Below are positions 1 through 64,000 of a stretch of DNA of 64,000 nt, piece after piece. The position numbers and the translations under genes were made by a program. The DNA is from Escherichia phage SUT_E420. Below the pieces are notes generated by a model. That model was not told where the DNA came from and ran no database searches. It saw nothing but the letters and a program-made list of their open reading frames with translations. The stretch lies in sequence record OQ990039. The stretch is one strand, 5' to 3'. Position 1 is the first letter of the stretch, and the number at the start of each line of letters is the position of its first letter.

Positions 1-71
1 ACGAAAGAAACGTTTGTCTATTCCGAAATCAATAACATCTACTGTGTTAACGTAGGGTCTTGATACTTCCA

Positions 72-554
72 TTACTTCTTACCTCCAGTAGCTAGGGAAG
101 TAATTAAGTCCATGTAGTTTTGATCCCCAGCTCCAGCAATAATATTATTCTGGATGTTGGTCTGGTTAGCTGGAGTACGGGCTGCTGCCTTCACTTTCTC
201 CAATTCTACCATCATTTTCATTTCTTCCATTTTCATTTTATGTGCTTTCCAGAGAATATCCATAATATCTTGGTCAGAACCCATGCCAGTTTCTTCCAGT
301 TCCTCTAGTTTACGCTTGATAACCTCATCTAGAACACCAAATAAACGATCTCTGTTACGGAATCCACTCTCCATAAAAATATCGTTTAAGTAATTCTTAA
401 CTTCACTACGATTCATAATATCTCGGAAAGCAATTTCGGACATCCCAAGACTACGTGCGGCAGAAGGCACATCGCTGCCGCACTGTAAATACGCTTCAAT
501 TACATCCATCCCTTCAGGGGACATAAGATCTGGTACTAATACATCATTTGCCAT
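72..554 (-). CDS. hypothetical protein, possible helix-turn-helix
   Basis: 160-aa ORF co-oriented with and just downstream of the pb5-like gene; segment [20 protein letters not shown] looks HTH-like; no family assigned. Confidence 0.5.
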
Positions 555-564
555 ATTTCCTCCT

Positions 565-2664
565 TTAGGTAAGGCGTTGAATTATAAGTTTAATATTTGG
601 TAAGCATGCTTTCATGCCAATTATATTGCTCATAGAGGATTCTAACCAAATAGAGATATTATTATTTCCATCATTTCTCATATAATATGTTAGAGTATAG
701 TAACCCGTTTGACCTACTGATCCCGGCAACCCAGATACCCAGTACGGAGTTGGAGTATACCCAGCAGCCTGTAATTTACAAGCNNNNNNNNNNNNNNNNN
801 NNNNNNNNNNNNNNNNNNNNNNNNNNNNNNNNNNNNNNNNNNNNNNNNNNNNNNNNNNNNNNNNNNNNNNNNNNNNNNNNNNNGTTTGACCTACTGATCC
901 CGGCAACCCAGATACCCAGTACGGAGTTGGAGTATACCCAGCAGCCTGTAATTTACAAGCATTTACTACAGTACCTTTAATAGTAAAAAATGGTACATAT
1001 TCTCCTGCAGGTAGGGACAATATTTGGTGAAGTTTTTTATCGATAGTATTGCCACCCATTCTGAACCTACTATCTCCATATTCGGCGCCTTTAGATAGCA
1101 TTTCCGTAGGATTAAAGCAGCCAATACCTCCTGCAGACAACCATGTGTCATCCAGGAACTCCATAGTACATACAATTGCGCCATTTCTACTACTATTAAG
1201 ATCTAGTCCCACGGTGCCAACATGCACGGAACCATTACCCTGAAATACTATGTTACCAGATAGTACAGTACTTCCGCTACCACCTAGAAGTCTTAAAGGT
1301 AAAAGATTCTCACTCCAAACATCTCCATAATTGCTGCCTATTTTTGGAGGATTACTAGAAACATACCAAGATGCTGAAGGTAAAAAGTTATAAATACTAA
1401 CTACATTAGTATTTAAACCACCAACGTTACCACCTTTAATACTTGGTGCGTTATTGCTTTCCGTAGTGGGCAGCCCAAATGTTGCTATGCCAGAAACTCC
1501 AGTAGAGGGGGCACCCATACTCAAGTTACACCCAACATCACGAAAATCAGCTCTGCTACCTACATTAAAGTTTTTCTCAACAAAGTTAATAAACTTCCAT
1601 GACGTATTATTAACATTAACCCCTTTAATAATAAACTCTCTTGGGCTAAGTTTAATATCATTGCCAGTAAATAGCCCACTATCAATACTGTATCCTGAGC
1701 CATTGTATACTAGATTGGTAACATACCAAGTAATTTTAGATGGATAAATACCGAGGTGCTCACTATATATACCTATAGGCCCATTAGCAGCATCATTCGG
1801 ATCACCCATACTTTCCCAATAAGCATAGTTAGTGGGATCAGCACGTGCGAAACCTACAGAGTACTTAGGAGCCGAGGGATTGCTAGGGTTATCTATAAAG
1901 TTAAGAGCCCCAGAACTAGAAGCACCGTGCACAGCTCCAGCAGTGGTATAGTTAGGCCCTTCCATACCGTAAAGAACTCTATTGCAAGATCTACCACGAA
2001 CATATATGGCGTTAAATCCAAAGTTTCTAGCTCCGGGATGCCTAACGTAGTCGCTAGGGATAGTTATGGATCCTGAGCTGGGCACAATATATCCTGAACC
2101 ATCCCAGGCAGACTTATAAAGAGCGGCACCACCTAAGTACATTGCACTAGATGCAAATCCTCTACGCCCACTAAAGGCGCCAAACATATGCTGACATCCA
2201 GTACCATCTCTAAGCTTCTGGGGAATAGTTCCACTAGTTCCACTGTTAAAATAACCTACATCAAGGGATAGATCAGCACTAGCTGTTATTTGTGTTTTTA
2301 AGCCACCCTGGGACATGACCTGTGGATTTATAATTCCGTACGCCTTAGCACCTACCCCCATAGACATACCGGATAACATATGTCTAGAGCCATCTGAGAA
2401 CTCAATCTCCGTCAGCACAACTCTATTAGGATCATTATTATGTAACTGGGTAATTCTGCTAGGCATATCAGACCAGTAGTAATCTCCAGCACCTTGATCT
2501 AGCCTTAACCCTGTGGAGTGAGTTTCTGTTATGATAACATGGGGCATATCTGAATGGAATATGGTCTGAGAGTCAGGATTAATATGTTGATTAGTATCTC
2601 CGCCACTACCCCTGCGCAGAGAGAGTATAGATTTATTATTTAGCTTGCCAGCGAAAAAACTCAT
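565..2664 (-). CDS. oad: receptor-binding tail protein, pb5-like
   Basis: 699-aa Gly-rich ORF divergent from llp-type lipoprotein gene; includes about 59 artefactual residues from N-gap 782-883 plus duplicated flank, so true length is near 640 aa. Confidence 0.75.
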
Positions 2665-2683
2665 AAGTTCTCCAAAAATTTAA

Positions 2684-2712
2684 TTGCCTATATTGCTATA
2701 ATTCTGTATAAT
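2684..2712 (+). promoter_or_regulatory. sigma70-type promoter for llp (-35 TTGCCT, 17 bp, -10 TATAAT)
   Basis: TTGCCT at 2684-2689 and TATAAT at 2707-2712, followed by AGGAGA Shine-Dalgarno and ATG at 2744. Confidence 0.6.
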
Positions 2713-2743
2713 AGTATTATAAATTAAACATAGGAGAATGTAA

Positions 2744-2977
2744 ATGAAAAAATTATTTTTAGCTATGGCAGTGGTACTTCTTTCGGCTTGCTCTACTTTT
2801 GGTCCTAAAGATATTAAATGTGAGGCCTACTATGTACAAGATCATGTGAAATATAAGGCTAATGTTTTTGATAGGAAAGGGGATATGTTTTTGGTGTCAC
2901 CAATTATGGCCTATGGGTCTTTTTGGGCTCCCGTAAGCTACTTTACTGAGGGGAATACATGTGAGGGAGTTTTCTAA
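2744..2977 (+). CDS. llp: Llp-like lipoprotein (receptor-blocking superinfection exclusion)
   Basis: 77 aa; signal peptide MKKLFLAMAVVLLSAC with lipobox LSAC; divergent from receptor-binding protein gene. Confidence 0.8.
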   Translation: MKKLFLAMAVVLLSACSTFGPKDIKCEAYYVQDHVKYKANVFDRKGDMFLVSPIMAYGSFWAPVSYFTEGNTCEGVF

Positions 2978-3238
2978 GTAAAAACGACCTTAGTAACTAT
3001 CACCACTTAAGATAATCCTAGCGCAGAATTAGTCCAGGATGCCACACAAGACACTAGGGAAGGTATAATAAGAATATTTATACTAATCACTGCAATTGCT
3101 AGGGTATTCCAAATACCATACTCATAGGAGCATGAAAGATATGTCAAATAAAAGAAAGAACAGACGTGGAGAAGTGTACGAAGCGTGGGTTAATATTTAC
3201 GGATTTGGTTTTGTATTATTCTTAATCTTCGTAGGTTT

Positions 3239-3424
3239 TTGGTTAGCAGCTATGGCGGGGTGGCTATAATGGAATGGGTAATTATTGGCATATTCGTCTT
3301 ATTGATACTTCTCTTTGCAGGCTTACGTGTAATAGATACCTCTGTAACCCAAACAGAGATTAAATTAATGCAGTTGAGCAATAGATTATCTAGAATTGAA
3401 ACTTTATTAGAGGAGCGTAAATAA
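3239..3424 (+). CDS. small membrane protein (TM helix plus coiled coil)
   Basis: ORF with MEWVIIGIFVLLILLFAG hydrophobic N-terminus; likely true start at internal MEWVII (about 3269). Confidence 0.5.
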   Translation: MVSSYGGVAIMEWVIIGIFVLLILLFAGLRVIDTSVTQTEIKLMQLSNRLSRIETLLEERK

Positions 3425-3531
3425 TGGAATGGGTAATTATTGCACTACTGGGGATTGTGATTATTGGGCAATGTATCTTAGATAATCACTTAGCTAGAAT
3501 CGAAACCTTACTATCGGAGAAACATAAATGA
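3424..3531 (+). CDS. small membrane protein, paralog of preceding ORF
   Basis: 35-aa ORF MEWVIIALLGIVIIG... starting at TAATG overlap with upstream stop; ends ...IETLL-like as upstream paralog. Confidence 0.35.
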   Translation: MEWVIIALLGIVIIGQCILDNHLARIETLLSEKHK

Positions 3532-3722
3532 TGGAAGTGGCAATTACACTAATGGTAATATTAGTCTGGGTAATCCTCATTGTCTCTCGTATCGTGTATC
3601 TCCGCCTAAAAACTCTAGAAGCCCAGGTAAAACAACAACAAGTTATTCTAGAAAAGCTAGTACTACTGCAACGTTGTGATAGCACCCGTATTCTGCAAAT
3701 TGAGAGGGAATTAGATGTTTAG
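3528..3722 (+). CDS. small membrane protein
   Basis: 64-aa ORF, hydrophobic N-terminus ITLMVILVWVILIV, start overlaps upstream stop (ATGA). Confidence 0.5.
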   Translation: MMEVAITLMVILVWVILIVSRIVYLRLKTLEAQVKQQQVILEKLVLLQRCDSTRILQIERELDV

Positions 3723-3960
3723 TATTATAATTGCTTTTATTATCGGGATACTCGCGGGAGTTTTCGGGACGACTGCGGCAATCAATAAGCATCGGGAATA
3801 TATTGCGGGAGTGACGCGGGAGATTGCGGAAAGGGAGCGGAAGTTTGACGAGAAACGTGCGGAGTTTGAGCGAGAGTGGTCGGATGGATCTCGGGCGTCG
3901 CGGAAGAGATTCCGGGAGTTCAGACCAGAACACAGGTTTGATGACCCTTCTATGCGCTAA
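3715..3960 (+). CDS. small membrane protein with basic/acidic C-terminal tail
   Basis: 81-aa ORF, N-terminal TM segment IIIAFIIGILAGVFG, overlapping start with upstream ORF. Confidence 0.5.
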   Translation: MFSIIIAFIIGILAGVFGTTAAINKHREYIAGVTREIAERERKFDEKRAEFEREWSDGSRASRKRFREFRPEHRFDDPSMR

Positions 3961-4062
3961 TTCGACTTTTGTCAAATTTCATAAGATTACACATGGAGGT
4001 GTGTCCAGTGGCTCCCCAGATGAGAATGAGTCTCATTACCGCCCGGTACTTAGCAAGCTAAT

Positions 4063-4095
4063 AGTCACGGCATGTTATCATTACACACCGTGACT
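4063..4095. terminator. hairpin between convergent genes (possible bidirectional terminator)
   Basis: 8-bp stem AGTCACGG/CCGTGACT with 17-nt loop between the end of the plus-strand small-gene array and the dmp-like gene. Confidence 0.35.
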
Positions 4096-4111
4096 ATTTC
4101 AACTTTAATTA

Positions 4112-4846
4112 TTACGCAACTTTTAATTTCTCAATATATTGTTGCGGGCTGCAACTATATTCTGCGCGTTCTTCCTCGGTCATACTTTCCCAACATAATT
4201 TCAAACGATCAGCTAGGAACTGATAATCATTATCATCATCGAGAGATTCATCGATAAAGGTTTCACCTATCAATGCAACGCCGATTGATAGAATATCGTT
4301 AATGGCTTGCGCGTCCAGCGTTTTAAATCCGTATGATGCCGCCGCTGATAGCACGCCTTTATGATCGTCAATCATTGTAAAGTCAGCGTTTGGATATAAT
4401 TGTTTAAATAATTCAAAATAATACGATTTATAAATGGCGTCTTTGCTGTGGTATATCTCGCTAACTTTATCAGCTTCAAAATATTTGTGTAGTGTATCGC
4501 GGGAAAATACACGGATATTACTATCACCACGACCGCGCAACCCTTGTTTACGCAAATAATAATAGTCCGACTTGCTCATTAGTCGAGCGGTGCAAATAAT
4601 GTTTAAAGTATTTGCATCATTCATACATTGGCGCATATATTCAACCAATGGCAATAAAGTATCTTGCATTATTAAATGATGTTTGCAGGCTTCATTTTTA
4701 TACTTATTTAAATCTAAATTGCCCTCACTATCAAAGCAAGGCGCTACACGATGGAAAGAATTAATGATAGTGCCGTCTAAATCCCAAATCATGACGCGGG
4801 AAATATGCGGGAAATTACGGGAAATATTCATAATAGCTTTATTCAT
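4112..4846 (-). CDS. dmp: HAD-family 5'-deoxyribonucleotidase, Dmp-like
   Basis: 244 aa; DLDGT HAD phosphatase motif near N-terminus; size matches T5 pre-early Dmp. Confidence 0.7.
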   Translation of the reverse strand: MNKAIMNISRNFPHISRVMIWDLDGTIINSFHRVAPCFDSEGNLDLNKYKNEACKHHLIMQDTLLPLVEYMRQCMNDANTLNIICTARLMSKSDYYYLRKQGLRGRGDSNIRVFSRDTLHKYFEADKVSEIYHSKDAIYKSYYFELFKQLYPNADFTMIDDHKGVLSAAASYGFKTLDAQAINDILSIGVALIGETFIDESLDDDNDYQFLADRLKLCWESMTEEERAEYSCSPQQYIEKLKVA

Positions 4847-4925
4847 TTGTTACGTTCTCCATTAAAGGGATTTAGTTTATCCAGCATTACCCGCTATTTA
4901 TAAGCGGGTAATAATAAATCAACTA

Positions 4926-5318
4926 TTAAAGACCATAAGCCAACGCATCAGCAATAAAACTAATATCCTCACCTGATACATGGGAACGAATACCCGCGCA
5001 GGTATATACCTTTGCGCTCGCTAGCTGATCATCAAGGCAAGCGAGGCAAGGCGCGACAACTGCAAAGGCTAGGCCGGATTTTACTGCGTCGATGATAATC
5101 GTTTCTTGTTTCACCGTGTCAATATAAACGCCTTTTGCTTTAATATGGCTTGTTAGTTTGCCTTGCATATATGCAAATGTTGTAACCTGCATCGCATCAT
5201 TGAAATCTAACAATTCATCAATAACGTGCCACGCCTCGACGTGATAACGTTCACCATTAGAATAAACCAGAACAATGGAAGACTGAGCGCGATCGAATGG
5301 AATATTTTGCTTTTTCAT
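4926..5318 (-). CDS. hypothetical protein
   Basis: 130-aa ORF co-oriented with dmp-like gene, short intergenic gap. Confidence 0.5.
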   Translation of the reverse strand: MKKQNIPFDRAQSSIVLVYSNGERYHVEAWHVIDELLDFNDAMQVTTFAYMQGKLTSHIKAKGVYIDTVKQETIIIDAVKSGLAFAVVAPCLACLDDQLASAKVYTCAGIRSHVSGEDISFIADALAYGL

Positions 5319-5356
5319 ATTTATAAAACCCCAATTAGTTTAATAATGGATTTAAA

Positions 5357-5704
5357 TTATTTGATAATAATCTGCATCTGGTACGGCGTTAATTCACCGT
5401 TTACGGGTAGATTATTATCACTTAGCCACTCATAAAAAGCGCTATCGTCATCAAAAGGAACAACATCATTATCACGGTAATCTACGGAAATAACGCCATC
5501 AGTATTAGTTTTAGCGGCTAGGATAGGCCCGAAGCTGTAAACTTTATCAGATTCCATTTCATCCGGTGAAATNNNNNNNNNNNNNNNNNNNNNNNNNNNN
5601 NNNNNNNNNNNNNNNNNNNNNNNNNNNNNNNNNNNNNNNNNNNNNNNNNNNNNNNNNNNNNNNNNNNNNNNNGAAGTGAGCACGGCTAAACATGATATGA
5701 TCAT
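5357..5704 (-). CDS. hypothetical protein (N-terminus obscured by N-gap)
   Basis: ORF runs into N-gap 5572-5672; annotated N-terminus is not trustworthy. Confidence 0.4.
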   Translation of the reverse strand: MIISCLAVLTXXXXXXXXXXXXXXXXXXXXXXXXXXXXXXXXXXISPDEMESDKVYSFGPILAAKTNTDGVISVDYRDNDVVPFDDDSAFYEWLSDNNLPVNGELTPYQMQIIIK

Positions 5705-6134
5705 TTTAGTCGATTGTCATACTGGCTATTGCGGGGAAGGGAATACCGAGGAATACTTTGTTCCTGCTGGTACGGATCTGGACGCTTTCGCTCATGAAAT
5801 GGCTATTGATAATGCTTCTCGTTTTGGTAGCGATGGCTATGAAGACGAAGAAACTGGCGAATGGTATGAAAATGAAAACGTATATGCTGGCCTTTATCAT
5901 TATCAATTAAGTAAATCCGGCACATATGTAAACGGCGGCGATCCTATTAATTCCGTCATGAAATTAATTATTAAATATGGTGGCGTCGAAATAATTGATA
6001 ATAAAGCGGTAATATACGCAAATCGATTAAAACAGCTTGTTTATATTCCTGATAATACCCGATGGGAGGAATACGCTGTTTTACATGATGAATTAAAACG
6101 ATGTTTCAATGTTGAATCCTTACAGGTAGTTTAA
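5676..6134 (+). CDS. hypothetical protein
   Basis: 152-aa ORF starting right after N-gap; true start may lie in the gap. Confidence 0.5.
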   Translation: MSTAKHDMIILVDCHTGYCGEGNTEEYFVPAGTDLDAFAHEMAIDNASRFGSDGYEDEETGEWYENENVYAGLYHYQLSKSGTYVNGGDPINSVMKLIIKYGGVEIIDNKAVIYANRLKQLVYIPDNTRWEEYAVLHDELKRCFNVESLQVV

Positions 6135-6238
6135 TGTAAAGTTTTGTAAAGGTCGCCTTTTATGGTGGCCTTTTTTGTTATAATGCTTTTACACCAAAAC
6201 GGTGGATTAAAAATTTCCCAAAAATTTGGAGGCTTAAA

Positions 6239-6469
6239 ATGGTTGCTTACTCTTCTGCTACTCATCTGTTCACCGCTCAAGGCTGGGTATCTAACCGCGC
6301 CATTATTCATGAAATGGTGCAGGAGTTCGGCATTGCTAAAACTTATAACACCATCCAAGAACTATACAACGCCGATAAAATCGATCAGCAAACGGCGGGC
6401 TTTTTGCTGGACACGCTGAAAGCGGAACACTGTACTAAAAAACAAGCTGCAAAAATTGTTTTAATGTAA
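6239..6469 (+). CDS. hypothetical protein
   Basis: 76-aa ORF with upstream GGAGG-like ribosome-binding site. Confidence 0.5.
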   Translation: MVAYSSATHLFTAQGWVSNRAIIHEMVQEFGIAKTYNTIQELYNADKIDQQTAGFLLDTLKAEHCTKKQAAKIVLM

Positions 6470-6519
6470 TTAGTAACGGGGGATATTATATCCCTCACTG
6501 ACTAGGAGAATAAAAAAAA

Positions 6520-6669
6520 ATGGTTATTTTTCGAGCTATTCTGGCGGGTATCTTGGGCGCTATTTTATCGTTGTTTGCAATAGCTTTTGGCGTTCACGCC
6601 GTTATTATTGGCGCTGGCATTGCTGCGTTTTCTTATCTGCTGGGCTGCATGACTAGTAAAGGAGAATAA
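6520..6669 (+). CDS. small membrane protein (49 aa)
   Basis: Below ORF-track cutoff; AGGAGA ribosome-binding site then ATG; entirely hydrophobic; stop followed directly by next gene. Confidence 0.4.
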   Translation: MVIFRAILAGILGAILSLFAIAFGVHAVIIGAGIAAFSYLLGCMTSKGE

Positions 6670-6671
6670 AA

Positions 6672-6884
6672 ATGATCCGCAACGTTTCCCTTGCACGTTC
6701 GAAAGGCTTTAAGCTGGTGGATGTTAACACGTTCGAGCGGGAAGATTGTAAAATCGAATATGTAGCACGTAACAAAAATGCCTTTCGTGTTACCGAGAAA
6801 AAATTTGATAAGCGCGGCAACGTGATAGCTGAAACAGTTAAACACTTTGCCACCTTTTACGCTGCGTTTCGTGGGGTACTATGA
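6672..6884 (+). CDS. hypothetical protein
   Basis: 70-aa ORF, AGGAGA ribosome-binding site upstream. Confidence 0.5.
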   Translation: MIRNVSLARSKGFKLVDVNTFEREDCKIEYVARNKNAFRVTEKKFDKRGNVIAETVKHFATFYAAFRGVL

Positions 6885-7126
6885 AAAGCGTTATTGTTAT
6901 TATCCTTGCAATGGCTGGCGGTTTTATCGCCACCTTATTTAAAAATGACCCCATTTCATTGGGGATCTTTATGCTTTTATCTGGCTATCTAATCGGGAGG
7001 CTAACAAATGATTCAGCAAATTAAAACGGCTTTTCGTTTTTGGGGCGTCCTGCCTTCAATTGGTTTTATTCTGATAATTATTAGTCAGCTAATGATCATC
7101 GGCGGAACTATTTGGGAGCTATGCAA

Positions 7127-7471
7127 ATGATAATTTATGAAGGCAATCGTTTTGTTGCTAATTGCCGCCCAGCATTATTAGCAAACTATTTAAATCAGCT
7201 TTCCCCAGCTTATAAGGGCGTTATTAATATTTATGAGGGCAAGGCACATTATAAAATTAATGCGGTCGTTGCCCGTGAACTAGCGTTTCAATTTTTGACC
7301 TTTGCATCTTGTGACGTTCAGGTTATGGGTGAAGCATTAATTGCAGAAAATGAAGATGATTTTATTAATATTTTCCGCAAGGTATGTACCGAGCGCCTGA
7401 TAATGAAAGGCGCATATATTCAATCCACTGCGGATAGTATTGAAACAGCGTTTCGAAAGGTGGCGCAATGA
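7127..7471 (+). CDS. hypothetical protein
   Basis: ORF 7112-7471; likely start at MIIYEGNRF (ATGA overlap with a small upstream membrane ORF). Confidence 0.5.
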   Translation: MIIYEGNRFVANCRPALLANYLNQLSPAYKGVINIYEGKAHYKINAVVARELAFQFLTFASCDVQVMGEALIAENEDDFINIFRKVCTERLIMKGAYIQSTADSIETAFRKVAQ

Positions 7472-7572
7472 GATTATATATTTTCGTTGGTAATAGTAAG
7501 GCCGCTAATGATTCCGCTGGTGGCGATAACATTCGCCACTATTGGCAAAAATATATTTACTAGGGAGTTATT

Positions 7573-7767
7573 ATGAGTAATAAAATAGTTGTAACCAAGA
7601 TCAGTACAATGGTTGATGTTTTTTACGTGCCAGATACGCCGGAGAATCGGCAAGCGGTCGAGCGTGGCGAATATGATAAAGTGATTTATGATCACGATGG
7701 TTATTATCAGTATTTGGTGGATTCCTACGGGGAGGAGGAAAAAATCACGCATCGACTACCAGACTAA
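7573..7767 (+). CDS. hypothetical protein
   Basis: 64-aa ORF with AGGGAG ribosome-binding site; last gene before non-coding repeat region. Confidence 0.5.
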   Translation: MSNKIVVTKISTMVDVFYVPDTPENRQAVERGEYDKVIYDHDGYYQYLVDSYGEEEKITHRLPD

Positions 7768-8051
7768 TAATCACGGGGCGCAACTATCAGGGAGTGCCCC
7801 CAATTTTCAAATGAGAATGATTCTCATTTAACCGCGCCCGCGATGGTTAGCCTGCTAATGATTAGGGTGTTACGTGTCGCCTTGTGTGATCGTTAGCTCG
7901 CTAACTAATTTCTAAGCCTCCTCCAATTTTACCCGTGTTTTAGTATCCCCAACAAAATTAAACGCGTTAGAATGCGTTTGAGAGCGTTTTAGCTGTATAT
8001 TAGAATTATTCACTGCATAGGAATACTGTATATTTATACAGTAGGATAAGC

Positions 8052-8133
8052 TGTTGATAAGTCTGTTGATAACGCCTCAAAATGGCTAGGATTTTGTCAA
8101 GTCAAATCGTGCTGTTGATAAGTCTGTGGATAA
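8052..8133. repeat. cluster of four DnaA-box-like 9-mers
   Basis: TGTTGATAA at 8052, 8064, 8113 and TGTGGATAA at 8125 (reverse complement of TTATCCACA), all in direct orientation. Confidence 0.6.
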
Positions 8134-8149
8134 CTTAAATAATAGTGTT

Positions 8150-8330
8150 TCTCACTTCCATTCTTAAATACGAATCAGTATCATTCGCATTTCACTATCT
8201 AACTAATAATCATTCCACTTTTTAAATGAGAATCGTTTCACTTCCTGAATAATTCTCACTTCCATTCTTAAATGCGAATTATTATCATTCACATTCCGCT
8301 TTTTAAATGAGAATGATTCTCATTATCATT
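8150..8330. repeat. direct repeats and palindromes (GAGAATGATTCTC family)
   Basis: TTCTCACTTCCATTCTTAAAT(A/G)CGAAT occurs twice; palindrome AAATGAGAATGATTCTCATT at 8305-8324; similar palindromes near 7811 and 4024. Confidence 0.6.
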
Positions 8331-8366
8331 CGTATTCAGGCAAGCAGGGCAATTGCCCTGCGCTTT

Positions 8367-8968
8367 TGTGCAAATCCGACATTTGCCCCCATGGATTACG
8401 CGTGGGCGTGTATGTGCGAATCCGACAATTTTTGGTAGTGTGCAAATCCGACCCGAAAAATTTTTATAATGTGCGGATCCGACAATGAATTTTCCTAAAA
8501 ACTCCAGCAATCCGATGCTGCGCATCAATCCTGTGGAATTAACTAGAATATGTGCAAATCCGACATGGGTTTATTTGTGCGAATCCGACAAGATTTTTGT
8601 GACTTCGATTGGAGAGTGTGTGATTGTAAGAGTTTGGGGAGAAGTTGAGAGATCGAGAAAAATTTGAGGGAACTGCGAGAGGGGCGCATGTTTGGTGCGT
8701 AGCACCTGATTTGCGGGGATTTTGGGGAAGAGTTGAGAAGATTTGGGTTAATTTGAGATTAGTGCAGATAAAGTAAAATCTTATTAGCTAAATGGGGCAA
8801 AATAGCTTGACAAGTGAAAGTTTCTGTGGCTCTAAAAACTCAGGCAATCATGGGCCTTCGGCCCGAAATAATGCTGCCATTTTCAAGAGATTATATGTTC
8901 CTAAAAACTTAGGCAATTGTGCAAATCCGACCATAAATTTCTAGAAACACAATGTGCAAATCCGACAG
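8367..8968. repeat. dispersed 15-mer repeat family TGTGC(A/G)(A/G)ATCCGAC(A/C), about 8 copies
   Basis: Copies near 8367, 8413, 8439, 8470, 8551, 8576, 8928, 8954 in non-coding DNA; irregular spacing. Confidence 0.65.
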
Positions 8969-9503
8969 TAATTTCTGGAAATGTGTTTTCAAAAAATGTC
9001 TCCTAGAAATAACCGCCCTCCCCATAACCGCCCTGTATTAAACCGCCTAGTATATGTTCCTAGAAACTTAGGAGAACCGCCCTAGAAAGAGTGAGTATTT
9101 CGTGAGAACTCTGGAGTTTCTAGGAAAGTGTTGTGCCATCCTAGCAGATGAGCGGCAACAGGTGTATCATCTTGAATGTAAATTATGTGGTCAAAAGTTT
9201 TACTTTTATTTTAAATATAAGATCCCCCAGGGTTCTCATATAGAGCTTTGCCCCCGCCAGAAGGTCTCGTGATGTTTCTAGCAATTTATATTAAATTACT
9301 TATTAACTTGTCCTGTCGCTCCGTATCCTCCGCTACAAGTTAGTAATTTTAAATTACTGAACCACCACACCTTCTGTGTGGCAACTCTAAATGGTTAATT
9401 CTATTAACTCATAGAGTTATGATAACATACATTTAGCTATCTGTCAACGAGAGTTTGTATTTGAGTCTCGGTACAGGTATTGTGCACCGAGACATGCAGG
9501 ATC

Positions 9504-10388
9504 TTACAGTAACTCTTGGTATGCTTTTTGGTACGCCTCAGTGTCAGTAGGTGTATCTTTTGCTAGTGCAATTAGTTCATCTGTTATCTGAATGTTCGTA
9601 TTATAACGTGTGTGGAACTCGTTAGGAATTTCTAGGTATCTATTGATGAATGCTGCAGCAAGCGGTGTGACTAAACCAATCTCTAGAGATAGCTTAACTT
9701 GTTTTTCGTAGATTAAATATTGAGAATCAGATGGGGTTGGTGGGGTTACATCAATTTTCTCGGGTTCTTTTTCTGGAAGCAATGGATTATTATATAATGC
9801 TTCATCTGGAAGCACAGATTTACGCTCTTTAAATATATAAGTTTCTAGATCCGATGCTTTAGATCCTGAGTATACCGCAAAGATGCTAGCTTTACCCTGT
9901 GATGCCCTAACTGGTAAATAACTAGTAGGATAGCTTCTTAATGCATCATGGAATGGACTTCCTGAGTACTTGTATGTATCTCCATAGAGATCATCAATAT
10001 TCATTCGTTCATCTTCAAAGATGTGAAATGACTTAAATGGTGGAATGGTGAAGTATTCCATCTGTAACCCATAAACTAAGAAACGATGTGCATATGCACT
10101 GATTTTTAAGACTGTGAATGCTTTTTCACCTTCTTTATGGGCGTTGCCTTTTGAAGTAACTTGGTAACGTTTACAAAACATCTCTACTAGACGTTTCTCA
10201 TTAATACTAAGGGTGGAGTACAGTCGTCCACTTAATCCTATAAGTGCATCGAACATAAATGCTAGTTTATCTTTTTCTTCCTGGGTTAGTTCAGGAAATG
10301 GAAGTACTTTAGCATCAGGAACACTATTATTTTTCTTAGGTTTTGTTTTACCAGCGTTTTGTCTTAGTTTATCTTTAAAGTTATACAT
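9504..10388 (-). CDS. hypothetical protein
   Basis: 294-aa ORF, first gene of the long minus-strand block. Confidence 0.55.
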   Translation of the reverse strand: MYNFKDKLRQNAGKTKPKKNNSVPDAKVLPFPELTQEEKDKLAFMFDALIGLSGRLYSTLSINEKRLVEMFCKRYQVTSKGNAHKEGEKAFTVLKISAYAHRFLVYGLQMEYFTIPPFKSFHIFEDERMNIDDLYGDTYKYSGSPFHDALRSYPTSYLPVRASQGKASIFAVYSGSKASDLETYIFKERKSVLPDEALYNNPLLPEKEPEKIDVTPPTPSDSQYLIYEKQVKLSLEIGLVTPLAAAFINRYLEIPNEFHTRYNTNIQITDELIALAKDTPTDTEAYQKAYQELL

Positions 10389-10465
10389 TATTATCTCCCA
10401 TTTTTAAGGTCTGGATGACCTTCTTTTTATTTTAGAGCCTCCGTAGAGGCTCATGTATTAGAGGA

Positions 10466-11080
10466 TTAGCTACCTCTCTTATCTTCATTAATAGCAGCTC
10501 CCAACGCCTCCATAATAGCATCCTCTAAACTTCCATGTTTACCAGGATTATTAAAATGAATAGTACAAACAGAACTCCTAGAAACTCCAGCATCCGCAGG
10601 TGCTACGCTTCGCATATCAGATTCAAAAGCTTCTTGAGTATGTTTTAGCTGTACAGATGGGCCGTAATCTTCCACAAACTTATATGACTGCGTACTACTT
10701 ACCACACCCCCACAAGGAATATTGTGCATATCCGACATTAATCTTTTATCGGAGTTATTCAGCATTGCGATTGGTCCGGACGGCCATGAATCTCGAATAG
10801 TTACTGGAGCACTAGGACGGTTCACCTCAGTCTTCACGAGTTTATAACCAGCGTCTATTAGTGCATTAATCAGGTTATCAGCCGGGATGCGAGCCGTGCC
10901 AAAAATCTTACGAGCATCTTCGAGCTTACTCTCAAGATCTTTACAGGCTTTAAGGTCGGTGTGTGCAAATGTTAGCTTCATAGATTTGAATTGTACAGTA
11001 GCAGTTAAATCTTTAAAGCTGTAATCCCATGTGTTCAGTTCATGGTCTGGTACTACTTGAATAGGCTGTTGTGTAAACAT
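10466..11080 (-). CDS. hypothetical protein
   Basis: 204-aa ORF. Confidence 0.55.
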   Translation of the reverse strand: MFTQQPIQVVPDHELNTWDYSFKDLTATVQFKSMKLTFAHTDLKACKDLESKLEDARKIFGTARIPADNLINALIDAGYKLVKTEVNRPSAPVTIRDSWPSGPIAMLNNSDKRLMSDMHNIPCGGVVSSTQSYKFVEDYGPSVQLKHTQEAFESDMRSVAPADAGVSRSSVCTIHFNNPGKHGSLEDAIMEALGAAINEDKRGS

Positions 11081-11265
11081 TATTTATTCTCCAGTTTGTC
11101 TAACAGTTTATGGGCTGCTAGATTATATTGTTTAAGTTCACGGTTAAGGATTTGGTTCTCACACTTTAACTCTAGATTCTTGTTGTTAAGAATGTTGCAG
11201 ATTAGTAGAAGTGCTAGTATTAGTAACAGAGAACCTACGAGCATTAAAAGAAAAAGAGTTTCCAT
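11080..11265 (-). CDS. small membrane protein
   Basis: 61 aa, hydrophobic N-terminus LLMLVGSLLLILALLLI. Confidence 0.45.
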   Translation of the reverse strand: METLFLLMLVGSLLLILALLLICNILNNKNLELKCENQILNRELKQYNLAAHKLLDKLENK

Positions 11266-11498
11266 TATTTGATTCCCATGTAACGTTTAAGATATACGAT
11301 GAAGTCTTCTGCTGTATGCTCTACACTACCTTGAGCTACGAATAGCTTGAGAGCTTCACGTTGTAGTTTGAGCCCCGCTACCTCACCACGTAATTTTACT
11401 ACATCTTCTGCTAATTCTCTGGCTCTACGCATAATAGCAAAAGATACAAGTACTACGATGAATAACATAACTACTAAAATAATTGCTATGATTTCCAT
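11265..11498 (-). CDS. small membrane protein
   Basis: 77 aa, TM segment IIAIILVVMLFIVVLVSFAI. Confidence 0.45.
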   Translation of the reverse strand: MEIIAIILVVMLFIVVLVSFAIMRRARELAEDVVKLRGEVAGLKLQREALKLFVAQGSVEHTAEDFIVYLKRYMGIK

Positions 11499-11776
11499 AC
11501 TAACATCCAGCTTTTATCACACATTTGGGCATGATCTATCAATTCATTCATTGATGTATTGTTATCATAAATGCACTCTAGTATATACCTTCTGTCAAAT
11601 TCGTCAACCAAATATTCTACGTTATTTATTACTACTTTATACAGATCTGGGACTAGAGAGCATGTATTTGGTATGGGGCGGCTGCTTAATTCTATTTCAT
11701 TATAGCCCCATGTTGTTTTAAATAGTTTGTTACTAAGTGCTGCTAATGGATTTGACCATATAATATAGCTACTCAC
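11486..11776 (-). CDS. hypothetical protein
   Basis: 96-aa ORF overlapping neighbours by a few codons. Confidence 0.45.
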   Translation of the reverse strand: MSSYIIWSNPLAALSNKLFKTTWGYNEIELSSRPIPNTCSLVPDLYKVVINNVEYLVDEFDRRYILECIYDNNTSMNELIDHAQMCDKSWMLVWKS

Positions 11777-12215
11777 TATTTATCTCCATTCTTAACTTTG
11801 AAAACTTATTATACCAAACTATATGATTATCGTCAATTACAAATTTATGATAACATGCTGGTACGGTATAAGTTCCATAATCCGTGACACGCTGCACAAC
11901 CTTGTGTGCGCACAGTCGACAACCATGCCCTTCTAAATGAGATCTAGCAGTTTGCCAGTAATAACCATCATGATCTGGACAATAGATCTCGACTTGCTGT
12001 TGCATTGTTTTATAATTTACATGCTCATATCCAAAGAAAGCTCCATGAACTGCAACAGCTTTCTTGATAAATATAATATTTAGTGCTTCTTGTTGAAAGT
12101 CGGGATGTAGCTGCTTAATCTTGGTTCTATTAATAGACCCATCCGATTTGATAAACCTATTTATTGGGAAGTTGTTAGCTTCCTCGATTAATAATTCATT
12201 TATTTTATCACGCAT
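11769..12215 (-). CDS. hypothetical protein with Cys/His cluster
   Basis: 148 aa; CPDHDGYYWQTARSHLEGHGCRLCAHK suggests a metal-binding site. Confidence 0.5.
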   Translation of the reverse strand: MRDKINELLIEEANNFPINRFIKSDGSINRTKIKQLHPDFQQEALNIIFIKKAVAVHGAFFGYEHVNYKTMQQQVEIYCPDHDGYYWQTARSHLEGHGCRLCAHKVVQRVTDYGTYTVPACYHKFVIDDNHIVWYNKFSKLRMEINSE

Positions 12216-12216
12216 G

Positions 12217-12435
12217 TTACTTATTAAATAACTTATTTAGTTTGCAGTATAAGTCTTTTGCTTGTTCTTCGGATAGCCAAATAATATTGGGGGATGTTCC
12301 TCCACCTTTTTGAGCTAATCGTACTGTTTTATTTTTGCTTATTTCACAGGTTACAGCAGATTGATCTTCCGTAGGGCTATATCTAGCCTTTAGGTAGTTA
12401 TCTAATGTTTTCATACTAAGTTCCTTGAAACACAA
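12217..12435 (-). CDS. hypothetical protein
   Basis: 72-aa ORF. Confidence 0.45.
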   Translation of the reverse strand: MCFKELSMKTLDNYLKARYSPTEDQSAVTCEISKNKTVRLAQKGGGTSPNIIWLSEEQAKDLYCKLNKLFNK

Positions 12436-12468
12436 AAGGTCAGAACAATTAAGTCCTGGCCTCTAGAA

Positions 12469-12906
12469 TTAGTGGAGTTGTTTACCACTTCTTAAAATAG
12501 TGGCCGTTTCCATAAGATTTAACGTTATATCACGCTTTTTGATTTGTTTGTCCAGTTCATCGGTACGTTTGCCAATGTAAGCGTTAATAGCCATATTCAT
12601 AGCTGAGGCGAGATCTTCTTTGGTTATCTCTTCATTATCTAAAGCTAATTTAGCTAAAGAATCGAAAGTACTAGAAAGTCCTATAAGATCTGAGGTTTCA
12701 CTGGCCAAAATAGGGTTAATATTATCTATTGTTACTTCCAACATAGAGTTAACAATATCTTCTCCGTCTACTAGACCAGATTCAATATTACTCTCCCATT
12801 CCTTCATCTGCTCCAGCAATGGATTTTTCTTTTCTGTCATGGTAGAGGTTTCCTGTGTCAGTTGGTAAGAAAGCCGATTGAGCTTTAGGTGGATGTTGTT
12901 TAGCAA
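12469..12906 (-). CDS. hypothetical protein
   Basis: 145-aa ORF; N-terminus overlaps upstream gene, true start probably an internal Met near 12840. Confidence 0.45.
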   Translation of the reverse strand: MLNNIHLKLNRLSYQLTQETSTMTEKKNPLLEQMKEWESNIESGLVDGEDIVNSMLEVTIDNINPILASETSDLIGLSSTFDSLAKLALDNEEITKEDLASAMNMAINAYIGKRTDELDKQIKKRDITLNLMETATILRSGKQLH

Positions 12907-13249
12907 TCCAGTTAAGAATCAGTACACGACTAGGAACAATATCGGTATTATACCAGAAATCATGAACCCATTGACGAGCATCCTCAAACTTACCAAATTT
13001 ATACGCTTTCTTGAACAATTCAAACCCAAAACAATCTGGTGTAAAATCTACTTCACGATATTGAATTACTTTAGAACCAGTTAAATCTTGGATAGCTGCA
13101 TTAATTTCTGTATGGGAGAATTTTGTTTCGTGAAACTTATTAAAGAATCGGTAGTTGAAACGTCCGTTCGTTTCGACAAATAACTGGATAAAGAGATCGT
13201 TAAATTGGTTATCAAACCAGTAATTCTGTAGTTGTTGTAGTGCTGTCAT
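12788..13249 (-). CDS. hypothetical protein
   Basis: 153-aa ORF. Confidence 0.5.
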   Translation of the reverse strand: MTALQQLQNYWFDNQFNDLFIQLFVETNGRFNYRFFNKFHETKFSHTEINAAIQDLTGSKVIQYREVDFTPDCFGFELFKKAYKFGKFEDARQWVHDFWYNTDIVPSRVLILNWIAKQHPPKAQSAFLPTDTGNLYHDRKEKSIAGADEGMGE

Positions 13250-13446
13250 TTACGAACTCCGTTAATTGCCACGATGATGCCTTCGTACATAAAAGGAAGT
13301 AGTTTAGAAGTGTAGAAGATATTTTCCGTTATTCCTAGATGTCGAAAAAGTATATTAAATAATGCTGTTAGAAATACAATCTGAGGCAGTAATACAAAAT
13401 ACTCAGTTACAATCTTTGGTGCCTGATAAACAAGACGTTTTATCAT
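13246..13446 (-). CDS. small membrane protein
   Basis: 66 aa, hydrophobic. Confidence 0.45.
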   Translation of the reverse strand: MIKRLVYQAPKIVTEYFVLLPQIVFLTALFNILFRHLGITENIFYTSKLLPFMYEGIIVAINGVRK

Positions 13447-13545
13447 TGTTTTTAAGTCTCCTTATTACTTTGGCCTGCTCCACAATAATAAAAACTGCGA
13501 GCACTAATAGTGCTAGTAGCCCCGCAGTAATTGGTACTAAATCAA

Positions 13546-13872
13546 TCATGGGAGACGCCATACGTAATTAGCTGTCTGTAGGATCTTAGGTGTGTCATCA
13601 TGATACATTACTACAGACTTTGGTGAATAACTATCAGCTAGTTCTTTACGAATCATTTCACACTCTTCACCAGTATCAATATTTTTAACTATCACTTTCA
13701 TATTAAGTGGTGTTAATACAGAAAGTGGTTTCCAAGAGTCCTCAATCTCAATTCCTACCTTTTTCTCAATTATCATGAGAACTTCCAATGTATCATCTGG
13801 AATACTAATATTATTATTCACAAACTGTAATATCTCATGTAAGGTATTTAATTCATTAAAATTAAGCTTCAT
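13546..13872 (-). CDS. hypothetical protein
   Basis: 108-aa ORF. Confidence 0.5.
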   Translation of the reverse strand: MKLNFNELNTLHEILQFVNNNISIPDDTLEVLMIIEKKVGIEIEDSWKPLSVLTPLNMKVIVKNIDTGEECEMIRKELADSYSPKSVVMYHDDTPKILQTANYVWRLP

Positions 13873-14107
13873 CTTTAATAATATCCTCTACCATATCACA
13901 AGACTGTTGCAATTCATCAGCAATACGTTTAACATCGGTTTTTGTTACTTTACCGATTAGCATTACCAGTAACATAGAAAAGATAATAAAAGGTACTGGA
14001 ATAACAAATAATGCTACCTTAGCTACATTCTTTGGTGTCCATGTATGGTACTTAGTAACTAGTACACCAACCACAACTAAATAAAATGCGAGAATAAACA
14101 TCATCAT
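13862..14107 (-). CDS. small membrane protein
   Basis: 81 aa, two hydrophobic segments. Confidence 0.45.
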   Translation of the reverse strand: MMMFILAFYLVVVGVLVTKYHTWTPKNVAKVALFVIPVPFIIFSMLLVMLIGKVTKTDVKRIADELQQSCDMVEDIIKDEA

Positions 14108-14385
14108 TTTTTAATCTCCGTAATTATCTGTGCACGCATTACTTTATTAGGTAGTTTTGTATTCCCAGCTATTGCTTCAATATTGTTTAGTTTTTCTTTT
14201 AGAATATCTGAGCGTCTTTGCGTTAGCTCAATATCTTGTTCTTGTTCTATTAAGCGACAGTGGAGTCCACTATTAGTAATACGCATACTCTCCATATTTT
14301 TTCGTATGCTTACAATACCAATAACCCCACCAATCGCTGCTAGTGTCATAAGCACTAGCAGTCCAATAAGAATTTCTATAATCAT
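14104..14385 (-). CDS. membrane protein with coiled coil
   Basis: 93 aa, N-terminal TM IIEILIGLLVLMTLAAIGGVIGIV. Confidence 0.45.
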   Translation of the reverse strand: MIIEILIGLLVLMTLAAIGGVIGIVSIRKNMESMRITNSGLHCRLIEQEQDIELTQRRSDILKEKLNNIEAIAGNTKLPNKVMRAQIITEIKK

Positions 14386-14807
14386 TTGTCCGTTACTCCA
14401 TTACTACATTTAATGTAGGGGCTTACAGTTTCGTAGAATTTAATCTTGACTAAAGATCCGTTAACTGCTCTACAAAATCTCTTACCCTCTTCAATTTGAA
14501 GTTTGGCCTCAATTGAATCTTCCATTTTGTAGGCATCTACTACTTCAACCCCAGAATCTTTAGATAAGGCTTCATCTAGTTTTATTTGCCTGAGCACAAG
14601 GTCTACTTCTGCAAGCATTATTTTATGTTTTGATAGTAACTTATTGCTTTCTGCCCTAGCTTTAATTTCTGGACTGATATGTTCCTCTATTACAACTTCC
14701 TTCACTTCGTCACGTTGATTAAGTATATAGTCGGTAACACCAATCGATATTGCTAAAGAAAGCAGCGAGTTAACTGCTATAGTATAGAAAAATTGGCCAT
14801 TAGTCAT
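14382..14807 (-). CDS. membrane-anchored hypothetical protein
   Basis: 141 aa, N-terminal hydrophobic segment. Confidence 0.5.
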   Translation of the reverse strand: MTNGQFFYTIAVNSLLSLAISIGVTDYILNQRDEVKEVVIEEHISPEIKARAESNKLLSKHKIMLAEVDLVLRQIKLDEALSKDSGVEVVDAYKMEDSIEAKLQIEEGKRFCRAVNGSLVKIKFYETVSPYIKCSNGVTDK

Positions 14808-15076
14808 TATTTCTTACCTTTCAGTTGCTTAACTTCACGCTCAAAAGATGCTGCACGACGTTCGGCAGTTGCCTGATGCTCTTTCGCAAAACGTGCTTCC
14901 TGTTTTGCGAGGTTGAACGCCATAGCATTCTTATTCAGAGAATCATACATCTTTTTCATTGCCGGAATAGACATCTTCATGAGCTGACCCTCAAAACCCT
15001 GCATGTCGAGGAGAATTGCCAGAACGTTAGCCATTTCATTTTTAGTCATGTTTTCCATTAGAATTTCCTCTCTCAT
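14807..15076 (-). CDS. hypothetical protein
   Basis: 89 aa, preceded by promoter at 15091-15119. Confidence 0.5.
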   Translation of the reverse strand: MREEILMENMTKNEMANVLAILLDMQGFEGQLMKMSIPAMKKMYDSLNKNAMAFNLAKQEARFAKEHQATAERRAASFEREVKQLKGKK

Positions 15077-15090
15077 TAATTTATGAACTT

Positions 15091-15119
15091 ATTATACAGA
15101 ATTTTAAGGCTTAAAGCAA
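15091..15119 (-). promoter_or_regulatory. T5-early-type sigma70 promoter (-35 TTGCTT, 17 bp, -10 TATAAT)
   Basis: Plus strand shows ATTATA then 17 bp then AAGCAA; conserved leader ATAAATTGA...GAGG before start codon. Confidence 0.6.
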
Positions 15120-15136
15120 CTGAATTTTTTAATTAC

Positions 15137-15745
15137 TTACCAATCGTTAACAACGCCGGAGAACTCAGAAGCAAAAACCTTTTCAAATTTCTCTGCAATT
15201 TCAGGATGATCTTTGCAGATCAGCTCAATACATGCTTCTGGAGTCATTCCTTCATCTTCAGGATCACCGTAGTATTTGTCCCAAAGATCATCAGGGATGA
15301 TATGCTCCGCCAAATCTTGGAAAGAGATTAACTGATAACGTTCTGCTTCCTCAGCGATAAGAATTTCGCACAGATCTTTATCTATATCGCTACGATAATC
15401 CGCAATTAATAGGGCATTGCAAGCATGGCATTCCCAGACCATCAAACGTTCAGAGATAGGATTAGACTTATCTTGAACGTAAGACTGGAACAAGGTTCGG
15501 AAAGTTGCCTTAACTTGTTCNNNNNNNNNNNNNNNNNNNNNNNNNNNNNNNNNNNNNNNNNNNNNNNNNNNNNNNNNNNNNNNNNNNNNNNNNNNNNNNN
15601 NNNNNNNNNNNNNNNNNNNNAAACGTTCAGAGATAGGATTAGACTTATCTTGAACGTAAGACTGGAACAAGGTTCGGAAAGTTGCCTTAACTTGTTCAAA
15701 CTTATCTGCTGCTGCGAAAACTAGAGCTTTATCAACTTTGTTCAT
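15137..15745 (-). CDS. hypothetical protein (inflated by N-gap 15521-15620 and duplicated flank)
   Basis: 202-aa ORF contains X run and repeated 25-aa segment; true length about 143 aa. Confidence 0.45.
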   Translation of the reverse strand: MNKVDKALVFAAADKFEQVKATFRTLFQSYVQDKSNPISERXXXXXXXXXXXXXXXXXXXXXXXXXXXXXXXXXXEQVKATFRTLFQSYVQDKSNPISERLMVWECHACNALLIADYRSDIDKDLCEILIAEEAERYQLISFQDLAEHIIPDDLWDKYYGDPEDEGMTPEACIELICKDHPEIAEKFEKVFASEFSGVVNDW

Positions 15746-15775
15746 TTTGATTCCTTCTCATCAATTTATAAAGTA

Positions 15776-15804
15776 ATTATACAGAAACTTAGGCATTTTA
15801 GCAA
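15776..15804 (-). promoter_or_regulatory. T5-early-type sigma70 promoter (-35 TTGCTA, -10 TATAAT)
   Basis: Hexamers 17 bp apart; overlaps a 10-bp inverted repeat AGGCATTTTA/TAAAATGCCT. Confidence 0.6.
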
Positions 15805-15912
15805 ATAAAACTTTTAATTAAAATGCCTAATCCTGTACCAATAGCAATACAAATGATTATAAGTATTGCTATCGCTTGTATAATTCGTTTAATAATAGCC
15901 TCAGCTATATAC

Positions 15913-16503
15913 TCAGACATTTATATCACCACGCAATACAGCAGCTACGTCTTCCCCTATTTGTAATACCTCGCCGGTAGTACAATTAACTACTCTATCG
16001 TAACTAGTAAACTTACCAGACACAATATCTTCTAGTGGAATTGGAGTTTTACTCATTTCAAATGAGACATTGATATAACGTGGATCACGTAGAGAAGTAG
16101 TATGTACGTGTCCGTGAATATTTAGTTTGCCACGAAGTTCATTAGGGTGCAAAGGGCAGTGAGATAGCCAAAACTTTTTGCCACCTCCAGTCTGTTTACC
16201 TAGAGCCTGAATATCGTCATAAACTTCCGCCAAGTCCCTAATGCTCAGTCCCTGACGTTCTGCATCATGATTACCCATAATCAGTTGATTAGGAACATTG
16301 TGGATAACCGACTTTAATTTAGCTAGACCTTCACGACCTACTGCAATATCTCCTAGCAAAATAAGTTTTGTTCGTTTACCAATATGCTTGGACAAAGTAT
16401 CTAGAATATACTCATCGTGCTCTTTCATGTTCTTAAACCACGGACGGAAACGTAACGCTCCAGGGTGGTCTAGGTGCAAGTCTGACCAGAATTTAACTTT
16501 CAT
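15913..16503 (-). CDS. calcineurin-like metallophosphoesterase
   Basis: 196 aa; DLHLD, GNHD and GHVH metal-binding motifs. Confidence 0.7.
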   Translation of the reverse strand: MKVKFWSDLHLDHPGALRFRPWFKNMKEHDEYILDTLSKHIGKRTKLILLGDIAVGREGLAKLKSVIHNVPNQLIMGNHDAERQGLSIRDLAEVYDDIQALGKQTGGGKKFWLSHCPLHPNELRGKLNIHGHVHTTSLRDPRYINVSFEMSKTPIPLEDIVSGKFTSYDRVVNCTTGEVLQIGEDVAAVLRGDINV

Positions 16504-16792
16504 TACTCTTTTCCTTATTCTGTATTAAACTATCAACCCAAGAGGTTAACACTTTGGTTTTAAACTCCTCGGAAGTCTCTCCTTCCTTAAGGTCTACCTC
16601 ATTAAGATAGGTAGTAAGCCTTGTTTCTACCTCTATTTCAGTAGGAGAATTAAAACAAAAATTGACTGCTATCCCAGAATATATTACCCCCGTATCTCCT
16701 TTGACGAAAGTATTAACTAATGCCCTCCAACGAAGGGCATCAATACGCATTGCTCGTAATTCTTCTCGTACTTCTTTCATTCTATCATTCAT
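16493..16792 (-). CDS. hypothetical protein
   Basis: 99-aa ORF. Confidence 0.5.
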   Translation of the reverse strand: MNDRMKEVREELRAMRIDALRWRALVNTFVKGDTGVIYSGIAVNFCFNSPTEIEVETRLTTYLNEVDLKEGETSEEFKTKVLTSWVDSLIQNKEKSNES

Positions 16793-17667
16793 TAAAGAAT
16801 CCTCTGTACACCACAGCTATCTTCCCGGAGTGTAGTAAATGTGGTGATTTTGCCCGTTTCATCATTAACTTGCGCAACCGTCAACTGCCCGTTGAAAACA
16901 CCGCCAGTATCAAGGTAAACACGGTTTTTATAAAGAAGTGGGTAAGGTACTCCAGTATGCCCATGAAACACGAAATCTACCCCTTTAACTTCTGGCACTT
17001 CTACCATATATTTTTCTTTAAATCCTGAATAACGCTGGAAATACGGGTGTTCCTCACCATTTTTGGACAAGTAGAAGCCTATTTCTTGGATTACATCTCG
17101 ATCCCATAAATATGGTTCAATATGGTATCCAGGATGGTCATGTGGGTCTTCCTTAGCTGCTTCTACTTGTGCAATAAGATTATCCCATACTGGGGTTTCT
17201 ACTTCATTACCACATTCTTTGTACGTAAAAGGTACACCACCATGAACAACACCATACTTCTTACCACGATGCCTAACAGTTAGGAATACTGGCATTTTTT
17301 CAGCCATATCTTCGGCGATATTTTTAATGGTGTCTGCATCCAGCTCTTCCATAGCCCATATACCACCGTTATACATCCAATTAGCCCAATCTCCTGCAAT
17401 CATAAATTGGTCGTGATTACCACGGACACTGATAAAATGTGGATTATACAGGAATTTGGCTAAAACTTGTAGGTTTTGTGTGCCTCGGTCAATTAAGTCA
17501 CCAACACATACTAAGCAATCTTTCTTGCTATTATACCCAGCTAATTTCAACGCATCTTCCAGCAAATCATTGCATCCATGAATATCACCAACGAAAAACA
17601 AGTTGGCATCATCTGGCACTACTAGAGTTTTATGTACATTAAATTCTTTTTTCATAATTATTCCCAA
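16792..17667 (-). CDS. serine/threonine protein phosphatase (PPP family)
   Basis: 291 aa; GDIHGC, GDLIDRG and GNHD motifs. Confidence 0.8.
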   Translation of the reverse strand: MGIIMKKEFNVHKTLVVPDDANLFFVGDIHGCNDLLEDALKLAGYNSKKDCLVCVGDLIDRGTQNLQVLAKFLYNPHFISVRGNHDQFMIAGDWANWMYNGGIWAMEELDADTIKNIAEDMAEKMPVFLTVRHRGKKYGVVHGGVPFTYKECGNEVETPVWDNLIAQVEAAKEDPHDHPGYHIEPYLWDRDVIQEIGFYLSKNGEEHPYFQRYSGFKEKYMVEVPEVKGVDFVFHGHTGVPYPLLYKNRVYLDTGGVFNGQLTVAQVNDETGKITTFTTLREDSCGVQRIL

Positions 17668-17903
17668 ATAACAGTTAAAATAGTTGTGCCATACTCATTA
17701 GATAGTTGGAGAGTATAACCCTCTTTATAGAGGGCTTTTATAGCTTCATAACTAATTTCATCACGATTAAACTGTACAAAAGAACCTCCAATCTCCACAG
17801 AAGAAACTATTCTCTTTTTAACATACTTATATGGTTTCTTTCTGCTCTTAAGAATTGCAGCTCTATTTATCCTAGCTAAACGTTTTGCTTGTTCCGCTAA
17901 CAT
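17658..17903 (-). CDS. hypothetical protein
   Basis: 81-aa ORF. Confidence 0.45.
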   Translation of the reverse strand: MLAEQAKRLARINRAAILKSRKKPYKYVKKRIVSSVEIGGSFVQFNRDEISYEAIKALYKEGYTLQLSNEYGTTILTVIWE

Positions 17904-18036
17904 TTAATTATCTCCAGTGGTTAGTATGCTTCTCAGCTTCCTCATCGTTAGGCTCAAAGACAACATGGCAGTCAACTGCTTCCCAAAAAGCCTCACGGAT
18001 TAAAGAGTTTTTAGCTGAAATGTCTAATTCTCCCCA

Positions 18037-18285
18037 CTATTCTAAAGTCTCTAGGTCTGTATCAACTTCGGTATCACAGCCAACCAGCCCCAAAGAGACA
18101 ACAATAGTAACGCGATCTTCACGCTGTTCGGGATAAACATCAGCATATTCCCAAGCAGCTTCTTCAACATAATATTGTTGTTCCTTTTCTGGAAGTGACT
18201 TATACTTTTCTTCTGTAATACCCATCTCAACGGCGCGAGTACCACAAACTACATTGTTATTAATAATTAGATATGCATAGTTCAT
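18037..18285 (-). CDS. hypothetical protein
   Basis: 82-aa acidic ORF. Confidence 0.45.
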   Translation of the reverse strand: MNYAYLIINNNVVCGTRAVEMGITEEKYKSLPEKEQQYYVEEAAWEYADVYPEQREDRVTIVVSLGLVGCDTEVDTDLETLE

Positions 18286-18427
18286 CGTAATACTCCTATT
18301 TCTTGAGTGGCAAAGATGTCCATTAATATGGCTAAAATCCCTGCAAAGATAGGTGGCGTAAGCATATTAATGGCTCTCTTATCAATTTATATAAGTATTA
18401 TACCAAAATTTTTAGCAAAAAGCAAGT

Positions 18428-18459
18428 AAAATAAAAGCCTGATCTGCTAAGATCAGGCT
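18428..18459 (-). terminator. rho-independent terminator (bidirectional hairpin)
   Basis: Stem AGCCTGATC/GATCAGGCT with T-runs on both sides, just downstream of redoxin gene. Confidence 0.65.
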
Positions 18460-18466
18460 TTGTTTA

Positions 18467-18757
18467 TTAGTCCTCTGGATTATCATCCAGGAAATTTTTA
18501 ATAGCTTCGTGCATAGTTTCTTTACGAAGCTGACGTCCAATCAAAATATGGTTAGCTTCTACTCGACCATTAGGTAAGCGATCTGCCAGAACTACTACAG
18601 GAACTTGGCGCACACCAAATTTCTGCATTAATTCTGTATTATCAGTCTCTTTATGGATTTCCAAATTATAGTCATTGACTACTTTATCAAATACTGGCTC
18701 AAACATTTTGCAAGGATTGCAAGTGGAACCTTTTAATAGGTATACTAATTTACTCAT
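18467..18757 (-). CDS. thioredoxin/glutaredoxin-like redoxin
   Basis: 96 aa; CNPC active-site-like motif near N-terminus; plausible ribonucleotide reductase electron donor. Confidence 0.55.
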   Translation of the reverse strand: MSKLVYLLKGSTCNPCKMFEPVFDKVVNDYNLEIHKETDNTELMQKFGVRQVPVVVLADRLPNGRVEANHILIGRQLRKETMHEAIKNFLDDNPED

Positions 18758-19181
18758 AGTTATTAATGGCCTCTAAGAAGTTTTTCATAGTTTTTACGGT
18801 TGCGGTGCTCAGATCAAGATTTACACCCAAACACTCGGTTAATGCTTCCTGATAAGGAGCTTTTAATCTGCCTTCCGGGACTTCTACCTTCTTATATTCT
18901 TTATTTTTGACCTTTTTAATCATAGTCTCTAGTACAAGAAGCGGTAATTTAGCACCTTCAATATCAGTACCCAAAAGTTCAGTTAAAATTTTATTAAGAT
19001 CAAGACGAGTTAACTTTTTGCCCTTAGACATAGATGCACCTACCTTTGTATCAATAGATTTTTCCGCTTTCTTTTCGAGCTTTTTGTACTCAGGAGAGTC
19101 ATGATCACGGAGTGCAATGTTTAGCTCGTAATGTGGTATACGAAAATGTTCCGCCATTTGAGTATAGAAACGATCAGACAT
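18750..19181 (-). CDS. hypothetical protein
   Basis: 143-aa ORF. Confidence 0.5.
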   Translation of the reverse strand: MSDRFYTQMAEHFRIPHYELNIALRDHDSPEYKKLEKKAEKSIDTKVGASMSKGKKLTRLDLNKILTELLGTDIEGAKLPLLVLETMIKKVKNKEYKKVEVPEGRLKAPYQEALTECLGVNLDLSTATVKTMKNFLEAINNYE

Positions 19182-19256
19182 AATATATACCTCTCTTAAC
19201 TAATTTATGTATATATTATATAATAACTAGGGCTAAAAGTCAACTACTTTTTTATC

Positions 19257-19673
19257 TTAATCTACTGCATGTATAAATTTTTTCCTAACTAGATACATAG
19301 TTATTGGGTAAATTGAGTACATAAGTATCGGGGAGAAAAGGGTGAAATACGCTGTAACTCCCCCAGCTAACATCAAAGGTATTAATGCTAGAGTAAGGGC
19401 CATAAGAATCATACCGAATGAAACAGCCAAAGCTATGGATATAGGATTCTCTAGTTCCATCCATAACCAACAATATTTCGTATCTCTATGGCAATTGCAT
19501 TTACAAACGCCGAATGAACCCATAATTATATACTCTAGTCCGTGAATAACCTTTATTAATAAGCTATTTCGGGTAGTTAATGCAATGATAGTAAAGACTA
19601 TCATTAAAACGAATACTACTAGACTTATTTTCCAGATACCTAGCAGCATCATAGTGAATAGTTCTGCAAACAT
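19257..19673 (-). CDS. multi-pass membrane protein
   Basis: 138 aa, several hydrophobic helices. Confidence 0.5.
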   Translation of the reverse strand: MFAELFTMMLLGIWKISLVVFVLMIVFTIIALTTRNSLLIKVIHGLEYIIMGSFGVCKCNCHRDTKYCWLWMELENPISIALAVSFGMILMALTLALIPLMLAGGVTAYFTLFSPILMYSIYPITMYLVRKKFIHAVD

Positions 19674-19885
19674 GGCTTTCTCCTATCTTCAAAAANNNNN
19701 NNNNNNNNNNNNNNNNNNNNNNNNNNNNNNNNNNNNNNNNNNNNNNNNNNNNNNNNNNNNNNNNNNNNNNNNNNNNNNNNNNNNNNNNNNNNNNNCTAGA
19801 CTTATTTTCCAGATACCTAGCAGCATCATAGTGAATAGTTCTGCAAACATGGCTTTCTCCTATCTTCAAAAATTATTAAAGCCCC

Positions 19886-19917
19886 CTTTGCCTAAAAAGG
19901 CGGGAATATTCCCGCCT
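19886..19917 (-). terminator. rho-independent terminator after endolysin gene
   Basis: Stem AGGCGGGA/TCCCGCCT, followed on the minus strand by TTTTTAGG. Confidence 0.65.
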
Positions 19918-19927
19918 CAGTTATTAA

Positions 19928-20341
19928 TTAAACTAGTTCGACATGACCGCCATCATAGGTACCACGTTTTATTTCGTCGTGATAATCTCCCGAAGCATTC
20001 CAATCAGCACCAAAACGAAGTTTAATGCCTAGTTCTTTACCCGCTTGTTCAAAAGCCTTTTTAACTGCCCAAAATGCTTCTAAATCATTCCAATCAATTT
20101 TGCCATTAATGTATGGAGCAAAATCAAGGGCATCCCCAGTAATATGCTTGCTTTTACTAGGATCTTTTAAAAATGAAGTACCATTAGCAATATTCTGGGC
20201 ACTTTGTGCTACTGTACGAATACCCTGTACGATCGTGAAATCATATGGAGATAATTCTAAAGCTCTACGAGCTACTTTTTGTAGCTCTGGCTTAACGGTA
20301 GCTAATTGTTTTTCGCTATTTTTACCAAATTTAAAACTCAT
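19928..20341 (-). CDS. lys: endolysin, L-alanyl-D-glutamate peptidase (M15-like)
   Basis: 137 aa; size and content match T5-type endolysin; immediately downstream of holin gene with overlapping stop/start. Confidence 0.8.
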   Translation of the reverse strand: MSFKFGKNSEKQLATVKPELQKVARRALELSPYDFTIVQGIRTVAQSAQNIANGTSFLKDPSKSKHITGDALDFAPYINGKIDWNDLEAFWAVKKAFEQAGKELGIKLRFGADWNASGDYHDEIKRGTYDGGHVELV

Positions 20342-20994
20342 ATTGATCTACCTAAAGATCTCTGTTGTGGGGAACAGAGCTTTGTTAAATATTCCTTAAA
20401 TTTCTCAGAATCGGCTGCATCTACAGGATTATCTTTCCAAGCAATACCAATATATCCAGCATAGATATTGTTTAGATTGAAATATGGACAAGTGTATATG
20501 TAATTAAAAGTAACGTTCTTAAACGCAGGTATATTTAACCCCGTATATTTATTTACTCTTACACTTAAATCCGATGCGTAGTTAAAGCCCTCTAAGTGAC
20601 GTCTGTATAGCTCAGACGTTTTATTTACTGCTTTATCGGCCAAGTCAGCCCTATCTAATTGCGCATTGCTTTCCCATGCAATAATGTTAGAATAATCATT
20701 AATGGCATCGGGTTTATACTTGACTACAAAAACAGCATCCGCACCCGTTTGAGAAAAGAGTACCATGCTCTTTTCTCTAGCTACATTAGGAAAGTTATCT
20801 ATCCTTTGAGTTTGAACATCCTGTAGAACCGCAGACGTGGAGAAAGTCTTTAAGAATGACATCACCTCGCTAGTATTACTAACAAATAAGAAAATAATGA
20901 TAGCAACTAAGATAGTTAGCAGACGTTTAAGAAGTGATGCTGGATCTTTCGCTTCTTGGAGCAGTACCGTTAATAATTGTAAGAACTTTTCCAA
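20338..20994 (-). CDS. holin
   Basis: 218 aa, N-terminal TM segment, directly upstream of endolysin; apparent TTG start preceded by GAGGAGG. Confidence 0.7.
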   Translation of the reverse strand: MEKFLQLLTVLLQEAKDPASLLKRLLTILVAIIIFLFVSNTSEVMSFLKTFSTSAVLQDVQTQRIDNFPNVAREKSMVLFSQTGADAVFVVKYKPDAINDYSNIIAWESNAQLDRADLADKAVNKTSELYRRHLEGFNYASDLSVRVNKYTGLNIPAFKNVTFNYIYTCPYFNLNNIYAGYIGIAWKDNPVDAADSEKFKEYLTKLCSPQQRSLGRSI

Positions 20995-21018
20995 TTGTAA
21001 CCTCCTCTAACCAGTACC

Positions 21019-21047
21019 ATTATACTAATTTTGGAGGAAAATTACAA
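21019..21047 (-). promoter_or_regulatory. candidate promoter for holin-endolysin (-35 TTGTAA, -10 TATAAT)
   Basis: ATTATA then 17 bp then TTACAA on plus strand; weaker -35 than other promoters. Confidence 0.4.
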
Positions 21048-21106
21048 TGTGTTTTTAAAGATTTTCTTTGGAGCACAAAATTTTGTCGTTGTCAAGAAGA
21101 ATTTTA

Positions 21107-21140
21107 GATAAAAGAAAAGCCAGGGTTGTTAAACCCTGGC
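21107..21140 (-). terminator. rho-independent terminator
   Basis: Stem GCCAGGG/CCCTGGC, then TTTTCTTTT on the minus strand, downstream of ClpP-like gene. Confidence 0.65.
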
Positions 21141-21150
21141 TTAAAACTAC

Positions 21151-21750
21151 TTACTCTTCTTTATGCTCCTCTGATTGAGGTAACTGGGCTTTATTATACT
21201 GCTCAGATCGATATTTTGCCAAGATTTCAATACGCTTATGGATTTCTTTGCTATCTAGATAGATATTTTTGTTGTCTTTTACCATCTCATCGATTTCGTC
21301 TATTGAGAAAAACGGATAGTAGACATCTAGCATCATATCTTCTACGAACTTGTTGTAAGATTCATAGGCTTTCTTGATTTCTTGACCCTTCTCACAGAAT
21401 CCTCCAGAGAACGTGTGTCCCATTAGCGTAGCATGTGGATGTACTACCCACCCATGACAGGATAGGAAAATTGTGCAGTAAGCAGAAGCACTAGGACCAA
21501 CCAGATGTCCTATAACTGTTCCACGGCAATTAGCAATTAAGTTAGATAACTGTGCAGCAGTATCAACATAACCACCAGGGCCATTAATCATCAGATTAAT
21601 TTCGTCGTCCTCATTTGCTTGCATAAGTACCATTGATAAATCACGGTATTCATCCGGCGGGCCTAATTCTTCATCAAAGAAAAAGGTATACTCATTAGAT
21701 TGGCGAATGGAGTGAAACAGGTTAGTCTTTTCTTCTTTTTTATTAGTCAT
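21151..21750 (-). CDS. ClpP-like serine protease (S14 family)
   Basis: 199 aa; LMINGPGG motif similar to the ClpP INSPGG signature. Confidence 0.6.
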   Translation of the reverse strand: MTNKKEEKTNLFHSIRQSNEYTFFFDEELGPPDEYRDLSMVLMQANEDDEINLMINGPGGYVDTAAQLSNLIANCRGTVIGHLVGPSASAYCTIFLSCHGWVVHPHATLMGHTFSGGFCEKGQEIKKAYESYNKFVEDMMLDVYYPFFSIDEIDEMVKDNKNIYLDSKEIHKRIEILAKYRSEQYNKAQLPQSEEHKEE

Positions 21751-21762
21751 AGTGATCCTTGA

Positions 21763-22515
21763 TTATCCAACTAGTGGTTCTAGCTCTAAGTCACAGAAGT
21801 TATAAACTTCTAGTTTAAGGTTATTGATACCATCGAATTTATTAACTAATTCGTGAGTAATATATTTTGCAGGAATACCACTTTCAGATGGATGATCTGA
21901 TTTAATAGTGAACTTCTGCTCAGCGGGTACTACATTTACTATCAAAGAATCCATATCTAAATGGTTTGTTTCTCTGAGTAACTCTCCTTCATTGGGGAAT
22001 CTAACATCTGTTATTACGGCGACATCTGGGTCGTCTTTAGCGATGGATTGCTCCAGAATTATGAGCCAAATGCGTTCATGCACCAGCTGCCTTCCTAGCT
22101 CTGTCCCTACGAGCTGTAACATTTTTCTCGGAGAAATAAATAAGCTATAAAGACCGTCTTCTTTATTCTCTGATATAAGTTGTTGAGGATTAAGATATTT
22201 TTCCTCAAAAATAGGCCAAACGTACGAGAAGTCTTCAAACTTATCGATACCGTACTTAAACCACACATCCCTGGCTCGTTCCAACTGAGATTGTGTGACC
22301 GTAAACCATTGGTCAATCTCTTTTCCCCTGCGCTCTCCTAGAAACTCTGGAGTTACACCGAGGATTACGGATGCAAGTTCATAAACGGGCTTAGCAAAAC
22401 TATAACGACGAGATAAACACGTTGGATACGTGTCATTACACCAATCGATAATTAATTTTGCAACGGTATCTTTTCCCGAACCAGCTTCACCATGTAAACC
22501 GACTAATACTGACAT
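21763..22515 (-). CDS. dnk: deoxynucleoside monophosphate kinase
   Basis: 250 aa; P-loop GLHGEAGSGKDT at N-terminus; size consistent with T5 dNMP kinase. Confidence 0.7.
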   Translation of the reverse strand: MSVLVGLHGEAGSGKDTVAKLIIDWCNDTYPTCLSRRYSFAKPVYELASVILGVTPEFLGERRGKEIDQWFTVTQSQLERARDVWFKYGIDKFEDFSYVWPIFEEKYLNPQQLISENKEDGLYSLFISPRKMLQLVGTELGRQLVHERIWLIILEQSIAKDDPDVAVITDVRFPNEGELLRETNHLDMDSLIVNVVPAEQKFTIKSDHPSESGIPAKYITHELVNKFDGINNLKLEVYNFCDLELEPLVG

Positions 22516-22868
22516 TAATCTTTCCTATTGTTAATTGGTGGATAGTAAACTAAGCAACGTTTTTCTTGTAAATCTTGACGATAGAAGCAGACCATACCAG
22601 TCAGTCGTGAAATGTAAGAGTAAACTGCTTCCTCACATTTTGCTTTTGCATTCCAATCTTTGTATGGTATAACAACTACTACGCCATCTTCTCCATTTGT
22701 AGCTAATTTCTTTTCAAACTTAAAGTCAAAGCTACAAGGTTGAAGTCCTTTAGGCCAGTCTACATGAGCTTGCTTTAACTCATGAGATGGCTCTGGTTTT
22801 ATTTCTTCTGCACAGCCTGTGATTGTGATTGTGGCTGCGAGCAGTACTCCAAGTTTCCAGTTAAACAC
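22515..22868 (-). CDS. lipoprotein, o-spanin-like
   Basis: 117 aa; signal peptide plus lipobox ITGC; start overlaps end of upstream membrane/coiled-coil protein. Confidence 0.5.
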   Translation of the reverse strand: MFNWKLGVLLAATITITGCAEEIKPEPSHELKQAHVDWPKGLQPCSFDFKFEKKLATNGEDGVVVVIPYKDWNAKAKCEEAVYSYISRLTGMVCFYRQDLQEKRCLVYYPPINNRKD

Positions 22869-23248
22869 GCTAATCTTTCCTCGAACTCTTTATTCTGCTT
22901 TTTAGCAATCAATGTTACCAATCCAGGTTTTGCAGCGATAACATCTTGACGACTAAGAGCTTTATCTAGCTGCTTAATCTTTTTGTCTAGATCTGCTTGA
23001 GAAATATTATTCATCGTGAAATACTGATTCATTCTAGTCTCACGAAGTTCACTTTCAGCTTTCACCTTATTAAGGGAAGTCTCTAGAGAAGAGATCTTTT
23101 TAGTAGCTACTGCAAGATCTCCCGCTAAAGTCTCCACTTTATCTACTAAGTGATAAGCACCGAATCCGATGCCTATCGCTAGACCTGCTCCCAGGATATA
23201 CCACTTACCGTGCCATATTCCTGAAAGAAGTTTTTGTATCAAATCCAT
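22799..23248 (-). CDS. membrane-anchored coiled-coil protein, i-spanin-like
   Basis: 149 aa; N-terminal TM then long coiled coil; overlaps downstream lipoprotein gene. Confidence 0.5.
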   Translation of the reverse strand: MDLIQKLLSGIWHGKWYILGAGLAIGIGFGAYHLVDKVETLAGDLAVATKKISSLETSLNKVKAESELRETRMNQYFTMNNISQADLDKKIKQLDKALSRQDVIAAKPGLVTLIAKKQNKEFEERLACLTGNLEYCSQPQSQSQAVQKK

Positions 23249-23903
23249 GCGCTGCTAACCTGTCTTTATCTGATACTTTAATCATATCAGGCTCACCAGT
23301 TCCTAGTACTCCAAAGATATACTGTTCGAGAACTTGGTGTAAACGGTATAAGTTACTTTCAATTTCCTGCCACGGAATACCTGATTGATGGAAACGAATG
23401 TTAGTCTGAATCACGAAGTTACGAACATCATCGTTATCGTTCTTTTTAATACCTTTCACATATGCAATCGGTACACGCAGTTCGGATAAGATACGTTCTG
23501 CTTTAGGTTTTGCTTCCGCGAGCAAATCACGCATTGTTTCACGAACATCTCCGCGACTCTTATCCATTAAATAAGAGCGAGCATGCAATCCCATCTCTTC
23601 CATTTTATCGAACATAGTGTCGAGGTTGAACGTTTTGAAGCTAAATGCTGGATGCCAGCAGTACAGCTCGTGTAACCAGTAAACTTCACCTGCAACAAAT
23701 AGTGGGTTTACAAAATATTCGAAATCACCACGGAAAGATAGCGAACCATCACGAAATACCTGGCGAGTATGCACAATGTTCTTTTCTGCATCATCGGTTA
23801 CTTTGACCAGCAACTCTTCAGTTTTACGTTCCCAAACACGATCTGGGTCGAACAAACTGTTCTGCAAGTCATACACATCGGCGAACTTAGAAATAATCCT
23901 CAT
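23205..23903 (-). CDS. hypothetical protein
   Basis: 232-aa ORF preceded by promoter 23935-23963. Confidence 0.55.
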   Translation of the reverse strand: MRIISKFADVYDLQNSLFDPDRVWERKTEELLVKVTDDAEKNIVHTRQVFRDGSLSFRGDFEYFVNPLFVAGEVYWLHELYCWHPAFSFKTFNLDTMFDKMEEMGLHARSYLMDKSRGDVRETMRDLLAEAKPKAERILSELRVPIAYVKGIKKNDNDDVRNFVIQTNIRFHQSGIPWQEIESNLYRLHQVLEQYIFGVLGTGEPDMIKVSDKDRLAAHGFDTKTSFRNMAR

Positions 23904-23934
23904 ATTTAATCCTCTTGCCTCAATCTATAAACAT

Positions 23935-23963
23935 ATTATACAAAAGTTTGGGCATCTAAGTAA
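23935..23963 (-). promoter_or_regulatory. T5-early-type promoter (-35 TTACTT, -10 TATAAT)
   Basis: Hexamers 17 bp apart, conserved leader motif. Confidence 0.5.
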
Positions 23964-23965
23964 CT

Positions 23966-24013
23966 AAAATTTTATTATAAAAATAGCCCAGTCGCAAAAG
24001 TGCAGGCTGGGCT
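23966..24013 (-). terminator. rho-independent terminator (bidirectional)
   Basis: Stem AGCCCAG/CTGGGCT with T-rich flanks. Confidence 0.55.
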
Positions 24014-24057
24014 TTGTCATTATTTGCTTTTGCTAGTAAGTTGATTTAGTATCAATC

Positions 24058-24438
24058 TTATGTAATATTAGTTTCTCTAGCTTTGCGTAGTACCCCTGCG
24101 TTTCTCCACAATTTGATGTCGGCAACTGTTTCTTTATATGGAGCAATGGTAGAACCAATTGGGCCAGCAACTAATAGTCCAAAGAACCCTACAATACGCA
24201 TGTAGAACAAGCATTCTTTGGCTGTCATATTATTTACTGCTTTTTTCTGCTTTTCATCTTTAAACTTCTGTTCTTGATCATCAATACGTAGATACTTAAC
24301 AAACCATTCAGCAGAATGTTCATCCAAATGTCTAATAATAGCTATCGCATATCCAGCACCGATTAAAAACCAAGTTGTAACAAGAATTAGTAATATAGTC
24401 ATATTATCTCCAGTTATGGCTAGCAGCCACCTCACCAC
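24058..24438 (-). CDS. membrane protein
   Basis: 126 aa, two or three TM helices. Confidence 0.5.
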   Translation of the reverse strand: MVRWLLAITGDNMTILLILVTTWFLIGAGYAIAIIRHLDEHSAEWFVKYLRIDDQEQKFKDEKQKKAVNNMTAKECLFYMRIVGFFGLLVAGPIGSTIAPYKETVADIKLWRNAGVLRKARETNIT

Positions 24439-24512
24439 TTACCGCACTAAGGGGCACGACTCCCTTATCCGTAACAGTTGCAGGTGACGCAACTCGGTCC
24501 TACGCGAGTTCT

Positions 24513-24797
24513 TTAGGTATTCTGCATTTCAGCTTTAAATTTTTTCATATTACGAGTCTTTCTATAAAAGAAAAACACAGATGTTGGGCCTAGAAGAATA
24601 TCCACAATAAATATCATAGATCTAGCACATCTGAGTAATGTTTTATCATCAAGAGGAGGCAGATCTAACGGTCGAGTTTTATGTATAACGTATAATATTA
24701 CATCTTTATTCTTAGAAATATACAGATCATCAACCAAGCTGTAAATAGCTACTATAGATCCAATGACGAACCAAAGGGCAAATGGAGAGATAATCAT
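24513..24797 (-). CDS. membrane protein
   Basis: 94 aa, hydrophobic. Confidence 0.45.
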   Translation of the reverse strand: MIISPFALWFVIGSIVAIYSLVDDLYISKNKDVILYVIHKTRPLDLPPLDDKTLLRCARSMIFIVDILLGPTSVFFFYRKTRNMKKFKAEMQNT

Positions 24798-25090
24798 TTC
24801 AGATCCTTTTCATTAATTAGAATATTAGTAAACAGTGGAGTAACTCCTAGACTCATAGTAGGTCCAAACGTATTCATGGCTACCCACAATTGCATAGTAA
24901 TCATCCCATCTTTAATCTCTGGATCTTTATATTCTTCGATACGTTTTTTAGCAAAGGCAACTACATCTGGAGTACTACCGTTCTTTACAACATGATCATG
25001 CCAAAACTGAGCGTTTTCACTCCGTAGGAATGTTAAAACATCCTTAGTTGCTGGAATCTGCACTATGCTATTGATGTTTAGTCTTTTCAC
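24794..25090 (-). CDS. hypothetical protein
   Basis: 98-aa ORF. Confidence 0.45.
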   Translation of the reverse strand: MKRLNINSIVQIPATKDVLTFLRSENAQFWHDHVVKNGSTPDVVAFAKKRIEEYKDPEIKDGMITMQLWVAMNTFGPTMSLGVTPLFTNILINEKDLK

Positions 25091-25664
25091 GTTCTTCTCT
25101 CCGACGTTTAGATTCTTTCATCATATGAGCTGCTACAACTTCGTGGTAGTAGTCATTAATGTTATCTTCTGGCAAGAAATGCTTAATAGTCTCTAGCTGA
25201 CAAATAACTCGATGAAGATGGTTATTTGGTAGACACAATTTTATGCCTGCAACAAATCCAGAGAAGCCTGGAACACTGAACATGGGTTGGGCTTCTACTC
25301 TACCTTCAGGGTTGATATTAAGCTCAATTGAGATACCCATTTTCATACTATAAAGCTGGCAATATTCTCCATTACCAGACCTTGACCNNNNNNNNNNNNN
25401 NNNNNNNNNNNNNNNNNNNNNNNNNNNNNNNNNNNNNNNNNNNNNNNNNNNNNNNNNNNNNNNNNNNNNNNNNNNNNNNNNNNNNNNGTTGATATTAAGC
25501 TCAATTGAGATACCCATTTTCATACTATAAAGCTGGCAATATTCTCCATTACCAGACCTTGACCAAACAGTGAAATCCTCATCAATTTGATCTTGGATTT
25601 CTGTAATTGCAAATTTAATTCTAGGGTCTAAATTATTCATCTTCACCTTCAAAGTCGCAATCAT
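25068..25664 (-). CDS. hypothetical protein (inflated by N-gap 25388-25487)
   Basis: 198-aa ORF with X run and duplicated segment; true length about 139 aa. Confidence 0.45.
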   Translation of the reverse strand: MIATLKVKMNNLDPRIKFAITEIQDQIDEDFTVWSRSGNGEYCQLYSMKMGISIELNINXXXXXXXXXXXXXXXXXXXXXXXXXXXXXXXXXXSRSGNGEYCQLYSMKMGISIELNINPEGRVEAQPMFSVPGFSGFVAGIKLCLPNNHLHRVICQLETIKHFLPEDNINDYYHEVVAAHMMKESKRRREEREKTKHQ

Positions 25665-25998
25665 AACGACAAGTAAAAGAACTGGAGCTATTAGTACGTT
25701 GGGTGGTTATTTCACCGCGTTTGCTAATAGTAATGGCTGGAGTAGAGAAGTTTTTATTAGTATAGATTTCTACTTTACCATTACGTTCCTTAACATCACG
25801 AACTTTACCATACTCGGTAATAATGCCGTTCTGTTGGACTTTAACATTACCATTTTTCATAGAAACTTTGGTAGACGCCAGAGAACCGAAACTAACTGCG
25901 GAGATCATCAGTGCAATAATAAACTTATTCATCTTCATCCTCCCCACTACAATCACGACATACATCATAATCATTGAAAGAACGTTCGTGAGCTTCAC
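25633..25998 (-). CDS. secreted/periplasmic protein
   Basis: 121 aa; signal-peptide-like FIIALMISAVSFGSLAS. Confidence 0.45.
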   Translation of the reverse strand: MKLTNVLSMIMMYVVIVVGRMKMNKFIIALMISAVSFGSLASTKVSMKNGNVKVQQNGIITEYGKVRDVKERNGKVEIYTNKNFSTPAITISKRGEITTQRTNSSSSFTCRYDCDFEGEDE

Positions 25999-26206
25999 AC
26001 CACCAAGAACAAGAATCGCAGAGGAACATTTCGGTTTTCTCCAGTGCTTGACCTAAAAGATCATCAGCTTCCTCAGCAGTAATCTTCAATCCGCACACAT
26101 CTGCCACACGTTCTTTAATTAAACGACCTGCTTCGTGGTAAGACATACAGGTTCCAGCAACATCATGCTCAAGAACATGAACAGCACAGTCTAGACGAGT
26201 TTTCAT
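25925..26206 (-). CDS. Cys-rich small protein
   Basis: 93 aa; CDSCSWWCEAH and CRDCSGEDEDE clusters. Confidence 0.45.
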   Translation of the reverse strand: MKTRLDCAVHVLEHDVAGTCMSYHEAGRLIKERVADVCGLKITAEEADDLLGQALEKTEMFLCDSCSWWCEAHERSFNDYDVCRDCSGEDEDE

Positions 26207-26236
26207 TTCAAACCTCTCTCATCAATTTATAAACAT

Positions 26237-26265
26237 ATTATAGCAAGAAAAGAGAGGTTTAGCAA
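26237..26265 (-). promoter_or_regulatory. T5-early-type promoter (-35 TTGCTA, -10 TATAAT)
   Basis: 17-bp spacer; leader TCATCAATTTATAAA on plus strand. Confidence 0.6.
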
Positions 26266-26282
26266 ATGAATTATTTCAGAAT

Positions 26283-26630
26283 TTAGTCATAGCACCACCA
26301 TAACCCACGCTTACGCATGTCATGATCGCGATTATAGTCGTAATTTTCTGGATCTTTCATCACGCGGTGAAGTTCTTGACGATTCCCTTGACGAACCATT
26401 TTATTAGAGTGCCACTTAACATTCTTACTAATGGAATTCCAGTTATAACCATCCTTTTTCTCATTACGAATGGTTGCTTCCTTCATTTCTTTTTTGATGT
26501 CGTCCCAGGATTTGGCATAAATAACACGAATCCAGTAGCCATTTTCTTTGAAGAAAGAATATTCTTGAGAGAAGTGTTCTTTAGACTTCCACCACTGATC
26601 ACCAGATTGTTTACGATAAGTACGGCTCAT
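26283..26630 (-). CDS. hypothetical protein
   Basis: 115-aa basic ORF. Confidence 0.5.
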   Translation of the reverse strand: MSRTYRKQSGDQWWKSKEHFSQEYSFFKENGYWIRVIYAKSWDDIKKEMKEATIRNEKKDGYNWNSISKNVKWHSNKMVRQGNRQELHRVMKDPENYDYNRDHDMRKRGLWWCYD

Positions 26631-26700
26631 ATTACCTCCATTAAGTCTTTTAAATTAACCTAATGTGGATGAATTTTATTATACATATATTATGTACCTT

Positions 26701-26741
26701 TATACAGAAAAACCCCAGACTACTTATTCAATAGCTGGGGT
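26701..26741 (-). terminator. rho-independent terminator
   Basis: Stem ACCCCAG/CTGGGGT, then TTTTCTG on the minus strand. Confidence 0.5.
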
Positions 26742-26751
26742 TTGTTATTAA

Positions 26752-27066
26752 TTACAGATCGGGGCGTTCATCTTCGGAATAGCCTGAGCTGATTCCTTCT
26801 CCGAATCCTACAAAGCCATCAAATTCATCATTTGAGATGCCCATAATCATTGCTTCCATTTTCCTAATCTCCGAAATTTTCATGCCTGCTTTACTATTCT
26901 TATAATATTTGCGAGGGTTCCCGCACATCCAACAAGAACAGATGCAAGGAGTAGTAGTGATAATACCTAACCGCTTAGGGCTTTCTTCATGTGGAAAGAC
27001 TGTCCAATACTTCTTGCGGTTGTTCTTCACACGTTGCCGGTGATGGCGTCTTAATGCTCGATCCAC
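26752..27066 (-). CDS. Cys-rich small protein
   Basis: 104 aa; CICSCWMC motif. Confidence 0.45.
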   Translation of the reverse strand: MDRALRRHHRQRVKNNRKKYWTVFPHEESPKRLGIITTTPCICSCWMCGNPRKYYKNSKAGMKISEIRKMEAMIMGISNDEFDGFVGFGEGISSGYSEDERPDL

Positions 27067-27394
27067 ACATTTCTCCTAAAACTTGGGAGATAAANNNNNN
27101 NNNNNNNNNNNNNNNNNNNNNNNNNNNNNNNNNNNNNNNNNNNNNNNNNNNNNNNNNNNNNNNNNNNNNNNNNNNNNNNNNNNNNNNNNNNNNNTGCTGA
27201 CCACCTTCGATTTGAGGGGCGACTTCCACTTTGACTTCACGGAAGGCTTCGGGATCGAATTGTGGTGTGATACCTTCTAGATCTTCAACTAGAACTTTCT
27301 GTTTAAGTTCACCGTTGTCGGAGTATAGCTGAATAATCTGATTTTCATGAACAAGGTTAATTACGCCAGATTTAAGATTTTGATATGCTTTCAT
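26987..27394 (-). CDS. hypothetical protein (interrupted by N-gap 27095-27194)
   Basis: ORF crosses N run; C-terminal part unreliable. Confidence 0.35.
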   Translation of the reverse strand: MKAYQNLKSGVINLVHENQIIQLYSDNGELKQKVLVEDLEGITPQFDPEAFREVKVEVAPQIEGGQXXXXXXXXXXXXXXXXXXXXXXXXXXXXXXXXXXFISQVLGEMCGSSIKTPSPATCEEQPQEVLDSLST

Positions 27395-27436
27395 TAGATC
27401 TCCCCGATGTTAGAATTTGGCTCAGCTATTTATTCT

Positions 27437-27631
27437 TTATACTTTTCCATAGTATACGGAAACTGTCTTACCAGTTTGGTTCATGACATATGCTACTTCA
27501 TCTTCTTTTAAAAAGATGGCTTGGTCTACTCCAACTATAGCCAATCTTTTATTTCTAGGATTAAAGCTTACACTTTTGCCTGTATGAATCTGTTCCCCAT
27601 TCTTGGCTGACATTATTTTAATTGTTAACAT
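27437..27631 (-). CDS. hypothetical protein
   Basis: 64-aa ORF. Confidence 0.45.
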   Translation of the reverse strand: MLTIKIMSAKNGEQIHTGKSVSFNPRNKRLAIVGVDQAIFLKEDEVAYVMNQTGKTVSVYYGKV

Positions 27632-27668
27632 AGCTGCTCCTAAAGTTAGCTATCTCTAGCTCTTTTAA

Positions 27669-27744
27669 TGGTAGTTAGTAGTGGATTTGAACCACTGTAG
27701 TCGCTCCGTATGAAGGAGGTGCATAACCACTCTGCCAACTAACT
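27669..27744 (-). tRNA. tRNA, anticodon CAT (Met or Ile2)
   Basis: Acceptor AGTTAGT/ACTAACT, anticodon loop TTCATAC, T-arm AGTGG-TTCAAAT-CCACT, CCA encoded. Confidence 0.7.
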
Positions 27745-27911
27745 AGTTAATTCTTTATAGGTTAGATCTAGAAGATCTTTCTTACTGATAAGTCCTTCTC
27801 TATATTGGTCAATAAACATATCTATTCTAGAGTTCTCTGAGACTTCTATATCAGAAAGTTCAGCAAATATTTTTGCAAGTTTATCAATATCTTCCATACA
27901 TAACCTTAATT

Positions 27912-27988
27912 TGGTACTCCGGGAGGGATTTAAACCCCCGATCTCTCGGTTATCAGCCGAGTGCTTTAGATCGCTAAGCTACCGAAGC
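27912..27988 (-). tRNA. tRNA-Ile (anticodon GAT)
   Basis: Acceptor GCTTCGG/CCGGAGT, anticodon stem CTCGG/CCGAG with loop CTGATAA, CCA encoded. Confidence 0.7.
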
Positions 27989-27989
27989 A

Positions 27990-28217
27990 TTAACATTTTG
28001 CAGCAGAACGTTTGCCATTTCTAGGTGCACCTGGAAGTCGTGCACGTTCTGCCATTCTTCGCTTAATCTTTGAGATATTTTCTAGTGTTTGTTCTTCAGG
28101 CTTAATACCTGAAACACTACACCACTGATTACCATCCCATGCGGTAATGATCATAACACCATTACTCATGATCTTTTCTGTAAAAGTAATCCTCATTATA
28201 GCAACTCGTCTAAGCAA
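27990..28217 (-). CDS. hypothetical protein
   Basis: 75-aa ORF; probable start at internal Met. Confidence 0.35.
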   Translation of the reverse strand: MLRRVAIMRITFTEKIMSNGVMIITAWDGNQWCSVSGIKPEEQTLENISKIKRRMAERARLPGAPRNGKRSAAKC

Positions 28218-28489
28218 GAGGTATATTTAAGTTTACCATCTTTATCTACTTTGATTTCGACTTCCGCTCGTGGTACTTGACGAACTACACCATGAATCAT
28301 CTTATAGCGAATGCCTTTAGCTGGTTCATGCTCTTTTGGAAATACTTGCTTAACCGTTACTACCTTAAAACCCTCACGCGGTGTTAACACTACTACTTGA
28401 TCACCTTCTTTGATCTTCCAAGAGCCAGGAAATTCATAGGTATAGCGTTGACCACCAGTTTGGAACACAACAGAAAGATAACGTTTCAT
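28196..28489 (-). CDS. hypothetical protein
   Basis: 97-aa ORF downstream of promoter 28520-28548. Confidence 0.5.
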   Translation of the reverse strand: MKRYLSVVFQTGGQRYTYEFPGSWKIKEGDQVVVLTPREGFKVVTVKQVFPKEHEPAKGIRYKMIHGVVRQVPRAEVEIKVDKDGKLKYTSCLDELL

Positions 28490-28519
28490 TTGGCTTCCCT
28501 CTCATTAATTTATATAAAT

Positions 28520-28548
28520 ATTATAACAATAAATAAGAGAGAAAGCAA
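28520..28548 (-). promoter_or_regulatory. T5-early-type promoter (-35 TTGCTT, -10 TATAAT)
   Basis: 17-bp spacer, conserved leader. Confidence 0.6.
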
Positions 28549-28556
28549 ATGAATTT

Positions 28557-28724
28557 TTAATAAAGTTTAGTCACTTCATAAACTATACTACGAGATTCTT
28601 TATTACGTTCTATTAAATTAGAATATGCTTTTTCAGCTTCATTTTTAGTATTAAAGTCTATAACGTGGGAGGTATTCGCTCTATTTGATTGACTATACCA
28701 GATAACTACTAATAATTTAAACAT
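28557..28724 (-). CDS. hypothetical protein
   Basis: ORF 28557-28751 trimmed to internal Met because upstream part overlaps tRNA. Confidence 0.4.
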   Translation of the reverse strand: MFKLLVVIWYSQSNRANTSHVIDFNTKNEAEKAYSNLIERNKESRSIVYEVTKLY

Positions 28725-28738
28725 AATAGTCCTTAAGT

Positions 28739-28825
28739 TGGTGCTGGGCACAGGATTCGAACCTGTAACGGGATTACTCCTCCTGATTACAAATCAGGTG
28801 CATTCAACCATTCTGCCAACCCAGC
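28739..28825 (-). tRNA. tRNA, 84 nt with long variable arm, apparent anticodon TGT
   Basis: Perfect acceptor GCTGGGT/GCCCAGC, T-arm ACAGG-TTCGAAT-CCTGT, anticodon stem CCTGA/TCAGG with loop TTTGTAA; 15-nt variable region atypical for Thr. Confidence 0.55.
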
Positions 28826-28990
28826 AGAACCCGTTATTTCAACGGGATTTCTTTTTCAATAACAGGAGACTTATCAGTCATAACCGCCATTGCCATTTGT
28901 TGTAGAAATTCAAAGGTGAAGGCTACACGTTCTTCACCAATCTCTACTTCTACACGTTTCTTTTGTTTATCGATCTTGACTTTTAGGTTA

Positions 28991-29242
28991 TCAGCCATTA
29001 GAGAGTACAGTACTGGTAGTTGGCAATACTACAGATGAAGCAACAGTGTTTAAATGCTTTCTCCAGTCTAGGTTAAATTGTTTTCGAAACTCTTCATAAG
29101 GTTCTTCTGGATAAAAGCTAAAACCTCCTTTCTCATCATTCAGGATAACAGAGCCGTCAGTTTGTTCGTATGCTCGGTATGTTTCTCCAATAACAATAAC
29201 TCGTTTTTCGGTACTTTTATTACGAAACTCAAAAACGTGCAT
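28991..29242 (-). CDS. hypothetical protein
   Basis: 83-aa ORF. Confidence 0.45.
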   Translation of the reverse strand: MHVFEFRNKSTEKRVIVIGETYRAYEQTDGSVILNDEKGGFSFYPEEPYEEFRKQFNLDWRKHLNTVASSVVLPTTSTVLSNG

Positions 29243-29258
29243 AATGTTTCCTTAAAGT

Positions 29259-29334
29259 TGGAGCGGCTAGAGGGAATCGAACCCTACTCAGCGAGGCTTG
29301 GAAGGCCTGCGGCACAACCCGTGTGCTTAACCGC
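29259..29334 (-). tRNA. tRNA-Gly (anticodon TCC)
   Basis: Acceptor GCGGTTA/TAGCCGC, anticodon loop CTTCCAA, T-loop TTCGATT, CCA encoded. Confidence 0.7.
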
Positions 29335-29342
29335 TTATTGTT

Positions 29343-29418
29343 TGGCTGGAGAAGGAGGAATCGAACCTACCATTAACGGAGTCAAAGGCCGTTGTGCTAA
29401 CCGTTACACTACTCTCCA
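29343..29418 (-). tRNA. tRNA-Gln (anticodon TTG)
   Basis: Acceptor TGGAGAG/TTCTCCA, anticodon loop CTTTGAC, CCA encoded. Confidence 0.65.
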
Positions 29419-29424
29419 ATTATT

Positions 29425-29500
29425 TGGCTGGGATGCCACGGATCGAACGTGGAACCTTCGGAGTCAGAGGCCGACGATCTGCCAATTGATCTACATCCCA
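29425..29500 (-). tRNA. tRNA-Gln (anticodon CTG)
   Basis: Perfect acceptor TGGGATG/CATCCCA, anticodon loop CTCTGAC, T-arm CCACG-TTCGATC-CGTGG. Confidence 0.65.
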
Positions 29501-29512
29501 ATAATTTTTATT

Positions 29513-29707
29513 CTACGGAAAAATTGTTGTTGGCTCAGATTCTTCCAAACGTTTGCCTTCATGATCAACACGAATAACGCCGCATCCTTCGCAAATCACA
29601 ACTGCACCATAACCTTCTTTGACCTCAGCTTCTGTAATCAAACCAGAAAGATCACCAGTATCTTTACCCCACATATCAATGGAGCATTGTTTGCAGAAAT
29701 CAGCCAT
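29513..29707 (-). CDS. small zinc-ribbon-like protein
   Basis: 64 aa with CxxC (CKQC) and CEGC pairs; sits between tRNA genes. Confidence 0.5.
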   Translation of the reverse strand: MADFCKQCSIDMWGKDTGDLSGLITEAEVKEGYGAVVICEGCGVIRVDHEGKRLEESEPTTIFP

Positions 29708-29732
29708 ATTTTATTTCCTATTTAAGTTAATT

Positions 29733-29809
29733 TGGGGTGGCTAGTGGAATTCGAATCCACATAGGCCTGATTCACAATCAGGATCATTAACCAATTATGA
29801 TATAGCCAC
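29733..29809 (-). tRNA. tRNA-His (anticodon GTG)
   Basis: Perfect acceptor GTGGCTA/TAGCCAC, anticodon stem CCTGA/TCAGG with loop TTGTGAA, CCA encoded. Confidence 0.75.
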
Positions 29810-30175
29810 AATTGAAAACTCGCAGGGTTAGCGAAACCTTCCTCAATTAGCATGTTCTAGAATACTAATCAAGTTATCTCCTATTGCACGCAGCTCAAGA
29901 CGAGTACGAATTTTCAATTGTGGCGGCTCTCAGAAACTCTTCTACTCTAGTCTTAGCAGCTTACTCCCGAACGCATGTCGGGGAAGTCTTACTAAGCGCA
30001 TCAAATAGCACCGTTACACTTTGAGCCATTGGTGTATCAAGAAGCAGAAGGACTTGAACCTTCACGAGATAGACCATTTATCTCAGCCGCTTTATGAGGT
30101 ATGTTGCAGGGAGTGGATGTTCCCTATAAACCTTTTAGGCAGCCCCGTCTACCGATTCCGGCATACTTCAGGATT

Positions 30176-30270
30176 TGGAGGTAGGTAAGGGGATCGAACC
30201 CTTACACCGTATCACTACGATCAACCGATTTCAAGTCGGAGTCCAGCGCCAGCCATTGGATTGACCTACC
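30176..30270 (-). tRNA. tRNA-Ser (anticodon TGA), class II
   Basis: 92 nt; perfect acceptor GGTAGGT/ACCTACC, anticodon loop CTTGAAA, long variable arm, CCA encoded. Confidence 0.75.
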
Positions 30271-30282
30271 ATATAAATTGTT

Positions 30283-30373
30283 TGGCGGAAGAGGAGAGAT
30301 TTGAACTCTCAAGCCGTTTTACCAGTCAGCCACTTTCCAAGCGGTTTTCGTCGCCAATTCGATTTGCTCTTCC
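30283..30373 (-). tRNA. tRNA-Ser (anticodon GGA), class II
   Basis: 88 nt; perfect acceptor GGAAGAG/CTCTTCC, anticodon loop TTGGAAA, T-arm GAGAG-TTCAAAT-CTCTC. Confidence 0.7.
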
Positions 30374-30485
30374 AATAATAAGATGATGCCTCTATCACAC
30401 CAGGCAGTTACGCCTCGCTGGGATTCGAACCCATTAAAACAGCTCAACCGAGATAGTAGGTTTAATTTACTCTGACCATCAAATT

Positions 30486-30562
30486 TGGTGCGTGACAAGG
30501 GATTCGAACCCTCAAAACCCGACTTCTAAGGACGGTATGTATGCCAATTCCATCAATCACGC
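30486..30562 (-). tRNA. tRNA, anticodon TAG (Leu-type anticodon on a 74-nt class I body)
   Basis: Acceptor GCGTGAT/GTCACGC, T-arm GAGGG-TTCGAAT-CCCTT; anticodon stem has one mismatch, so identity is tentative. Confidence 0.5.
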
Positions 30563-30567
30563 ATGTT

Positions 30568-30646
30568 TGGTGGAGAATAACGGAATCGAACCGTTCTGAT
30601 GTCCTCGGTGCAAGCGAGGTGTCCACTCCATGCAGACCCATTCCCC
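30568..30646 (-). tRNA. tRNA-Ala (anticodon TGC)
   Basis: Acceptor GGGGAAT/ATTCTCC, anticodon stem CCTCG/CGAGG with loop CTTGCAC, CCA encoded. Confidence 0.75.
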
Positions 30647-30884
30647 AAATTCTTTAGTTTACTAAGGCTATTAGCTCGGCGTAACTACAGCACCTTCGCT
30701 TCAAGCGGAAGGAACCGCGTCATCTCGCAAACCCGATACACTATTCAGTTGCCGCTGAACCTAGTGGACTAATCTAGAACTTCTCCCGAATCGTAGGGAT
30801 CGTGCTTTTTGGCAGCCAGTCCTAGGTCGAGCTAATACCTTAGTGAACTATGATGAGGATTTCTCCTCATCAATTTATATAAAT

Positions 30885-30913
30885 ATTATAACAAGAAATT
30901 AAGCATTAAGCAA
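30885..30913 (-). promoter_or_regulatory. T5-early-type promoter (-35 TTGCTT, -10 TATAAT) reading into tRNA cluster
   Basis: 17-bp spacer; no protein gene immediately downstream, only leader and tRNAs. Confidence 0.55.
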
Positions 30914-30931
30914 CTGCGTTTTTCTTGAAAT

Positions 30932-31010
30932 TGGTAGATCGCCTGGGACTCGAACCCAGAACCTTCCGATTAAAAGTCGGATGCTACTAAACCTATTGAG
31001 CTAGCGATCT
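30932..31010 (-). tRNA. tRNA-Lys (anticodon TTT)
   Basis: Perfect acceptor AGATCGC/GCGATCT, anticodon stem TCCGA/TCGGA with loop CTTTTAA, T-arm CTGGG-TTCGAGT-CCCAG. Confidence 0.8.
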
Positions 31011-31199
31011 ATTAGTAACCATTATACACTTCCTTAATAGAGTGGACTTTTAAGTAAGGGTGATTAGTACTAAACTCTACCATTACTTCATCCCAATTTT
31101 TACCATAATGAGCGAGTAAGGATTTTGATGTATTCTTACCTAACCGTTTGTCACTTACTACTAATCGAAATACTTTCATTTCGAAATCCTCTATTAAAA

Positions 31200-31277
31200 T
31201 GGAAGCGGGTGCAGGAATCGAACCTACCTCTTTCTAGCTTATGAGACTAGCGATCTCTACCAGAGATCTAACCCGCA
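31200..31277 (-). tRNA. tRNA, anticodon CAT (Met or Ile2)
   Basis: Anticodon stem CTAGT/GCTAG with loop CTCATAA; position 1-72 unpaired, which may indicate an initiator-like tRNA. Confidence 0.6.
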
Positions 31278-31283
31278 ATTGTT

Positions 31284-31359
31284 TGGTCAGTGCGGCAGGA
31301 CTCGAACCTGCGACCCGAAGCATCCAAGGCTCCCACGCTACCAACTGCGCTACGCACTG
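31284..31359 (-). tRNA. tRNA-Pro (anticodon TGG)
   Basis: Perfect acceptor CAGTGCG/CGCACTG, anticodon loop CTTGGAT, T-arm GCAGG-TTCGAGT-CCTGC. Confidence 0.75.
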
Positions 31360-31368
31360 TTAATTCTT

Positions 31369-31566
31369 TTATTGTGGAGGAATATTAATAATTCGTCCGT
31401 CTACACAATAAACGGTACTAGGAATTGTACTATATATGTAGAAATTCTTTATATTACTCTCTCCGCCACAGAAATTTTTAGCAAATTCATACTCTTTATT
31501 AATGGTTGAGTCAAGTTTAAAACAACCAGTAAGTAGGAATACAGACAGCAGTAAAACTTTTTTCAT
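31369..31566 (-). CDS. small lipoprotein
   Basis: 65 aa; signal peptide MKKVLLLSVFLLTGC with lipobox LTGC. Confidence 0.55.
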   Translation of the reverse strand: MKKVLLLSVFLLTGCFKLDSTINKEYEFAKNFCGGESNIKNFYIYSTIPSTVYCVDGRIINIPPQ

Positions 31567-31598
31567 TTTGCTTTCCTTCTCAACACTTTATAAGGTAT

Positions 31599-31627
31599 AT
31601 TATACAGAGAATTAAGCATAATAGCAA
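31599..31627 (-). promoter_or_regulatory. T5-early-type promoter (-35 TTGCTA, -10 TATAAT)
   Basis: 17-bp spacer; drives lipoprotein gene and downstream tRNAs. Confidence 0.6.
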
Positions 31628-32019
31628 ATGAATTTTTAATAAATTTACTTATTGTGTAGGCCACCTGGAGGCTACCAACCCCACGGCTGACAAAGAAGTT
31701 TGCGAGACCTCTCTTAAGTGCCAGAATAGACCCGCCGATCTATCGGAACCTACATAATAAGTAAACTTTATAGTGTCATTCTAGACAGGACTCGAACCTG
31801 TTATCACTTGTGCGGACTTACGAGAACCATTCTTTCACTCGAATCGAACGAGCTTCTGCCCTCGCCAAGCTGGTTTCCCCATCAACCACGCTAGAATGTT
31901 TGATTGTTTTCAGTGCAAGAGTCCGAGTCTTGGACACGACCGCTTCGCAAGTACATAGGCAGCTTATCATGAGTCAGCACTTCCGAATTGCTAGCTCCGT
32001 GTTCTGCACTGAAATTTTA

Positions 32020-32367
32020 TTAGTTTAACCGTAAAGTATTATCTACTTCACCCTTAATTGTTCGGCATTCTTCTGGGATTGCTGGTGTAGCCTTATATTC
32101 CCACCATTCAGAACCGTCGTATTCACCACGTTCTAACCAAGTTCCATCAGTAAACCACACGTTACCATAAAGCAATTGCCCACCGAAACCAGAATCATAT
32201 TTAAAGTCTAGATTATTTAGAAAATCTTCAATATCTTTTTCTGTATAACCTACGGGTAACACCCAAACTTCTTTGTCCCCATAATAACCGAATTCTATCT
32301 TAATACACTTAACTTCAGAATTAATATTCTTTAAGGCAAGTAACAATTCTTCTTTAGCATTAATCAT
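32020..32367 (-). CDS. hypothetical protein
   Basis: 115-aa ORF. Confidence 0.5.
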   Translation of the reverse strand: MINAKEELLLALKNINSEVKCIKIEFGYYGDKEVWVLPVGYTEKDIEDFLNNLDFKYDSGFGGQLLYGNVWFTDGTWLERGEYDGSEWWEYKATPAIPEECRTIKGEVDNTLRLN

Positions 32368-32393
32368 AGCATATTTCTCGTACTAGTTTAATT

Positions 32394-32470
32394 TGGCGCG
32401 ACCGATGGGATTTGAACCCACATTCCCTCCCGTGACAGGGGAGTACCATTACCAAGCCAGCCCCGGTCGC
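32394..32470 (-). tRNA. tRNA-Asp (anticodon GTC)
   Basis: Perfect acceptor GCGACCG/CGGTCGC, anticodon stem CTCCC/GGGAG with loop CTGTCAC, CCA encoded. Confidence 0.8.
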
Positions 32471-32479
32471 ATAATTCAT

Positions 32480-32665
32480 TTACTCAGCTTTGAGTTTTTC
32501 AATAGCTGCATTAAGTTCTTTAAGAAACTTTTTTCGTACATTAAGACGGTTGAGACTTACTAGTATATCATGTTTAAGTTCTTCGATGTATTTCTTCTCA
32601 ACTTCAATATTGTTGATAGTGCTATCACGATGAACTTCTAGCTGTGCAATTACATTCTTGGACAT
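32480..32665 (-). CDS. hypothetical coiled-coil protein
   Basis: 61-aa ORF. Confidence 0.4.
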   Translation of the reverse strand: MSKNVIAQLEVHRDSTINNIEVEKKYIEELKHDILVSLNRLNVRKKFLKELNAAIEKLKAE

Positions 32666-32767
32666 GCTTGTTTCCTCAGTTATTAATGAAAATGGTATCT
32701 GTGACTGAATTCGATGTCAGCAATGATAGCTGGTTGGCTACCGGTTTACTTAACTCTACACAGAATT

Positions 32768-32850
32768 TGGCGGGCCGTGTAGGATTCGAACCTACGTTGT
32801 CTTTCGACATGGATTAACAGTCCACCGCCAAACCGCTTGGCTAACGACCC
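32768..32850 (-). tRNA. tRNA-Asn (anticodon GTT), 80 nt with 13-nt variable region
   Basis: Acceptor GGGTCGT/ACGGCCC, D-stem GCCA/TGGC, anticodon loop CTGTTAA, T-arm GTAGG-TTCGAAT-CCTAC. Confidence 0.65.
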
Positions 32851-33002
32851 TAAATTTATATTGCTGACTAGGATTTTCACCTAGACGGAGTTAGCACCGT
32901 AGCGTGTAGCGGCATACCTCTCCAAACCGTGCCTCATCTTTCAATTACGGAGACAGTGTTCCTACGCGTGCCTGAATTGATTTAACAACTCTTTCAGCAA
33001 AT

Positions 33003-33078
33003 TGGACGACCGCATGAGATTTGAACTCACATAAAAAGGATTTGCAATCCTTCGCCTAAGCCATTCAGCCAACGGTCG
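33003..33078 (-). tRNA. tRNA-Cys (anticodon GCA)
   Basis: Acceptor CGACCGT/GCGGTCG, anticodon stem AAGGA/TCCTT with loop TTGCAAA, CCA encoded. Confidence 0.75.
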
Positions 33079-33126
33079 ATTTATCTTGTTCTGTCATGTT
33101 GCTTCTCCAGTTCAATTTATGTAATT

Positions 33127-33155
33127 ATTATACAGAACTTTTGGAAACTAAGCAA
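33127..33155 (-). promoter_or_regulatory. T5-early-type promoter (-35 TTGCTT, -10 TATAAT)
   Basis: 17-bp spacer; immediately upstream of tRNA-Cys. Confidence 0.6.
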
Positions 33156-33420
33156 CTACATTTTTTAAAAATTTGATGCCTTTCTTTTTCTTCTTATATT
33201 TCCACGTTAAGGGATTCTGTCGATTATGAACGCTTGAGATCTTTGTCTCGTCAAAGTTCTTCAATATCATGTAATCACAGGATAATTGTTCTAATGGAAT
33301 GTGATCACCGTCAAAAGCGTATACATAAGGCTGTTGACTAGCACGATAATGATAGACTTTGTTAATTCTACGTTTCAGCAACTTATCCGCGCAGTAAATA
33401 AAGAAGTTTTCAGGATGCAT
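33148..33420 (-). CDS. hypothetical protein
   Basis: ORF 33148-33435 trimmed to ATG at 33420 with GAGGGAG ribosome-binding site; C-terminus overlaps promoter. Confidence 0.45.
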   Translation of the reverse strand: MHPENFFIYCADKLLKRRINKVYHYRASQQPYVYAFDGDHIPLEQLSCDYMILKNFDETKISSVHNRQNPLTWKYKKKKKGIKFLKNVVA

Positions 33421-33437
33421 CAGCAGCTCCCTCAATT

Positions 33438-33512
33438 TGGTGCACCCTGTTCGTATCGAACGAACCTCTCAAGCTCTTCAGGCAAGCGCTAATCCATCTC
33501 AGCTAAAGGTGC
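33438..33512 (-). tRNA. tRNA, probable Phe (anticodon GAA)
   Basis: Acceptor GCACCTT/AGGGTGC, T-arm GTTCG-TTCGATA-CGAAC; anticodon loop CTGAAGA if stem tolerates two mismatches. Confidence 0.5.
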
Positions 33513-33518
33513 AAATTT

Positions 33519-33595
33519 TGGCAAACCTACTAGGACTCGAACCTAGACCGTACGGTTTTGGAGACCGACATGCTGTCCAGTAACACTCTAGGAAT
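33519..33595 (-). tRNA. tRNA-Trp (anticodon CCA)
   Basis: Anticodon stem CGGT/ACCG with loop CTCCAAA; perfect T-arm CTAGG-TTCGAGT-CCTAG; acceptor has two U-U mismatches. Confidence 0.55.
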
Positions 33596-33603
33596 GCAGG
33601 AAT

Positions 33604-33680
33604 TGGCGTCCTGTGCGGGGATCGAACCCGCAAATCCTACCTTGAAAGGGTAGTGACTTTACCAGTTTGTCTAACAGGAC
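33604..33680 (-). tRNA. tRNA-Glu (anticodon TTC)
   Basis: Perfect acceptor GTCCTGT/ACAGGAC, anticodon stem CTACC/GGTAG with loop CTTTCAA, T-arm GCGGG-TTCGATC-CCCGC. Confidence 0.8.
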
Positions 33681-33687
33681 TTAAATT

Positions 33688-33778
33688 TGGTGTTGGATGA
33701 TGGAGTCGAACCACCCGAGACCCTTCCGAGTCGGCAGATTTACAGTCTGCTTCGCTACCTCTACGATACTAATCCAAC
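33688..33778 (-). tRNA. tRNA-Tyr (anticodon GTA), class II
   Basis: 88 nt; perfect acceptor GTTGGAT/ATCCAAC, anticodon stem GCAGA/TCTGC with loop CTGTAAA, long variable arm. Confidence 0.8.
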
Positions 33779-33842
33779 ATATTTAAAAGTATTCAAATAC
33801 TAGTTTAAACACTTTTAGATATGTTTCCAAATTAGATAACTA

Positions 33843-33870
33843 TTATATCAAGTTTTATGGCACTGAGCAA
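33843..33870 (-). promoter_or_regulatory. candidate promoter (-35 TTGCTC, 16 bp, -10 TATAAT) upstream of tRNA-Tyr
   Basis: Overlaps hairpin CACTGAGCAAG/CTTGCTCAGTG that follows the upstream gene. Confidence 0.45.
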
Positions 33871-33906
33871 GTCAAATTTTAAAGAACTTGCTCAGTGCTG
33901 TATTAG

Positions 33907-34182
33907 TTAGTCGAACTTAGGAGCGACAGTTAAGGAGAATGGAAGTTCGAAAACTTCTTCGCCCTCATCACTAACAGTAATTACACGACCTTTAAGTTCA
34001 GACATTGAAATATCAATATCAGCTTTTGCATCTGGAGCCATGCCAGCTTCAATACATTTAGCTTTAACTTCCGGCAGAAGTTCTACATCGTAGAAATAAA
34101 GCCATTCAATCTCACCTTCCCAGCCTTCCCAGGATTTACAGATTGCACTTTCAATACCAGTTGCTATAACACGATTTTGCAT
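33907..34182 (-). CDS. hypothetical protein
   Basis: 91-aa ORF. Confidence 0.5.
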   Translation of the reverse strand: MQNRVIATGIESAICKSWEGWEGEIEWLYFYDVELLPEVKAKCIEAGMAPDAKADIDISMSELKGRVITVSDEGEEVFELPFSLTVAPKFD

Positions 34183-34212
34183 TCGTTAACTCCTTCATCA
34201 ATTTATATAACT

Positions 34213-34242
34213 ATTATACCAGAAATTTAAAGCAAAAGGCAA
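34213..34242 (-). promoter_or_regulatory. T5-early-type promoter (-35 TTGCCT, 18 bp, -10 TATAAT)
   Basis: Conserved leader TCATCAATTTATATAA on plus strand. Confidence 0.5.
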
Positions 34243-34272
34243 GTACATTTTTAAAAATTCTGTTTGGAGGAG

Positions 34273-34479
34273 CTAAACTCCAGATTCTTCAGCTAAGTCT
34301 AGGCTAATAAGAGATATAGCCATAATTGCTGCTCCGTGTTCTCTTTCTCCTGTCTCTTTAGCTAGGGTTATAATATCAAGAAATTGCTTATGAAAGTCTG
34401 CAACCTCTTGAGTCATACCTGCCTCAGCAATCATGCCTTTAAGCATGAAACGTTGTGCGGTAATTTCGGGATTAGCCAT
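34273..34479 (-). CDS. hypothetical protein
   Basis: 68-aa ORF. Confidence 0.45.
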   Translation of the reverse strand: MANPEITAQRFMLKGMIAEAGMTQEVADFHKQFLDIITLAKETGEREHGAAIMAISLISLDLAEESGV

Positions 34480-34654
34480 GTTGTTTCTCCAGTTTCATGT
34501 TTAATAGTCTACAAATAAAATCAATGTCTTCATCTGTGCCTAGATCTCTATCTTCAAGAGTTGCCTTGAAGTTTTTCGTCAATTCCATGAGGATAACTTC
34601 TCTAGAACGACGTGTTGGCGGAGGTGGATGTCTATACATCTTATTTCCTTAAGT

Positions 34655-34731
34655 TGGTAGGGGTGGTGGGATTCGAACCCACAAAACCTGAATTTTAAGT
34701 CCAGTACCTATACCAATTCGATTACACCCCC
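34655..34731 (-). tRNA. tRNA, anticodon TAA (Leu-type anticodon on a 74-nt class I body)
   Basis: Acceptor GGGGGTG/CACCCCT, anticodon stem CTGGA/TTCAG with loop CTTAAAA, T-arm GTGGG-TTCGAAT-CCCAC. Confidence 0.55.
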
Positions 34732-34832
34732 ATGTAATCAGTTTATTAGTTGATACATATTATAGCCTAGTGAAAATCCTACTACTAGTCCCACAAACCA
34801 ACCAATATAATAATCTTTTAGTTTCACAGGTA

Positions 34833-35018
34833 TTATCCTCGTTCAATATCTAGGGAAACACCGCAGTTAGGATTAATACCTGTACCGTTGCAATTTGAAC
34901 AAATCCAGATATTGCAAAAAGTATCTCCTGCTTCTGCATCAGAACTTTCACCAATTCCCCTACACTCAGGGCAGGCACATTCTTCTAGCTCTTGCTTGAG
35001 TTCTTGAAACTTGGACAT
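34833..35018 (-). CDS. Cys-rich small protein (zinc-binding-like)
   Basis: 61 aa; CACPECRG and CSNCNG motifs. Confidence 0.5.
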   Translation of the reverse strand: MSKFQELKQELEECACPECRGIGESSDAEAGDTFCNIWICSNCNGTGINPNCGVSLDIERG

Positions 35019-35027
35019 ATAGTCTCC

Positions 35028-35216
35028 TTAGTCAATTACTTTTGAGGCTTCAAGGGAGTCGATATAGTATACGTTTTCTACCATAATCATATAATCTGCC
35101 ACTTTATCCATAGCTTGGGCCTCAGAGGTAGCTCTGGCTAACCTATATCCTTTTTTATATTCATCCGGGTATTCTCTATCTTGAATAAATACAACATAAA
35201 CTATGTATAATTCCAC
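35028..35216 (-). CDS. hypothetical protein
   Basis: ORF 35028-35363 trimmed: N-terminal part overlaps two tRNA genes; GTG start after AGGGG ribosome-binding site. Confidence 0.4.
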   Translation of the reverse strand: MELYIVYVVFIQDREYPDEYKKGYRLARATSEAQAMDKVADYMIMVENVYYIDSLEASKVID

Positions 35217-35236
35217 TTGTAATCCCCTAATTAAGT

Positions 35237-35314
35237 TGGTGGCTCCCCGAGGATTCGAACCTACGTACCTTCCGGTTATGAGCCGGGTGCTCATACCATA
35301 TGAGCTTGAGAACC
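35237..35314 (-). tRNA. tRNA, anticodon CAT (Met or Ile2)
   Basis: Acceptor GGTTCTC/GGGAGCC with G-U pairs, D-stem GCTC/GAGC, anticodon loop CTCATAA. Confidence 0.55.
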
Positions 35315-35320
35315 AGAATT

Positions 35321-35409
35321 TGGCGGAAGAAGTGGGAATCGAACCCACAAGGCTATATTTCAAACCGACAGATTAGCAATCTGCTGCAATACCGTTATGC
35401 TATTCTTCC
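35321..35409 (-). tRNA. tRNA-Ser (anticodon GCT), class II
   Basis: 86 nt; perfect acceptor GGAAGAA/TTCTTCC, anticodon stem GCAGA/TCTGT with loop TTGCTAA, T-arm GTGGG-TTCGATT-CCCAC. Confidence 0.75.
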
Positions 35410-35430
35410 GAATTTATAAGATATATTATA

Positions 35431-35949
35431 TTAGAAATTTAGCTTCATAGCAAGAAAATTTTTCAAGTTTTCGGTAGACATCTCATCCACATCTACGGGA
35501 GAAACAAAGCCGTTTAATTTTCTAGCAAATTTTTCACCCGCAGGATCGTTGTCTCCGACAGCTACCAATTTAAAAGGTAATAATTTCAGTTGCTTTAATA
35601 ACGCTTTTCCTGGAGAAGAACCTAACATTGCCAGGGCTGGATAACCAGCGTTATGTAGCGCAACTGCCTTAAATACAGATTCAGCGATCAATACTACTTT
35701 TTCATCTCCATTGAGAGTTTCTAGTCCCCATACACACTGGGTAGTAGAATAAGTAAAATATTTAGCTTCAAAGGGACACTTACCATGACCTTTTGGAGCA
35801 GAAGGATTATACGTCTGATAGCCTCGCAACATCCCGGAGAAGTCATACAACGGGACTGTTAGCCATCCTTCCGGACTTAACCAGCAATGATATTTATCTG
35901 TATCAAATCCTCTGGATAAGAGGTGCTGTGTTAGCTCATCAACATTCAT
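35431..35949 (-). CDS. Toprim-domain protein
   Basis: ORF 35431-36000 trimmed to MNVDEL start with GAGAGG ribosome-binding site; VVLIAESVFKAVAL and GDNDPAG resemble the Toprim E and DxD motifs. Confidence 0.55.
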   Translation of the reverse strand: MNVDELTQHLLSRGFDTDKYHCWLSPEGWLTVPLYDFSGMLRGYQTYNPSAPKGHGKCPFEAKYFTYSTTQCVWGLETLNGDEKVVLIAESVFKAVALHNAGYPALAMLGSSPGKALLKQLKLLPFKLVAVGDNDPAGEKFARKLNGFVSPVDVDEMSTENLKNFLAMKLNF

Positions 35950-35979
35950 ATTTGGTTCCTCTCTCAAATTTATAGATAT

Positions 35980-36008
35980 ATTATACAGAGAATTTAGCAT
36001 TCAAGCAA
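35980..36008 (-). promoter_or_regulatory. T5-early-type promoter (-35 TTGCTT, -10 TATAAT)
   Basis: 17-bp spacer, conserved leader. Confidence 0.6.
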
Positions 36009-36124
36009 TCAAATTTTTTAACTTTTTAGAGGAAAATCATAGGGCACTTAAGGGTAGCAGATAAGTGGGGAGGACCAAAATTTGTGACCCCACTAAAAAT
36101 CCGGGGGCAATTTTTAAAGACCCC

Positions 36125-36153
36125 TTGACATTTTCGCTGGGGTAGTGTAAAGT
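36125..36153 (+). promoter_or_regulatory. sigma70-type promoter (-35 TTGACA, 17 bp, -10 TAAAGT)
   Basis: Consensus -35, starts the only plus-strand operon inside the minus-strand block. Confidence 0.55.
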
Positions 36154-36215
36154 ATATGTTATGGATGAGTGATCAAAGAGACACACATTTTCTATATACT
36201 AGGAGGTGTCAAAAT

Positions 36216-37205
36216 ATGACAGAAGAAGTAGCTAAGAGTCCTGAGACCGTCGCTAGCGTTGCAGCAGAACTGCACCGTCACGAGGAATCAGATAAGAAAA
36301 AGTGGGAGAAGGTCAGAGCCTACGAAGAAAAACATCGTGAACACGATGATGAAGAAGAAGATGACGATGATGAACATTGTCATAAATATGGAAAACATAA
36401 AATGCAAGAACCAGTAAACGTATTCACTAGTGGCTTCCCTGGCCTACTGGGTGGTTACCCAGCAAACGCAGGTGCTTTCGGTGGTGAAGGTATGGGACTA
36501 TTCGGAGCTATCCTAATCGGTGCTCTATTAACCGGCGGATTCGGTGGTTTCGGTGGATTCGGTGGACGTGGTGTAGTTGGTGAAGGTACCGCAGTTGATG
36601 CAGTACTTCAGAACCAAGATACCGCTAGTATTCTAGCAGCTATCAACACTACTCGTACAGAGGCTAACCAGGGTACTGGAGCTGTTTTAAGCGCAGTTAA
36701 CAATGGTTTTAGCCAGACAACCCAAAACCAGAGCCGTGATACTCAGTCTGTACTAACTACGATCTACGGTACAGGTGCTAATCTGTCTAATCAGATCTGC
36801 CAGGAAACTCGCAACGTTATTCAGGGTCAGTTCGATCTTTCTCGCCAGATTGATCAATCTTTCGCAGCTAACCAGATAGCTCGTGCACAAGATAAGTTTG
36901 ATTCTGCACAGATCGCTTTCCAGCAGACTTTACAAACTAATAACCAGTTTGCCGCTGTTCAGGCTCAGATGTGTGCTAACCAGAACTCTCTGGAACGTCA
37001 GATCGCTGAATGTTGCTGTGAACTTCAGACTGCGATCGCTGGTGTAACTACTGCGCGTATCCAGGATGAGTTAGACGCATGTCGCCTACGTGAAGCAATC
37101 GCTGCGGGTAGCGGTGCTAACGGTCAGGTAATTAATCAAATCGCTTTAAGTCTTGGTGCTATCACTCAGACTCTGGCTGGTCTGCAGGCTAAACTGCCGG
37201 CTTAA
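36216..37205 (+). CDS. glycine-zipper membrane protein with acidic N-terminus and Q/N/T-rich C-terminal half
   Basis: ORF 36156-37205 trimmed to MTEEVAK start after AGGAGG; DDEEEDDDDEH run, GxxxG-rich hydrophobic GMGLFGAILIGALLTGGFGGFGGFGG, low-complexity tail, C-terminal CCC. Confidence 0.55.
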   Translation: MTEEVAKSPETVASVAAELHRHEESDKKKWEKVRAYEEKHREHDDEEEDDDDEHCHKYGKHKMQEPVNVFTSGFPGLLGGYPANAGAFGGEGMGLFGAILIGALLTGGFGGFGGFGGRGVVGEGTAVDAVLQNQDTASILAAINTTRTEANQGTGAVLSAVNNGFSQTTQNQSRDTQSVLTTIYGTGANLSNQICQETRNVIQGQFDLSRQIDQSFAANQIARAQDKFDSAQIAFQQTLQTNNQFAAVQAQMCANQNSLERQIAECCCELQTAIAGVTTARIQDELDACRLREAIAAGSGANGQVINQIALSLGAITQTLAGLQAKLPA

Positions 37206-37226
37206 TATTAAGGGGAGGAGCCCATT

Positions 37227-37643
37227 ATGAGTAAATATGGTTTTGTAAATAACGGACTTAATCAAAGTATGGGCTCCCAGCAGCCCATTCCGGGTCTGGA
37301 TAACCCCTACTTACAACAGTTGCAACAGCGTTTAGCAGAAGCGCAACAGATGCAGCAACAACTCCAGCAAAACCCTGGAAGTGTGAGTCCTATGCAAATG
37401 ATGCAGCAAATGAGCGGGCAGTCGCAAATGCCTCAACAAATGCAGCAACAGGTGCCTCAGCAGCAAGTTCAGCAACAAACCCAACAACCGCAGGTTTCTG
37501 CGGAAGGACAGGCAGTACTAGCCCTTTTCGAAGACTTCGCAAAGACAGAGGATGGGAAACAGCTTGTATCACTTATGGGTAAGTTTAATAGCTTCTGCCA
37601 AAGCCAAGTTGCAAAAGCTCAAAATGGGGGTAGTAACTCCTAA
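37227..37643 (+). CDS. glutamine-rich low-complexity protein
   Basis: 138 aa, about one third Gln (QQLQQ, QQMQQQ repeats); GGAGG ribosome-binding site. Confidence 0.5.
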   Translation: MSKYGFVNNGLNQSMGSQQPIPGLDNPYLQQLQQRLAEAQQMQQQLQQNPGSVSPMQMMQQMSGQSQMPQQMQQQVPQQQVQQQTQQPQVSAEGQAVLALFEDFAKTEDGKQLVSLMGKFNSFCQSQVAKAQNGGSNS

Positions 37644-37652
37644 GGAGGAAAT

Positions 37653-37847
37653 ATGTGTTGCAGAAAATCTGTTTCGTGCTGCCCAGTGCCTGTAGCACGT
37701 TGTTGCTCTCCAGCAATGTTTACGCAAATACCGGCGTTCAATCCCTTTGCCTTTAAGCCTACTCTTATCCTGCCCCCTAGAGTAGATTTTCAGTCAAGAT
37801 TGGCCTCCCGTATGGGTGGTTGCTGTACACCGAGAGTATGGTTCTAA
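37653..37847 (+). CDS. Cys-rich small protein
   Basis: 64 aa with MCC, SCC, RCC and GGCC Cys pairs; AGGAGG ribosome-binding site. Confidence 0.45.
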   Translation: MCCRKSVSCCPVPVARCCSPAMFTQIPAFNPFAFKPTLILPPRVDFQSRLASRMGGCCTPRVWF

Positions 37848-37859
37848 ACCAAAAACAAA

Positions 37860-37894
37860 AGCCCCTGCCGAAAGGTAAGGGGCTTTTTCTTTTG
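37860..37894 (+). terminator. rho-independent terminator of plus-strand cassette
   Basis: Stem AGCCCCT/AGGGGCT followed by TTTTTCTTTTG; second copy after the N-gap is an artefact. Confidence 0.8.
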
Positions 37895-38071
37895 CCTTAA
37901 ATACAGAAAANNNNNNNNNNNNNNNNNNNNNNNNNNNNNNNNNNNNNNNNNNNNNNNNNNNNNNNNNNNNNNNNNNNNNNNNNNNNNNNNNNNNNNNNNN
38001 NNNNNNNNNNGAGTATGGTTCTAAACCAAAAACAAAAGCCCCTGCCGAAAGGTAAGGGGCTTTTTCTTTTG

Positions 38072-38115
38072 CCTTAAATACAGAAAAGCCCGCGCTCTCG
38101 TAGGAAACGCGGGCT
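38072..38115 (-). terminator. rho-independent terminator after SPFH gene
   Basis: Stem AGCCCGCG/CGCGGGCT, then TTTTCTGTATTT on the minus strand; convergent with the plus-strand terminator. Confidence 0.7.
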
Positions 38116-38139
38116 TGGTTCGAAGATTACGTGTAACTA

Positions 38140-39087
38140 TTACTTGTTACGCATATCCATGATCATTTGACCATCGTAGCCAGTACCTACCACAGTCTGA
38201 GGTACACCACCTTGATACTTCTGAGCACGGATCATTTCAACTTCCAGTTGTTTCCAACGAATCATTTCAGGAGTAATGGTACGTTGCAATGCGGCGTTAG
38301 CTTCAGCTTCTTTCTTAGCTGCGTACAGTTTAGCATCTGCGTCACGTTCATTAGCAATAGCTTGGTTGTTACGAGCTTCACGATCTGCTTCTGCTTGTTT
38401 AACTTTTTGCTGTGCTTCCTGTTCAACGCGAGCAAGTTCAGCTTTCGCAGCATTAACTTGCTCTTCACGAACTTTGGTATTCTGTACCTGTTCCATGATT
38501 ACTGGCGGCAAGGTAATATCCTGAAGGAATACCTGCTTAACTGTGTAACCATATGGGCGCGCATACTCTTCAACTTCCTGTTGAATTGCAGTTTGCAATT
38601 GAGCCTGAATTTTAGCATCAAATAAATCTTGTGCTTTAGGTACAGACTTACCAAACTCACGAATAGTAGACAGTAATTTTTCAGTTACATACTTGTCTAG
38701 TGCCTGATCCTGAGTACCTGCGTTAATACGGTTAATCGGTGCTTTAGAACCATCAAACTGCAACATAACAGTCAGGTCAACAGTGGATTTAAACTTATCC
38801 TGGCTAGGAACCTGAAGTTTATCTAATTTTACAGCAATATCTTTTGTACTAAAAGTATCGAAAGATGCAAACGGGTTTACAAGATGGAAGCCCGGCAATA
38901 CTGGATTAGGGTCTACTTTACCCAGGAATGTTTGGGTTTTAACCGTACCATCAGAAACAATAGTATATGAATTAAAAGCTAGGATTAAACCTGCTAAACC
39001 AACTACAGCACCAATACCCCAACGTTTAATAGTACGAATTACTTTCTGCTCAGAAGTCAGTTCTTTCATATTTTTAGTAGCAAACAT
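38140..39087 (-). CDS. SPFH/band-7 (stomatin/prohibitin/HflK-C-like) membrane protein
   Basis: 315 aa; N-terminal TM WGIGAVVGLAGLILAF, band-7-like core, long Ala/Gln/Glu-rich coiled coil. Confidence 0.65.
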   Translation of the reverse strand: MFATKNMKELTSEQKVIRTIKRWGIGAVVGLAGLILAFNSYTIVSDGTVKTQTFLGKVDPNPVLPGFHLVNPFASFDTFSTKDIAVKLDKLQVPSQDKFKSTVDLTVMLQFDGSKAPINRINAGTQDQALDKYVTEKLLSTIREFGKSVPKAQDLFDAKIQAQLQTAIQQEVEEYARPYGYTVKQVFLQDITLPPVIMEQVQNTKVREEQVNAAKAELARVEQEAQQKVKQAEADREARNNQAIANERDADAKLYAAKKEAEANAALQRTITPEMIRWKQLEVEMIRAQKYQGGVPQTVVGTGYDGQMIMDMRNK

Positions 39088-39121
39088 ATATTTCCTTTGT
39101 TTTAGTTACAGTTAATAAAAT

Positions 39122-39196
39122 TGGCCGAGGTGACAGGATTCGAACCTGCATAAAGGAATTTAGAAGACTCCTGCCTCTCCCTTAGACTACACCCCG
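39122..39196 (-). tRNA. tRNA-Arg (anticodon TCT)
   Basis: Acceptor CGGGGTG/CACCTCG, anticodon stem GGAGT/ATTCC with loop CTTCTAA, T-arm GCAGG-TTCGAAT-CCTGT, CCA encoded. Confidence 0.7.
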
Positions 39197-39993
39197 TTTA
39201 AGTATTTTTAAGAACTCTCGTAAAAACTCTTAAAAATACAGACGATACCGGGAGAGTCATAAGTCTCACTCATTAAGTATTTCAAGACAAAATACAGTAA
39301 CGTCTATTATTTTCCAGTTTAAGTCAGGGTGACTTAGTGGTTATGTCCTGCGGTATATTGAGGACTCGGTTAGGCTTGGGGTCATGACTTCCCACCTTTT
39401 GCTGCTACTCAACAGGAGTTATCGCGAATTACCTGTGCTATTGTGCACCATTAGTGACATCTCTCATGTCAGCATTTCCCACTTTGTGGATAGCTTGAAA
39501 AACTACTCCGATATGGAGAAAGAACTTCACTATCCTAGAATACCTTCTAAAGTTCTTCTTTAGCCTGGACATAGTTAAATCGTAATAAAACTATTCAGCA
39601 GACTGGTTGGTTAGTCTGGAACCAACTACCGCGTGGTTTAGGCAGTGCGCAACTAACCTCGGAAGCTTTTATGTTAAAAGCATCAGTTATCCAGTTCTTA
39701 CCGACCGTAGGATTCGAACCTACATCTTCCACCAGTTACGGCTTGATAATACCAATTATACTAGGACGGCAGTGTTACTACATAAGTGATTTCCACACCC
39801 CACTATTTATAAATCAGAGAAGAGTTTAGGGGAGAGGTTTCAGACGCCTCATTTTACACGTTCTAGCCACTAACCGGGATTGCCGCCCCCTGTGTACTAG
39901 TTTTACAACTAACCCACCGACTCTATTCAATGCGCTCCGGTTGGGATTCTGCACTCAGCGTAATCGGCTCGCTGTTCCCTAATTTATGAATAT

Positions 39994-40022
39994 ATTATAC
40001 AGAATTTATAAGCATTTAGCAA
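39994..40022 (-). promoter_or_regulatory. T5-early-type promoter (-35 TTGCTA, -10 TATAAT)
   Basis: 17-bp spacer; no protein gene for about 900 bp downstream, so transcript is a long leader or ncRNA plus tRNA-Arg. Confidence 0.6.
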
Positions 40023-40030
40023 ATGAATTT

Positions 40031-40465
40031 TTAGAAAAATTCACTAGCAATCAAAGCAGTTGTTTTACCGTCATAACGTCCGGGAAATTCTGCCTTAATA
40101 GTTTTCATTAATAGAGCTTTGGTAATACCTGGGTTTAATTTAACCAGTTCTGCAAAATACTCACGAATCTGAACCTCAGTCAGTTGACTTGGCTGATACT
40201 CTTGCAGCATGGAATAAAGCAGTTGCTCATAGTCTACATCAGTAGGAACTTCCATACCAACTTTAATAGCGCGTTGTTTTGCATTTTCTAGAGCCTTAAT
40301 CTGAGCTTTCAGATAGGCTACGAACTCGGTTCGAGTAACAATGTCTTTATCAATACGTTGCAGATCACCAATCATGGTCTGAAGATTAAGTGCCCGTTCC
40401 TTATCACCGTGAGTACGTGCTAGACTAAGTAGTCCACGAAGGGTCATTAGAATATTTTCACCCAT
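40031..40465 (-). CDS. hypothetical protein
   Basis: 144-aa ORF; start overlaps stop of a small upstream ORF (TAATG). Confidence 0.5.
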   Translation of the reverse strand: MGENILMTLRGLLSLARTHGDKERALNLQTMIGDLQRIDKDIVTRTEFVAYLKAQIKALENAKQRAIKVGMEVPTDVDYEQLLYSMLQEYQPSQLTEVQIREYFAELVKLNPGITKALLMKTIKAEFPGRYDGKTTALIASEFF

Positions 40466-40635
40466 TATTTCATCCCCAATGCTTGGTTAAAAGATTGTTC
40501 TGTCATAACTGCTGAGACTTTGGCGAAATCAAACTTTTTAGGGTTCGTAGTTATTTCAGCAACGTTAGAAGTTTTAACAGTTTTCGTAGTACGAATACCG
40601 CGAGTGTTAACACCAATAATTACAACTGATTTCAT
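40465..40635 (-). CDS. small hypothetical protein (56 aa)
   Basis: Below ORF-track cutoff; MKSVVIIGVNTRG...; GAGG ribosome-binding site after promoter 40667-40695. Confidence 0.35.
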   Translation of the reverse strand: MKSVVIIGVNTRGIRTTKTVKTSNVAEITTNPKKFDFAKVSAVMTEQSFNQALGMK

Positions 40636-40666
40636 ATTTCGCTTCCTCTCATTAATTTATGAAAGT

Positions 40667-40695
40667 ATTATACAGAAATTTAAGTAGCTAAGCAA
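40667..40695 (-). promoter_or_regulatory. T5-early-type promoter (-35 TTGCTT, -10 TATAAT)
   Basis: 17-bp spacer, leader CTCATTAATTTATGAAAG. Confidence 0.6.
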
Positions 40696-40703
40696 GTAAA
40701 TTT

Positions 40704-41171
40704 TTAAGTTTTAGTGACAACAGGTTTATAGAATGTATGTCCCTTAATCTTAGTTGTTTTCTTAAACTTCTTTGTCCAGTAAGGTTTATCTTTACCACTA
40801 TGGAAGTATAGTGCTCCATATGTAGGATCTTGTGGTAAATCAACGTAGTATATCACTCTAGCTAAATTCTTAGCGGTTTGCCAAGCCTCATCAGTTTTAT
40901 CAACTTTTGGTCTCTTAGATACCCAAGAGAACTGGTTAGACTGATATACTACTTTACAGTAGGAATCTGGGAATTTACCGGAGTTTACACGGTTTTTAGT
41001 AACATGTGCAATCGCCGTCATTCCCTTTATGCCCTCACCACGACTTTCGAAATAGATATTTTTAGCAATGCAATCTATTTCTTTTGCATCGTGCGATGCC
41101 TGACTACTAAAGCTGAAGGTAAGGGCAGCTACTAAAAGCAAAGCTGCCTTCATTCTTTTTACTCCTGCCAA
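40704..41171 (-). CDS. secreted SleB-like cell-wall hydrolase
   Basis: 155 aa; signal peptide ending SQA; YFESRGEG, KNRV, SYCKVV and QFSW match the SleB/CwlJ signature. Confidence 0.6.
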   Translation of the reverse strand: MAGVKRMKAALLLVAALTFSFSSQASHDAKEIDCIAKNIYFESRGEGIKGMTAIAHVTKNRVNSGKFPDSYCKVVYQSNQFSWVSKRPKVDKTDEAWQTAKNLARVIYYVDLPQDPTYGALYFHSGKDKPYWTKKFKKTTKIKGHTFYKPVVTKT

Positions 41172-41476
41172 TCATATTCAACACGATTGGGATTTTCTTT
41201 ATACCCTAAGTCAAGCAAATCATTACGCATATTTTGCTTAGCTACTGGGTTCGAGGTTACTAGTACCACTTTCTTTGGTCTCTGCCCAAATTCTAAGAGT
41301 AAACGAAGAATTTGATAACCTTCCATACCATCTACAGCCAAGTCATTATCCATATAAACGAAATGGCCGGTGGTATCAGTTTTATTCAGAAACTCTACAG
41401 CGGCTTCTGGGGTTCGAATGATAATGTCCATTCCGTGAAGATTACGCACATCATCAATCAAAATATGAAAAGTCAT
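41159..41476 (-). CDS. stand-alone CheY-like receiver-domain protein (tentative)
   Basis: 105 aa; ILIDDV, YMDNDLAVDGMEGYQIL and VVLVTSN resemble receiver-domain acidic pocket, phospho-Asp and Thr positions. Confidence 0.4.
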   Translation of the reverse strand: MTFHILIDDVRNLHGMDIIIRTPEAAVEFLNKTDTTGHFVYMDNDLAVDGMEGYQILRLLLEFGQRPKKVVLVTSNPVAKQNMRNDLLDLGYKENPNRVEYDWQE

Positions 41477-41506
41477 AATAGCCTCGTTTCATCAATTTAA
41501 AAATAT

Positions 41507-41535
41507 ATTATACAGATAACTTAGTAACTTAGTAA
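41507..41535 (-). promoter_or_regulatory. T5-early-type promoter (-35 TTACTA, -10 TATAAT)
   Basis: 17-bp spacer, leader TCATCAATTTAAAAA. Confidence 0.5.
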
Positions 41536-41926
41536 ATTAGCAAATACATTTTTAAATTGTGAAACTAGTAAACCGATAAACAGCCTAGAGGCGCCACAGG
41601 CCATATCTTATGAGCCATGTACCTTTGATCTAGGGTTTGAATCATCAACGAATACTTTGCATCTTTTAGCTTTAGAAGTTTAGAAGTTTGAGTTCTTTAA
41701 ACTTTTCAGCTTTCATACTTAAATGTTGATCTTTGAAGTTGTGTCGGTAATATCAACGACGCTTTGTTCTTACGTGTCAGCTTAAAAGGCTGGTGTAATA
41801 AACATAATCTCCAATAGATTATACTTTATAGTATGGTCAGCGGTCTTATTTAACCCCGTATTTCAACCGCTGCTGCGAGGTAAGATGCTTGGGCTTTCGT
41901 CTACCGATTTACTAGCTTTTAAATTA

Positions 41927-42565
41927 TTACTCTACTTCAATGAAGGTAGAGGCGTTAGACTCGGACAGAACAAAGTCAACATTTGTTGCAAAGTCCTGGT
42001 ATTCCTCGTCATGCTGCTTAATCAACTTCTCCAGTTCCAGCGGATCAATCAAGAATGGAGTATTCTTGAGTTCCAGCAGGTTGAGTTGCATTTTAACTTC
42101 ATCTTCGGAAGTTTTCTTATCACGGGTAGCCATGCTATCCTGCAAACGCTCATATTTAGCATCAAACTGTGCTTTCTGCGTATTAAACTTAACCGTAGCG
42201 GCATGGAACTGCTTACGCATGTTAGCCAGCAGTTGAGCTTTAAGCTCCATAGAACGCTTAGCTTCAATTGCTTCCGCAACAGTCATTTTACGAGAACCGA
42301 TCTCAACGATTGTTTCTGCATTGCTCTTAATCAGAGCAGATTTAATACGATCACGCTGAGACATCATATCCAGCAGAGACTGGAAATCAGTCTTAATACG
42401 AGTAGACAGATCAGCTACTTCGATTGCAGCGCCAACTACAACCTGGTTTTTATCCTTACCTTCACCAACAGCGATCAGAAGCTGCTGTTCAGTAGCTTTA
42501 CGGATTTTAGCTTCCAGAGATTTGATAGTTGCTAGAGCGCGAGTTTTAGAAATACGAGTAGTCAT
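41927..42565 (-). CDS. hypothetical coiled-coil protein
   Basis: 212-aa ORF. Confidence 0.55.
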   Translation of the reverse strand: MTTRISKTRALATIKSLEAKIRKATEQQLLIAVGEGKDKNQVVVGAAIEVADLSTRIKTDFQSLLDMMSQRDRIKSALIKSNAETIVEIGSRKMTVAEAIEAKRSMELKAQLLANMRKQFHAATVKFNTQKAQFDAKYERLQDSMATRDKKTSEDEVKMQLNLLELKNTPFLIDPLELEKLIKQHDEEYQDFATNVDFVLSESNASTFIEVE

Positions 42566-42618
42566 TATTTGTTTCCTTATATGAGGTTTGAGATTTGAAT
42601 TTGTTTAAAGTTGGTCTA

Positions 42619-42801
42619 TTACAGACCAATTGCCAGCAGAGTGCGCAGAACAGTATCGTTACTGTTATCAATTTTAGGATTAGCACGATTTAGCAGATCA
42701 AAGATTTTCTGGACACCTGATTGACGTTCAGCCATACGACGGATACCCAGATTACGAGTAGCTTTCTTACCATTTTTACGAACATTTTTAGATACTGGCA
42801 T
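42619..42801 (-). CDS. small basic protein
   Basis: 60 aa, Lys/Arg-rich. Confidence 0.45.
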   Translation of the reverse strand: MPVSKNVRKNGKKATRNLGIRRMAERQSGVQKIFDLLNRANPKIDNSNDTVLRTLLAIGL

Positions 42802-42841
42802 ATTTGTTTTCCTTTTATTGTTTTCTCAAATTTATGAATAT

Positions 42842-42870
42842 ATTATACAGAATTTTGGAGCCGGAAGCAA
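42842..42870 (-). promoter_or_regulatory. T5-early-type promoter (-35 TTGCTT, -10 TATAAT)
   Basis: 17-bp spacer, leader CTCAAATTTATGAATA. Confidence 0.6.
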
Positions 42871-42871
42871 A

Positions 42872-43573
42872 TCAAATTTTCATTTTTTCGATCATAGCTG
42901 CAACACAATAGCTTTCAACTAAGGCATCAAATGCAGGATCATGCTTAACCGGATAGATCCCATAACGAATGGTGTCCATCTTCTCCATTTTAGCTTTTGC
43001 CCAGCTAATACCTTCAGCCTCTAGATCTTTGTAACTATAATCAGCTTGCATCCAGAGATTACGAAGAGATCGAACATTGCCCAAATTCCAGAATTTCCAC
43101 GGAACTACCTCTTCATTGGTTCCAGCATGGAATGTGTTTGCAGAGTAGATAGTCATATCAAACTCTGGGCCATTACCATAATACAAAGCATTTTCGCCTA
43201 GAGCCAACTCCATAATATTTTGAGCCATAGAGAAGGCAGCATAGTTTGAGCCAAATTTATTAGTGCAATGATGTTTACCATTTTGGAAGGCAATCAGTTT
43301 TGGATTACGTTCCTTCATAGCTTCCATAATGTGAATAGCAGACGGGCTATTTTTAGCTTGATCCATCCAGAATGCTAGAGTAGATGCTGTAACTTTAGCA
43401 CCAGAATTAAGCTGATCTTGTACATCCAAAGTAACAAATACTAGATCAGGGTCTTTATCAATTCCATGCATAGCCACAAAAGCGAAAGAAGGCATTGCGA
43501 TATGAGTAGTACCACAATCTCCTGGAGTTCCCAGAGATTCAATATCTAGCATACCAAATGGTTTTACTTTCAT
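42872..43573 (-). CDS. DnaQ-like 3'-5' exonuclease (DEDD family)
   Basis: 233 aa; LDIESLG (Exo I), YGNGPEFDMTIY (Exo II) and KHDPAFDAL (Exo III) motifs. Confidence 0.6.
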   Translation of the reverse strand: MKVKPFGMLDIESLGTPGDCGTTHIAMPSFAFVAMHGIDKDPDLVFVTLDVQDQLNSGAKVTASTLAFWMDQAKNSPSAIHIMEAMKERNPKLIAFQNGKHHCTNKFGSNYAAFSMAQNIMELALGENALYYGNGPEFDMTIYSANTFHAGTNEEVVPWKFWNLGNVRSLRNLWMQADYSYKDLEAEGISWAKAKMEKMDTIRYGIYPVKHDPAFDALVESYCVAAMIEKMKI

Positions 43574-43601
43574 AAGTTATCCTTTATTGTGTAGAAAACT
43601 A

Positions 43602-43838
43602 TTAAAGAGCTGTCTCTTTAATAGACTCCCACTTCTTGGGGTCTTTAAAACCAGGGAGCATATCCTCACTGACATCCCAGTTCTCTTCCATAGAGAAGTC
43701 GGGCCATTCATCCCAACTACCTTCCAACTCTTCATAACAGGTATCCATTACCTCATGACTAGAAAGTCGTGTATAATCCCTAGCTGACTTATGGGTGGTA
43801 GCACGGTTAAAATCATTCTTTGCCACAAAATTACGCAT
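43602..43838 (-). CDS. hypothetical acidic protein
   Basis: 78-aa ORF. Confidence 0.45.
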   Translation of the reverse strand: MRNFVAKNDFNRATTHKSARDYTRLSSHEVMDTCYEELEGSWDEWPDFSMEENWDVSEDMLPGFKDPKKWESIKETAL

Positions 43839-43839
43839 A

Positions 43840-43871
43840 GTTTCTCCAAATAAGAGGGGCTTTCGCCCCCT
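43840..43871 (-). terminator. candidate rho-independent terminator
   Basis: GC stem GAGGGGC/GCCCCCT between two co-oriented genes. Confidence 0.45.
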
Positions 43872-43879
43872 GATTTAAA

Positions 43880-44095
43880 TCACTTGCCCAGCAGTTTAAG
43901 GATATTTTCCATAATAGTTTGGGCAGATTTTTCACTCTTGTTGGTTTCAGCCAACTTTAAAGCGAGTTCTTCCTGCTGTTTCTGAATATCAGCTGCGATT
44001 TTTTGATCAGCCTCAATACGAGCTTGAAGCTCATCAGTGATAGTGGTAAAGGAAGCAACGATTTCAGTAACAGAACGTGGTTTCTTAGAGAACAT
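43880..44095 (-). CDS. hypothetical coiled-coil protein
   Basis: 71-aa ORF. Confidence 0.45.
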   Translation of the reverse strand: MFSKKPRSVTEIVASFTTITDELQARIEADQKIAADIQKQQEELALKLAETNKSEKSAQTIMENILKLLGK

Positions 44096-44159
44096 AAAAA
44101 ATATCCTTGATTAGTTAGAGAATTAGTGGATTGTAGGGGCTTCTGCCCCTATTTATCTA

Positions 44160-44675
44160 TTACTTCGCTTTACGCTTGCGAGCTGGTTTAGCAGATTTAC
44201 GAGCAGAATCACCAGTGAACTTAATGCCTACACCGTAACACAGAGCGCGAACATTATCTTTACTATACTCTACGCCAAAGATATTTGGCTTAACAGAACC
44301 AAACTGTCCACGAGTATCGCGCAATACATCTGCTGTTGGTTTACGCTTCTGGTTAACTGCCTTCTCGTAGTCTTTCATAGACATACCATTACGAGAGAAC
44401 AATTCAGCCCCAGCGTTGAAACTCAAAGATACTGGGACAGATTTGTGGCCGTAATTTTCTACATACATAACCATTTTGTAGGATTTACGGGTGGCATTTT
44501 TAGCTTTAGGCTTCTTACGAATCGGAGCCGGATTATTCAATGCTTGCGCAGCCTGAGCATCGGTAGGATGCTTACGCAGGTGACGTTCCAGACGAGCTTT
44601 GCGATTAGCCTCGGTCTGCGGGAAAGTTTTAACTGCCGGGGCTGCTTGAGTTTTTGCGTTTTTCTGCTTAGCCAT
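44160..44675 (-). CDS. basic protein, possible nucleic-acid binding
   Basis: 171 aa, Lys/Arg-rich at both ends. Confidence 0.5.
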   Translation of the reverse strand: MAKQKNAKTQAAPAVKTFPQTEANRKARLERHLRKHPTDAQAAQALNNPAPIRKKPKAKNATRKSYKMVMYVENYGHKSVPVSLSFNAGAELFSRNGMSMKDYEKAVNQKRKPTADVLRDTRGQFGSVKPNIFGVEYSKDNVRALCYGVGIKFTGDSARKSAKPARKRKAK

Positions 44676-44713
44676 TATTTGTTTTCCTTTTTGTTTATCA
44701 ATTTATGAAGTAT

Positions 44714-44742
44714 ATTATACGAGAATTTGAAGCGTTTAGCAA
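44714..44742 (-). promoter_or_regulatory. T5-early-type promoter (-35 TTGCTA, -10 TATAAT)
   Basis: 17-bp spacer. Confidence 0.6.
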
Positions 44743-44750
44743 ATGAATTT

Positions 44751-45200
44751 TTAATTTATTAACTGTAAGCTTCTTTTAATTTCAGACCTTACTTGCATCA
44801 AAAGGACTCCTAAAGTATTATCCCCGATGCCTCGGCAAACACCCCAATATGTATCTCCCCAGGTATTTCCTTCGATCAAAGTTGCATTTTCTGTTGCTAA
44901 CAGTTTATCTCTTAAATCAGGAATTGCAAACTTTAATCGTAAAAGCTCTAGCATTACATCATCTTTTACTTTATCCCAGTCAGAGCGTAGGGTTAATTTA
45001 CGTCCTCTACGTTTAGCAACTCCTGCATTTAGGGAGCGGAGTACATGAGCTACATCATCTTTTTGGTCGGATTTCATAGCCTGAAAAGCATGTTCTACAG
45101 TATCAGCATGCCATATCTCATTTAGATATTCGAAAGTAATTGGTGATAAATAAAAGTTAGATAAGAAACTATAAGTACCTTTAAATTCAGTAATCTTCAT
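44751..45200 (-). CDS. NADAR-domain protein (YbiA-like, DUF1768)
   Basis: 149 aa; FLSNFY, EHAFQAMK, W..VKDDVM, LRLKF and GDTYWG...LGVLLMQVR follow the YbiA/NADAR pattern. Confidence 0.75.
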   Translation of the reverse strand: MKITEFKGTYSFLSNFYLSPITFEYLNEIWHADTVEHAFQAMKSDQKDDVAHVLRSLNAGVAKRRGRKLTLRSDWDKVKDDVMLELLRLKFAIPDLRDKLLATENATLIEGNTWGDTYWGVCRGIGDNTLGVLLMQVRSEIKRSLQLIN

Positions 45201-45481
45201 TTTTTACGCCCCGCATCTTTAGCCTCCTCGGCTGTATAGATATACTGATAAGCCCCTTTGGAGTAGGCTGGAGCAGTACACATTTTCTTACGCTCAATCT
45301 CTTCTTGAGCTTTTCTTTCGCGTTCCGCTAATTCTTCGTCCAAATAAACTAAACGTTGTTCTGGAGGAGGTGGAAGACGTGTTTCTGGCTCGCCAATATT
45401 AGCCTTTCTTATTTGACGAGGTGATTGTGCACGTTTTCTCAATGGTTTAAATCCTAATGAATTTGAGTTATAGATCCGCAT
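45197..45481 (-). CDS. small basic protein
   Basis: 94-aa ORF. Confidence 0.45.
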   Translation of the reverse strand: MRIYNSNSLGFKPLRKRAQSPRQIRKANIGEPETRLPPPPEQRLVYLDEELAERERKAQEEIERKKMCTAPAYSKGAYQYIYTAEEAKDAGRKK

Positions 45482-45508
45482 AAAGCCCTCCTCACTTTCA
45501 ATACGAAT

Positions 45509-45537
45509 ATTATACTAAATTATAGGGCTTTAAGCAA
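45509..45537 (-). promoter_or_regulatory. T5-early-type promoter (-35 TTGCTT, -10 TATAAT)
   Basis: 17-bp spacer. Confidence 0.6.
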
Positions 45538-45558
45538 GAGAATTTTTTAATTTATTTA

Positions 45559-46047
45559 TCACATCTCAGCCATTTCAGCTTCAGTAATAACTGTATTACA
45601 TAAGGCGTCTACAGCCTCATTACCACTAATACCAGAATGTCCTTTAACCTTAATAAAGGTAGGGTTAGTATTATGAAAGTTGATATACTGCTGTGTTAAT
45701 TTAAATGCTTCCTGCCAAAGTTCTAGATTAAGAGGAACTTCACCATCTGCTTTCTTCCAGCCTTTCCTTTGCCAAGAAAACATCCAACTTTCCATGCCAT
45801 TTTTGCAATAAGCAGAGTCAGTATAGATAGCAATTGGTCTATTATCTTTTTTAACAGACCAACGTAGGGCTTCTACGATAGCTGTGAGTTCCATCTCATT
45901 ATTTGTAGTTTTAGGATTATAACCAGATTTAGAACCTAAACGATCGTCGTTATCATCATAGACAATAAAACCCCAAGCACCTGGACCTGGATTAGACTTA
46001 CAAGCACCATCTGTGTAAATGTGGAAAACCGACATTATACCTCCCAA
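45559..46047 (-). CDS. rnh: ribonuclease H (RNase HI-like)
   Basis: 162 aa; IYTDGACKSNPGPGAWGF N-terminal motif and YTDS, GHSG regions typical of RNase HI. Confidence 0.8.
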   Translation of the reverse strand: MGGIMSVFHIYTDGACKSNPGPGAWGFIVYDDNDDRLGSKSGYNPKTTNNEMELTAIVEALRWSVKKDNRPIAIYTDSAYCKNGMESWMFSWQRKGWKKADGEVPLNLELWQEAFKLTQQYINFHNTNPTFIKVKGHSGISGNEAVDALCNTVITEAEMAEM

Positions 46048-46316
46048 CTAATTTTAAGACCCATGTCTACAAAGGCGGCTTCTCGGTAGTATTGAGAGAG
46101 ATGATACCCCTTATCCGATAAGGTTTTTAGTACCGATTTAGCGGCTCCTGGCATTTCTCTAGGATTATATAGCCACCTAGCGTAAGGATTATCTCGAATA
46201 ATTACTTCTGTATTTCCAGACTTAGCAGCTTCTACAATCTTTTCTTCTATAAACTTTAGAAAAGCGGGTACTTCTGTTAATCCTGCAAGTTCTTGGGCTT
46301 CTTTGGCTGAAATCAT
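46035..46316 (-). CDS. hypothetical protein
   Basis: 93-aa ORF. Confidence 0.45.
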   Translation of the reverse strand: MISAKEAQELAGLTEVPAFLKFIEEKIVEAAKSGNTEVIIRDNPYARWLYNPREMPGAAKSVLKTLSDKGYHLSQYYREAAFVDMGLKISWEV

Positions 46317-46516
46317 GGCTTTTCACCTTCTGCTACACTTCTGGTTTTTGGTGGGATGGGAGGGTTAGGTTTTATAGCCGCTAATTCCCTATCTAAGAAT
46401 TCCTCTATTGCTCTATCTACAAAGTAGTCATAGGGTAAATGATAATGTTCTGATAGAGTAAGAAGTTTGTGCTCTTGGCTTTCTGTTAAATAAACTTTCT
46501 TTCTAAAGAGTCCCAT
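46313..46516 (-). CDS. hypothetical protein
   Basis: 67-aa ORF. Confidence 0.45.
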   Translation of the reverse strand: MGLFRKKVYLTESQEHKLLTLSEHYHLPYDYFVDRAIEEFLDRELAAIKPNPPIPPKTRSVAEGEKP

Positions 46517-46542
46517 ATGTGTATCTCCAATCTATAAAATAT

Positions 46543-46571
46543 ATTATATTTAAATTTCACTAAATAAGCAA
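46543..46571 (-). promoter_or_regulatory. T5-early-type promoter (-35 TTGCTT, -10 TATAAT)
   Basis: 17-bp spacer. Confidence 0.55.
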
Positions 46572-46588
46572 ATGAAATTTAAATATAA

Positions 46589-46604
46589 TAGCCCCGAAGG
46601 GCTA
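46589..46604 (-). terminator. rho-independent terminator after thyA
   Basis: Hairpin AGCCCC-GAA-GGGGCT just downstream of thyA stop, T/A-rich flank. Confidence 0.55.
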
Positions 46605-46610
46605 TTTAAA

Positions 46611-47465
46611 TTACACAGTGAATGGATATGCAATAGCAGGATGGTGTTCGTAACCACGAACAGTAAAATCATCCTTATTTACCCAGGTCAATACATCCTC
46701 CAGAGTTCGGATATTTGGATTGATTTCTAGAGTAGGAGGTGCAAAGGGTTCACGATCAAATTGCTTATGCTCCATCAAAACATTATACTGATCCTCATAG
46801 ATATGAAGATTGATAATCTTCTGGCGTGCAATCCCTGGTTTAAGGCCTGTAATCTGTGCCATTAATGCTAGAAGCGTATAGCACTGAACCATGTTAAATA
46901 CTTGGCCTAACAGGAAGTCATTAGATCTCTGGAAAGAGTTCAGATATAATGTATCTCCCAAAATAGAGAACTGATGAGTATGCATACATGGACGTAAGCA
47001 ACCCTTTGAGAACTCCCCCGGATTCCAGAAGGTTAGAATTTCCCCACGATCATCAATGCCCTTTTTCAGATTATGATAAATCTTGGCTAGTTGGTCAAAC
47101 ATAAGACCATCGGAATTAGTCCACTGACGTCCTTGAACACCATAGACTCGTCCCATATCATCCTCACCTTTACGGTATGGATTGTCTAGCCAAGCTAAGT
47201 TTTCATTTGCATTAGCATTCCATGTGTTAACACCAATAGCGCGGAATTGTGCTGCTGAATCATACCCACGTAGATACCCAATCATTTCCATTATTGCTTG
47301 TTTTGCAAACGCCTTACGAGTAGTAATAAGTGGGAATTCACCTGCACCTACGTTAAAAGTAAAATCTGCATCAATAATGGTGAGGCAACGAACCCCTGTT
47401 CTGGGATTCGTTACCCACTGACCTTCTGATAGAATACGTTTTCCAACTTCTATATACTGATCCAT
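46611..47465 (-). CDS. thyA: thymidylate synthase
   Basis: 284 aa; full-length ThyA-like sequence including catalytic-Cys region (CMHTHQF). Confidence 0.85.
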
Positions 47466-47998
47466 TAATAAGTAACCAATTCCTGTACAAATCGCAGGCT
47501 GTTATCACTGTTTGCGCCAGTTGCGTAAACTAAACGAGTAGATTCATAGTTGTAATCTAGAATCGTATTATCCAGATATACATCTGCCTCTAGTTTTTGA
47601 TTACTAAAGATTGTGGATACAAAAGCACTTTCAATATGACCATATTGATACATTTCTAGAAGAAGGTTAGCACCACCTAGAACTACTGTCTGCTGATCTT
47701 TCAGAAATGTAGGTAAAGCATCCCCAATCTTAGAAATTGGGGTGTAAATATCATGTGTAATATCATCTGGCAGTGGACGATCAGCACGAATAAATAGGTC
47801 AGAAGCTCCAATCATACGTTCTCTAACGGCGTATGGAAGAGCTAAATAAGTACCCGCACCAATGATGATGTTATCTGGATTCAACACGTCCAGTTGAGAA
47901 TAGAAAGCATCTAGTTCTTCTTTGAAGGAACCCCATGGAAGTTTACCGCGGAGGCCGAACTCCCCATTCGGCCCAACTGCATACATTGCTGTAATCAT
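47465..47998 (-). CDS. frd: dihydrofolate reductase
   Basis: 177 aa; [15 protein letters not shown]... start, adjacent to thyA with overlapping stop/start. Confidence 0.75.
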
Positions 47999-49140
47999 AA
48001 GAAATCTCCAAATTCATTACCCAGATCTTTCAGAGTATCAGTAGAGGTCTCAGTTACCTGACCTACACGGTAGGCTGCACCAATCTGGATTTCTTGTGGA
48101 GCAGGCTGTAGAGAAGTAGTATCCAACCAGTTCATAATCCACGGAATAGGGTTTTTGGTGATTACTGGTAAATGACTAGGCCATTCTACACCGATGTGCA
48201 TAAATGCATTACGTCCCACAAAATACAGATATTCTTCTAGAAGTTCTGCATTCAAGCCAATCAGACTACGACCTTTGAAAATGAAATGACCCCATTCAAT
48301 TTCAGTTTTCAGAGTTTTCAGGAGCTGTGCTGGTGCTTTAGCCACTGCTTCATCTACCAGATCTTTGTCAAATTGCTGAAACATAATCTGGATGATTGCT
48401 TTGGACATCTGAGTGTGCAGAGCTTCATCTTTAGCGATTAATTGCAGATTTTTAGCAATACCTTGCAGAATATCGTTCTCTGCTAATGCAAAGGTACATG
48501 CAAAGGATGCGTAAAACTGCATTGCTTCCAGACCATAGATCGCAAAGTAAGCGTCTAATAGTTTAGCCTGAGTTTCACGTTTAACTTCAGGGAACTCAGT
48601 TTCTGGATATGTATTGTCGCCACGATGATCGCGTACTGCGATGAAATACTGACCTAACTGGTACAGTTCATCGAATAGTTCAACAGAATCAGCGATGCGC
48701 GCGAATGCTTCTTGGTTTTTGGTTACAGAATCAATAAATTCTGCTGGATCAGTCAGCACATTACGAATAATATTGCTATAAGCACGACTATGCAGGTCTT
48801 CAAAATAGCTCCACTGTTTGAGCATACCTTCCAATTCTGGACGACTTACAAGCGGCATAATAGCTGCTTCAGGGGCACGACTAATAAAGGAATCAGTTTG
48901 AGTTTGCCATGCTAAGTTCAGGAGTGTAATTTCCTGAATTTCTCGTGGGAGATTAGGCCATTGTTTCTTATCTGCTTCCAGACTGATTTCAGTTTCAGTC
49001 CAAAATTGAGAGCGCTGCAGAAGTGCCAGACGTTCTAGTTCTGGATGTGCTACACGTACATAATCTGCGATACCGAGAGAATCTCCCAGGAAAAGGTCGG
49101 CGTTAGTATGATCCCAATTCAGGTTTAGTAAAGTAGTCAT
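47995..49140 (-). CDS. nrdB: ribonucleotide reductase small subunit
   Basis: 381 aa; di-iron/tyrosyl-radical region (EAMQFYASFACTFALAE) and conserved C-terminus. Confidence 0.85.
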   Translation of the reverse strand: MTTLLNLNWDHTNADLFLGDSLGIADYVRVAHPELERLALLQRSQFWTETEISLEADKKQWPNLPREIQEITLLNLAWQTQTDSFISRAPEAAIMPLVSRPELEGMLKQWSYFEDLHSRAYSNIIRNVLTDPAEFIDSVTKNQEAFARIADSVELFDELYQLGQYFIAVRDHRGDNTYPETEFPEVKRETQAKLLDAYFAIYGLEAMQFYASFACTFALAENDILQGIAKNLQLIAKDEALHTQMSKAIIQIMFQQFDKDLVDEAVAKAPAQLLKTLKTEIEWGHFIFKGRSLIGLNAELLEEYLYFVGRNAFMHIGVEWPSHLPVITKNPIPWIMNWLDTTSLQPAPQEIQIGAAYRVGQVTETSTDTLKDLGNEFGDFL

Positions 49141-49171
49141 TGATTTTCCTCTTTCTCACTATTTCAGGAAT

Positions 49172-49200
49172 ATTATAGCAAATCTGGTAGCGATTAGCAA
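49172..49200 (-). promoter_or_regulatory. T5-early-type promoter for nrdB (-35 TTGCTA, -10 TATAAT)
   Basis: 17-bp spacer. Confidence 0.55.
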
Positions 49201-49206
49201 GTAAAA

Positions 49207-49689
49207 TTATAAACTATCAAGCTCCAATAGTTTAGCATCGCGCCATTCTATAGCATCCTCTAATTCTTTGAATGTTTTAGTATGTTTTACACCTTTTCTA
49301 GCAATCTGGACTTGGTAAGATCCGCTTGCTTTTTGGTGTATATTCTTAATACCTAACTTATTGTCTTTGTGCGCTCCGACATTCTTTCCATTGTTAAATC
49401 TATCAGATGCTAATAAATTAATTGCTCTATTATCATGACGTATTCTGTTGTCATGGTCTACTTCTTTTGGAATGTATCCATGAGTGATATAGAATGCTAG
49501 GATATGTGCATAGTATTTTTTACCCCTTACTTGCATTACTATATACCCTGAGCATTTTTCTAGAGAACCTGCTTCTTTGCCAGCAAACTTAGTATTAAAG
49601 GATTTATCTTCTCTAGGTTTGTGGGTAAAGATTCCAGTTTCTGGATTATAGTCAAATAACCCAGCTATTTCTTTATATTTTTCTTCCAT
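49207..49689 (-). CDS. HNH homing endonuclease
   Basis: 160 aa; HNH motif VDHDNRIRHDNRAINL; inserted between nrdA and nrdB. Confidence 0.7.
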   Translation of the reverse strand: MEEKYKEIAGLFDYNPETGIFTHKPREDKSFNTKFAGKEAGSLEKCSGYIVMQVRGKKYYAHILAFYITHGYIPKEVDHDNRIRHDNRAINLLASDRFNNGKNVGAHKDNKLGIKNIHQKASGSYQVQIARKGVKHTKTFKELEDAIEWRDAKLLELDSL

Positions 49690-49721
49690 AATCTAAAATT
49701 ACAGCTATGATAGGCCTAATA

Positions 49722-49739
49722 AAGGGGCTTTCGCCCCTT
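49722..49739 (-). terminator. hairpin, probable terminator after nrdA
   Basis: Stem AAGGGGC/GCCCCTT with 4-nt loop, 5 bp downstream of nrdA stop. Confidence 0.5.
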
Positions 49740-49744
49740 ATTTA

Positions 49745-52078
49745 TTATAATTGACAACCACCGGATGCACATCCAGCAGCAGCTTCTTCACCTGCACCTC
49801 CACCATTTGCAGTATTGAAGTTTGCATAGTAGAAAGTTTTCCACCCATACTTAACAGCAGTCATGAAATCACGAACTACTACTGGGCCAGGAATGATTTC
49901 ATTCTCAAACTTGGTGTAGTCATAGTACATATTCGTACTGATAGACTGACTGAAGAATTTCTGCATAGTTGCTACCCACTTGATCCACTCGATACGATCT
50001 ACATCATAAGCCAGTTTATAGCTCATTAACGTTTCCCAATCGGTTGCACCTGGAGCAATTGCAATTACTTTATTTACTGCACTACCCTTGATAGATACAA
50101 TCTTACGAGGTGGTTCGATAGAGTTAGTAACACCTAACAGAACAGAAGAACTTTCTCCCGGCATCTGAGCAGTCAGAACAGAGTTACGCATACCATATTT
50201 CAGAATATCTGCACGCAGAGACTCCCAATCCATTTCTAGACCTACGGATACCAGTTCATCAACAGTTTTCTTGTACGTGTCGATTACCAGAATTCCTTTA
50301 GATGGTTTAGTACGATCAAACCACTCACATGCACCCTGTTCTTTAGCTAGGCGTACAGAGGCTTTATGCAGGAAGTAAGACAGTTTTTCAGCCTCACGGT
50401 GAATCCAGTTACGAGCTTCAATACCTTCATAAGCCAGACCTTCTGCTGCCATTGCACCTGCTGCGTTCATCAGGCCAATACCAACATTACGACGTTTCTT
50501 AGCCGTATATTCCATAGTTGGGAACGGATAATCCTGAATTTCAATAATTGTATCAACGAATTTCAGAAGGATGTAGCAAGTTTTTTCCCACTCAGCCAGA
50601 GATTCCATGCGTCCAAGTACAACACCGCCTAAGTTACACAGAGATACTTCACCAATATCCTCCGGCTTCATTTGATCAAGTTGTTCTTTTGTTTTATACA
50701 GTTCCGTGATATGATGGAACGGGCGTGTAGGCTGAGTAATTTCAACACAAAGGTTTGTCATACGGATCGGATCAAGGAAGTTACCGTGACGATTAGATTC
50801 CCCGATGTGATGAGCATACATACGTCCTGTTTCCATTCGGATACGTAGCCAAGTATCTAGGATTTCTTTTGCAGAGACTTTAGGAGCTGCTGGAACTGTT
50901 TTTCCTTCGTGGTCGATCTTTGTAAGAGATGCCACACGTTTCTCCGCTGCCACGTAGATTTCTTCAAATTTAGCCTCGTCATCACTATAAAACGCTTCAT
51001 GAACTTCTGGAGCATAGAAGTATGACATTAGCGTAATATCTTCGTTTTTAAGATAACGTTTTAACAAAAGATTGTTAAAGCTCAGAGAATAGTCCATCTT
51101 ATCGATTTTATTCTCATCTGTAGCACGTTGTTGCTTAACCTGCATCAATTGAATGATTTCAGGGTCGAAGTACGTATAAGACACTGTGGCAGAACCACCA
51201 CGAGTTTGCTGAGTATTGGCCTTTACTGAGCGGTCAATGTGTCGATAATATGGCAGTTTTCCGGAATGCGGGAATGCCCCATTTCGCACCGGATCAGCAA
51301 TTGATCGGCTTTCAAGATGATACCCGATTCCCGCTCTGGCTGCGACCATTTTGAAGACGATGTGCTCGGCGGTGTCGATTGAATCCAACGTGTCAGTGGA
51401 ATCCACGAGGCAGCAACTAGCAAATCCACGGTCACTAGAGCGCAGACCAACCAGTGGCGGCGTAGGAATGTTGATTTTGTGGAGTGACATTGCGTTGTAG
51501 AGGTCGATTGCATCTAGAATTGTCCAGTTAGGTTGAGATAACATCGCCATTGCCATACCCATGTAGGCAAACTGCGGAGTTTCATAGATTTCACCAGTGG
51601 CTATGTTACGACGGGAATACTTATCAAAGAACTGTTTCAGCCCACCACTAGTAAAAAGACGGTCACGATCATGGTCGATAACCTGATTCAGAGCTTCAAA
51701 TTGCTCATCGGTAATCCATGCACTCATGTCTTCCCATGCACCTACGCTAACCATATGGTCATGGAAGAAGCGCAGAGAAGGTGGTTCGAAGGAATCATAG
51801 AGGCGTTTACGCATTTGCGCAAGACGTAATTCCTTTGCTGGCACATCATATGCTGGATTATCTTTGATAAGACTTTCAGCAGCTTTAATTAATGCATCCA
51901 TCAGAGTGTCGGAATCTACAACCCCTTTAGGCAGAGTTTTTTGAGCAGCCATAGTAATGGCTGACCAACTTACATCAACTGTTTTGCAACCATACTCCGC
52001 CCAACCATTGAGTTTTTCAGGAGCAAAGTCTTCTACAGTACCGTCACGTTTAATTACTTTTTCAATGCGATGGCTCAT
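49745..52078 (-). CDS. nrdA: ribonucleotide reductase large subunit
   Basis: ORF 49745-52183 trimmed to MSHRIEKVIKRDGT (ATP-cone start) after AAGGAA ribosome-binding site; CNLG and catalytic regions present. Confidence 0.85.
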   Translation of the reverse strand: MSHRIEKVIKRDGTVEDFAPEKLNGWAEYGCKTVDVSWSAITMAAQKTLPKGVVDSDTLMDALIKAAESLIKDNPAYDVPAKELRLAQMRKRLYDSFEPPSLRFFHDHMVSVGAWEDMSAWITDEQFEALNQVIDHDRDRLFTSGGLKQFFDKYSRRNIATGEIYETPQFAYMGMAMAMLSQPNWTILDAIDLYNAMSLHKINIPTPPLVGLRSSDRGFASCCLVDSTDTLDSIDTAEHIVFKMVAARAGIGYHLESRSIADPVRNGAFPHSGKLPYYRHIDRSVKANTQQTRGGSATVSYTYFDPEIIQLMQVKQQRATDENKIDKMDYSLSFNNLLLKRYLKNEDITLMSYFYAPEVHEAFYSDDEAKFEEIYVAAEKRVASLTKIDHEGKTVPAAPKVSAKEILDTWLRIRMETGRMYAHHIGESNRHGNFLDPIRMTNLCVEITQPTRPFHHITELYKTKEQLDQMKPEDIGEVSLCNLGGVVLGRMESLAEWEKTCYILLKFVDTIIEIQDYPFPTMEYTAKKRRNVGIGLMNAAGAMAAEGLAYEGIEARNWIHREAEKLSYFLHKASVRLAKEQGACEWFDRTKPSKGILVIDTYKKTVDELVSVGLEMDWESLRADILKYGMRNSVLTAQMPGESSSVLLGVTNSIEPPRKIVSIKGSAVNKVIAIAPGATDWETLMSYKLAYDVDRIEWIKWVATMQKFFSQSISTNMYYDYTKFENEIIPGPVVVRDFMTAVKYGWKTFYYANFNTANGGGAGEEAAAGCASGGCQL

Positions 52079-52220
52079 TTGGCTTTCCTTTTTATAGTTA
52101 TCAGGATTTAAGGAATATTCTACTTTATTATCGGTCATTAGGCAAATAAAATTTTCTGATAGAAAAGGCCCGAGTATTTTCATACCCAGGCCCTGTATAT
52201 TACCAGTCTAGCTTTTTAGC

Positions 52221-52511
52221 TTATTCAATTACTTTAGCTCTAGCTACTTCTTTTAATAGAATATCTATGGAGGTGCTCAGCTCGTTATAATTGAATGGTT
52301 TATTTGGATTTGAGGTTACAATTTTCCACGCTAGGGTTGTCTTAGGACTTTCTTCCCCTTCCTTACGTGTAATCATATTAGCAGCACTCAGTGAAGTACG
52401 ATGTATTTTAGTTTTACGGCTCAGATGAACGACGTTTCCCATATTACACCTTCCCCATGTCTTTAAAAATATCATAGAATGCTTTAGACTCAACAGAACG
52501 AACGTTATCAA
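52221..52511 (-). CDS. hypothetical protein
   Basis: 96-aa ORF overlapping phoH end. Confidence 0.4.
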   Translation of the reverse strand: MITFVLLSLKHSMIFLKTWGRCNMGNVVHLSRKTKIHRTSLSAANMITRKEGEESPKTTLAWKIVTSNPNKPFNYNELSTSIDILLKEVARAKVIE

Positions 52512-53205
52512 TCAATTCGATCATTGAGAATGGGGCATTTTCGTATTTTTCATAGACTTCCATAAGGAGTGCTAGACCTGAGTCACCTTTAATGTCTTTC
52601 TGAGCTATATCTCCGCAGATAATTAAACGGCAGTCTTGTCCTACACGAGTTAGGAGACAAATCATTGCCTCAACGGAAATATTCTGAGCTTCATCGACAA
52701 TTACATAGGAGTTGTTGAAAGTTCTGCCACGAGCATGTTCGACAGCCAAAAATTTAATTTTCTGACGTTCGACATATCCTTTATACGCATGATCGCCGAT
52801 GGCCCATTTCATACCATCAGCTATTGGCTCCAACCAAGGCTCTAGCTTTTCCGCTAGATCACCAGGAAGCATACCAAGAGACTTACCTAGAGGTTCATTA
52901 GGACGTACGAGAATCACTTGCTCAATATCTGAGTGAATGTCTGCGAGTTCCTGAGCTGCAAGAACGGACGGAATAAAGGTTTTACCAGTACCTGGCTCAC
53001 CGATACCCACAGTCACTGTGTTGTTCTTGATCATATTGATATATGATTTTTGCTCGCGGTTTTTACCTACTAGGGATTTAGCAACTGGGTTAGCGTAATC
53101 ATTAGAAAAATCAGCCTGAATTACGTTATTCTCATATTTGTTGCCACGCTTTCTTGAACCATTACGGTTCTCTCTTTTTTGACGTGCTTTTCCCATAAAT
53201 AACAC
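52444..53205 (-). CDS. phoH: PhoH-like ATPase
   Basis: 253 aa; Walker A GEPGTGKTF and Walker B-like IVDEAQN. Confidence 0.8.
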   Translation of the reverse strand: MLFMGKARQKRENRNGSRKRGNKYENNVIQADFSNDYANPVAKSLVGKNREQKSYINMIKNNTVTVGIGEPGTGKTFIPSVLAAQELADIHSDIEQVILVRPNEPLGKSLGMLPGDLAEKLEPWLEPIADGMKWAIGDHAYKGYVERQKIKFLAVEHARGRTFNNSYVIVDEAQNISVEAMICLLTRVGQDCRLIICGDIAQKDIKGDSGLALLMEVYEKYENAPFSMIELIDNVRSVESKAFYDIFKDMGKV

Positions 53206-53269
53206 TCCTATAGTGTACTTCGCTAACAGAGGATCAACAAAAAGATCTTGTTTATCAACTTACAAATAT

Positions 53270-53298
53270 ATTATACCAATATATACAGTAAAAAGCAA
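53270..53298 (-). promoter_or_regulatory. T5-early-type promoter for phoH-nrdA operon (-35 TTGCTT, -10 TATAAT)
   Basis: 17-bp spacer, in divergent intergenic region. Confidence 0.55.
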
Positions 53299-53490
53299 CT
53301 ACAATTTTAAATAAGCCTATGATATTGCATTTAAATAAAAAATTTGCTTGCTTTTAACGTGAGATGTGTGATACTAGATAATCATTTTATATCGCGTGCA
53401 CGAGTGTGTGATTATACAATTTTTAATAGAGATTGGCAAATAAAATTTTTTGACTCAGATCATGTTACAGAACTTTATAGTAAAATATTG

Positions 53491-53519
53491 TTGACATCCG
53501 CCCTCGAATGAGTTATAAT
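53491..53519 (+). promoter_or_regulatory. consensus sigma70 promoter for nrdD (-35 TTGACA, 17 bp, -10 TATAAT)
   Basis: Perfect hexamers; GAAGGAG ribosome-binding site follows. Confidence 0.7.
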
Positions 53520-53548
53520 AGTAGTCTTAGTTAGAGAAGGAGAGTATA

Positions 53549-55423
53549 ATGAATCGCAATGAAGAACTAAAGTATAAAGAAATGCAGGCGTTAATTAGAA
53601 ACTGCAAAGAGATTATCGAAGGGTCAGCAGATGAAGAGCTGCTGTTTAATAATGCTAATAAACCCTCAGAACGTTTCCCTACACAAAGGGATATGCTTGC
53701 AGGTGAATTGAGTAAGTATCTGATTCTAGAAGAAATGCCAATTCAGATTCGAAATGCTCATATGATTGGGGATATTCATTTCCATGATGCTGATTATGCT
53801 GCATTAGGCATGACTAACTGTTGTCTGGTAGCTTTGGAAGATATGTTGAAGAATGGTATGAAGGTTGGTAATGCTGAAATTAGCACTCCAAACTCTATCA
53901 CTACTGCGGCGGCTATTACTGCTCAGATTATCACTCAGGTTAGCTCCCATCAGTATGGTGGTACTTCTGTAGACCGCCTTGATGAAGTATTAGCCCCTTA
54001 TGTTCGTAAATCATATGACAAAAATCATGCGTTTGCAAAACGTTGGACTAAGGATGAAGCCAAAGCATCCGTAATGGCTACGGAGATGACTGAAAAGGAA
54101 GTCTATGACGCTTGTCAGGGTTTAGAATATGAAATCAATACCATGTTCAACTCTAACGGTCAGAGTCCATTTATTACCTTTGGTTTTGGTCTAGGAACTT
54201 CTTGGGAAGCACGTCTAGTACAGAAAGCAATACTGAAAGTACGCATGGATGGTTTAGGTATCAATAAACGTACAGCTATCTTCCCGAAACTGGTATTTGT
54301 ACTTCGTGATGGTGTTAACATGAAACCAGGAGATGTTAATTATGACATCAAGAAGTTAGCTATGAAATGTACTGCTGAACGTATGTATCCAGATTATATC
54401 AGCTATGACAAAGTTGTAGAAGTTACTGGAGACTATAAAGTTTCTATGGGCTGTCGTTCATTCCTAGCTGCTACAGAAGATGGTGAAACTGCCGGTCGTA
54501 ATAACTTAGGTGTTGTTTCTGTAAACTTGCCTAGAATTGCTATCGAAGCTGAAGGAAATATTGACCTATTTTTTGATTTGCTTGAACTGCGTGTGGATAC
54601 AGCGTTAAAAGCATTGGAGTGGAGAGTTGATCGCTTAAAATACATCCAAGCTAAAGCTGCACCCATCCTCTATATGTCAGGAGCCTTTGGGTTACGCTTG
54701 GAGCCTGATGAATATGTATTCGATCATTTCTATAATCGTGCTTCTGTATCTCTAGGGTATATTGGCTGCCATGAAATGCTACAGTTCATGTTTGGCAAAG
54801 ATATAGACACAATGTCCGAGACCTGCATCAAGTTTGTTCAGCGTGTATTGCAGTACATGCGGGATAGAGTCGATCAGAAGAAGGAAGAAACTAAGTTAGG
54901 TTATAGCCTGTATGCTACACCATCAGAATCCCTATGTGATCGCTTTTGTCGTCTAGACCGTGAATATTTCCCGGAACATGAAGATATTCTGTCCAAAGGA
55001 TACTACACTAACTCTCACCACCTTGATGTGGAACGTAAAGTTGCTCCTAACGTGAAATTTGATTATGAATCTAACTTTACTCCGATTGCTTCTGGTGGGT
55101 GTATTTCCTACGTAGAATTACCGGATATGAAACGATTCCCAGATGCACTGGAATGGGTTATTAATTATGCTGCTAGTAAGGTTCATTACTTCGGTATTAA
55201 TACTCCAGTGGATTCTTGCGGTAAATGTGGATTCTTAGGTGAAACAATAGCATCCGAAGATGGATTTAAGTGCCCTATCTGTGGTAATCATGACCCCGAA
55301 ACTCTTGAAGTAACTCGTCGAGTTTGTGGGTATCTTGGAAATCCGGGTGCTCGTCCATTTAACCCCGGCAAACAGCACGAGGTGATGGGCAGAGTGAAAC
55401 ATCAGGATATTCGAGCTAAATAA
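53549..55423 (+). CDS. nrdD: anaerobic ribonucleoside-triphosphate reductase
   Basis: 624 aa; C-terminal glycyl-radical motif RVCGYLG and Cys cluster CGKCG...CPICG. Confidence 0.8.
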   Translation: MNRNEELKYKEMQALIRNCKEIIEGSADEELLFNNANKPSERFPTQRDMLAGELSKYLILEEMPIQIRNAHMIGDIHFHDADYAALGMTNCCLVALEDMLKNGMKVGNAEISTPNSITTAAAITAQIITQVSSHQYGGTSVDRLDEVLAPYVRKSYDKNHAFAKRWTKDEAKASVMATEMTEKEVYDACQGLEYEINTMFNSNGQSPFITFGFGLGTSWEARLVQKAILKVRMDGLGINKRTAIFPKLVFVLRDGVNMKPGDVNYDIKKLAMKCTAERMYPDYISYDKVVEVTGDYKVSMGCRSFLAATEDGETAGRNNLGVVSVNLPRIAIEAEGNIDLFFDLLELRVDTALKALEWRVDRLKYIQAKAAPILYMSGAFGLRLEPDEYVFDHFYNRASVSLGYIGCHEMLQFMFGKDIDTMSETCIKFVQRVLQYMRDRVDQKKEETKLGYSLYATPSESLCDRFCRLDREYFPEHEDILSKGYYTNSHHLDVERKVAPNVKFDYESNFTPIASGGCISYVELPDMKRFPDALEWVINYAASKVHYFGINTPVDSCGKCGFLGETIASEDGFKCPICGNHDPETLEVTRRVCGYLGNPGARPFNPGKQHEVMGRVKHQDIRAK

Positions 55424-55430
55424 GCTAATC

Positions 55431-55465
55431 AGCCGGGTTGCTAGTCGACCTGGCTTTTATTTTAT
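55431..55465 (+). terminator. candidate rho-independent terminator after nrdD
   Basis: Imperfect stem AGCCGGG.../...CCTGGCT followed by TTTTATTTTATTT. Confidence 0.45.
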
Positions 55466-55494
55466 TTGCTTTCAGCCAAAAATTTATATATAAT
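55466..55494 (+). promoter_or_regulatory. T5-type promoter (-35 TTGCTT, 17 bp, -10 TATAAT)
   Basis: Followed by AGATTTATAAATTTGAGAGGAG leader, closely resembling T5 early promoters. Confidence 0.7.
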
Positions 55495-55522
55495 AGATTT
55501 ATAAATTTGAGAGGAGAAAGGT

Positions 55523-55903
55523 ATGGAATTAAAGCCCTATATAGTTGAGTCTACATGTGGTGGTTTCCATCTTGGCGTAGACGATCTTAGAGAAGCTATT
55601 TTTGCATCTACTGGAGATTATTCCCATCTAGAGGGTATTGGATATTCATCAATTATTGGTGATTGGGTAGAAACAAATCTAGATGTATCACCATATAACT
55701 CAGATTGCTTGTTTGACGAGGATGAGGATGAAATAAAGTATGATATTGAATTTGTTTATAATAGAGTATTAAAAGTATACCAACGTAATCCCGAGGGATA
55801 CGAAGATATTACTAAAGGTATTAAACAGTATCTTAAAGATGTATACTATAATTTTTCTGATGAAGACCTAGAAACAGTTGCAGTGGAGTTTAATAATGGC
55901 TAA
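55523..55903 (+). CDS. hypothetical acidic protein
   Basis: 126-aa ORF. Confidence 0.5.
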   Translation: MELKPYIVESTCGGFHLGVDDLREAIFASTGDYSHLEGIGYSSIIGDWVETNLDVSPYNSDCLFDEDEDEIKYDIEFVYNRVLKVYQRNPEGYEDITKGIKQYLKDVYYNFSDEDLETVAVEFNNG

Positions 55904-56102
55904 GAATGTAAAACATCTTAAATATCGCTTAATTTACAATGGACGTATGGAAACAGAAGACCTGGCCCAATTAGCTATTAATTCTAACGAGGTTACAGTG
56001 CGTGCGCTGGCAATTGAAAAGTTGCGTGCCTCTTATGAAAATCGTGTTATGGAACTAGAGGAGAAACTTTATGGCATTCTCGAAGCCGATGCTACCAGAT
56101 AA
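55878..56102 (+). CDS. hypothetical protein
   Basis: 74-aa ORF, probable start at MAKNVKH. Confidence 0.45.
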   Translation: MQWSLIMAKNVKHLKYRLIYNGRMETEDLAQLAINSNEVTVRALAIEKLRASYENRVMELEEKLYGILEADATR

Positions 56103-56292
56103 GGGTTTAAACGCCGCTTTGGAAAACGCATTAATGCAGCACTGGGAAACTGGCTATAAGGATGGTGTTGAATCCTGCGCTACTATGCTAGAAGTTATTG
56201 CTAATACCTTAATGGAGAAAGGCAATAAAGAATTAGCTGAGCTATTAGACAGTATTGGGCAAAACTTCAGAGAACAGGTGAAAAATGCGTAG
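56071..56292 (+). CDS. hypothetical protein
   Basis: 73-aa ORF. Confidence 0.45.
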   Translation: MAFSKPMLPDKGLNAALENALMQHWETGYKDGVESCATMLEVIANTLMEKGNKELAELLDSIGQNFREQVKNA

Positions 56293-57100
56293 ATTAATTG
56301 TTATTAGCGGTGCAGGTTTGAGTGTTGAAAGTGGTGTACGAGCTTTTCGTACTGATACTGCTAGTGGTAAAGCATTGTGGGATGATTATGATCTAGAAGA
56401 AGTATGTAATATTCATGCCTTTCGTGGTAATTTTTATCATAAAACCCATATGTTTTACAACAAGCGTCGTGAAGAGCTAAAAACTGTTGAACCCAATCTT
56501 GCGCATTTGCGTATCGGTGAATGGTATAAACAATATCCAGGTCAAGTAGTAAACTTGACTACCAACGTTGATGACCTTATTGAGCGTTCTGGCGTTCCAC
56601 ATAATGACATTCTACACATTCATGGATATTTAAAAGAGGTTGTTGTAGCTGATAGCTACAATAGTAGCAATAAACGGATTATTGATGTAGGATACAATTC
56701 TATTGATCCAGATGATTATAAATGGGTTAAACCTAATGTAATCTTCTTTGGAGAGCATGCTCCAGCATATGCGGAGATGTACAATGTTTTTGATGGTATT
56801 ACCAGTCAAGATATGATCATTGTGGTTGGTTGCTCTAACCAAGTAATTAACTTCTACTGGGAATTATTTCCTGTTCTTAATTTGACTGCTGCCAAGCTAA
56901 TGGTTGTTAACTACTATGATAGTGCCCTAGCGGCGGAACCGAGCTATCAAGGTATGACTCGTAGTGAGATGTACCAGCTGGAAGAACGCGGTATCCCTTA
57001 CTGGGGTAAAGGTGCGGTAGATGCTTTCAGTGATCCTGATTTTATTGCTCGTGTAGAAGCTCATTTAGGGGGTAGACCTTATGTGTCAGGAAATAAGTAA
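56285..57100 (+). CDS. Sir2-family NAD-dependent protein (deacylase/ADP-ribosyltransferase fold)
   Basis: 271 aa; GAGLSVESGVRAFR (NAD-binding GAG..SG.P.FR), TTNVDDL and HIHG motifs; no zinc-ribbon Cys pairs seen. Confidence 0.7.
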   Translation: MRRLIVISGAGLSVESGVRAFRTDTASGKALWDDYDLEEVCNIHAFRGNFYHKTHMFYNKRREELKTVEPNLAHLRIGEWYKQYPGQVVNLTTNVDDLIERSGVPHNDILHIHGYLKEVVVADSYNSSNKRIIDVGYNSIDPDDYKWVKPNVIFFGEHAPAYAEMYNVFDGITSQDMIIVVGCSNQVINFYWELFPVLNLTAAKLMVVNYYDSALAAEPSYQGMTRSEMYQLEERGIPYWGKGAVDAFSDPDFIARVEAHLGGRPYVSGNK

Positions 57101-57593
57101 TACTCCAATTATTTTTCTAGACATTGATGGGGTGCTCAATTCGAGCATCTCCCACTATCATGCACCTGATGATGAAAAGATTTTCTTTGGAAGTGATTGG
57201 GTTTTCAAACCGCTTCTCAAGGCTTTTCAGGACTTTATTCGTCCTTCTCCAATAATGATTGTTGGAGTATCATCTTGGTTCTCTGTCAGAAATGAGATGG
57301 AGAACGTTCAGATTATGACCGGATTAGGCCTTATCGATCGTTTTCTTGGTACAACGGATTTTACTGGTGGTGGATTATCTAGGGGTAATTCTGTTCTTCG
57401 CTTCGTTGAAAAGCATAAGCTCAAACATTGGTGTGTGCTTGATGATGCGGGTGCTATGATGTATCAGTATCCAACGGTTATAGTCAACGGTAGGACTGGT
57501 ATAAATCTTCAAGATTTAAAAGCTGTTAGCTATATGCTAGAATTTAGCCCAGATCTTGAAATGTGTAAATCCTTACAACAATTTAAGGTGTAA
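57081..57593 (+). CDS. HAD-superfamily hydrolase
   Basis: 170 aa; FLDIDGVL motif I at N-terminus, later LDDAG; start overlaps Sir2 gene end. Confidence 0.6.
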   Translation: MCQEISNTPIIFLDIDGVLNSSISHYHAPDDEKIFFGSDWVFKPLLKAFQDFIRPSPIMIVGVSSWFSVRNEMENVQIMTGLGLIDRFLGTTDFTGGGLSRGNSVLRFVEKHKLKHWCVLDDAGAMMYQYPTVIVNGRTGINLQDLKAVSYMLEFSPDLEMCKSLQQFKV

Positions 57594-57595
57594 AT

Positions 57596-58024
57596 ATGTT
57601 CAATAATGTATTCTCTAAAGAAGCTAACCCAATTTTGGTTAACTTTTGGCGTACTCTTCCAGCTAGCCTGTATAATGAGGCTATTAACTCTTTGAAAATA
57701 TGGTGTGAGAATAACGAAATCTACTTTGCTTTTAAAGATGATATTGATGAAGCCCCCTGTATTGGTTTAATTGTTCAGGTAGAGGAGGGTCTTGAAGAGA
57801 TTGTCGGCTGGAAAGAGTTAGATGAAATGGGCTTAGTTTTTGCGTTAAACTATAAGCTGTTTATGCCTGCTAAGCATCGCCTCGTTGTTAACTATAAAAC
57901 TAGTGAATCTCCTGGTTTTCAAGTTAATGAACGTTACGGTTGGTCTTACTCACCAGAAGAAGTGAATGATGGTATCCAAAAACTTCGCCGTTTCGGGTAT
58001 ATGATCCCAGGTTTAACTGCTTAA
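57596..58024 (+). CDS. hypothetical protein, paralog A
   Basis: 142 aa; similar to next ORF (PCIG core, ELD..E..MGL, FALNYKLF, C-terminal PGL). Confidence 0.5.
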   Translation: MFNNVFSKEANPILVNFWRTLPASLYNEAINSLKIWCENNEIYFAFKDDIDEAPCIGLIVQVEEGLEEIVGWKELDEMGLVFALNYKLFMPAKHRLVVNYKTSESPGFQVNERYGWSYSPEEVNDGIQKLRRFGYMIPGLTA

Positions 58025-58033
58025 GGAGGCAGA

Positions 58034-58423
58034 ATGGAACAAGTATATTGGCGTCAGATTGACCCTAGTTTGGTGAAACGTGCGGAGAAGCTGCTACAAC
58101 GTTGGTTGGGGGTAAGACAAGCCTCCTTCACTTTTCCTGAGCAGCAAATAGATGATCCATGCATTGGCGTTTTCCTGTCTGGATACGCCAGGGAATGGGA
58201 ACTGGATTGGAATGAGTTGTCTGCTATGGGTTTAATTGTTGCCCTAAATTTCTCTTTGTTCCATCCACGTGGTTTTGCCATATGTCGTGTGCCGGATGAT
58301 GGTTGTTCGCCCCATCTTTTACAGGTGGAAAATGATATTTGGGAGTACACTCCAGATATTCTCAAAGAAGCTAAAGAACAATTAAACCGTGTTGGGATAT
58401 ATGTTCCGGGATTAAATGACTAA
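58034..58423 (+). CDS. hypothetical protein, paralog B
   Basis: 129 aa; tandem duplicate of preceding ORF. Confidence 0.5.
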   Translation: MEQVYWRQIDPSLVKRAEKLLQRWLGVRQASFTFPEQQIDDPCIGVFLSGYAREWELDWNELSAMGLIVALNFSLFHPRGFAICRVPDDGCSPHLLQVENDIWEYTPDILKEAKEQLNRVGIYVPGLND

Positions 58424-58449
58424 TGATTTTTATTAGCTGAACTCTGATT

Positions 58450-58475
58450 ACCGAGTCATTTTGGCTCGGTTTTAT
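58450..58475 (+). terminator. rho-independent terminator
   Basis: Stem ACCGAG/CTCGGT followed by TTTTA. Confidence 0.5.
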
Positions 58476-58517
58476 CCGTACTCAAGACCAATGATAGCAC
58501 CATCCGGAAAATTTTAC

Positions 58518-58546
58518 TTGCAGGATGCTCAAAATCTTGATATAAT
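58518..58546 (+). promoter_or_regulatory. sigma70-type promoter (-35 TTGCAG, 17 bp, -10 TATAAT)
   Basis: Followed by about 500 nt without a convincing ORF before the helicase-like gene. Confidence 0.55.
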
Positions 58547-59045
58547 ATTTATATTGAATTGAGAGATATTAGTAAAAATTGATTTTGCTAATTTTTCTTG
58601 TTTACAATCCGCGATACGGAACAGTTAGGCTGCCCAATTAAGGGTTGTTTTAACTGTTACGTGTTAGTTTTTAAACAAATAGTTAATAGAATACTTAGCG
58701 ATCTGCGTCCCGTAGGAACCCTGGTAAGGCCTCGAAGCAACCTAGATAGAGGTGGTTGTGAAGTGAGACGGGAGGAGTGAAAAACTCCGAGACGTGATTC
58801 TGTAAGTTATATTGCATCTAGTATGAGCTAGTACATGAAGCATTAGGTGAGCAAATCTGGCTTAGCGGCCATCCTCAAGGATTTGTGCGGTATAGCAAAG
58901 CAGCAGCGCAGCGTGAAAGTGGAAGTTGCCACCCCACTTCAGTATTTGCGATTAATTTGTTGAGAAATTGACAGTAACAGTTGTTCTATTCTTTCTGAAT
59001 AGTCCTAAAGAAAACTTATTTCATTTCCAACACAGGAGTATTGTT

Positions 59046-61460
59046 GTGTTCTCAATCCTACAAGGTCATGCAGGATTTCATCGCGATTTAGCCACAGGCA
59101 ATTGGCGAGAAGTTAAAGCAGAAGACTATCTTTTTGCTAAAAGATTTTCCTCAAAGCATCCTGAAGGTAAACCAGCTTCAATGCCCTTCAAGTTTGATGT
59201 AATTGATGAAGTTGATCCTCAAACCCTAGTAGAAATGCTTCCTCTTATGAGACGTTTAACGTCTGACCCTCATATCGTTGCGGTACGAGGTCGATGTCTT
59301 ACACCTAAAAATAATGTGCGACGTAAGAAGGGCAACTTTAATGTATCTAACCCAAGTCATATAATTGCAATGGACGTGGATGGTATTGTAGATACAGGTG
59401 GTTGCAACAAGTTTGATCTTGTTGGCATGGCTCGACATATTATTAGAATGTTAAATAGTATTAGTGAGGATATGTTTCCTCTTGATGCAGGGTTTATCGC
59501 TCATGCATCGTCTTCGGCTGGGCTNNNNNNNNNNNNNNNNNNNNNNNNNNNNNNNNNNNNNNNNNNNNNNNNNNNNNNNNNNNNNNNNNNNNNNNNNNNN
59601 NNNNNNNNNNNNNNNNNNNNNNNNATGTTAAATAGTATTAGTGAGGATATGTTTCCTCTTGATGCAGGGTTTATCGCTCATGCATCGTCTTCGGCTGGGC
59701 TAAAACCAGGTATCCGAATGCACTTAATACTAGAATCTAATGTTAAAGTAACTCAGGGTCAAATCAAATTCTTATTTACATCTATCAACGAAAGTAGTAG
59801 ACAAAAGTATGGCTTTGATATTGCCGACTTAGCTTATTACTCTTCCGTACAGCTCCACTATTTTGCAGATCCGTTATTTACCGATGGTATAGTAGATCCG
59901 TTTAAAGCGGAGGGTGCTTCACGTCTGGTATTTGTTAAGGGTTCTAAAGTAAATTTACCCAATAATCTGGTTGACTATGAAACAACTAGAGGTGAGTTTA
60001 AGGAGGAGTTTTACTCTTTACTCGATCAAATTAAAGGTAAAAAAGCTGCCTCTGATAAAGTAGAGGAAACTATCAGCGAACTAGAAGAAGCTGAGGATGG
60101 AGTGTATCTACGTATCATACCTAAACTCTATCACAGAGCCTTAGAGGATGGTGTTGATTTTGCATGGCTAGAAAAAGAAATCCGTCCAGCCTTATCAGAA
60201 TATATTGCAACTAAAGATAACAGTCGCAATATTCAAGATTACTTTAATAACGGTCGTAAACAGGCTCTGAAAGCATTTGTTAATAATTCTAAACGTGATA
60301 TACCTGATGTTTTAAAGGGTATTCCACTTAAAAAGCTAGAAACTAATTCTCTAGAAACTGATAACTTCTTGAAATTAAATACTGTACCACCAGAAGGTTA
60401 TATGACTTTTGTAAAAGCAAGTCTAGGTACAGGTAAAACTACAGCGGTTGTGCGTTGGTTAGATTCAGGAGTTATTAAAGGTAATTTCTTAGCAATTACC
60501 AATACTAGAGCACTGGTATCTTCAAATGCCAAGAAATTTAGTGCAGGACAATATGATAAGTCTGTAGATATGCTTAATTTTAAGCGGGGTGCTATTGACC
60601 GTATGTCCACAACTATTCACTCTTTGCATAAATTCAAGAGTTTTATTGGTCAAATTGATGCAATCTTTATCGATGAATGTGATGCAGTAATGAATGACCT
60701 ATTATTCGCCCCGGTTGTTAAACAACGTCGCGAGTGTATTCAGGTTCTTCGGGATATTCTTGCAACTGCAAAAATCATTATATTATCTGATGGGGATATT
60801 AGTGCAGAAACAATTGAAGCATATGGTTCTTTGATTGAGTTTGATAAACCAGTAGCATTTTATAACCATCACCGTAAAATGCTATCAAAAGCTCATGCTT
60901 ATGAGTTCCCGGATGAATCCAGTATTTGGGTTGCACTTCAGACTTCTCTAGAGATGGGTGAGAAATCTATCCTAGTATCTGACTGTGGGCCGGATGAACT
61001 GAATGAGAAGGGTATGGCATTGCGTCGTAATACGGGTGCGTTAGTTAAGGAAATCCACTCAAANNNNNNNNNNNNNNNNNNNNNNNNNNNNNNNNNNNNN
61101 NNNNNNNNNNNNNNNNNNNNNNNNNNNNNNNNNNNNNNNNNNNNNNNNNNNNNNNNNNNNNNNGATATTAAGAAGTGTTCAAATGTCACTATCAAACCAT
61201 TCATAGAAGCTCTGAAAGGTAAGAAGAAAGATTTCTTCCTTAAAACAGGTCAGAGTGCTAACCCAAAATATGCCAGAATGTATCTTGGTATGATGGGTAT
61301 TGGTAAGGATATGAACACTGAAAATATTGTAGACTGGTACAGAACCTATTGTAAAATCGAGTGTATGCCAATCCCCTATAAGTTTATGACTGATGAGGAG
61401 AAACATATGCATGATGAAGCAATGGCAGAGCTAGGTGCTAGAAATGACAGTGAAGAATAA
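59046..61460 (+). CDS. P-loop NTPase, helicase or replication-initiator-like
   Basis: ORF 58968-61460 trimmed to GTG after ACAGGAG; Walker A SLGTGKTT and Walker B IFIDECDAV; contains two N-gaps so length is inflated. Confidence 0.55.
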   Translation: MFSILQGHAGFHRDLATGNWREVKAEDYLFAKRFSSKHPEGKPASMPFKFDVIDEVDPQTLVEMLPLMRRLTSDPHIVAVRGRCLTPKNNVRRKKGNFNVSNPSHIIAMDVDGIVDTGGCNKFDLVGMARHIIRMLNSISEDMFPLDAGFIAHASSSAGXXXXXXXXXXXXXXXXXXXXXXXXXXXXXXXXXXMLNSISEDMFPLDAGFIAHASSSAGLKPGIRMHLILESNVKVTQGQIKFLFTSINESSRQKYGFDIADLAYYSSVQLHYFADPLFTDGIVDPFKAEGASRLVFVKGSKVNLPNNLVDYETTRGEFKEEFYSLLDQIKGKKAASDKVEETISELEEAEDGVYLRIIPKLYHRALEDGVDFAWLEKEIRPALSEYIATKDNSRNIQDYFNNGRKQALKAFVNNSKRDIPDVLKGIPLKKLETNSLETDNFLKLNTVPPEGYMTFVKASLGTGKTTAVVRWLDSGVIKGNFLAITNTRALVSSNAKKFSAGQYDKSVDMLNFKRGAIDRMSTTIHSLHKFKSFIGQIDAIFIDECDAVMNDLLFAPVVKQRRECIQVLRDILATAKIIILSDGDISAETIEAYGSLIEFDKPVAFYNHHRKMLSKAHAYEFPDESSIWVALQTSLEMGEKSILVSDCGPDELNEKGMALRRNTGALVKEIHSXXXXXXXXXXXXXXXXXXXXXXXXXXXXXXXXXXDIKKCSNVTIKPFIEALKGKKKDFFLKTGQSANPKYARMYLGMMGIGKDMNTENIVDWYRTYCKIECMPIPYKFMTDEEKHMHDEAMAELGARNDSEE

Positions 61461-61677
61461 AAAATGGGAAACAAGGAAGTTTCCAGTAAAAGAACGTAAA
61501 GTTCCTGTTTACGACACTTCGGAAAAGCTATGTAGGGTGGTACCGCATAGATTAGCTGGCATCCCTAACATATCCGAGTGGTTACTTAAACAACGGAAAA
61601 CAAACGTGTCTCTTCGTATCGGCTTTGAATTAGATAAAGTCTATGCTGAACTTGCTTCTTTACTCAAGGAATCGTAA
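61435..61677 (+). CDS. hypothetical protein
   Basis: 80-aa ORF overlapping the end of the helicase-like gene; apparent GTG start. Confidence 0.4.
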   Translation: MLEMTVKNKKWETRKFPVKERKVPVYDTSEKLCRVVPHRLAGIPNISEWLLKQRKTNVSLRIGFELDKVYAELASLLKES

Positions 61678-61685
61678 AAATTTAT

Positions 61686-61714
61686 TTGCATAGTGCAAAA
61701 AATTTCTGTATAAT
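61686..61714 (+). promoter_or_regulatory. T5 P_N25-like early promoter (-35 TTGCAT, 17 bp, -10 TATAAT)
   Basis: TTTATTTGCAT...TTTCTGTATAATAGATTCATAAATTTGAGAGAGGAGTTTAAATATG is near-identical to the T5 P_N25 promoter and leader as I recall them. Confidence 0.8.
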
Positions 61715-61745
61715 AGATTCATAAATTTGAGAGAGGAGTTTAAAT

Positions 61746-62450
61746 ATGGCTGGTTCTCGTAGAAAGAAACATATCCATGAAATCCCGGATGAAGTCTTTA
61801 AAAAGGTTATAGAGCATCTGGAGAACGGTGGTACCAAGAAAGCAGCATGTGAAATGCTCGGCGTATCATCCAATCCAACTATGGAAAGGATGATTGAAGA
61901 ATGGCAAGACCGCCAGATTCAAGTGGCTGAAATGAAGAAAAAGAAACGTGGCACACTCATTGAAGGCATTGAGTTAGCTAACGTTATTGAACAGTATTTG
62001 TCTGGTGATTCTTTTGAAGAAATTGCCGATCGTAATTACCGCTCTGTAGCAATGGTTAAATCTGTTCTGGAACGATATGGTGCTCTGCTTCGTTTGAATG
62101 ATATTGTAGATCCATTGAATCCTCCAATTATTCCTGATGATGCTGTAGCAGAAGAATTTGCAGTTGGTGAGCTTGTTTGGGTTCCTGGATACCAGTGTAT
62201 CGGTGAAATCAAAAAAGCAATGGATAACCCTGTTGGTTGTTACCGTGTATGGCTTCTATCAGAAGGCAAACAACAGAACGTTCATTATATGAATTACGAG
62301 CTGGCTTCTGTTAAACATCTGGAAAAGTTAGGGGTAGACGTAAAATCTCTAGGATATAAGTGGACTCGTGAAGAAATTATTACGTTGATTAACGAAGCTG
62401 TTAAGGCTGCCCTGAAACTTGATAAAGAAAAAGGAAAACGCCGTGAGTAA
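61746..62450 (+). CDS. helix-turn-helix protein downstream of P_N25-like promoter
   Basis: 234 aa; KKAACEMLGVSSNPTMERMIEEW looks HTH-like; strong GAGAGGAG ribosome-binding site. Confidence 0.6.
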   Translation: MAGSRRKKHIHEIPDEVFKKVIEHLENGGTKKAACEMLGVSSNPTMERMIEEWQDRQIQVAEMKKKKRGTLIEGIELANVIEQYLSGDSFEEIADRNYRSVAMVKSVLERYGALLRLNDIVDPLNPPIIPDDAVAEEFAVGELVWVPGYQCIGEIKKAMDNPVGCYRVWLLSEGKQQNVHYMNYELASVKHLEKLGVDVKSLGYKWTREEIITLINEAVKAALKLDKEKGKRRE

Positions 62451-62694
62451 GCTAACAGATTTGCTTAAAGATGGGGAAGTAAAAACTCTATATCGTAGAA
62501 GCTGGGATAATGACAATAATGGCTTAGTGTTACTAACTTTAGACGCTGACTCAGATGTAGTTACCCAACATACCTGGGTAGCTGGTAATTATCCCTATAG
62601 TGAGGTTGTTACGTTAACAGTATGCGAAGCTATTGCTGACGATTGGGAGATTGCCAGCATTGATGATATGCTTGCTGTTGGCCTGGTGGAGTAA
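62446..62694 (+). CDS. hypothetical protein
   Basis: ORF 62419-62694 trimmed to GTG overlapping upstream stop. Confidence 0.4.
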   Translation, partial: SKLTDLLKDGEVKTLYRRSWDNDNNGLVLLTLDADSDVVTQHTWVAGNYPYSEVVTLTVCEAIADDWEIASIDDMLAVGLVE

Positions 62695-62711
62695 CTACAG
62701 AAAAATTTCAG

Positions 62712-62740
62712 TTGCTTAATCCTATAATTCTTGATATAAT
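62712..62740 (+). promoter_or_regulatory. T5-type promoter (-35 TTGCTT, 17 bp, -10 TATAAT)
   Basis: Upstream of ORF 62798-63208. Confidence 0.65.
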
Positions 62741-62797
62741 ATTCTCATAGTTTGAAAGAACTATTCTGTTTAATTCTTAATTAAGGAAATATAAAAT

Positions 62798-63208
62798 ATG
62801 ACTACTCCAACTCAGTGGACTGATGAACTGTTCGAAAAAATGTCTTCCGAATACGTTGCTCGTATGGAGCAATTCCCAGAGGATGAACGTCCGGGTGTTA
62901 GCATGGAAATTGTTAGCGAAATTGCTCAGGAAAATGGTGTAACTCCGAACGGTTTTCGTATGAAGTTGACCAAAGCAGGTGTATATATCAAGAAAGCTGC
63001 TGGCTCTGCTTCTAAATCTAGTGCATCTACTGGAGAAAAAGCTTCTGGTGGTTCTCGCACTTCCAAAGCCCAAGCTCATGCCGATCTTCGTTCAGCATTC
63101 TCTGATGCTGGCCTAGCACCAGATTTTCTGGATGATGCAATTATCGACAAACTGACCGGTAAAGCGGCTGCTCATCTGGCAGAAGCAATCCGAGCTATCA
63201 CTAAGTAA
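62798..63208 (+). CDS. hypothetical protein
   Basis: 136-aa ORF. Confidence 0.55.
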   Translation: MTTPTQWTDELFEKMSSEYVARMEQFPEDERPGVSMEIVSEIAQENGVTPNGFRMKLTKAGVYIKKAAGSASKSSASTGEKASGGSRTSKAQAHADLRSAFSDAGLAPDFLDDAIIDKLTGKAAAHLAEAIRAITK

Positions 63209-63244
63209 TTTTTAGATAAATCCACCAACAAAAGGAACACAGTT

Positions 63245-63541
63245 ATGACCAAAGCTGAAATTATCGCACAATGTGAAAAATTTGGTGAGTTTTATCTTCA
63301 TTACGAGAAACTTCGTCAGAAAGGAACCACGTACCTTCAGGGTACGATGGAATTTGATCCAGCCCAAGATAAATATCTGGCTGAGCGTATTAAACGTGAA
63401 CGTATTCGTAAAGCGAAAGATGATGAGATCCTTGTCTTCTCTCGTACTAATGATAGCTTCCGTTTTATTCCTGTCGAGAAAGTCCGTCGTGTGACTAGCC
63501 TCCAATCAGAGTTAGATCGTGCTTCTCCAGTAGGCCGATAA
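63245..63541 (+). CDS. hypothetical protein
   Basis: 98-aa ORF with AAAGGAA ribosome-binding site. Confidence 0.5.
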   Translation: MTKAEIIAQCEKFGEFYLHYEKLRQKGTTYLQGTMEFDPAQDKYLAERIKRERIRKAKDDEILVFSRTNDSFRFIPVEKVRRVTSLQSELDRASPVGR

Positions 63542-63551
63542 GAAACCAATT

Positions 63552-63580
63552 AGCCCCTATATGGGGCTTTTTGTGTATTT
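63552..63580 (+). terminator. rho-independent terminator
   Basis: Stem AGCCCC-TATAT-GGGGCT followed by TTTTTGTGTATTT. Confidence 0.7.
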
Positions 63581-63591
63581 GGGATATGTAA

Positions 63592-63900
63592 ATGAGCGAA
63601 CAGGTAAATCAAAACTATGAAGGACACGTTGATGACCAGTCCATCATACTTTGGGAGAAGGAGGGGGAACAAGTAAGATTAACAGTATCTGAATTTCGTG
63701 GGAATCTATACATGGGTATTCGTTACTGGCTTCTTGATATTAATGATGAATGGTTTCCAACGAAATCTGGCTTCTCTTTTCCTTACACCCTAGAAACAAC
63801 ATCACAGCTTTTCTATGCGTTTACACAGATTCTTAGCGAATCTGAGGTTTTACATGAAGTACAGAAACGAGCTGAAGAACTCAAAGCCAAGAATGCCTAG
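63592..63900 (+). CDS. hypothetical protein
   Basis: 102-aa ORF. Confidence 0.5.
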   Translation: MSEQVNQNYEGHVDDQSIILWEKEGEQVRLTVSEFRGNLYMGIRYWLLDINDEWFPTKSGFSFPYTLETTSQLFYAFTQILSESEVLHEVQKRAEELKAKNA

Positions 63901-63919
63901 TTCTTGGCTTTTTCTTTAT
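63885..63919 (+). terminator. rho-independent terminator
   Basis: Stem AGCCAAGAA/TTCTTGGCT followed by TTTTTCTTTAT. Confidence 0.75.
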
Positions 63920-63927
63920 AAATGTAT

Positions 63928-63956
63928 TTGCTTTCAACTCAGTTTTGTTATATAAT
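63928..63956 (+). promoter_or_regulatory. T5-type promoter (-35 TTGCTT, 17 bp, -10 TATAAT)
   Basis: Followed by ATTTATATAAATTAATGAGAGGG leader at the window edge. Confidence 0.65.
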
Positions 63957-64000
63957 ATTTATATAAATTAATGAGAGGGTTGCAAAGTGAAAAAGATAAG

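Follow-up and report, generated by a model that had tools for sequence, protein, structure and literature searches.

Why should a T5-like phage keep a compact unit of three genes on the plus strand amid its minus-strand early genes, and what might the products of these genes do? The question is raised by positions 36125-37894 of a 64,000-nucleotide stretch of Escherichia phage SUT_E420 (record OQ990039; the whole stretch is called the window below), where an operon of three genes (g1, g2 and g3) has minus-strand genes on both its left and its right. An earlier note, made from the letters alone, had described such a plus-strand unit, in which a TTGACA promoter precedes three genes, each with a strong ribosome-binding site (RBS), and a strong terminator closes the unit. 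The coordinates, the strands of the neighbours and the record of phage T5 bear out this description, as the cassette is the T5.077-T5.079 operon of T5-like phages. In the T5 reference annotation (NC_005859), promoter P12, the three genes and an [quoted passage not shown] are all listed, while the products of T5.077, T5.078 and T5.079 are labelled hypothetical. The reading that we favour, with a probability of roughly 0.4 for the statement as a whole, is that this accessory operon encodes a membrane complex with a conditional role. The features discussed below are collected in Table 1.

Table 1. Position and nature of the elements of the cassette and of its right border (window coordinates).
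Feature	Coordinates	Strand	Description
AT-rich block AATTTTTAAAG	36109..36119	+	5′ of the -35 hexamer, where an UP element would lie
Sigma-70 promoter TTGACA-17-TAAAGT	36125..36153	+	-35 TTGACA 36125-36130, 17-nt spacer, -10 TAAAGT 36148-36153; promoter P12 of the T5 record
RBS of g1, AGGAGG	36201..36206	+	Read from sequence
g1 (T5.077 homologue)	36216..37205	+	329 aa; phrog_8119
RBS of g2, GGGGAGGAG	37212-37220	+	Read from sequence
g2 (T5.078 homologue)	37227..37643	+	138 aa; phrog_7894
RBS of g3, AAGGAGGA	37642-37649	+	Overlaps the g2 stop codon
g3 (T5.079 homologue)	37653..37847	+	64 aa; starts MCC
Operon terminator, rho-independent	37857..37893	+	Bulged GC-rich hairpin, GAAA loop, then U-run
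Assembly artefact, not biology	37911..38088	.	100 N, then a repeat of 37833-37910
Convergent terminator of the T5.080 homologue (SPFH/band-7 type)	38086..38116	-	Right border of the unit

The promoter reaches 10/12 in a promoter scan, and identical hexamers with identical spacing are found upstream of a related module in L007, a more distant, T5-like-looking contig of 57 kb in which an HNH endonuclease, T5orf172 and Hydrolase_2 are the neighbours. When five T5-like genomes and this contig were aligned, no change was observed in the AT-rich block, a putative UP element to judge by its position and composition, or in the RBS block of g1, TAGGAGGTGTCAA. Promoter, AT block and RBS are invariant in L007 although g1 is there only 43% identical. 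The RBS also favours the ATG of g1 given in Table 1 over an upstream ATG at 36156. A search of the 5′ UTR of the operon against Rfam gave no match, only sub-threshold, terminator-like ones. The operon would be transcribed early by the host RNA polymerase.

At the other end, the terminator hairpin (about 37857-37887) was overlooked by a simple scan because of the bulge in its stem. Folding gives it -22.8 kcal/mol (z = -4.5), with 0 of 200 shuffled sequences equally stable, and the T5 annotation agrees. A terminator is also annotated at the end of the operon in the record of phage BB1, together with a second one that is the counterpart of the convergent terminator in Table 1 (12 pairs, 7 of them GC, in the terminator scan), and in Pseudomonas phage KPP23 a hairpin followed by a T-run lies beyond the third gene. 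The scaffold gap to the right of the cassette consists of 100 N at 37911-38010 and a second copy of the preceding sequence at 38011-38088, as found by direct comparison of the two copies.

The first gene product matches phrog_8119, a PHROG of unassigned function, over its full length (E = 8.4e-205 over residues 1-329). It comprises an N-terminal region rich in His, Asp and Glu, for which one confident helix is predicted, a glycine-rich segment at about residues 73-119 and about 190 residues of predicted long helices. With 132 sequences, AlphaFold2 placed helices at residues 12-45, 135-167, 174-276 and 279-325 (pLDDT 69, rising to 85-93 across residues 180-250), while an alignment of 13 sequences gave an unusably poor model (pLDDT 48). 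The note had pointed to a glycine-zipper hydrophobic segment and to a tail ending in CCC. Both motifs are present, but elsewhere: the strict GxxxGxxxG occupies residues 86-94, ahead of a hydrophobic core (94-112) that itself has small-xxx-small spacing, and CCC occupies residues 266-268 of 329. The hydrophobic segment is marginal, at +1.6 kcal/mol on a crude summed scale. A Pfam scan of g1 matched no Gly-zipper profile and no family at E ≤ 1 except RIFIN (0.74), and NCBIfam and PADLOC scans gave no match. Searching the model with Foldseek against the PDB and viral models yielded nothing below E = 0.8, the matches being generic long-helix proteins such as vimentin, and a sequence search of the PDB with the family profile returned only non-significant keratin and HA2 matches.

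For g2, the match to phrog_7894, also of unassigned function, extends over residues 1-138 (E = 1.1e-79). Glutamine accounts for 27.5% of its residues (38/138), so that the protein is indeed Gln-rich, although not one-third glutamine as had been estimated. It consists of a conserved N-terminal helix, a Gln/Pro/Met-rich linker and, at its C-terminus, a second conserved part (LFEDFAKTEDGKQLV..KFNSFCQ) that includes a single conserved cysteine. Homologues lie immediately 3′ of g1 in KPP23, in an N4-like contig and in L007, and comparison with them places the conservation at both ends and makes the Gln-rich stretch a variable linker. A PDB sequence search with g2 found nothing.

The 64-residue peptide with four cysteine pairs that had been noticed is g3. 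Its 8 cysteines (12.5% of the residues) all occur as CC pairs, three of them as CC-x-P, in a sequence rich in Pro and aromatic residues. Its versions in Tequintavirus and Epseptimavirus share at least 89% identity; it has no annotation in most T5-like records and has no PHROG match. Counterparts follow g2 in KPP23, in the N4-like contig and in L007; they start with MCC or, in L007, with MCGCGC and have further CC pairs, and the one in KPP23 uses a frame other than that of the annotated ORF072. No signal peptide, hydrophobic signal region or lipobox was found in g3 (which starts MCCRKSVSCC) or in these three distant versions, and neither a membrane segment nor a signal peptide is recognisable in the sequences of g2 and g3. 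Neither protein matched Pfam, NCBIfam or PADLOC. Homology searches thus gave no functional assignment for any of the three products. Selection on the module is indicated by the dN/dS of g1 (0.13-0.19) and g2 (0.08-0.27), by the reading frame and Cys pairs of g3, retained in all four contexts in which the module was found, and by the invariant promoter, AT block and RBS.

Beyond the T5-like phages, g1 belongs to a group of several hundred phage proteins that we call the CCC coiled-coil phage protein family (a name coined here; PHROGs 8119, 9288 and 16490). Its hallmarks are a glycine-rich hydrophobic segment containing LLIGALL, then helices in which N, Q, S, T and A abound, and a CCC(E/D) motif that never varies; g1 has all of them. 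CCC was found in 120/120 members of the short branch of the family, 81 of which have exactly three cysteines, and it is the sole invariant column in the alignment of 132 sequences. The g1 of the window matches a short member (P0026) with E = 5e-5, and 12 of 18 short members match phrog_8119; one family profile already included a short member, and its E-values are not independent evidence. GxxxGxxxG occurs within the first 90 residues in 100 of 104 family members. Short members have a net negative N-terminal tail (0.3 K/R vs 1.9 D/E) and an Arg after the hydrophobic segment. The C-terminal domain carries very few charges (K 1%, E 2-3%), and the acidic, His-rich N-terminal extension is missing from most members.

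The cassette was found in 222-228 of about 449 T5-like records having the flanks, that is, in about half of them, and T5.076 and T5.080 are directly joined in 54 records. Some Epseptimaviruses at least, polluks among them, are without it; throughout Tequintavirus and Epseptimavirus, the modules are 70-99% identical. Hence, an indel among collinear T5-like genomes, which the note had proposed to look for, does exist. At the empty site of phage DT57C, about 30 nt of the 3′ end of g3 remain, which indicates that the polymorphism among T5-like phages derives from repeated loss of an old resident and not from recent acquisition. Similarly, a re-sequenced BF23 stock has no cassette, while an older BF23 record has it. 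The complete three-gene set occurs in four contexts: T5-like phages, L007, KPP23 (L004, 5521-7118) and a 71-kb N4-like contig with a virion RNA polymerase (L005). It is oriented opposite to its neighbours in all of them except KPP23, where the genes to its right are on the same strand. The presence of the three genes in KPP23 and in the N4-like contig argues that the module is mobile on a deep timescale. Representative bacterial and archaeal genomes, one per species for 185,579 species, were scanned twice, and no relative of g1 was found; these scans used short peptide patterns, which distant copies could escape. The three-gene module travels as one between unrelated virulent phages, and in T5-like phages it is old and often lost.

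The cassette is also dispensable for laboratory growth. In a CRISPRi-ART screen, T5.077, T5.078 and T5.079 were all scored "Not Fit", while the holin T5.041 was "Fit", its knock-down having a fitness cost (PMC11879866, supplementary files 8 and 16 for the cassette genes). With respect to its neighbourhood, ORF75 of phage SP15 encodes Rad (an anti-retron protein) and is followed by g1 as ORF76 and g2 as ORF77. An approximately 8-kb, deletable, tRNA-rich "anti-defence island" has been described in T5 and SP15 (Azam et al., bioRxiv 10.1101/2023.03.15.532788; PMC11555353), and the cassette lies at or beside this region, which is spontaneously deleted in laboratory stocks. In the retron work, rescue is reported only for fragments 6-8 of the region, and the papers mapping rad and the tRNA genes do not report a counter-defence activity for the cassette ORFs (same references). 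The T5n deletion strain plated worse on the AVAST type 2 defence system. With PADLOC, none of the three proteins matched a known defence or counter-defence model, and a literature search for T5.077-079 and the PHROG numbers found no paper. Considering all this, it is almost certain that the locus is a self-contained, mobile, old, often-lost and laboratory-dispensable operon with its own P12 promoter and terminator.

How its products might act is much less secure. We propose that the glycine-rich segment of g1, although only marginally hydrophobic, would attach the protein to the inner membrane and that its C-terminal part of about 190 residues would fold into a long coiled coil or helical hairpin, with the invariant CCC about ten residues ahead of the turn of the hairpin. 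The cysteine-bearing g2 and g3, without export signals, could dock onto the cytoplasmic side of g1, and the complex may be held together by thiols, through metal ions or disulfides. Hints as to topology are the missing export signals of g2 and g3, the net negative N-terminal tail and the Arg behind the hydrophobic segment in the short members, and the many His, Asp and Glu residues in the N-terminal regions of g1. It would act at the membrane and be of benefit only under some conditions, its most probable role being counter-defence or exclusion and not a core function in lysis, replication or the virion. This role is suggested by the place of the cassette beside rad and at or next to the anti-defence island, although the location is weak evidence for counter-defence. 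Moreover, the low-charge composition of the C-terminal part of g1 would be more usual in a protein of the virion or outside the cytoplasm, and the charged, 90-residue N-terminal extension of the T5-type g1 fits better with an N-in, C-out topology, in which g2 and g3 would be unable to reach the CCC domain. Thus, we regard a complex of the three proteins with a counter-defence or exclusion role only as a tentative proposal.

Among the alternatives, the one that survives best, although it is unlikely, is a lysis or membrane-disrupting module, in which g1 would be a spanin-like, antiholin-like or fusogenic protein with a coiled coil spanning the periplasm and g3 its o-spanin-like partner. In its composition and its marginal hydrophobicity, the segment GLFGAILIGALL is similar to SAR domains and to the fusion peptides of viruses, and the family profile weakly matches the fusion peptide and heptad region of influenza HA2, but these matches (E 0.1-0.7) are not significant. 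One of the predicted helices of g1 is about 100 residues long, and cell-wall hydrolase genes are found within a few kb in T5-like phages, L007, L008 and L014. However, T5-like phages already own, elsewhere in the window, a T-type holin (20338-20994), an endolysin (19928-20341) and an overlapped two-component spanin (22799-23248; Kongari 2018 supplement), g3 lacks the signal peptide or lipobox that such a partner would have, and the cassette lies in the early region, behind a sigma-70 promoter and away from the lysis genes. In addition, its knock-down has no fitness cost, unlike that of the holin (PMC11879866).

Some individual identities of this kind were tried and rejected. A two-component spanin was dropped once the T5-like phages' own, canonical pair had been traced to the holin/endolysin/spanin cluster, about 13 kb from g1; as for the i-spanin, g1 would have an anchor and has predicted long helices. 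A holin or antiholin was discarded given the 329 residues of g1, its single marginal hydrophobic segment, its position not adjacent to lys and the "Not Fit" score of T5.077-079, and a class I fusion protein because the HA2 similarity came with no fold match and no C-terminal hydrophobic anchor.

It has also to be considered that the set could be virion-associated, with g1-type proteins packaged in or attached to the particle and inserted into the host envelope, as ejection (pilot) proteins or fibres. The low-charge helices of the family, with their many N, Q, S, T and A residues, resemble ejection proteins and fibres in composition. Genes of the short branch are co-directional with 41 of 46 upstream and 46 of 47 downstream neighbours; in some crAss-like contigs the gene comes directly after the major head protein (phrog_11589, E = 4.5e-143), and in Edwardsiella phage eiAU and in L012 it comes after tail genes. 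Nevertheless, the crAss-like cr118_1 has the same head genes without the family gene, which is accessory there too, and the short branch brings its own small partner genes, as a mobile cassette would. A role of the short family as a putative structural gene of the head module is weakened accordingly. Additionally, the KPP23 record marks an ORF other than ORF074 as virion protein, and the T5-like operon is early, driven by a sigma-70 promoter, dispensable and missing from about half of the genomes. A virion function for the cassette is, in consequence, improbable.

A further proposal, which we consider quite improbable, is that the module handles metals, the His/Asp/Glu-rich N-terminus and CCC of g1 and the metallothionein-like CC/CxC pattern of g3 (with the MCGCGC start in L007) serving to bind or buffer Zn, Cu, Ni or Ca at the membrane of the infected cell. 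All three proteins have conserved cysteines (four in the T5-type g1, a single one in g2 and between four and eight in g3), Epseptimavirus versions of g1 contain His runs such as HHYHHHHHEH, and in eiAU a His-rich protein is encoded directly 3′ of the family member. By contrast, profile scans matched no metal-binding family, no transporter or chaperone fold was recognised, the Cys content of g3 is only that given above, the extension with the His residues is absent from most of the family and the benefit to a virulent phage is not obvious.

Finally, the base composition of the cassette had suggested a foreign origin. Its GC content is 0.466, against 0.386 +/- 0.029 in 51 other ORFs, so that the cassette is GC-richer, as had been noted. 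Nevertheless, the excess is found in codon positions 1 and 2 (GC1 of g1, 0.63 vs 0.50), while GC3 of g1 is 0.35 (0.32 +/- 0.05 in the phage) and among synonymous codons it makes the choices usual for the phage (z = +1.0); those of the short genes g2 and g3 are mildly atypical (z = -2.0 and z = -2.95, respectively). The extra GC therefore derives from products rich in Gly, Ala, Gln, Asp and Glu and not from foreign codon usage. A recently acquired island encoding a glutamine-driven condensate or toxin, to which composition, opposite orientation, variable presence and the glutamine content of g2 had pointed, is very improbable given the phage-like GC3 and codons of g1, the spread of the module throughout two genera, the g3 remnant at an empty site and the position of the Gln-rich stretch in a variable linker between conserved ends. 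From the horizontally acquired moron of the earlier note, the autonomous unit and its deep mobility stand, whereas a recent foreign gain does not.

If the favoured reading of an accessory, membrane-acting complex were extended to the whole family, the invariant-CCC proteins might be an unrecognised class of membrane-tethered coiled-coil assemblies, cross-linked by thiols or metals, borne on small mobile cassettes of virulent phages of Proteobacteria and Bacteroidota and serving a new envelope-level form of counter-defence or superinfection exclusion, to which the T5 type would add a Gln-rich adaptor and a CC-pair peptide. This generalisation is speculative and we consider it doubtful. In any case, although T5 is a classical model, no function is assigned to this conserved operon with its strong signals, which adjoins rad at or next to a region holding several counter-defence genes. 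The three genes move jointly among Demerecviridae, an N4-like phage and a Pseudomonas siphovirus. These results turn a "hypothetical protein" locus into a defined, genetically testable target, and natural knock-outs (DT57C, laboratory BF23) and carriers (T5, SP15, BASEL phages) allow an immediate comparison. Even if the function were ordinary, annotations would be corrected, as g3 is missing in most T5-like records and in the wrong frame in KPP23. The operon annotation was already in the T5 record; what is new here is the distribution over four contexts, the loss polymorphism, the CCC family and the structural outline.

Among known systems, the closest is T5 itself (NC_005859), where locus, gene order, promoter and terminator are the same, the window products are 81-97% identical and there is no structural difference. 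The morons of temperate phages resemble the cassette in having their own promoter and terminator, an opposite orientation, a variable presence among close relatives and dispensability. In contrast to them, the composition of the cassette is phage-adapted and every carrier looks virulent, with no prophage copy found, which implies expression in lytic infection and not from a lysogen. With Rad and the genes of the island, it shares the neighbourhood (in SP15, ORF75 is followed by ORF76 and ORF77) and the region deleted in the laboratory, but it lies on the opposite strand, has its own promoter and has no reported counter-defence activity. The lambda Rz/Rz1 spanins are similar in combining a membrane-anchored long-helix protein, conserved cysteines and a small Pro/Cys-rich partner; they differ from the cassette in that g3 has no lipoprotein signal, the site is outside the lysis cassette, a third, Gln-rich gene is present and g1 has a large charged N-terminal domain. 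T4 Imm and Sp and T5 Llp are early, membrane-acting exclusion proteins, single and small. The cassette is like them in its host-type early promoter, its probable membrane association and its dispensability in single infections, and unlike them in that it has no similarity to them in sequence or fold and encodes three proteins with a predicted long coiled coil.

The plus-strand unit at 36125-37894 of the window, whose genes are called here g1, g2 and g3 (homologues of T5.077, T5.078 and T5.079), is flanked on both sides by minus-strand genes. The window belongs to a T5-like phage, and Escherichia phage T5_ev212 is 100% identical across the cassette stretch. The compact arrangement of promoter, three genes and terminator described in an earlier note is real and already on record, as the T5 reference record annotates promoter P12, the three genes (all with hypothetical products) and an efficient bidirectional terminator. 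The locus itself is therefore not new; what is new is the occurrence of the three-gene module across phage families, the evidence for its loss, a family of g1 relatives with an invariant triple cysteine (CCC) and a corrected annotation of g3. Each gene is preceded by a strong ribosome-binding site, and none of 200 shuffled sequences folded as well as the terminator hairpin.

Coordinates of the cassette, its surroundings and related loci in other records
Feature	Record	Position	Strand	Remarks
Promoter	Window	-35 TTGACA 36125-36130; TAAAGT 36148-36153	+	17-nt spacer; scan of sequence
g1	Window	36216-37205	+	329 aa; AGGAGG ahead of start
g2	Window	37227-37643	+	138 aa
g3	Window	37653-37847	+	64 aa
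g3 last residues	Window	37824-37835	+	
Terminator	Window	about 37857-37893	+	Bulged GC-rich hairpin and U-run; -22.8 kcal/mol
Left flank	Window		-	tRNA-Ser gene and 189-aa Toprim-type protein
Left neighbour	Window	35431-36000	-	Homologue of T5.076 and SP15 ORF75
Right flank	Window		-	SPFH/band-7 type protein
T-type holin of T5-likes	Window	20338-20994	-	~13 kb from cassette
Endolysin of T5-likes	Window	19928-20341	-	~13 kb from cassette
i-spanin with overlapping o-spanin	Window	22799-23248	-	~13 kb from cassette; Kongari 2018 supplement
Runs of exactly 100 N	Window	784-883, 5573-5672, 15521-15620, 19696-19795, 25388-25487, 27095-27194, 37911-38010, 59525-59624, 61064-61163		
Repeated 78 nt	Window	38011-38088		
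GCGC at equivalent of T5 nick	Window	about 38090-38100		
Junction with g3 remnant	DT57C (L017)	1042-1075		Aligns to window 37816-37850
Region lacking the cassette	BF23 (OR083247.1)	35200-39500		
ORF072	KPP23 (L004; AB910392)	6938-7132		GTG start
Third module gene	KPP23 (L004)	6936-7118		60 aa, from MCC
gp09	eiAU (L015)	5274-5639		121 aa

The higher GC content that had been noticed is genuine (0.465-0.48 in the cassette genes against 0.386 ± 0.029 in 51 other ORFs of the window), but the excess lies in codon positions 1 and 2. In g1, for instance, GC1 is 0.63 against a background of 0.50, GC3 is 0.35 against 0.32 ± 0.05, and synonymous codon choice is phage-typical (z = +1.0); it is mildly atypical in the short g2 (z = -2.0) and g3 (z = -2.95). 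Consequently, the GC signal comes from the abundance of Gly, Ala, Gln, Asp and Glu in the products and is no sign of foreign origin. Some details of the products also have to be amended: g2 contains 27.5% Gln rather than about one third, the CCC of g1 lies at residues 266-268 of 329 rather than at the end of the tail, and the strict GxxxGxxxG motif sits just upstream of the hydrophobic core.

By tblastn, g1 was found in 222 phage records, spanning Tequintavirus and Epseptimavirus with 70-100% protein identity, and cassette DNA is present in 228. A query built from the two flanks alone matched 449 records, in 54 of which the flanks are joined directly (e.g., DT57C, SESL and EH4), so the insertion-deletion polymorphism that the earlier note had proposed to look for does exist. 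The cassette is also absent from at least some Epseptimaviruses, such as polluks, where a NadR-type gene adjoins the T5.080 homologue. Between its T5.076 and T5.080 homologues, DT57C keeps a stretch of about 30 nt matching the final codons of g3, and this 3′ remnant is the scar of a deletion. The re-sequenced laboratory BF23 lacks the left-neighbour gene rad, the cassette and T5.080, with hegA running straight into T5.081-type genes; g1 is present in the older BF23 record AJ604530, and the stock probably lost the region by deletion. Patchy presence, the DT57C remnant and the difference between BF23 records thus identify the cassette as an old resident of T5-like phages that has been repeatedly lost. 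In agreement with this, T5.077, T5.078 and T5.079 were all scored "Not Fit" in a CRISPRi-ART screen (PMC11879866 supplement). Of the proposal that the cassette is a horizontally acquired moron, its autonomy, indel polymorphism and mobility hold, whereas the DT57C remnant and the codon choice of g1 speak against a recent foreign gain.

Pseudomonas phage KPP23 (62 kb) encodes homologues of g1 (320 aa) and g2 (143 aa) and a third ORF of 60 aa with the form MCC..CC..CC..CC, followed by a terminator. The same trio occurs on a 71-kb contig that encodes an N4-type virion RNA polymerase and on a 57-kb contig, which may be a distant T5 relative rather than an independent lineage because its neighbouring genes look T5-like. 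The trio is opposite in strand to its neighbours in T5-likes and both contigs; KPP23 is the exception, as the genes to the right share its strand. Despite only 43% identity between g1 of the 57-kb contig and that of the window, the promoter hexamers, the upstream AT-rich block and the RBS block are unchanged. With dN/dS values of 0.08-0.27, g1 and g2 are under purifying selection. The small size of g3 precludes a stable value, but its identity between the two T5-like genera is 89% or more, and in each of the four contexts it retains an MCC or MCGCGC at the N-terminus together with additional CC pairs. These comparisons indicate that the cassette is mobile between unrelated phages.

In most T5-like records g3 has no annotation, and KPP23 ORF072 is annotated in the wrong frame, the true third gene starting two bases upstream. 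Compared with T5 and Stitch, the last residues of g3 differ blockwise (TPRV vs NKSI); at the nucleotide level this resembles a pair of frameshifts that compensate for each other, and such a block inflates dN/dS in so short a gene.

Several hundred g1 relatives were recovered by searching 1.84 billion representative proteins with a profile (196 representatives) and by a second, follow-up search (362 clusters). Most measure 240-290 aa and are without the acidic extension at the N-terminus; in these, a short tail of net negative charge is followed by a hydrophobic, glycine-rich segment around LLIGALL, by N/Q/S/T/A-rich helices and by CCC(E/D)(I/L)K. The CCC is present in 120/120 members examined, 81 of which have no other cysteine, and is the sole invariant column in a 132-sequence alignment. 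Members fall in PHROGs 9288, 16490 and 8119, none with an assigned function, and are carried by phage-sized contigs and, among cultured phages, by Edwardsiella phage eiAU and Aeromonas phage phiWae15. A pattern-based scan of limited sensitivity, covering bacteria and archaea with one genome for every one of 185,579 species, found no relatives. This short branch travels without g2 or g3; instead, in 19 of 24 distinct groups (IMG/VR contigs L023-L069, L010 and L014) the next gene downstream encodes a ~98-aa protein, and 58-aa, 87-aa and DUF7841 proteins come after it. Some crAss-like contigs have this set directly behind the major head protein. A relative, cr118_1, carries the same head genes but lacks the set, which is thus accessory in this background too. 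In eiAU, the His-rich gp09 is encoded directly after the CCC-family member, echoing the His-rich N-terminal extensions of T5-type g1.

Directly right of the unit, a scaffold gap of 100 N is followed by a copy of the preceding 78 nt, so that the terminator appears twice; this duplication is an assembly artefact. Nine such runs make the window a scaffold. The T5 record maps a major single-strand interruption (a nick, consensus around GCGC) immediately to the right of the bidirectional terminator, and at the equivalent place the window has a GCGC within the convergent terminator hairpin.

Homologues of the left neighbour are often annotated 'DNA primase' (Toprim). SP15 ORF75 is Rad, an anti-retron protein (Azam et al., bioRxiv 10.1101/2023.03.15.532788; PMC11555353), and SP15 ORF76 and ORF77 are g1 and g2. 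The rad gene lies within a ~8-kb tRNA-rich region that is deleted spontaneously in T5 and SP15 stocks and was first named an anti-defence island by the same authors.

The cassette is neither a spanin nor a holin, since T5-like phages encode their holin, endolysin and overlapped spanin pair elsewhere and g3 lacks a lipoprotein signal. Tequintaviruses have no spanins according to several genome papers, at odds with the Kongari 2018 database. No defence or counter-defence model was matched by the cassette, and the toxin, exclusion and condensate functions raised in the earlier note are conjectural.

For g1, AlphaFold2 on a deep alignment predicts a confident N-terminal helix (12-45), disorder across an acidic, glycine-rich stretch (50-133) and long helices at 135-167, 174-276 (centre pLDDT 85-93) and 279-325, with CCC about ten residues ahead of the turn that joins the final pair. 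When the fold was searched against the PDB and viral models, generic long-helix proteins were the only matches, all above E = 0.8, and sequence profiles matched keratin and the influenza HA2 fusion peptide at non-significant levels only.

The operon is accessory and has a host-type promoter in the early region, and its carriers all look like virulent phages; we infer that it is membrane-associated. Operon structure, mobility, conservation, dispensability and the helical architecture are demonstrated, whereas membrane insertion, topology, interactions and role are inferred. Conserved cysteines are present in all three products, which lack export signals. Our preferred reading, tentative at a probability of about 0.3, is that g1 would be a membrane-tethered coiled-coil scaffold whose cysteine-bearing tip, on the cytoplasmic side, would use metal or thiol chemistry to recruit g2 and g3; the resulting complex would be protective under certain conditions, for example in counter-defence or exclusion. 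The low-charge helical domain and large charged N-terminal extension of g1 argue for the opposite topology, which keeps two unlikely readings in play: a lysis or fusogenic module and, marginally less probable, a virion-associated protein set. As regards the membrane-tethered scaffold, the best 19-residue segment of g1 has a marginal crude summed hydrophobicity (+1.6 kcal/mol), a value that falls in the range obtained when SAR domains, the HIV fusion peptide and the i-spanin anchor of T5-like phages were scored.

Follow-up and report, generated by a model that had tools for sequence, protein, structure and literature searches.

T5.080, the 315-residue product of a T5-type coliphage gene, is almost certainly an SPFH membrane protein, and our analysis favors an overall reading in which this early accessory gene encodes the subunit of a homo-oligomeric SPFH dome that would sit on the host inner membrane, facing the periplasm.

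Identity and setting of the gene

The window, i.e., the entire 64,000-nucleotide stretch of Escherichia phage SUT_E420 DNA that was analysed (OQ990039), belongs to a T5-type phage and is 100% identical to T5_ev212. The minus-strand ORF at 38140-39087 (315 aa, ATG start, stop codon included) is T5.080 of T5-type coliphage, with 100% identity to its counterparts in other phages of this type, and the ORF list contains no other SPFH ORF and hence no second SPFH paralogue in the region. Both the gene and its SPFH domain are already annotated in public records, with SPFH naming in several GenBank entries, and are not new. In the T5 reference the gene lies among annotated sigma-70 promoters and genes for tRNAs, nucleotide metabolism and replication. 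The features of the region, given from promoter to terminators, are the following:

39994..40022, minus strand: sigma-70 promoter-like site, TTGCTA-17-TATAAT (promoter scan, 10/12 match; T5 reference)
39197..39993, minus strand: non-coding leader of ~800 nt, 'RNAX, stable RNA with unknown functions' in T5 (T5 reference)
39122..39196, minus strand: tRNA-Arg, anticodon UCU, T5t25 (ARAGORN; Rfam tRNA, 49.3 bits; T5 reference)
39088..39121, minus strand: 34-nt spacer from tRNA to ATG (sequence, promoter scan)
38140..39087, minus strand: CDS of T5.080, SPFH/Band-7 protein (ORF list; Pfam Band_7, 64.2 bits; phrog_200, 1.9e-86)
38959..39015, minus strand: predicted signal-anchor transmembrane helix, residues ~25-43, after a K/R-rich N-tail (hydropathy, charge counts, AF2 helix 12-38)
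38413..38934, minus strand: SPFH/Band_7 domain, residues 52-225 (Pfam, alignment, AF2 model, Foldseek)
38218..38505, minus strand: long helix 195-270 and second helix 273-290, corresponding to SPFH cage-wall helices (AF2, indels, Foldseek)
38143..38217, minus strand: conserved C-terminal tail YQGGVPQTVVG...DMR (alignment conservation)
38086..38116, minus strand: intrinsic terminator, 12-bp hairpin then T-run, right after the T5.080 stop codon (terminator scan)
about 38027..38069, both strands: bidirectional terminator that also serves the convergent cassette T5.077-079 (T5 reference, BB1 annotation, sequence)

Just outside the T5.080 feature and without overlapping it, a run of 100 N occupies positions 37911-38010; its flanks read as duplicated sequence and it looks like a scaffold join, as does the first gap of the window, where the flanking duplicate measures 77 bp.

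T5.080 has the domain and fold of an SPFH cage subunit

The original prediction of a phage-encoded SPFH/band-7 membrane protein, with 315 residues and an SPFH core between a transmembrane helix and a long helix, is borne out in each of these parts by the ORF list, Pfam and the AF2 model. The Pfam Band_7 profile (PF01145) matches well above threshold, at 64.2 bits against a gathering cut-off of 23.6 (E=2e-17), and the match covers residues 52-225 and profile positions 13-176 of 176, including a VPSQDK motif (residues 93-98) that is invariant in the family alignment. The AF2 monomer model (pLDDT 78.5) features, in order, a transmembrane segment, the SPFH domain, a long helix, a further helix and a tail, which correspond to a helix at 12-38, an alpha/beta domain at 41-192, helices at 195-270 and 273-290, and a C-terminal stretch of 25 residues (291-315) modeled at low confidence, with pLDDT below 50. 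This conserved tail may, we presume, be the counterpart of the strand that forms the cap in cage structures of other SPFH proteins. A Foldseek search against the PDB matched the model over its full length, in 270-310 columns at E 9e-15 to 1e-8, to cage subunits of erlin1/2, PHB1/2, HflK/C, stomatin, QmcA and flotillin. The model does not feature the structural coiled-coil protein that would have refuted the original prediction: its fold matches SPFH cage subunits and not a virion coiled coil. Finally, indels in the long helix among relatives measure exactly 11 or 22 residues, the lengths to be expected where packed helices have to keep their register, and this may be read, together with the strong sequence constraint, as indirect support for the predicted ring or dome.

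A predicted periplasmic topology and the lipoprotein annotation

The hydrophobic segment near the N-terminus reaches a mean Kyte-Doolittle value of 1.79 in its best 19-residue window and is kept in all 34 of the 34 aligned relatives. In T5.080 the N-tail carries 6 K/R against 2 after the transmembrane segment, a charge bias that serves for prediction only, and the same asymmetry holds in the family mean over 34 members (3.4 in the N-tail against 1.7 in the 15 residues that follow the segment). These counts predict an N-in/C-out (type II) protein with its SPFH domain in the periplasm.

The T5 RefSeq record, phrog_200 and many GenBank records label the protein a lipoprotein, and a few relatives do have their hydrophobic segment end in a cysteine (e.g., AIGSC|S in P0115); this could serve for lipid anchoring and would likewise put the domain outside the cytoplasm. 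Lipidation obligatorily requires a lipobox cysteine, and T5.080 has no cysteine at all; 29 of the 34 relatives in the alignment lack one as well. Without a cysteine there is no lipobox, so that the label is wrong for T5.080, a lipoprotein being the least credible of the identities considered here and one already refuted by its sequence. The analysis thus corrects a widespread annotation and also predicts a periplasmic topology.

T5.080 is placed to be co-transcribed with tRNA-Arg

Scanning the minus strand revealed a single promoter-like site, at 40022..39994, and none anywhere downstream of 39994. With the T5 reference annotation placed on the window via the T5.081 offset, this site falls within the early promoter 'P 16-17', and it is probably the start of the T5.080 transcription unit. 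The transcript would accordingly not begin at the tRNA but ~800 nt upstream of it, and would pass through the non-coding RNAX leader, where the ORF list has short ORFs only and where a tRNA-like element is found at 39699-39770 (Rfam tRNA, 35.5 bits against a gathering cut-off of 29, with no ARAGORN call). The claimed absence of a promoter between tRNA-Arg and the ORF holds: the 34-nt spacer includes a Shine-Dalgarno sequence (AAGGAAA, 39091-39097), and the scan detected neither a promoter-like nor a terminator-like site within it. A shared upstream promoter, with no promoter or terminator between tRNA and ORF, is the layout of a tRNA-mRNA co-transcription unit, as known from the E. coli tufB operon.

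At the downstream end, the terminator convergent with the plus-strand cassette is likewise found where it had been predicted. The T5.080 hairpin (38116..38086) is followed by the hairpin at ~38027-38069 that ends the cassette and that the T5 reference describes as an efficient bidirectional terminator; the BB1 annotation shows two terminators here. Within the former hairpin, GCGC at 38092-38095 matches the T5 major nick site (T5 reference misc_feature 39746-7). Other Rfam matches in the region (anti-hemB, ctRNA_p42d, Thr/Trp leaders) are all far below gathering and are explained by the terminator hairpins. A literature search for T5 RNA-seq or transcriptome data found none.

Co-transcription of T5.080 with tRNA-Arg is thus consistent with the sequence and with the promoters and terminators mapped in the T5 reference. 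A functional link to tRNA-Arg(UCU) was considered and rejected, as all 14 Arg codons of the ORF are CGT or CGC, with zero AGA, and the tRNA-SPFH adjacency is confined to T5-like phages; there is therefore no functional coupling. The co-transcription originally proposed thus remains probable, while the adjacency is a matter of genome organisation.

Relation to known SPFH systems

By sequence T5.080 is closest to QmcA and the prohibitins (QmcA 3e-7, PHB2 9e-5 and PHB1 3e-4 among solved proteins), and by fold it matches the cage subunits of erlin, prohibitin and HflK/C. The T5.080 subfamily has no close homologue in E. coli, QmcA being the nearest solved protein at E ~1e-6. The best PDB sequence match is to the SPFH-NfeD complex QmcA-YbbJ (PDB 8z5g, an entry with 26 QmcA chains; 1.8e-6 and 3.2e-7) and lies mainly in the helical region. 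QmcA differs in being encoded with an NfeD partner, whereas T5.080 has no NfeD neighbor, and in facing the cytoplasm, whereas a periplasmic orientation is predicted for T5.080. The prohibitins PHB1/PHB2 are the nearest relatives by sequence when the SPFH domain itself is considered (PHB2 8.9e-5, PHB1 3e-4) and match the full length of T5.080 by fold. Prohibitins are anchored by their N-terminus with their bulk on the non-matrix side of the mitochondrial inner membrane, the equivalent of the periplasm, and are the analogous partners of AAA proteases. They are nevertheless hetero-oligomers of two paralogues, unlike the single phage gene, with identities of ~16-19%, and for T5.080 an AAA-protease partner is only putative.

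The HflK/HflC-FtsH complexes (7vhq, 7wi3, 9cz2) share with T5.080 the fold, namely SPFH domain, long helix, short helix and C-terminal tail. HflK/C face the periplasm from one N-terminal transmembrane segment, the arrangement predicted for T5.080, and to our knowledge they are the only E. coli SPFH pair that does so. The differences are that HflK and HflC are two paralogous subunits encoded together, against one subunit type for T5.080, and that the 315 residues of T5.080 leave no room for a long N-terminal extension. Foldseek identities to HflK/C chains are ~16-18%, and HflK/C are absent from the PDB profile matches of T5.080 at E≤0.01. An HflK/HflC equivalog identity was rejected, as the NCBIfam scan gave no family at E≤1.

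The family to which T5.080 itself belongs includes RB43 ORF139c, 44RR ORF098c, Aeh1 ORF064c and phrog_200, at 60-80% identity. The three T4-like homologues differ from T5.080 in lying beside tk and in having no tRNA upstream. They were reported in 2006 as novel ORFs of the 'SPFH domain/Band 7 family' (PMC1524935), and the T5 RefSeq note cites two of the three.

Distribution, conservation and genomic neighbors

The family ranges over T5-like, T4-like, ~153-kb and ~90-kb phages and also occurs as single chromosomal genes in some Gammaproteobacteria, with Providencia/Morganella and Methylococcales as the bacterial groups concerned; the subfamily has roughly 2000 members. A tblastn search located it at 726 places in 725 phage records, i.e., essentially one copy per genome, and any assembly would therefore be homo-oligomeric. 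Copies of at least 80% identity are present in ~440 records, against ~451 with the surrounding T5-type 4-kb region. Selection within T5-likes is strongly purifying (dN/dS 0.05/0.79 and 0.045/0.41, about 0.06-0.11), and identity across phage families stays at 76% aa despite saturated synonymous sites. Most of the gene is, according to the literature, lost in the Epseptimavirus NG_S8. In a CRISPRi-ART screen T5.080 was scored 'Not Fit' with 7 guides (PMC11879866 supplement). Overall, T5 can do without T5.080 on laboratory E. coli (K-12), and still the gene is kept in almost all cases and under strong constraint.

We then consider the neighbors, among which the original prediction had envisaged an NfeD-like partner in relatives and joint action with the adjoining cassette. 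NfeD was absent by Pfam scan from the seven neighboring ORFs in the window and from the upstream neighbor in three T4-like phages, the term 'NfeD' does not occur in the published T5 re-annotation table, and no recurrent partner was found in bacterial loci. When neighbors were clustered across 43 bacterial loci and 12 phage groups in search of a conserved partner, only the SPFH gene was common to the groups; T4-like phages have the genes of their tk region in common, and a SleB-like hydrolase recurs in four non-T4 groups. In other lineages the gene is never accompanied by the cassette T5.077-079, and the suggested joint action is not supported. T5.080 was also rejected as a known defence-system component, since it matched none of the PADLOC defence models.

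Possible roles during infection

Any particular client or phenotype of the predicted dome is doubtful, even for the best-placed candidates. Our searches found no functional study of T5.080 or of any phage-encoded SPFH protein, and among papers up to 2026 the reason for SPFH genes in phage genomes is still called unclear (PMC13239085). One candidate role, which we hold to be possible but unlikely, is mimicry of HflK/C, in line with the altered membrane proteolysis of the original prediction, where the phage dome would capture or displace host FtsH and so alter the proteolysis of host or phage membrane proteins. The predicted topology shared with HflK/C, the fold matches to their FtsH complexes and the proximity of the prohibitins across the SPFH domain all point this way, against which stand the missing NCBIfam and PDB profile matches, the low identity and the single subunit type. 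Because HflK/C was not reached by sequence search, the FtsH link is an argument from fold analogy; in addition, T5 is strictly lytic and no FtsH-sensitive T5 protein was identified in this analysis. Knock-down of the gene is moreover without phenotype (PMC11879866). With similarly low confidence, the protein might instead protect the envelope, as a scaffold that blocks DNA entry by superinfecting phages or counteracts abortive-infection or defence effectors that target the membrane. Its gene belongs to an accessory early region, next to the tRNA cluster and to T5.076, a neighbor listed as an anti-retron protein (PMC11879866), its T4-like copies lie beside tk among short, mostly unannotated ORFs, and its near-universal retention under strong purifying selection despite dispensability on K-12 would suit such a role. 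This is an argument of guilt by association, with no PADLOC match on its side and no paper tying SPFH to anti-phage activity or counter-defence found in the literature.

An involvement in lysis appears improbable. Here the partner of T5.080 would be T5.083, a secreted SleB-like hydrolase of the cell wall, which it might for instance confine or with which it might time lysis, both products being predicted periplasmic and a signal-peptide Hydrolase_2 protein being encoded 0.4-3 kb from the SPFH gene in T5-likes, the 153-kb phage (L032), L033 and the 90-kb phage (L034). T4-like loci nevertheless have no Hydrolase_2 homologue within 4 kb, and the lead is weakened by the very wide distribution of Hydrolase_2, found in 1283 phage records that include rV5-like and Pseudomonas phages not prominent among the SPFH matches. 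T5.083, like T5.080, scored 'Not Fit' (PMC11879866), and the shared order may be inherited synteny. A virion or structural coiled-coil protein is very improbable: the long helical region and the 3 peptides of a Vi01-like homologue in a virion mass-spectrometry preparation (PMC10892097) would be compatible with it, but three peptides are a trace level, the protein has an N-terminal transmembrane anchor and SPFH fold, its gene lies in the promoter, tRNA, nucleotide-metabolism and replication setting described above, and its knock-down had no effect on T5 fitness (PMC11879866).

A working model for T5.080

The reading we prefer, a homo-oligomeric scaffold that faces the periplasm, is somewhat better than an even proposition and leads to the following model. 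Promoter P16-17 would drive a unit comprising the leader RNA, tRNA-Arg(UCU) and the T5.080 mRNA up to the hairpin terminator, and tRNA processing would release the mRNA. Its product would be a type II inner-membrane SPFH protein whose copies most likely join in a homo-oligomeric ring or dome, as in erlin, prohibitin and HflK/C. On the basis of fold and topology, the transmembrane helices would fence a patch of inner membrane, with the long helices as the wall of a periplasmic cap, and during infection the dome would hold certain membrane proteins or lipids inside, or keep them out. Possible effects include a tuned turnover of membrane proteins (e.g., through FtsH) or an envelope kept functional or protected in infection, with a benefit that would be conditional and not needed for growth on laboratory E. 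coli.

More speculatively, and at odds we would rate as rather poor, the prohibitin-like subunit encoded by several unrelated large virulent phage lineages would form a periplasm-facing cage that either imprisons a host machine (e.g., FtsH) or protects the membrane against superinfection or the effectors of defence systems. Such a phage-made membrane compartment would be a factor of conditional fitness or of counter-defence. With phage and host both model organisms, T5.080 is a tractable case; the enclosed client, once identified, would reveal the way in which phages reshape the inner membrane, and the protein would offer a simple single-gene system for SPFH cage assembly.

Domain, fold and predicted topology of T5.080

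The reading frame at 38140-39087 (-) is the counterpart of phage T5 protein T5.080 (YP_006908.1), within a gene order that matches the T5 reference record NC_005859. Its original designation as a phage-encoded SPFH/band-7 protein named the domain rightly: its Pfam Band_7 match reaches 64.2 bits (cut-off 23.6) with nearly the whole profile covered, PHROGs assigns phrog_200 (1.9e-86), and no NCBIfam model matches. The transmembrane (TM) helix, SPFH core and long helix expected at the outset are all present in an AlphaFold2 model computed from 34 diverse relatives (mean pLDDT 78.5).

Segments of the T5.080 AlphaFold2 model
Residues 12-38: TM helix
Residues 41-192: alpha/beta SPFH domain
Residues 195-270: long helix of 76 residues
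Residues 273-290: second helix
Residues 291-315: C-terminal tail, low confidence

Foldseek comparison of this model with the PDB returned full-length matches (270-310 aligned columns) to erlin1/2 (E-value 9e-15), PHB1/2 (3e-13), HflK/C (4e-12), stomatin (1e-11) and QmcA (1e-10), then flotillin and, after it, major vault protein; the descriptions of several matched entries speak of cages or large complexes, and a 2025 paper portrays SPFH assemblies in general as rings building domed structures (PMC12624060). Sequence searches reached QmcA at 1.8e-6 (3.2e-7 with a profile) and otherwise only prohibitin 2 (~9e-5) and prohibitin 1 (~3e-4). T5.080 is a member of the SPFH superfamily and falls outside HflK/HflC, which neither sequence nor profile search reached; it also lacks a paired paralogue.

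The database label "lipoprotein" is wrong, and that reading is refuted by the sequence: T5.080 contains no cysteine, as is also the case for 29 of the 34 aligned relatives, and it falls outside the lipoproteins. Six K/R residues lie in its short N-tail versus two in the 15-residue stretch that follows the TM helix (family means 3.4 versus 1.7), and in a few relatives the hydrophobic segment ends in a cysteine that could serve as a lipid-anchor site; on these grounds the SPFH domain is predicted to lie on the periplasmic side, outside the cytoplasm. Length differences in the long helix among relatives are, without exception, exactly 11 or 22 residues, as would be expected if the packing register of the helix must be kept, as in a helical cage wall.

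Layout of a T5-type transcription unit

The T5.080 ATG, with a Shine-Dalgarno AAGGAAA 5 nt ahead of it, lies within the following set of elements.

Elements of the T5.080 unit
40022..39994 (-): promoter-like site TTGCTA-17-TATAAT, the sole minus-strand one upstream of T5.080
39197-39993 (-): leader RNA, ~800 nt, non-coding; in the T5 reference "RNAX, stable RNA with unknown functions"
39699-39770 (-): tRNA-like element inside the leader (Rfam tRNA 35.5 bits, gathering score 29)
39122-39196 (-): tRNA-Arg(UCU), same strand as T5.080
38140-39087 (-): T5.080 CDS, 315 aa
38116..38086 (-): hairpin with 12-bp GC-rich stem and T tail, after the stop codon
~38027-38069: neighbouring hairpin, by T5 annotation an efficient bidirectional terminator at the end of the convergent cassette T5.077-T5.079

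The layout originally described is confirmed: the frame lies directly downstream of tRNA-Arg, 34 nt away, the site scan found neither a promoter-like nor a terminator-like site in this spacer, and a hairpin follows the stop codon, beside the one that ends the convergent plus-strand cassette. After applying the T5.081 offset, the promoter-like site maps inside T5 promoter "P 16-17", and the ORF list shows no convincing ORF in the ~800 nt between it and tRNA-Arg. The order promoter, leader RNA, tRNA-Arg, T5.080, terminator is therefore apparent, and co-transcription of tRNA-Arg and T5.080 would agree with the sequence as well as with the curated T5 map. As for the proposed "fusion" to the tRNA, the adjacency is real and the special linkage is not, this being ordinary T5 genome organisation. 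Adjacency to tRNA-Arg is conserved in T5-like phages only, and as the arginine codons of T5.080 are all CGT or CGC, it gains nothing from the AGA-reading tRNA.

The tRNA-like element has an anticodon arm that looks irregular by eye and received no ARAGORN call, and the RNAX region is ~65 bp longer here than in the T5 reference. GCGC at 38092-38096 matches the 'major DNA single-chain interruption' annotated in T5 at reference 39746-7 (32.6% of genome length), so that the stem of the hairpin terminating T5.080 contains this T5 nick site.

The 4 kb around T5.080 match Escherichia phages T5_ev212, SUT_E520 and EC148 at 100% identity and many further T5-type phages at 97-99%. The window itself is a scaffold with nine N runs of exactly 100 N each.

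Runs of 100 N
First five: 784-883, 5573-5672, 15521-15620, 19696-19795, 25388-25487
Last four: 27095-27194, 37911-38010, 59525-59624, 61064-61163

An exact 77-bp duplicate flanks the first run, and the runs look like assembly artefacts in which contigs with k=77 overlap were joined by N spacers. The run at 37911-38010 lies just outside the feature; its flanks read as duplicated sequence, and relative to identical finished genomes the join adds ~177 bp of false sequence.

Distribution and constraint

Homologues were found by tblastn in 725 phage records, essentially one per record.

Phage homologues by identity to T5.080
T5-like phages: 80-100% (~440 records at 80% or more)
T4-like Klebsiella, Enterobacter, Citrobacter and Cronobacter phages: 76-80%
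Aeromonas T4-likes: ~60%
Aeromonas phage PX29 and a Vibrio phage: ~35%

Since the surrounding T5-type region is present in ~451 records, nearly all T5-likes retain the gene. The gene also occurs on viral contigs of about 153, 90, 85, 78 and 45 kb, and giant viruses as well as Vibrio, Rhizobium and Streptomyces phages have structural relatives. Searching 1.84 billion representatives with a profile retrieved only 1996 proteins at E<=1e-3 (85 at E<=1e-30), so the subfamily is narrow. Single chromosomal homologues occur in Providencia and Morganella (58-59% identity; loci L056-L068) and in Methylococcaceae, Methylophagaceae and other Gammaproteobacteria (33-41%; L069-L115), and Aeromonas chromosomes carry a 313-aa relative. 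Their settings are housekeeping and non-prophage, in Methylophagaceae behind a conserved five-gene block, and no recurrent partner gene was found at these loci. The Morganella homologue adjoins small GG-leader-like peptides and a 704-aa ABC exporter-like protein (bacteriocin-type cluster). Low dN/dS within T5-likes (0.05/0.79 and 0.045/0.41), together with 76% amino-acid identity between phage families despite saturated synonymous sites, indicates strong and long-standing purifying selection on the family.

Neighbourhood, dispensability and possible roles

An NfeD partner, suggested at the outset, is absent beside the gene in T5 and three T4-like phages and from the published T5 re-annotation table, and T5.080 falls outside the SPFH-NfeD operons. 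Action with the neighbouring cassette fares no better, as T5.077-T5.079 do not accompany the SPFH gene in other lineages; in T4-likes it adjoins tk amid short, mostly unannotated ORFs, without tRNAs. The products of the cassette (36156-37847, +) are three unusual proteins that belong to no Pfam family: one of 349 aa, whose N-part is acidic and whose C-part is Q/N-rich, with a Gly-rich hydrophobic stretch (GFGGFGGFGG), a 138-aa poly-Q protein, and one of 64 aa with four CC pairs.

T5.080 scores "Not Fit" (7 guides, fitness -4.28, p 0.85) in the transcriptome-wide CRISPRi-ART screen of T5, and so does every gene of T5.077-T5.084 (PMC11879866 supplement). Dispensability has a natural counterpart in the T5-like E. 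coli phage Epseptimavirus NG_S8, in which tRNA-Arg is kept and most of the SPFH gene is missing (locus L116, 2149-2629), two short ORF remnants directly following the tRNA; the convergent cassette is apparently deleted too.

The best-supported reading is that T5.080 is an early accessory protein whose copies assemble into a periplasm-facing, homo-oligomeric SPFH ring or dome at the inner membrane of the host, where it would delimit a membrane patch. Domain, fold, membrane anchor, single copy, sequence constraint, the layout of the transcription unit and dispensability in the laboratory are established by the results, and the topology, the oligomerisation and any client are inferred. A virion protein is very unlikely given a TM anchor, an SPFH fold, a non-structural neighbourhood and the absence of a knock-down phenotype. 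As to a client, by analogy with HflK/C and prohibitin the scaffold may capture or exclude FtsH. Envelope protection, as superinfection exclusion or counter-defence, is instead suggested by the accessory neighbourhood: the CRISPRi-ART annotation (PMC11879866 supplement) lists T5.076 as anti-retron, which gives this neighbourhood, beside a 21-tRNA cluster (27669-39196) adjoining T5.080, counter-defence content. T5.076 itself (35431-36000, -) is Toprim-like, labelled 'DNA primase' in RefSeq, and Semi-Fit in CRISPRi-ART.

T5.080 might also cooperate with the secreted hydrolase T5.083, a SleB-type cell-wall enzyme (Hydrolase_2) with a Sec signal peptide. Proteins of this type and of the T5.084 type (cREC_REC domain) lie 0.4-3 kb from the SPFH gene in four groups, recurring in T5-like, 153-kb and 90-kb phages and not in T4-likes, outside which the hydrolase is the sole recurrent neighbour.

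Hydrolase/cREC_REC neighbours
Window: 40704-41476 (-)
153-kb phage (L032): 5332-5823
Further phage (L033): 5343-5837
90-kb phage (L034): 5194-6015

Because such hydrolases are very widespread in phages this is a weak lead only, and the proximity may reflect either shared synteny or a functional link of little strength.

The feature is real, its domain is rightly identified, and the gene is already known, having stood for years in T5 genome annotation; a 2006 paper already lists the T4-like homologues as SPFH/Band 7 proteins (PMC1524935), and several GenBank records name the T5-like protein "SPFH domain-containing". Our literature search found no functional work on T5.080 or phage SPFH proteins, and according to a 2026 paper it "remains unclear" why a phage should have an SPFH gene (PMC13239085). 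The interest of the feature lies in why a prohibitin-like scaffold under strong constraint is retained by several unrelated phage lineages when it is dispensable in the laboratory.
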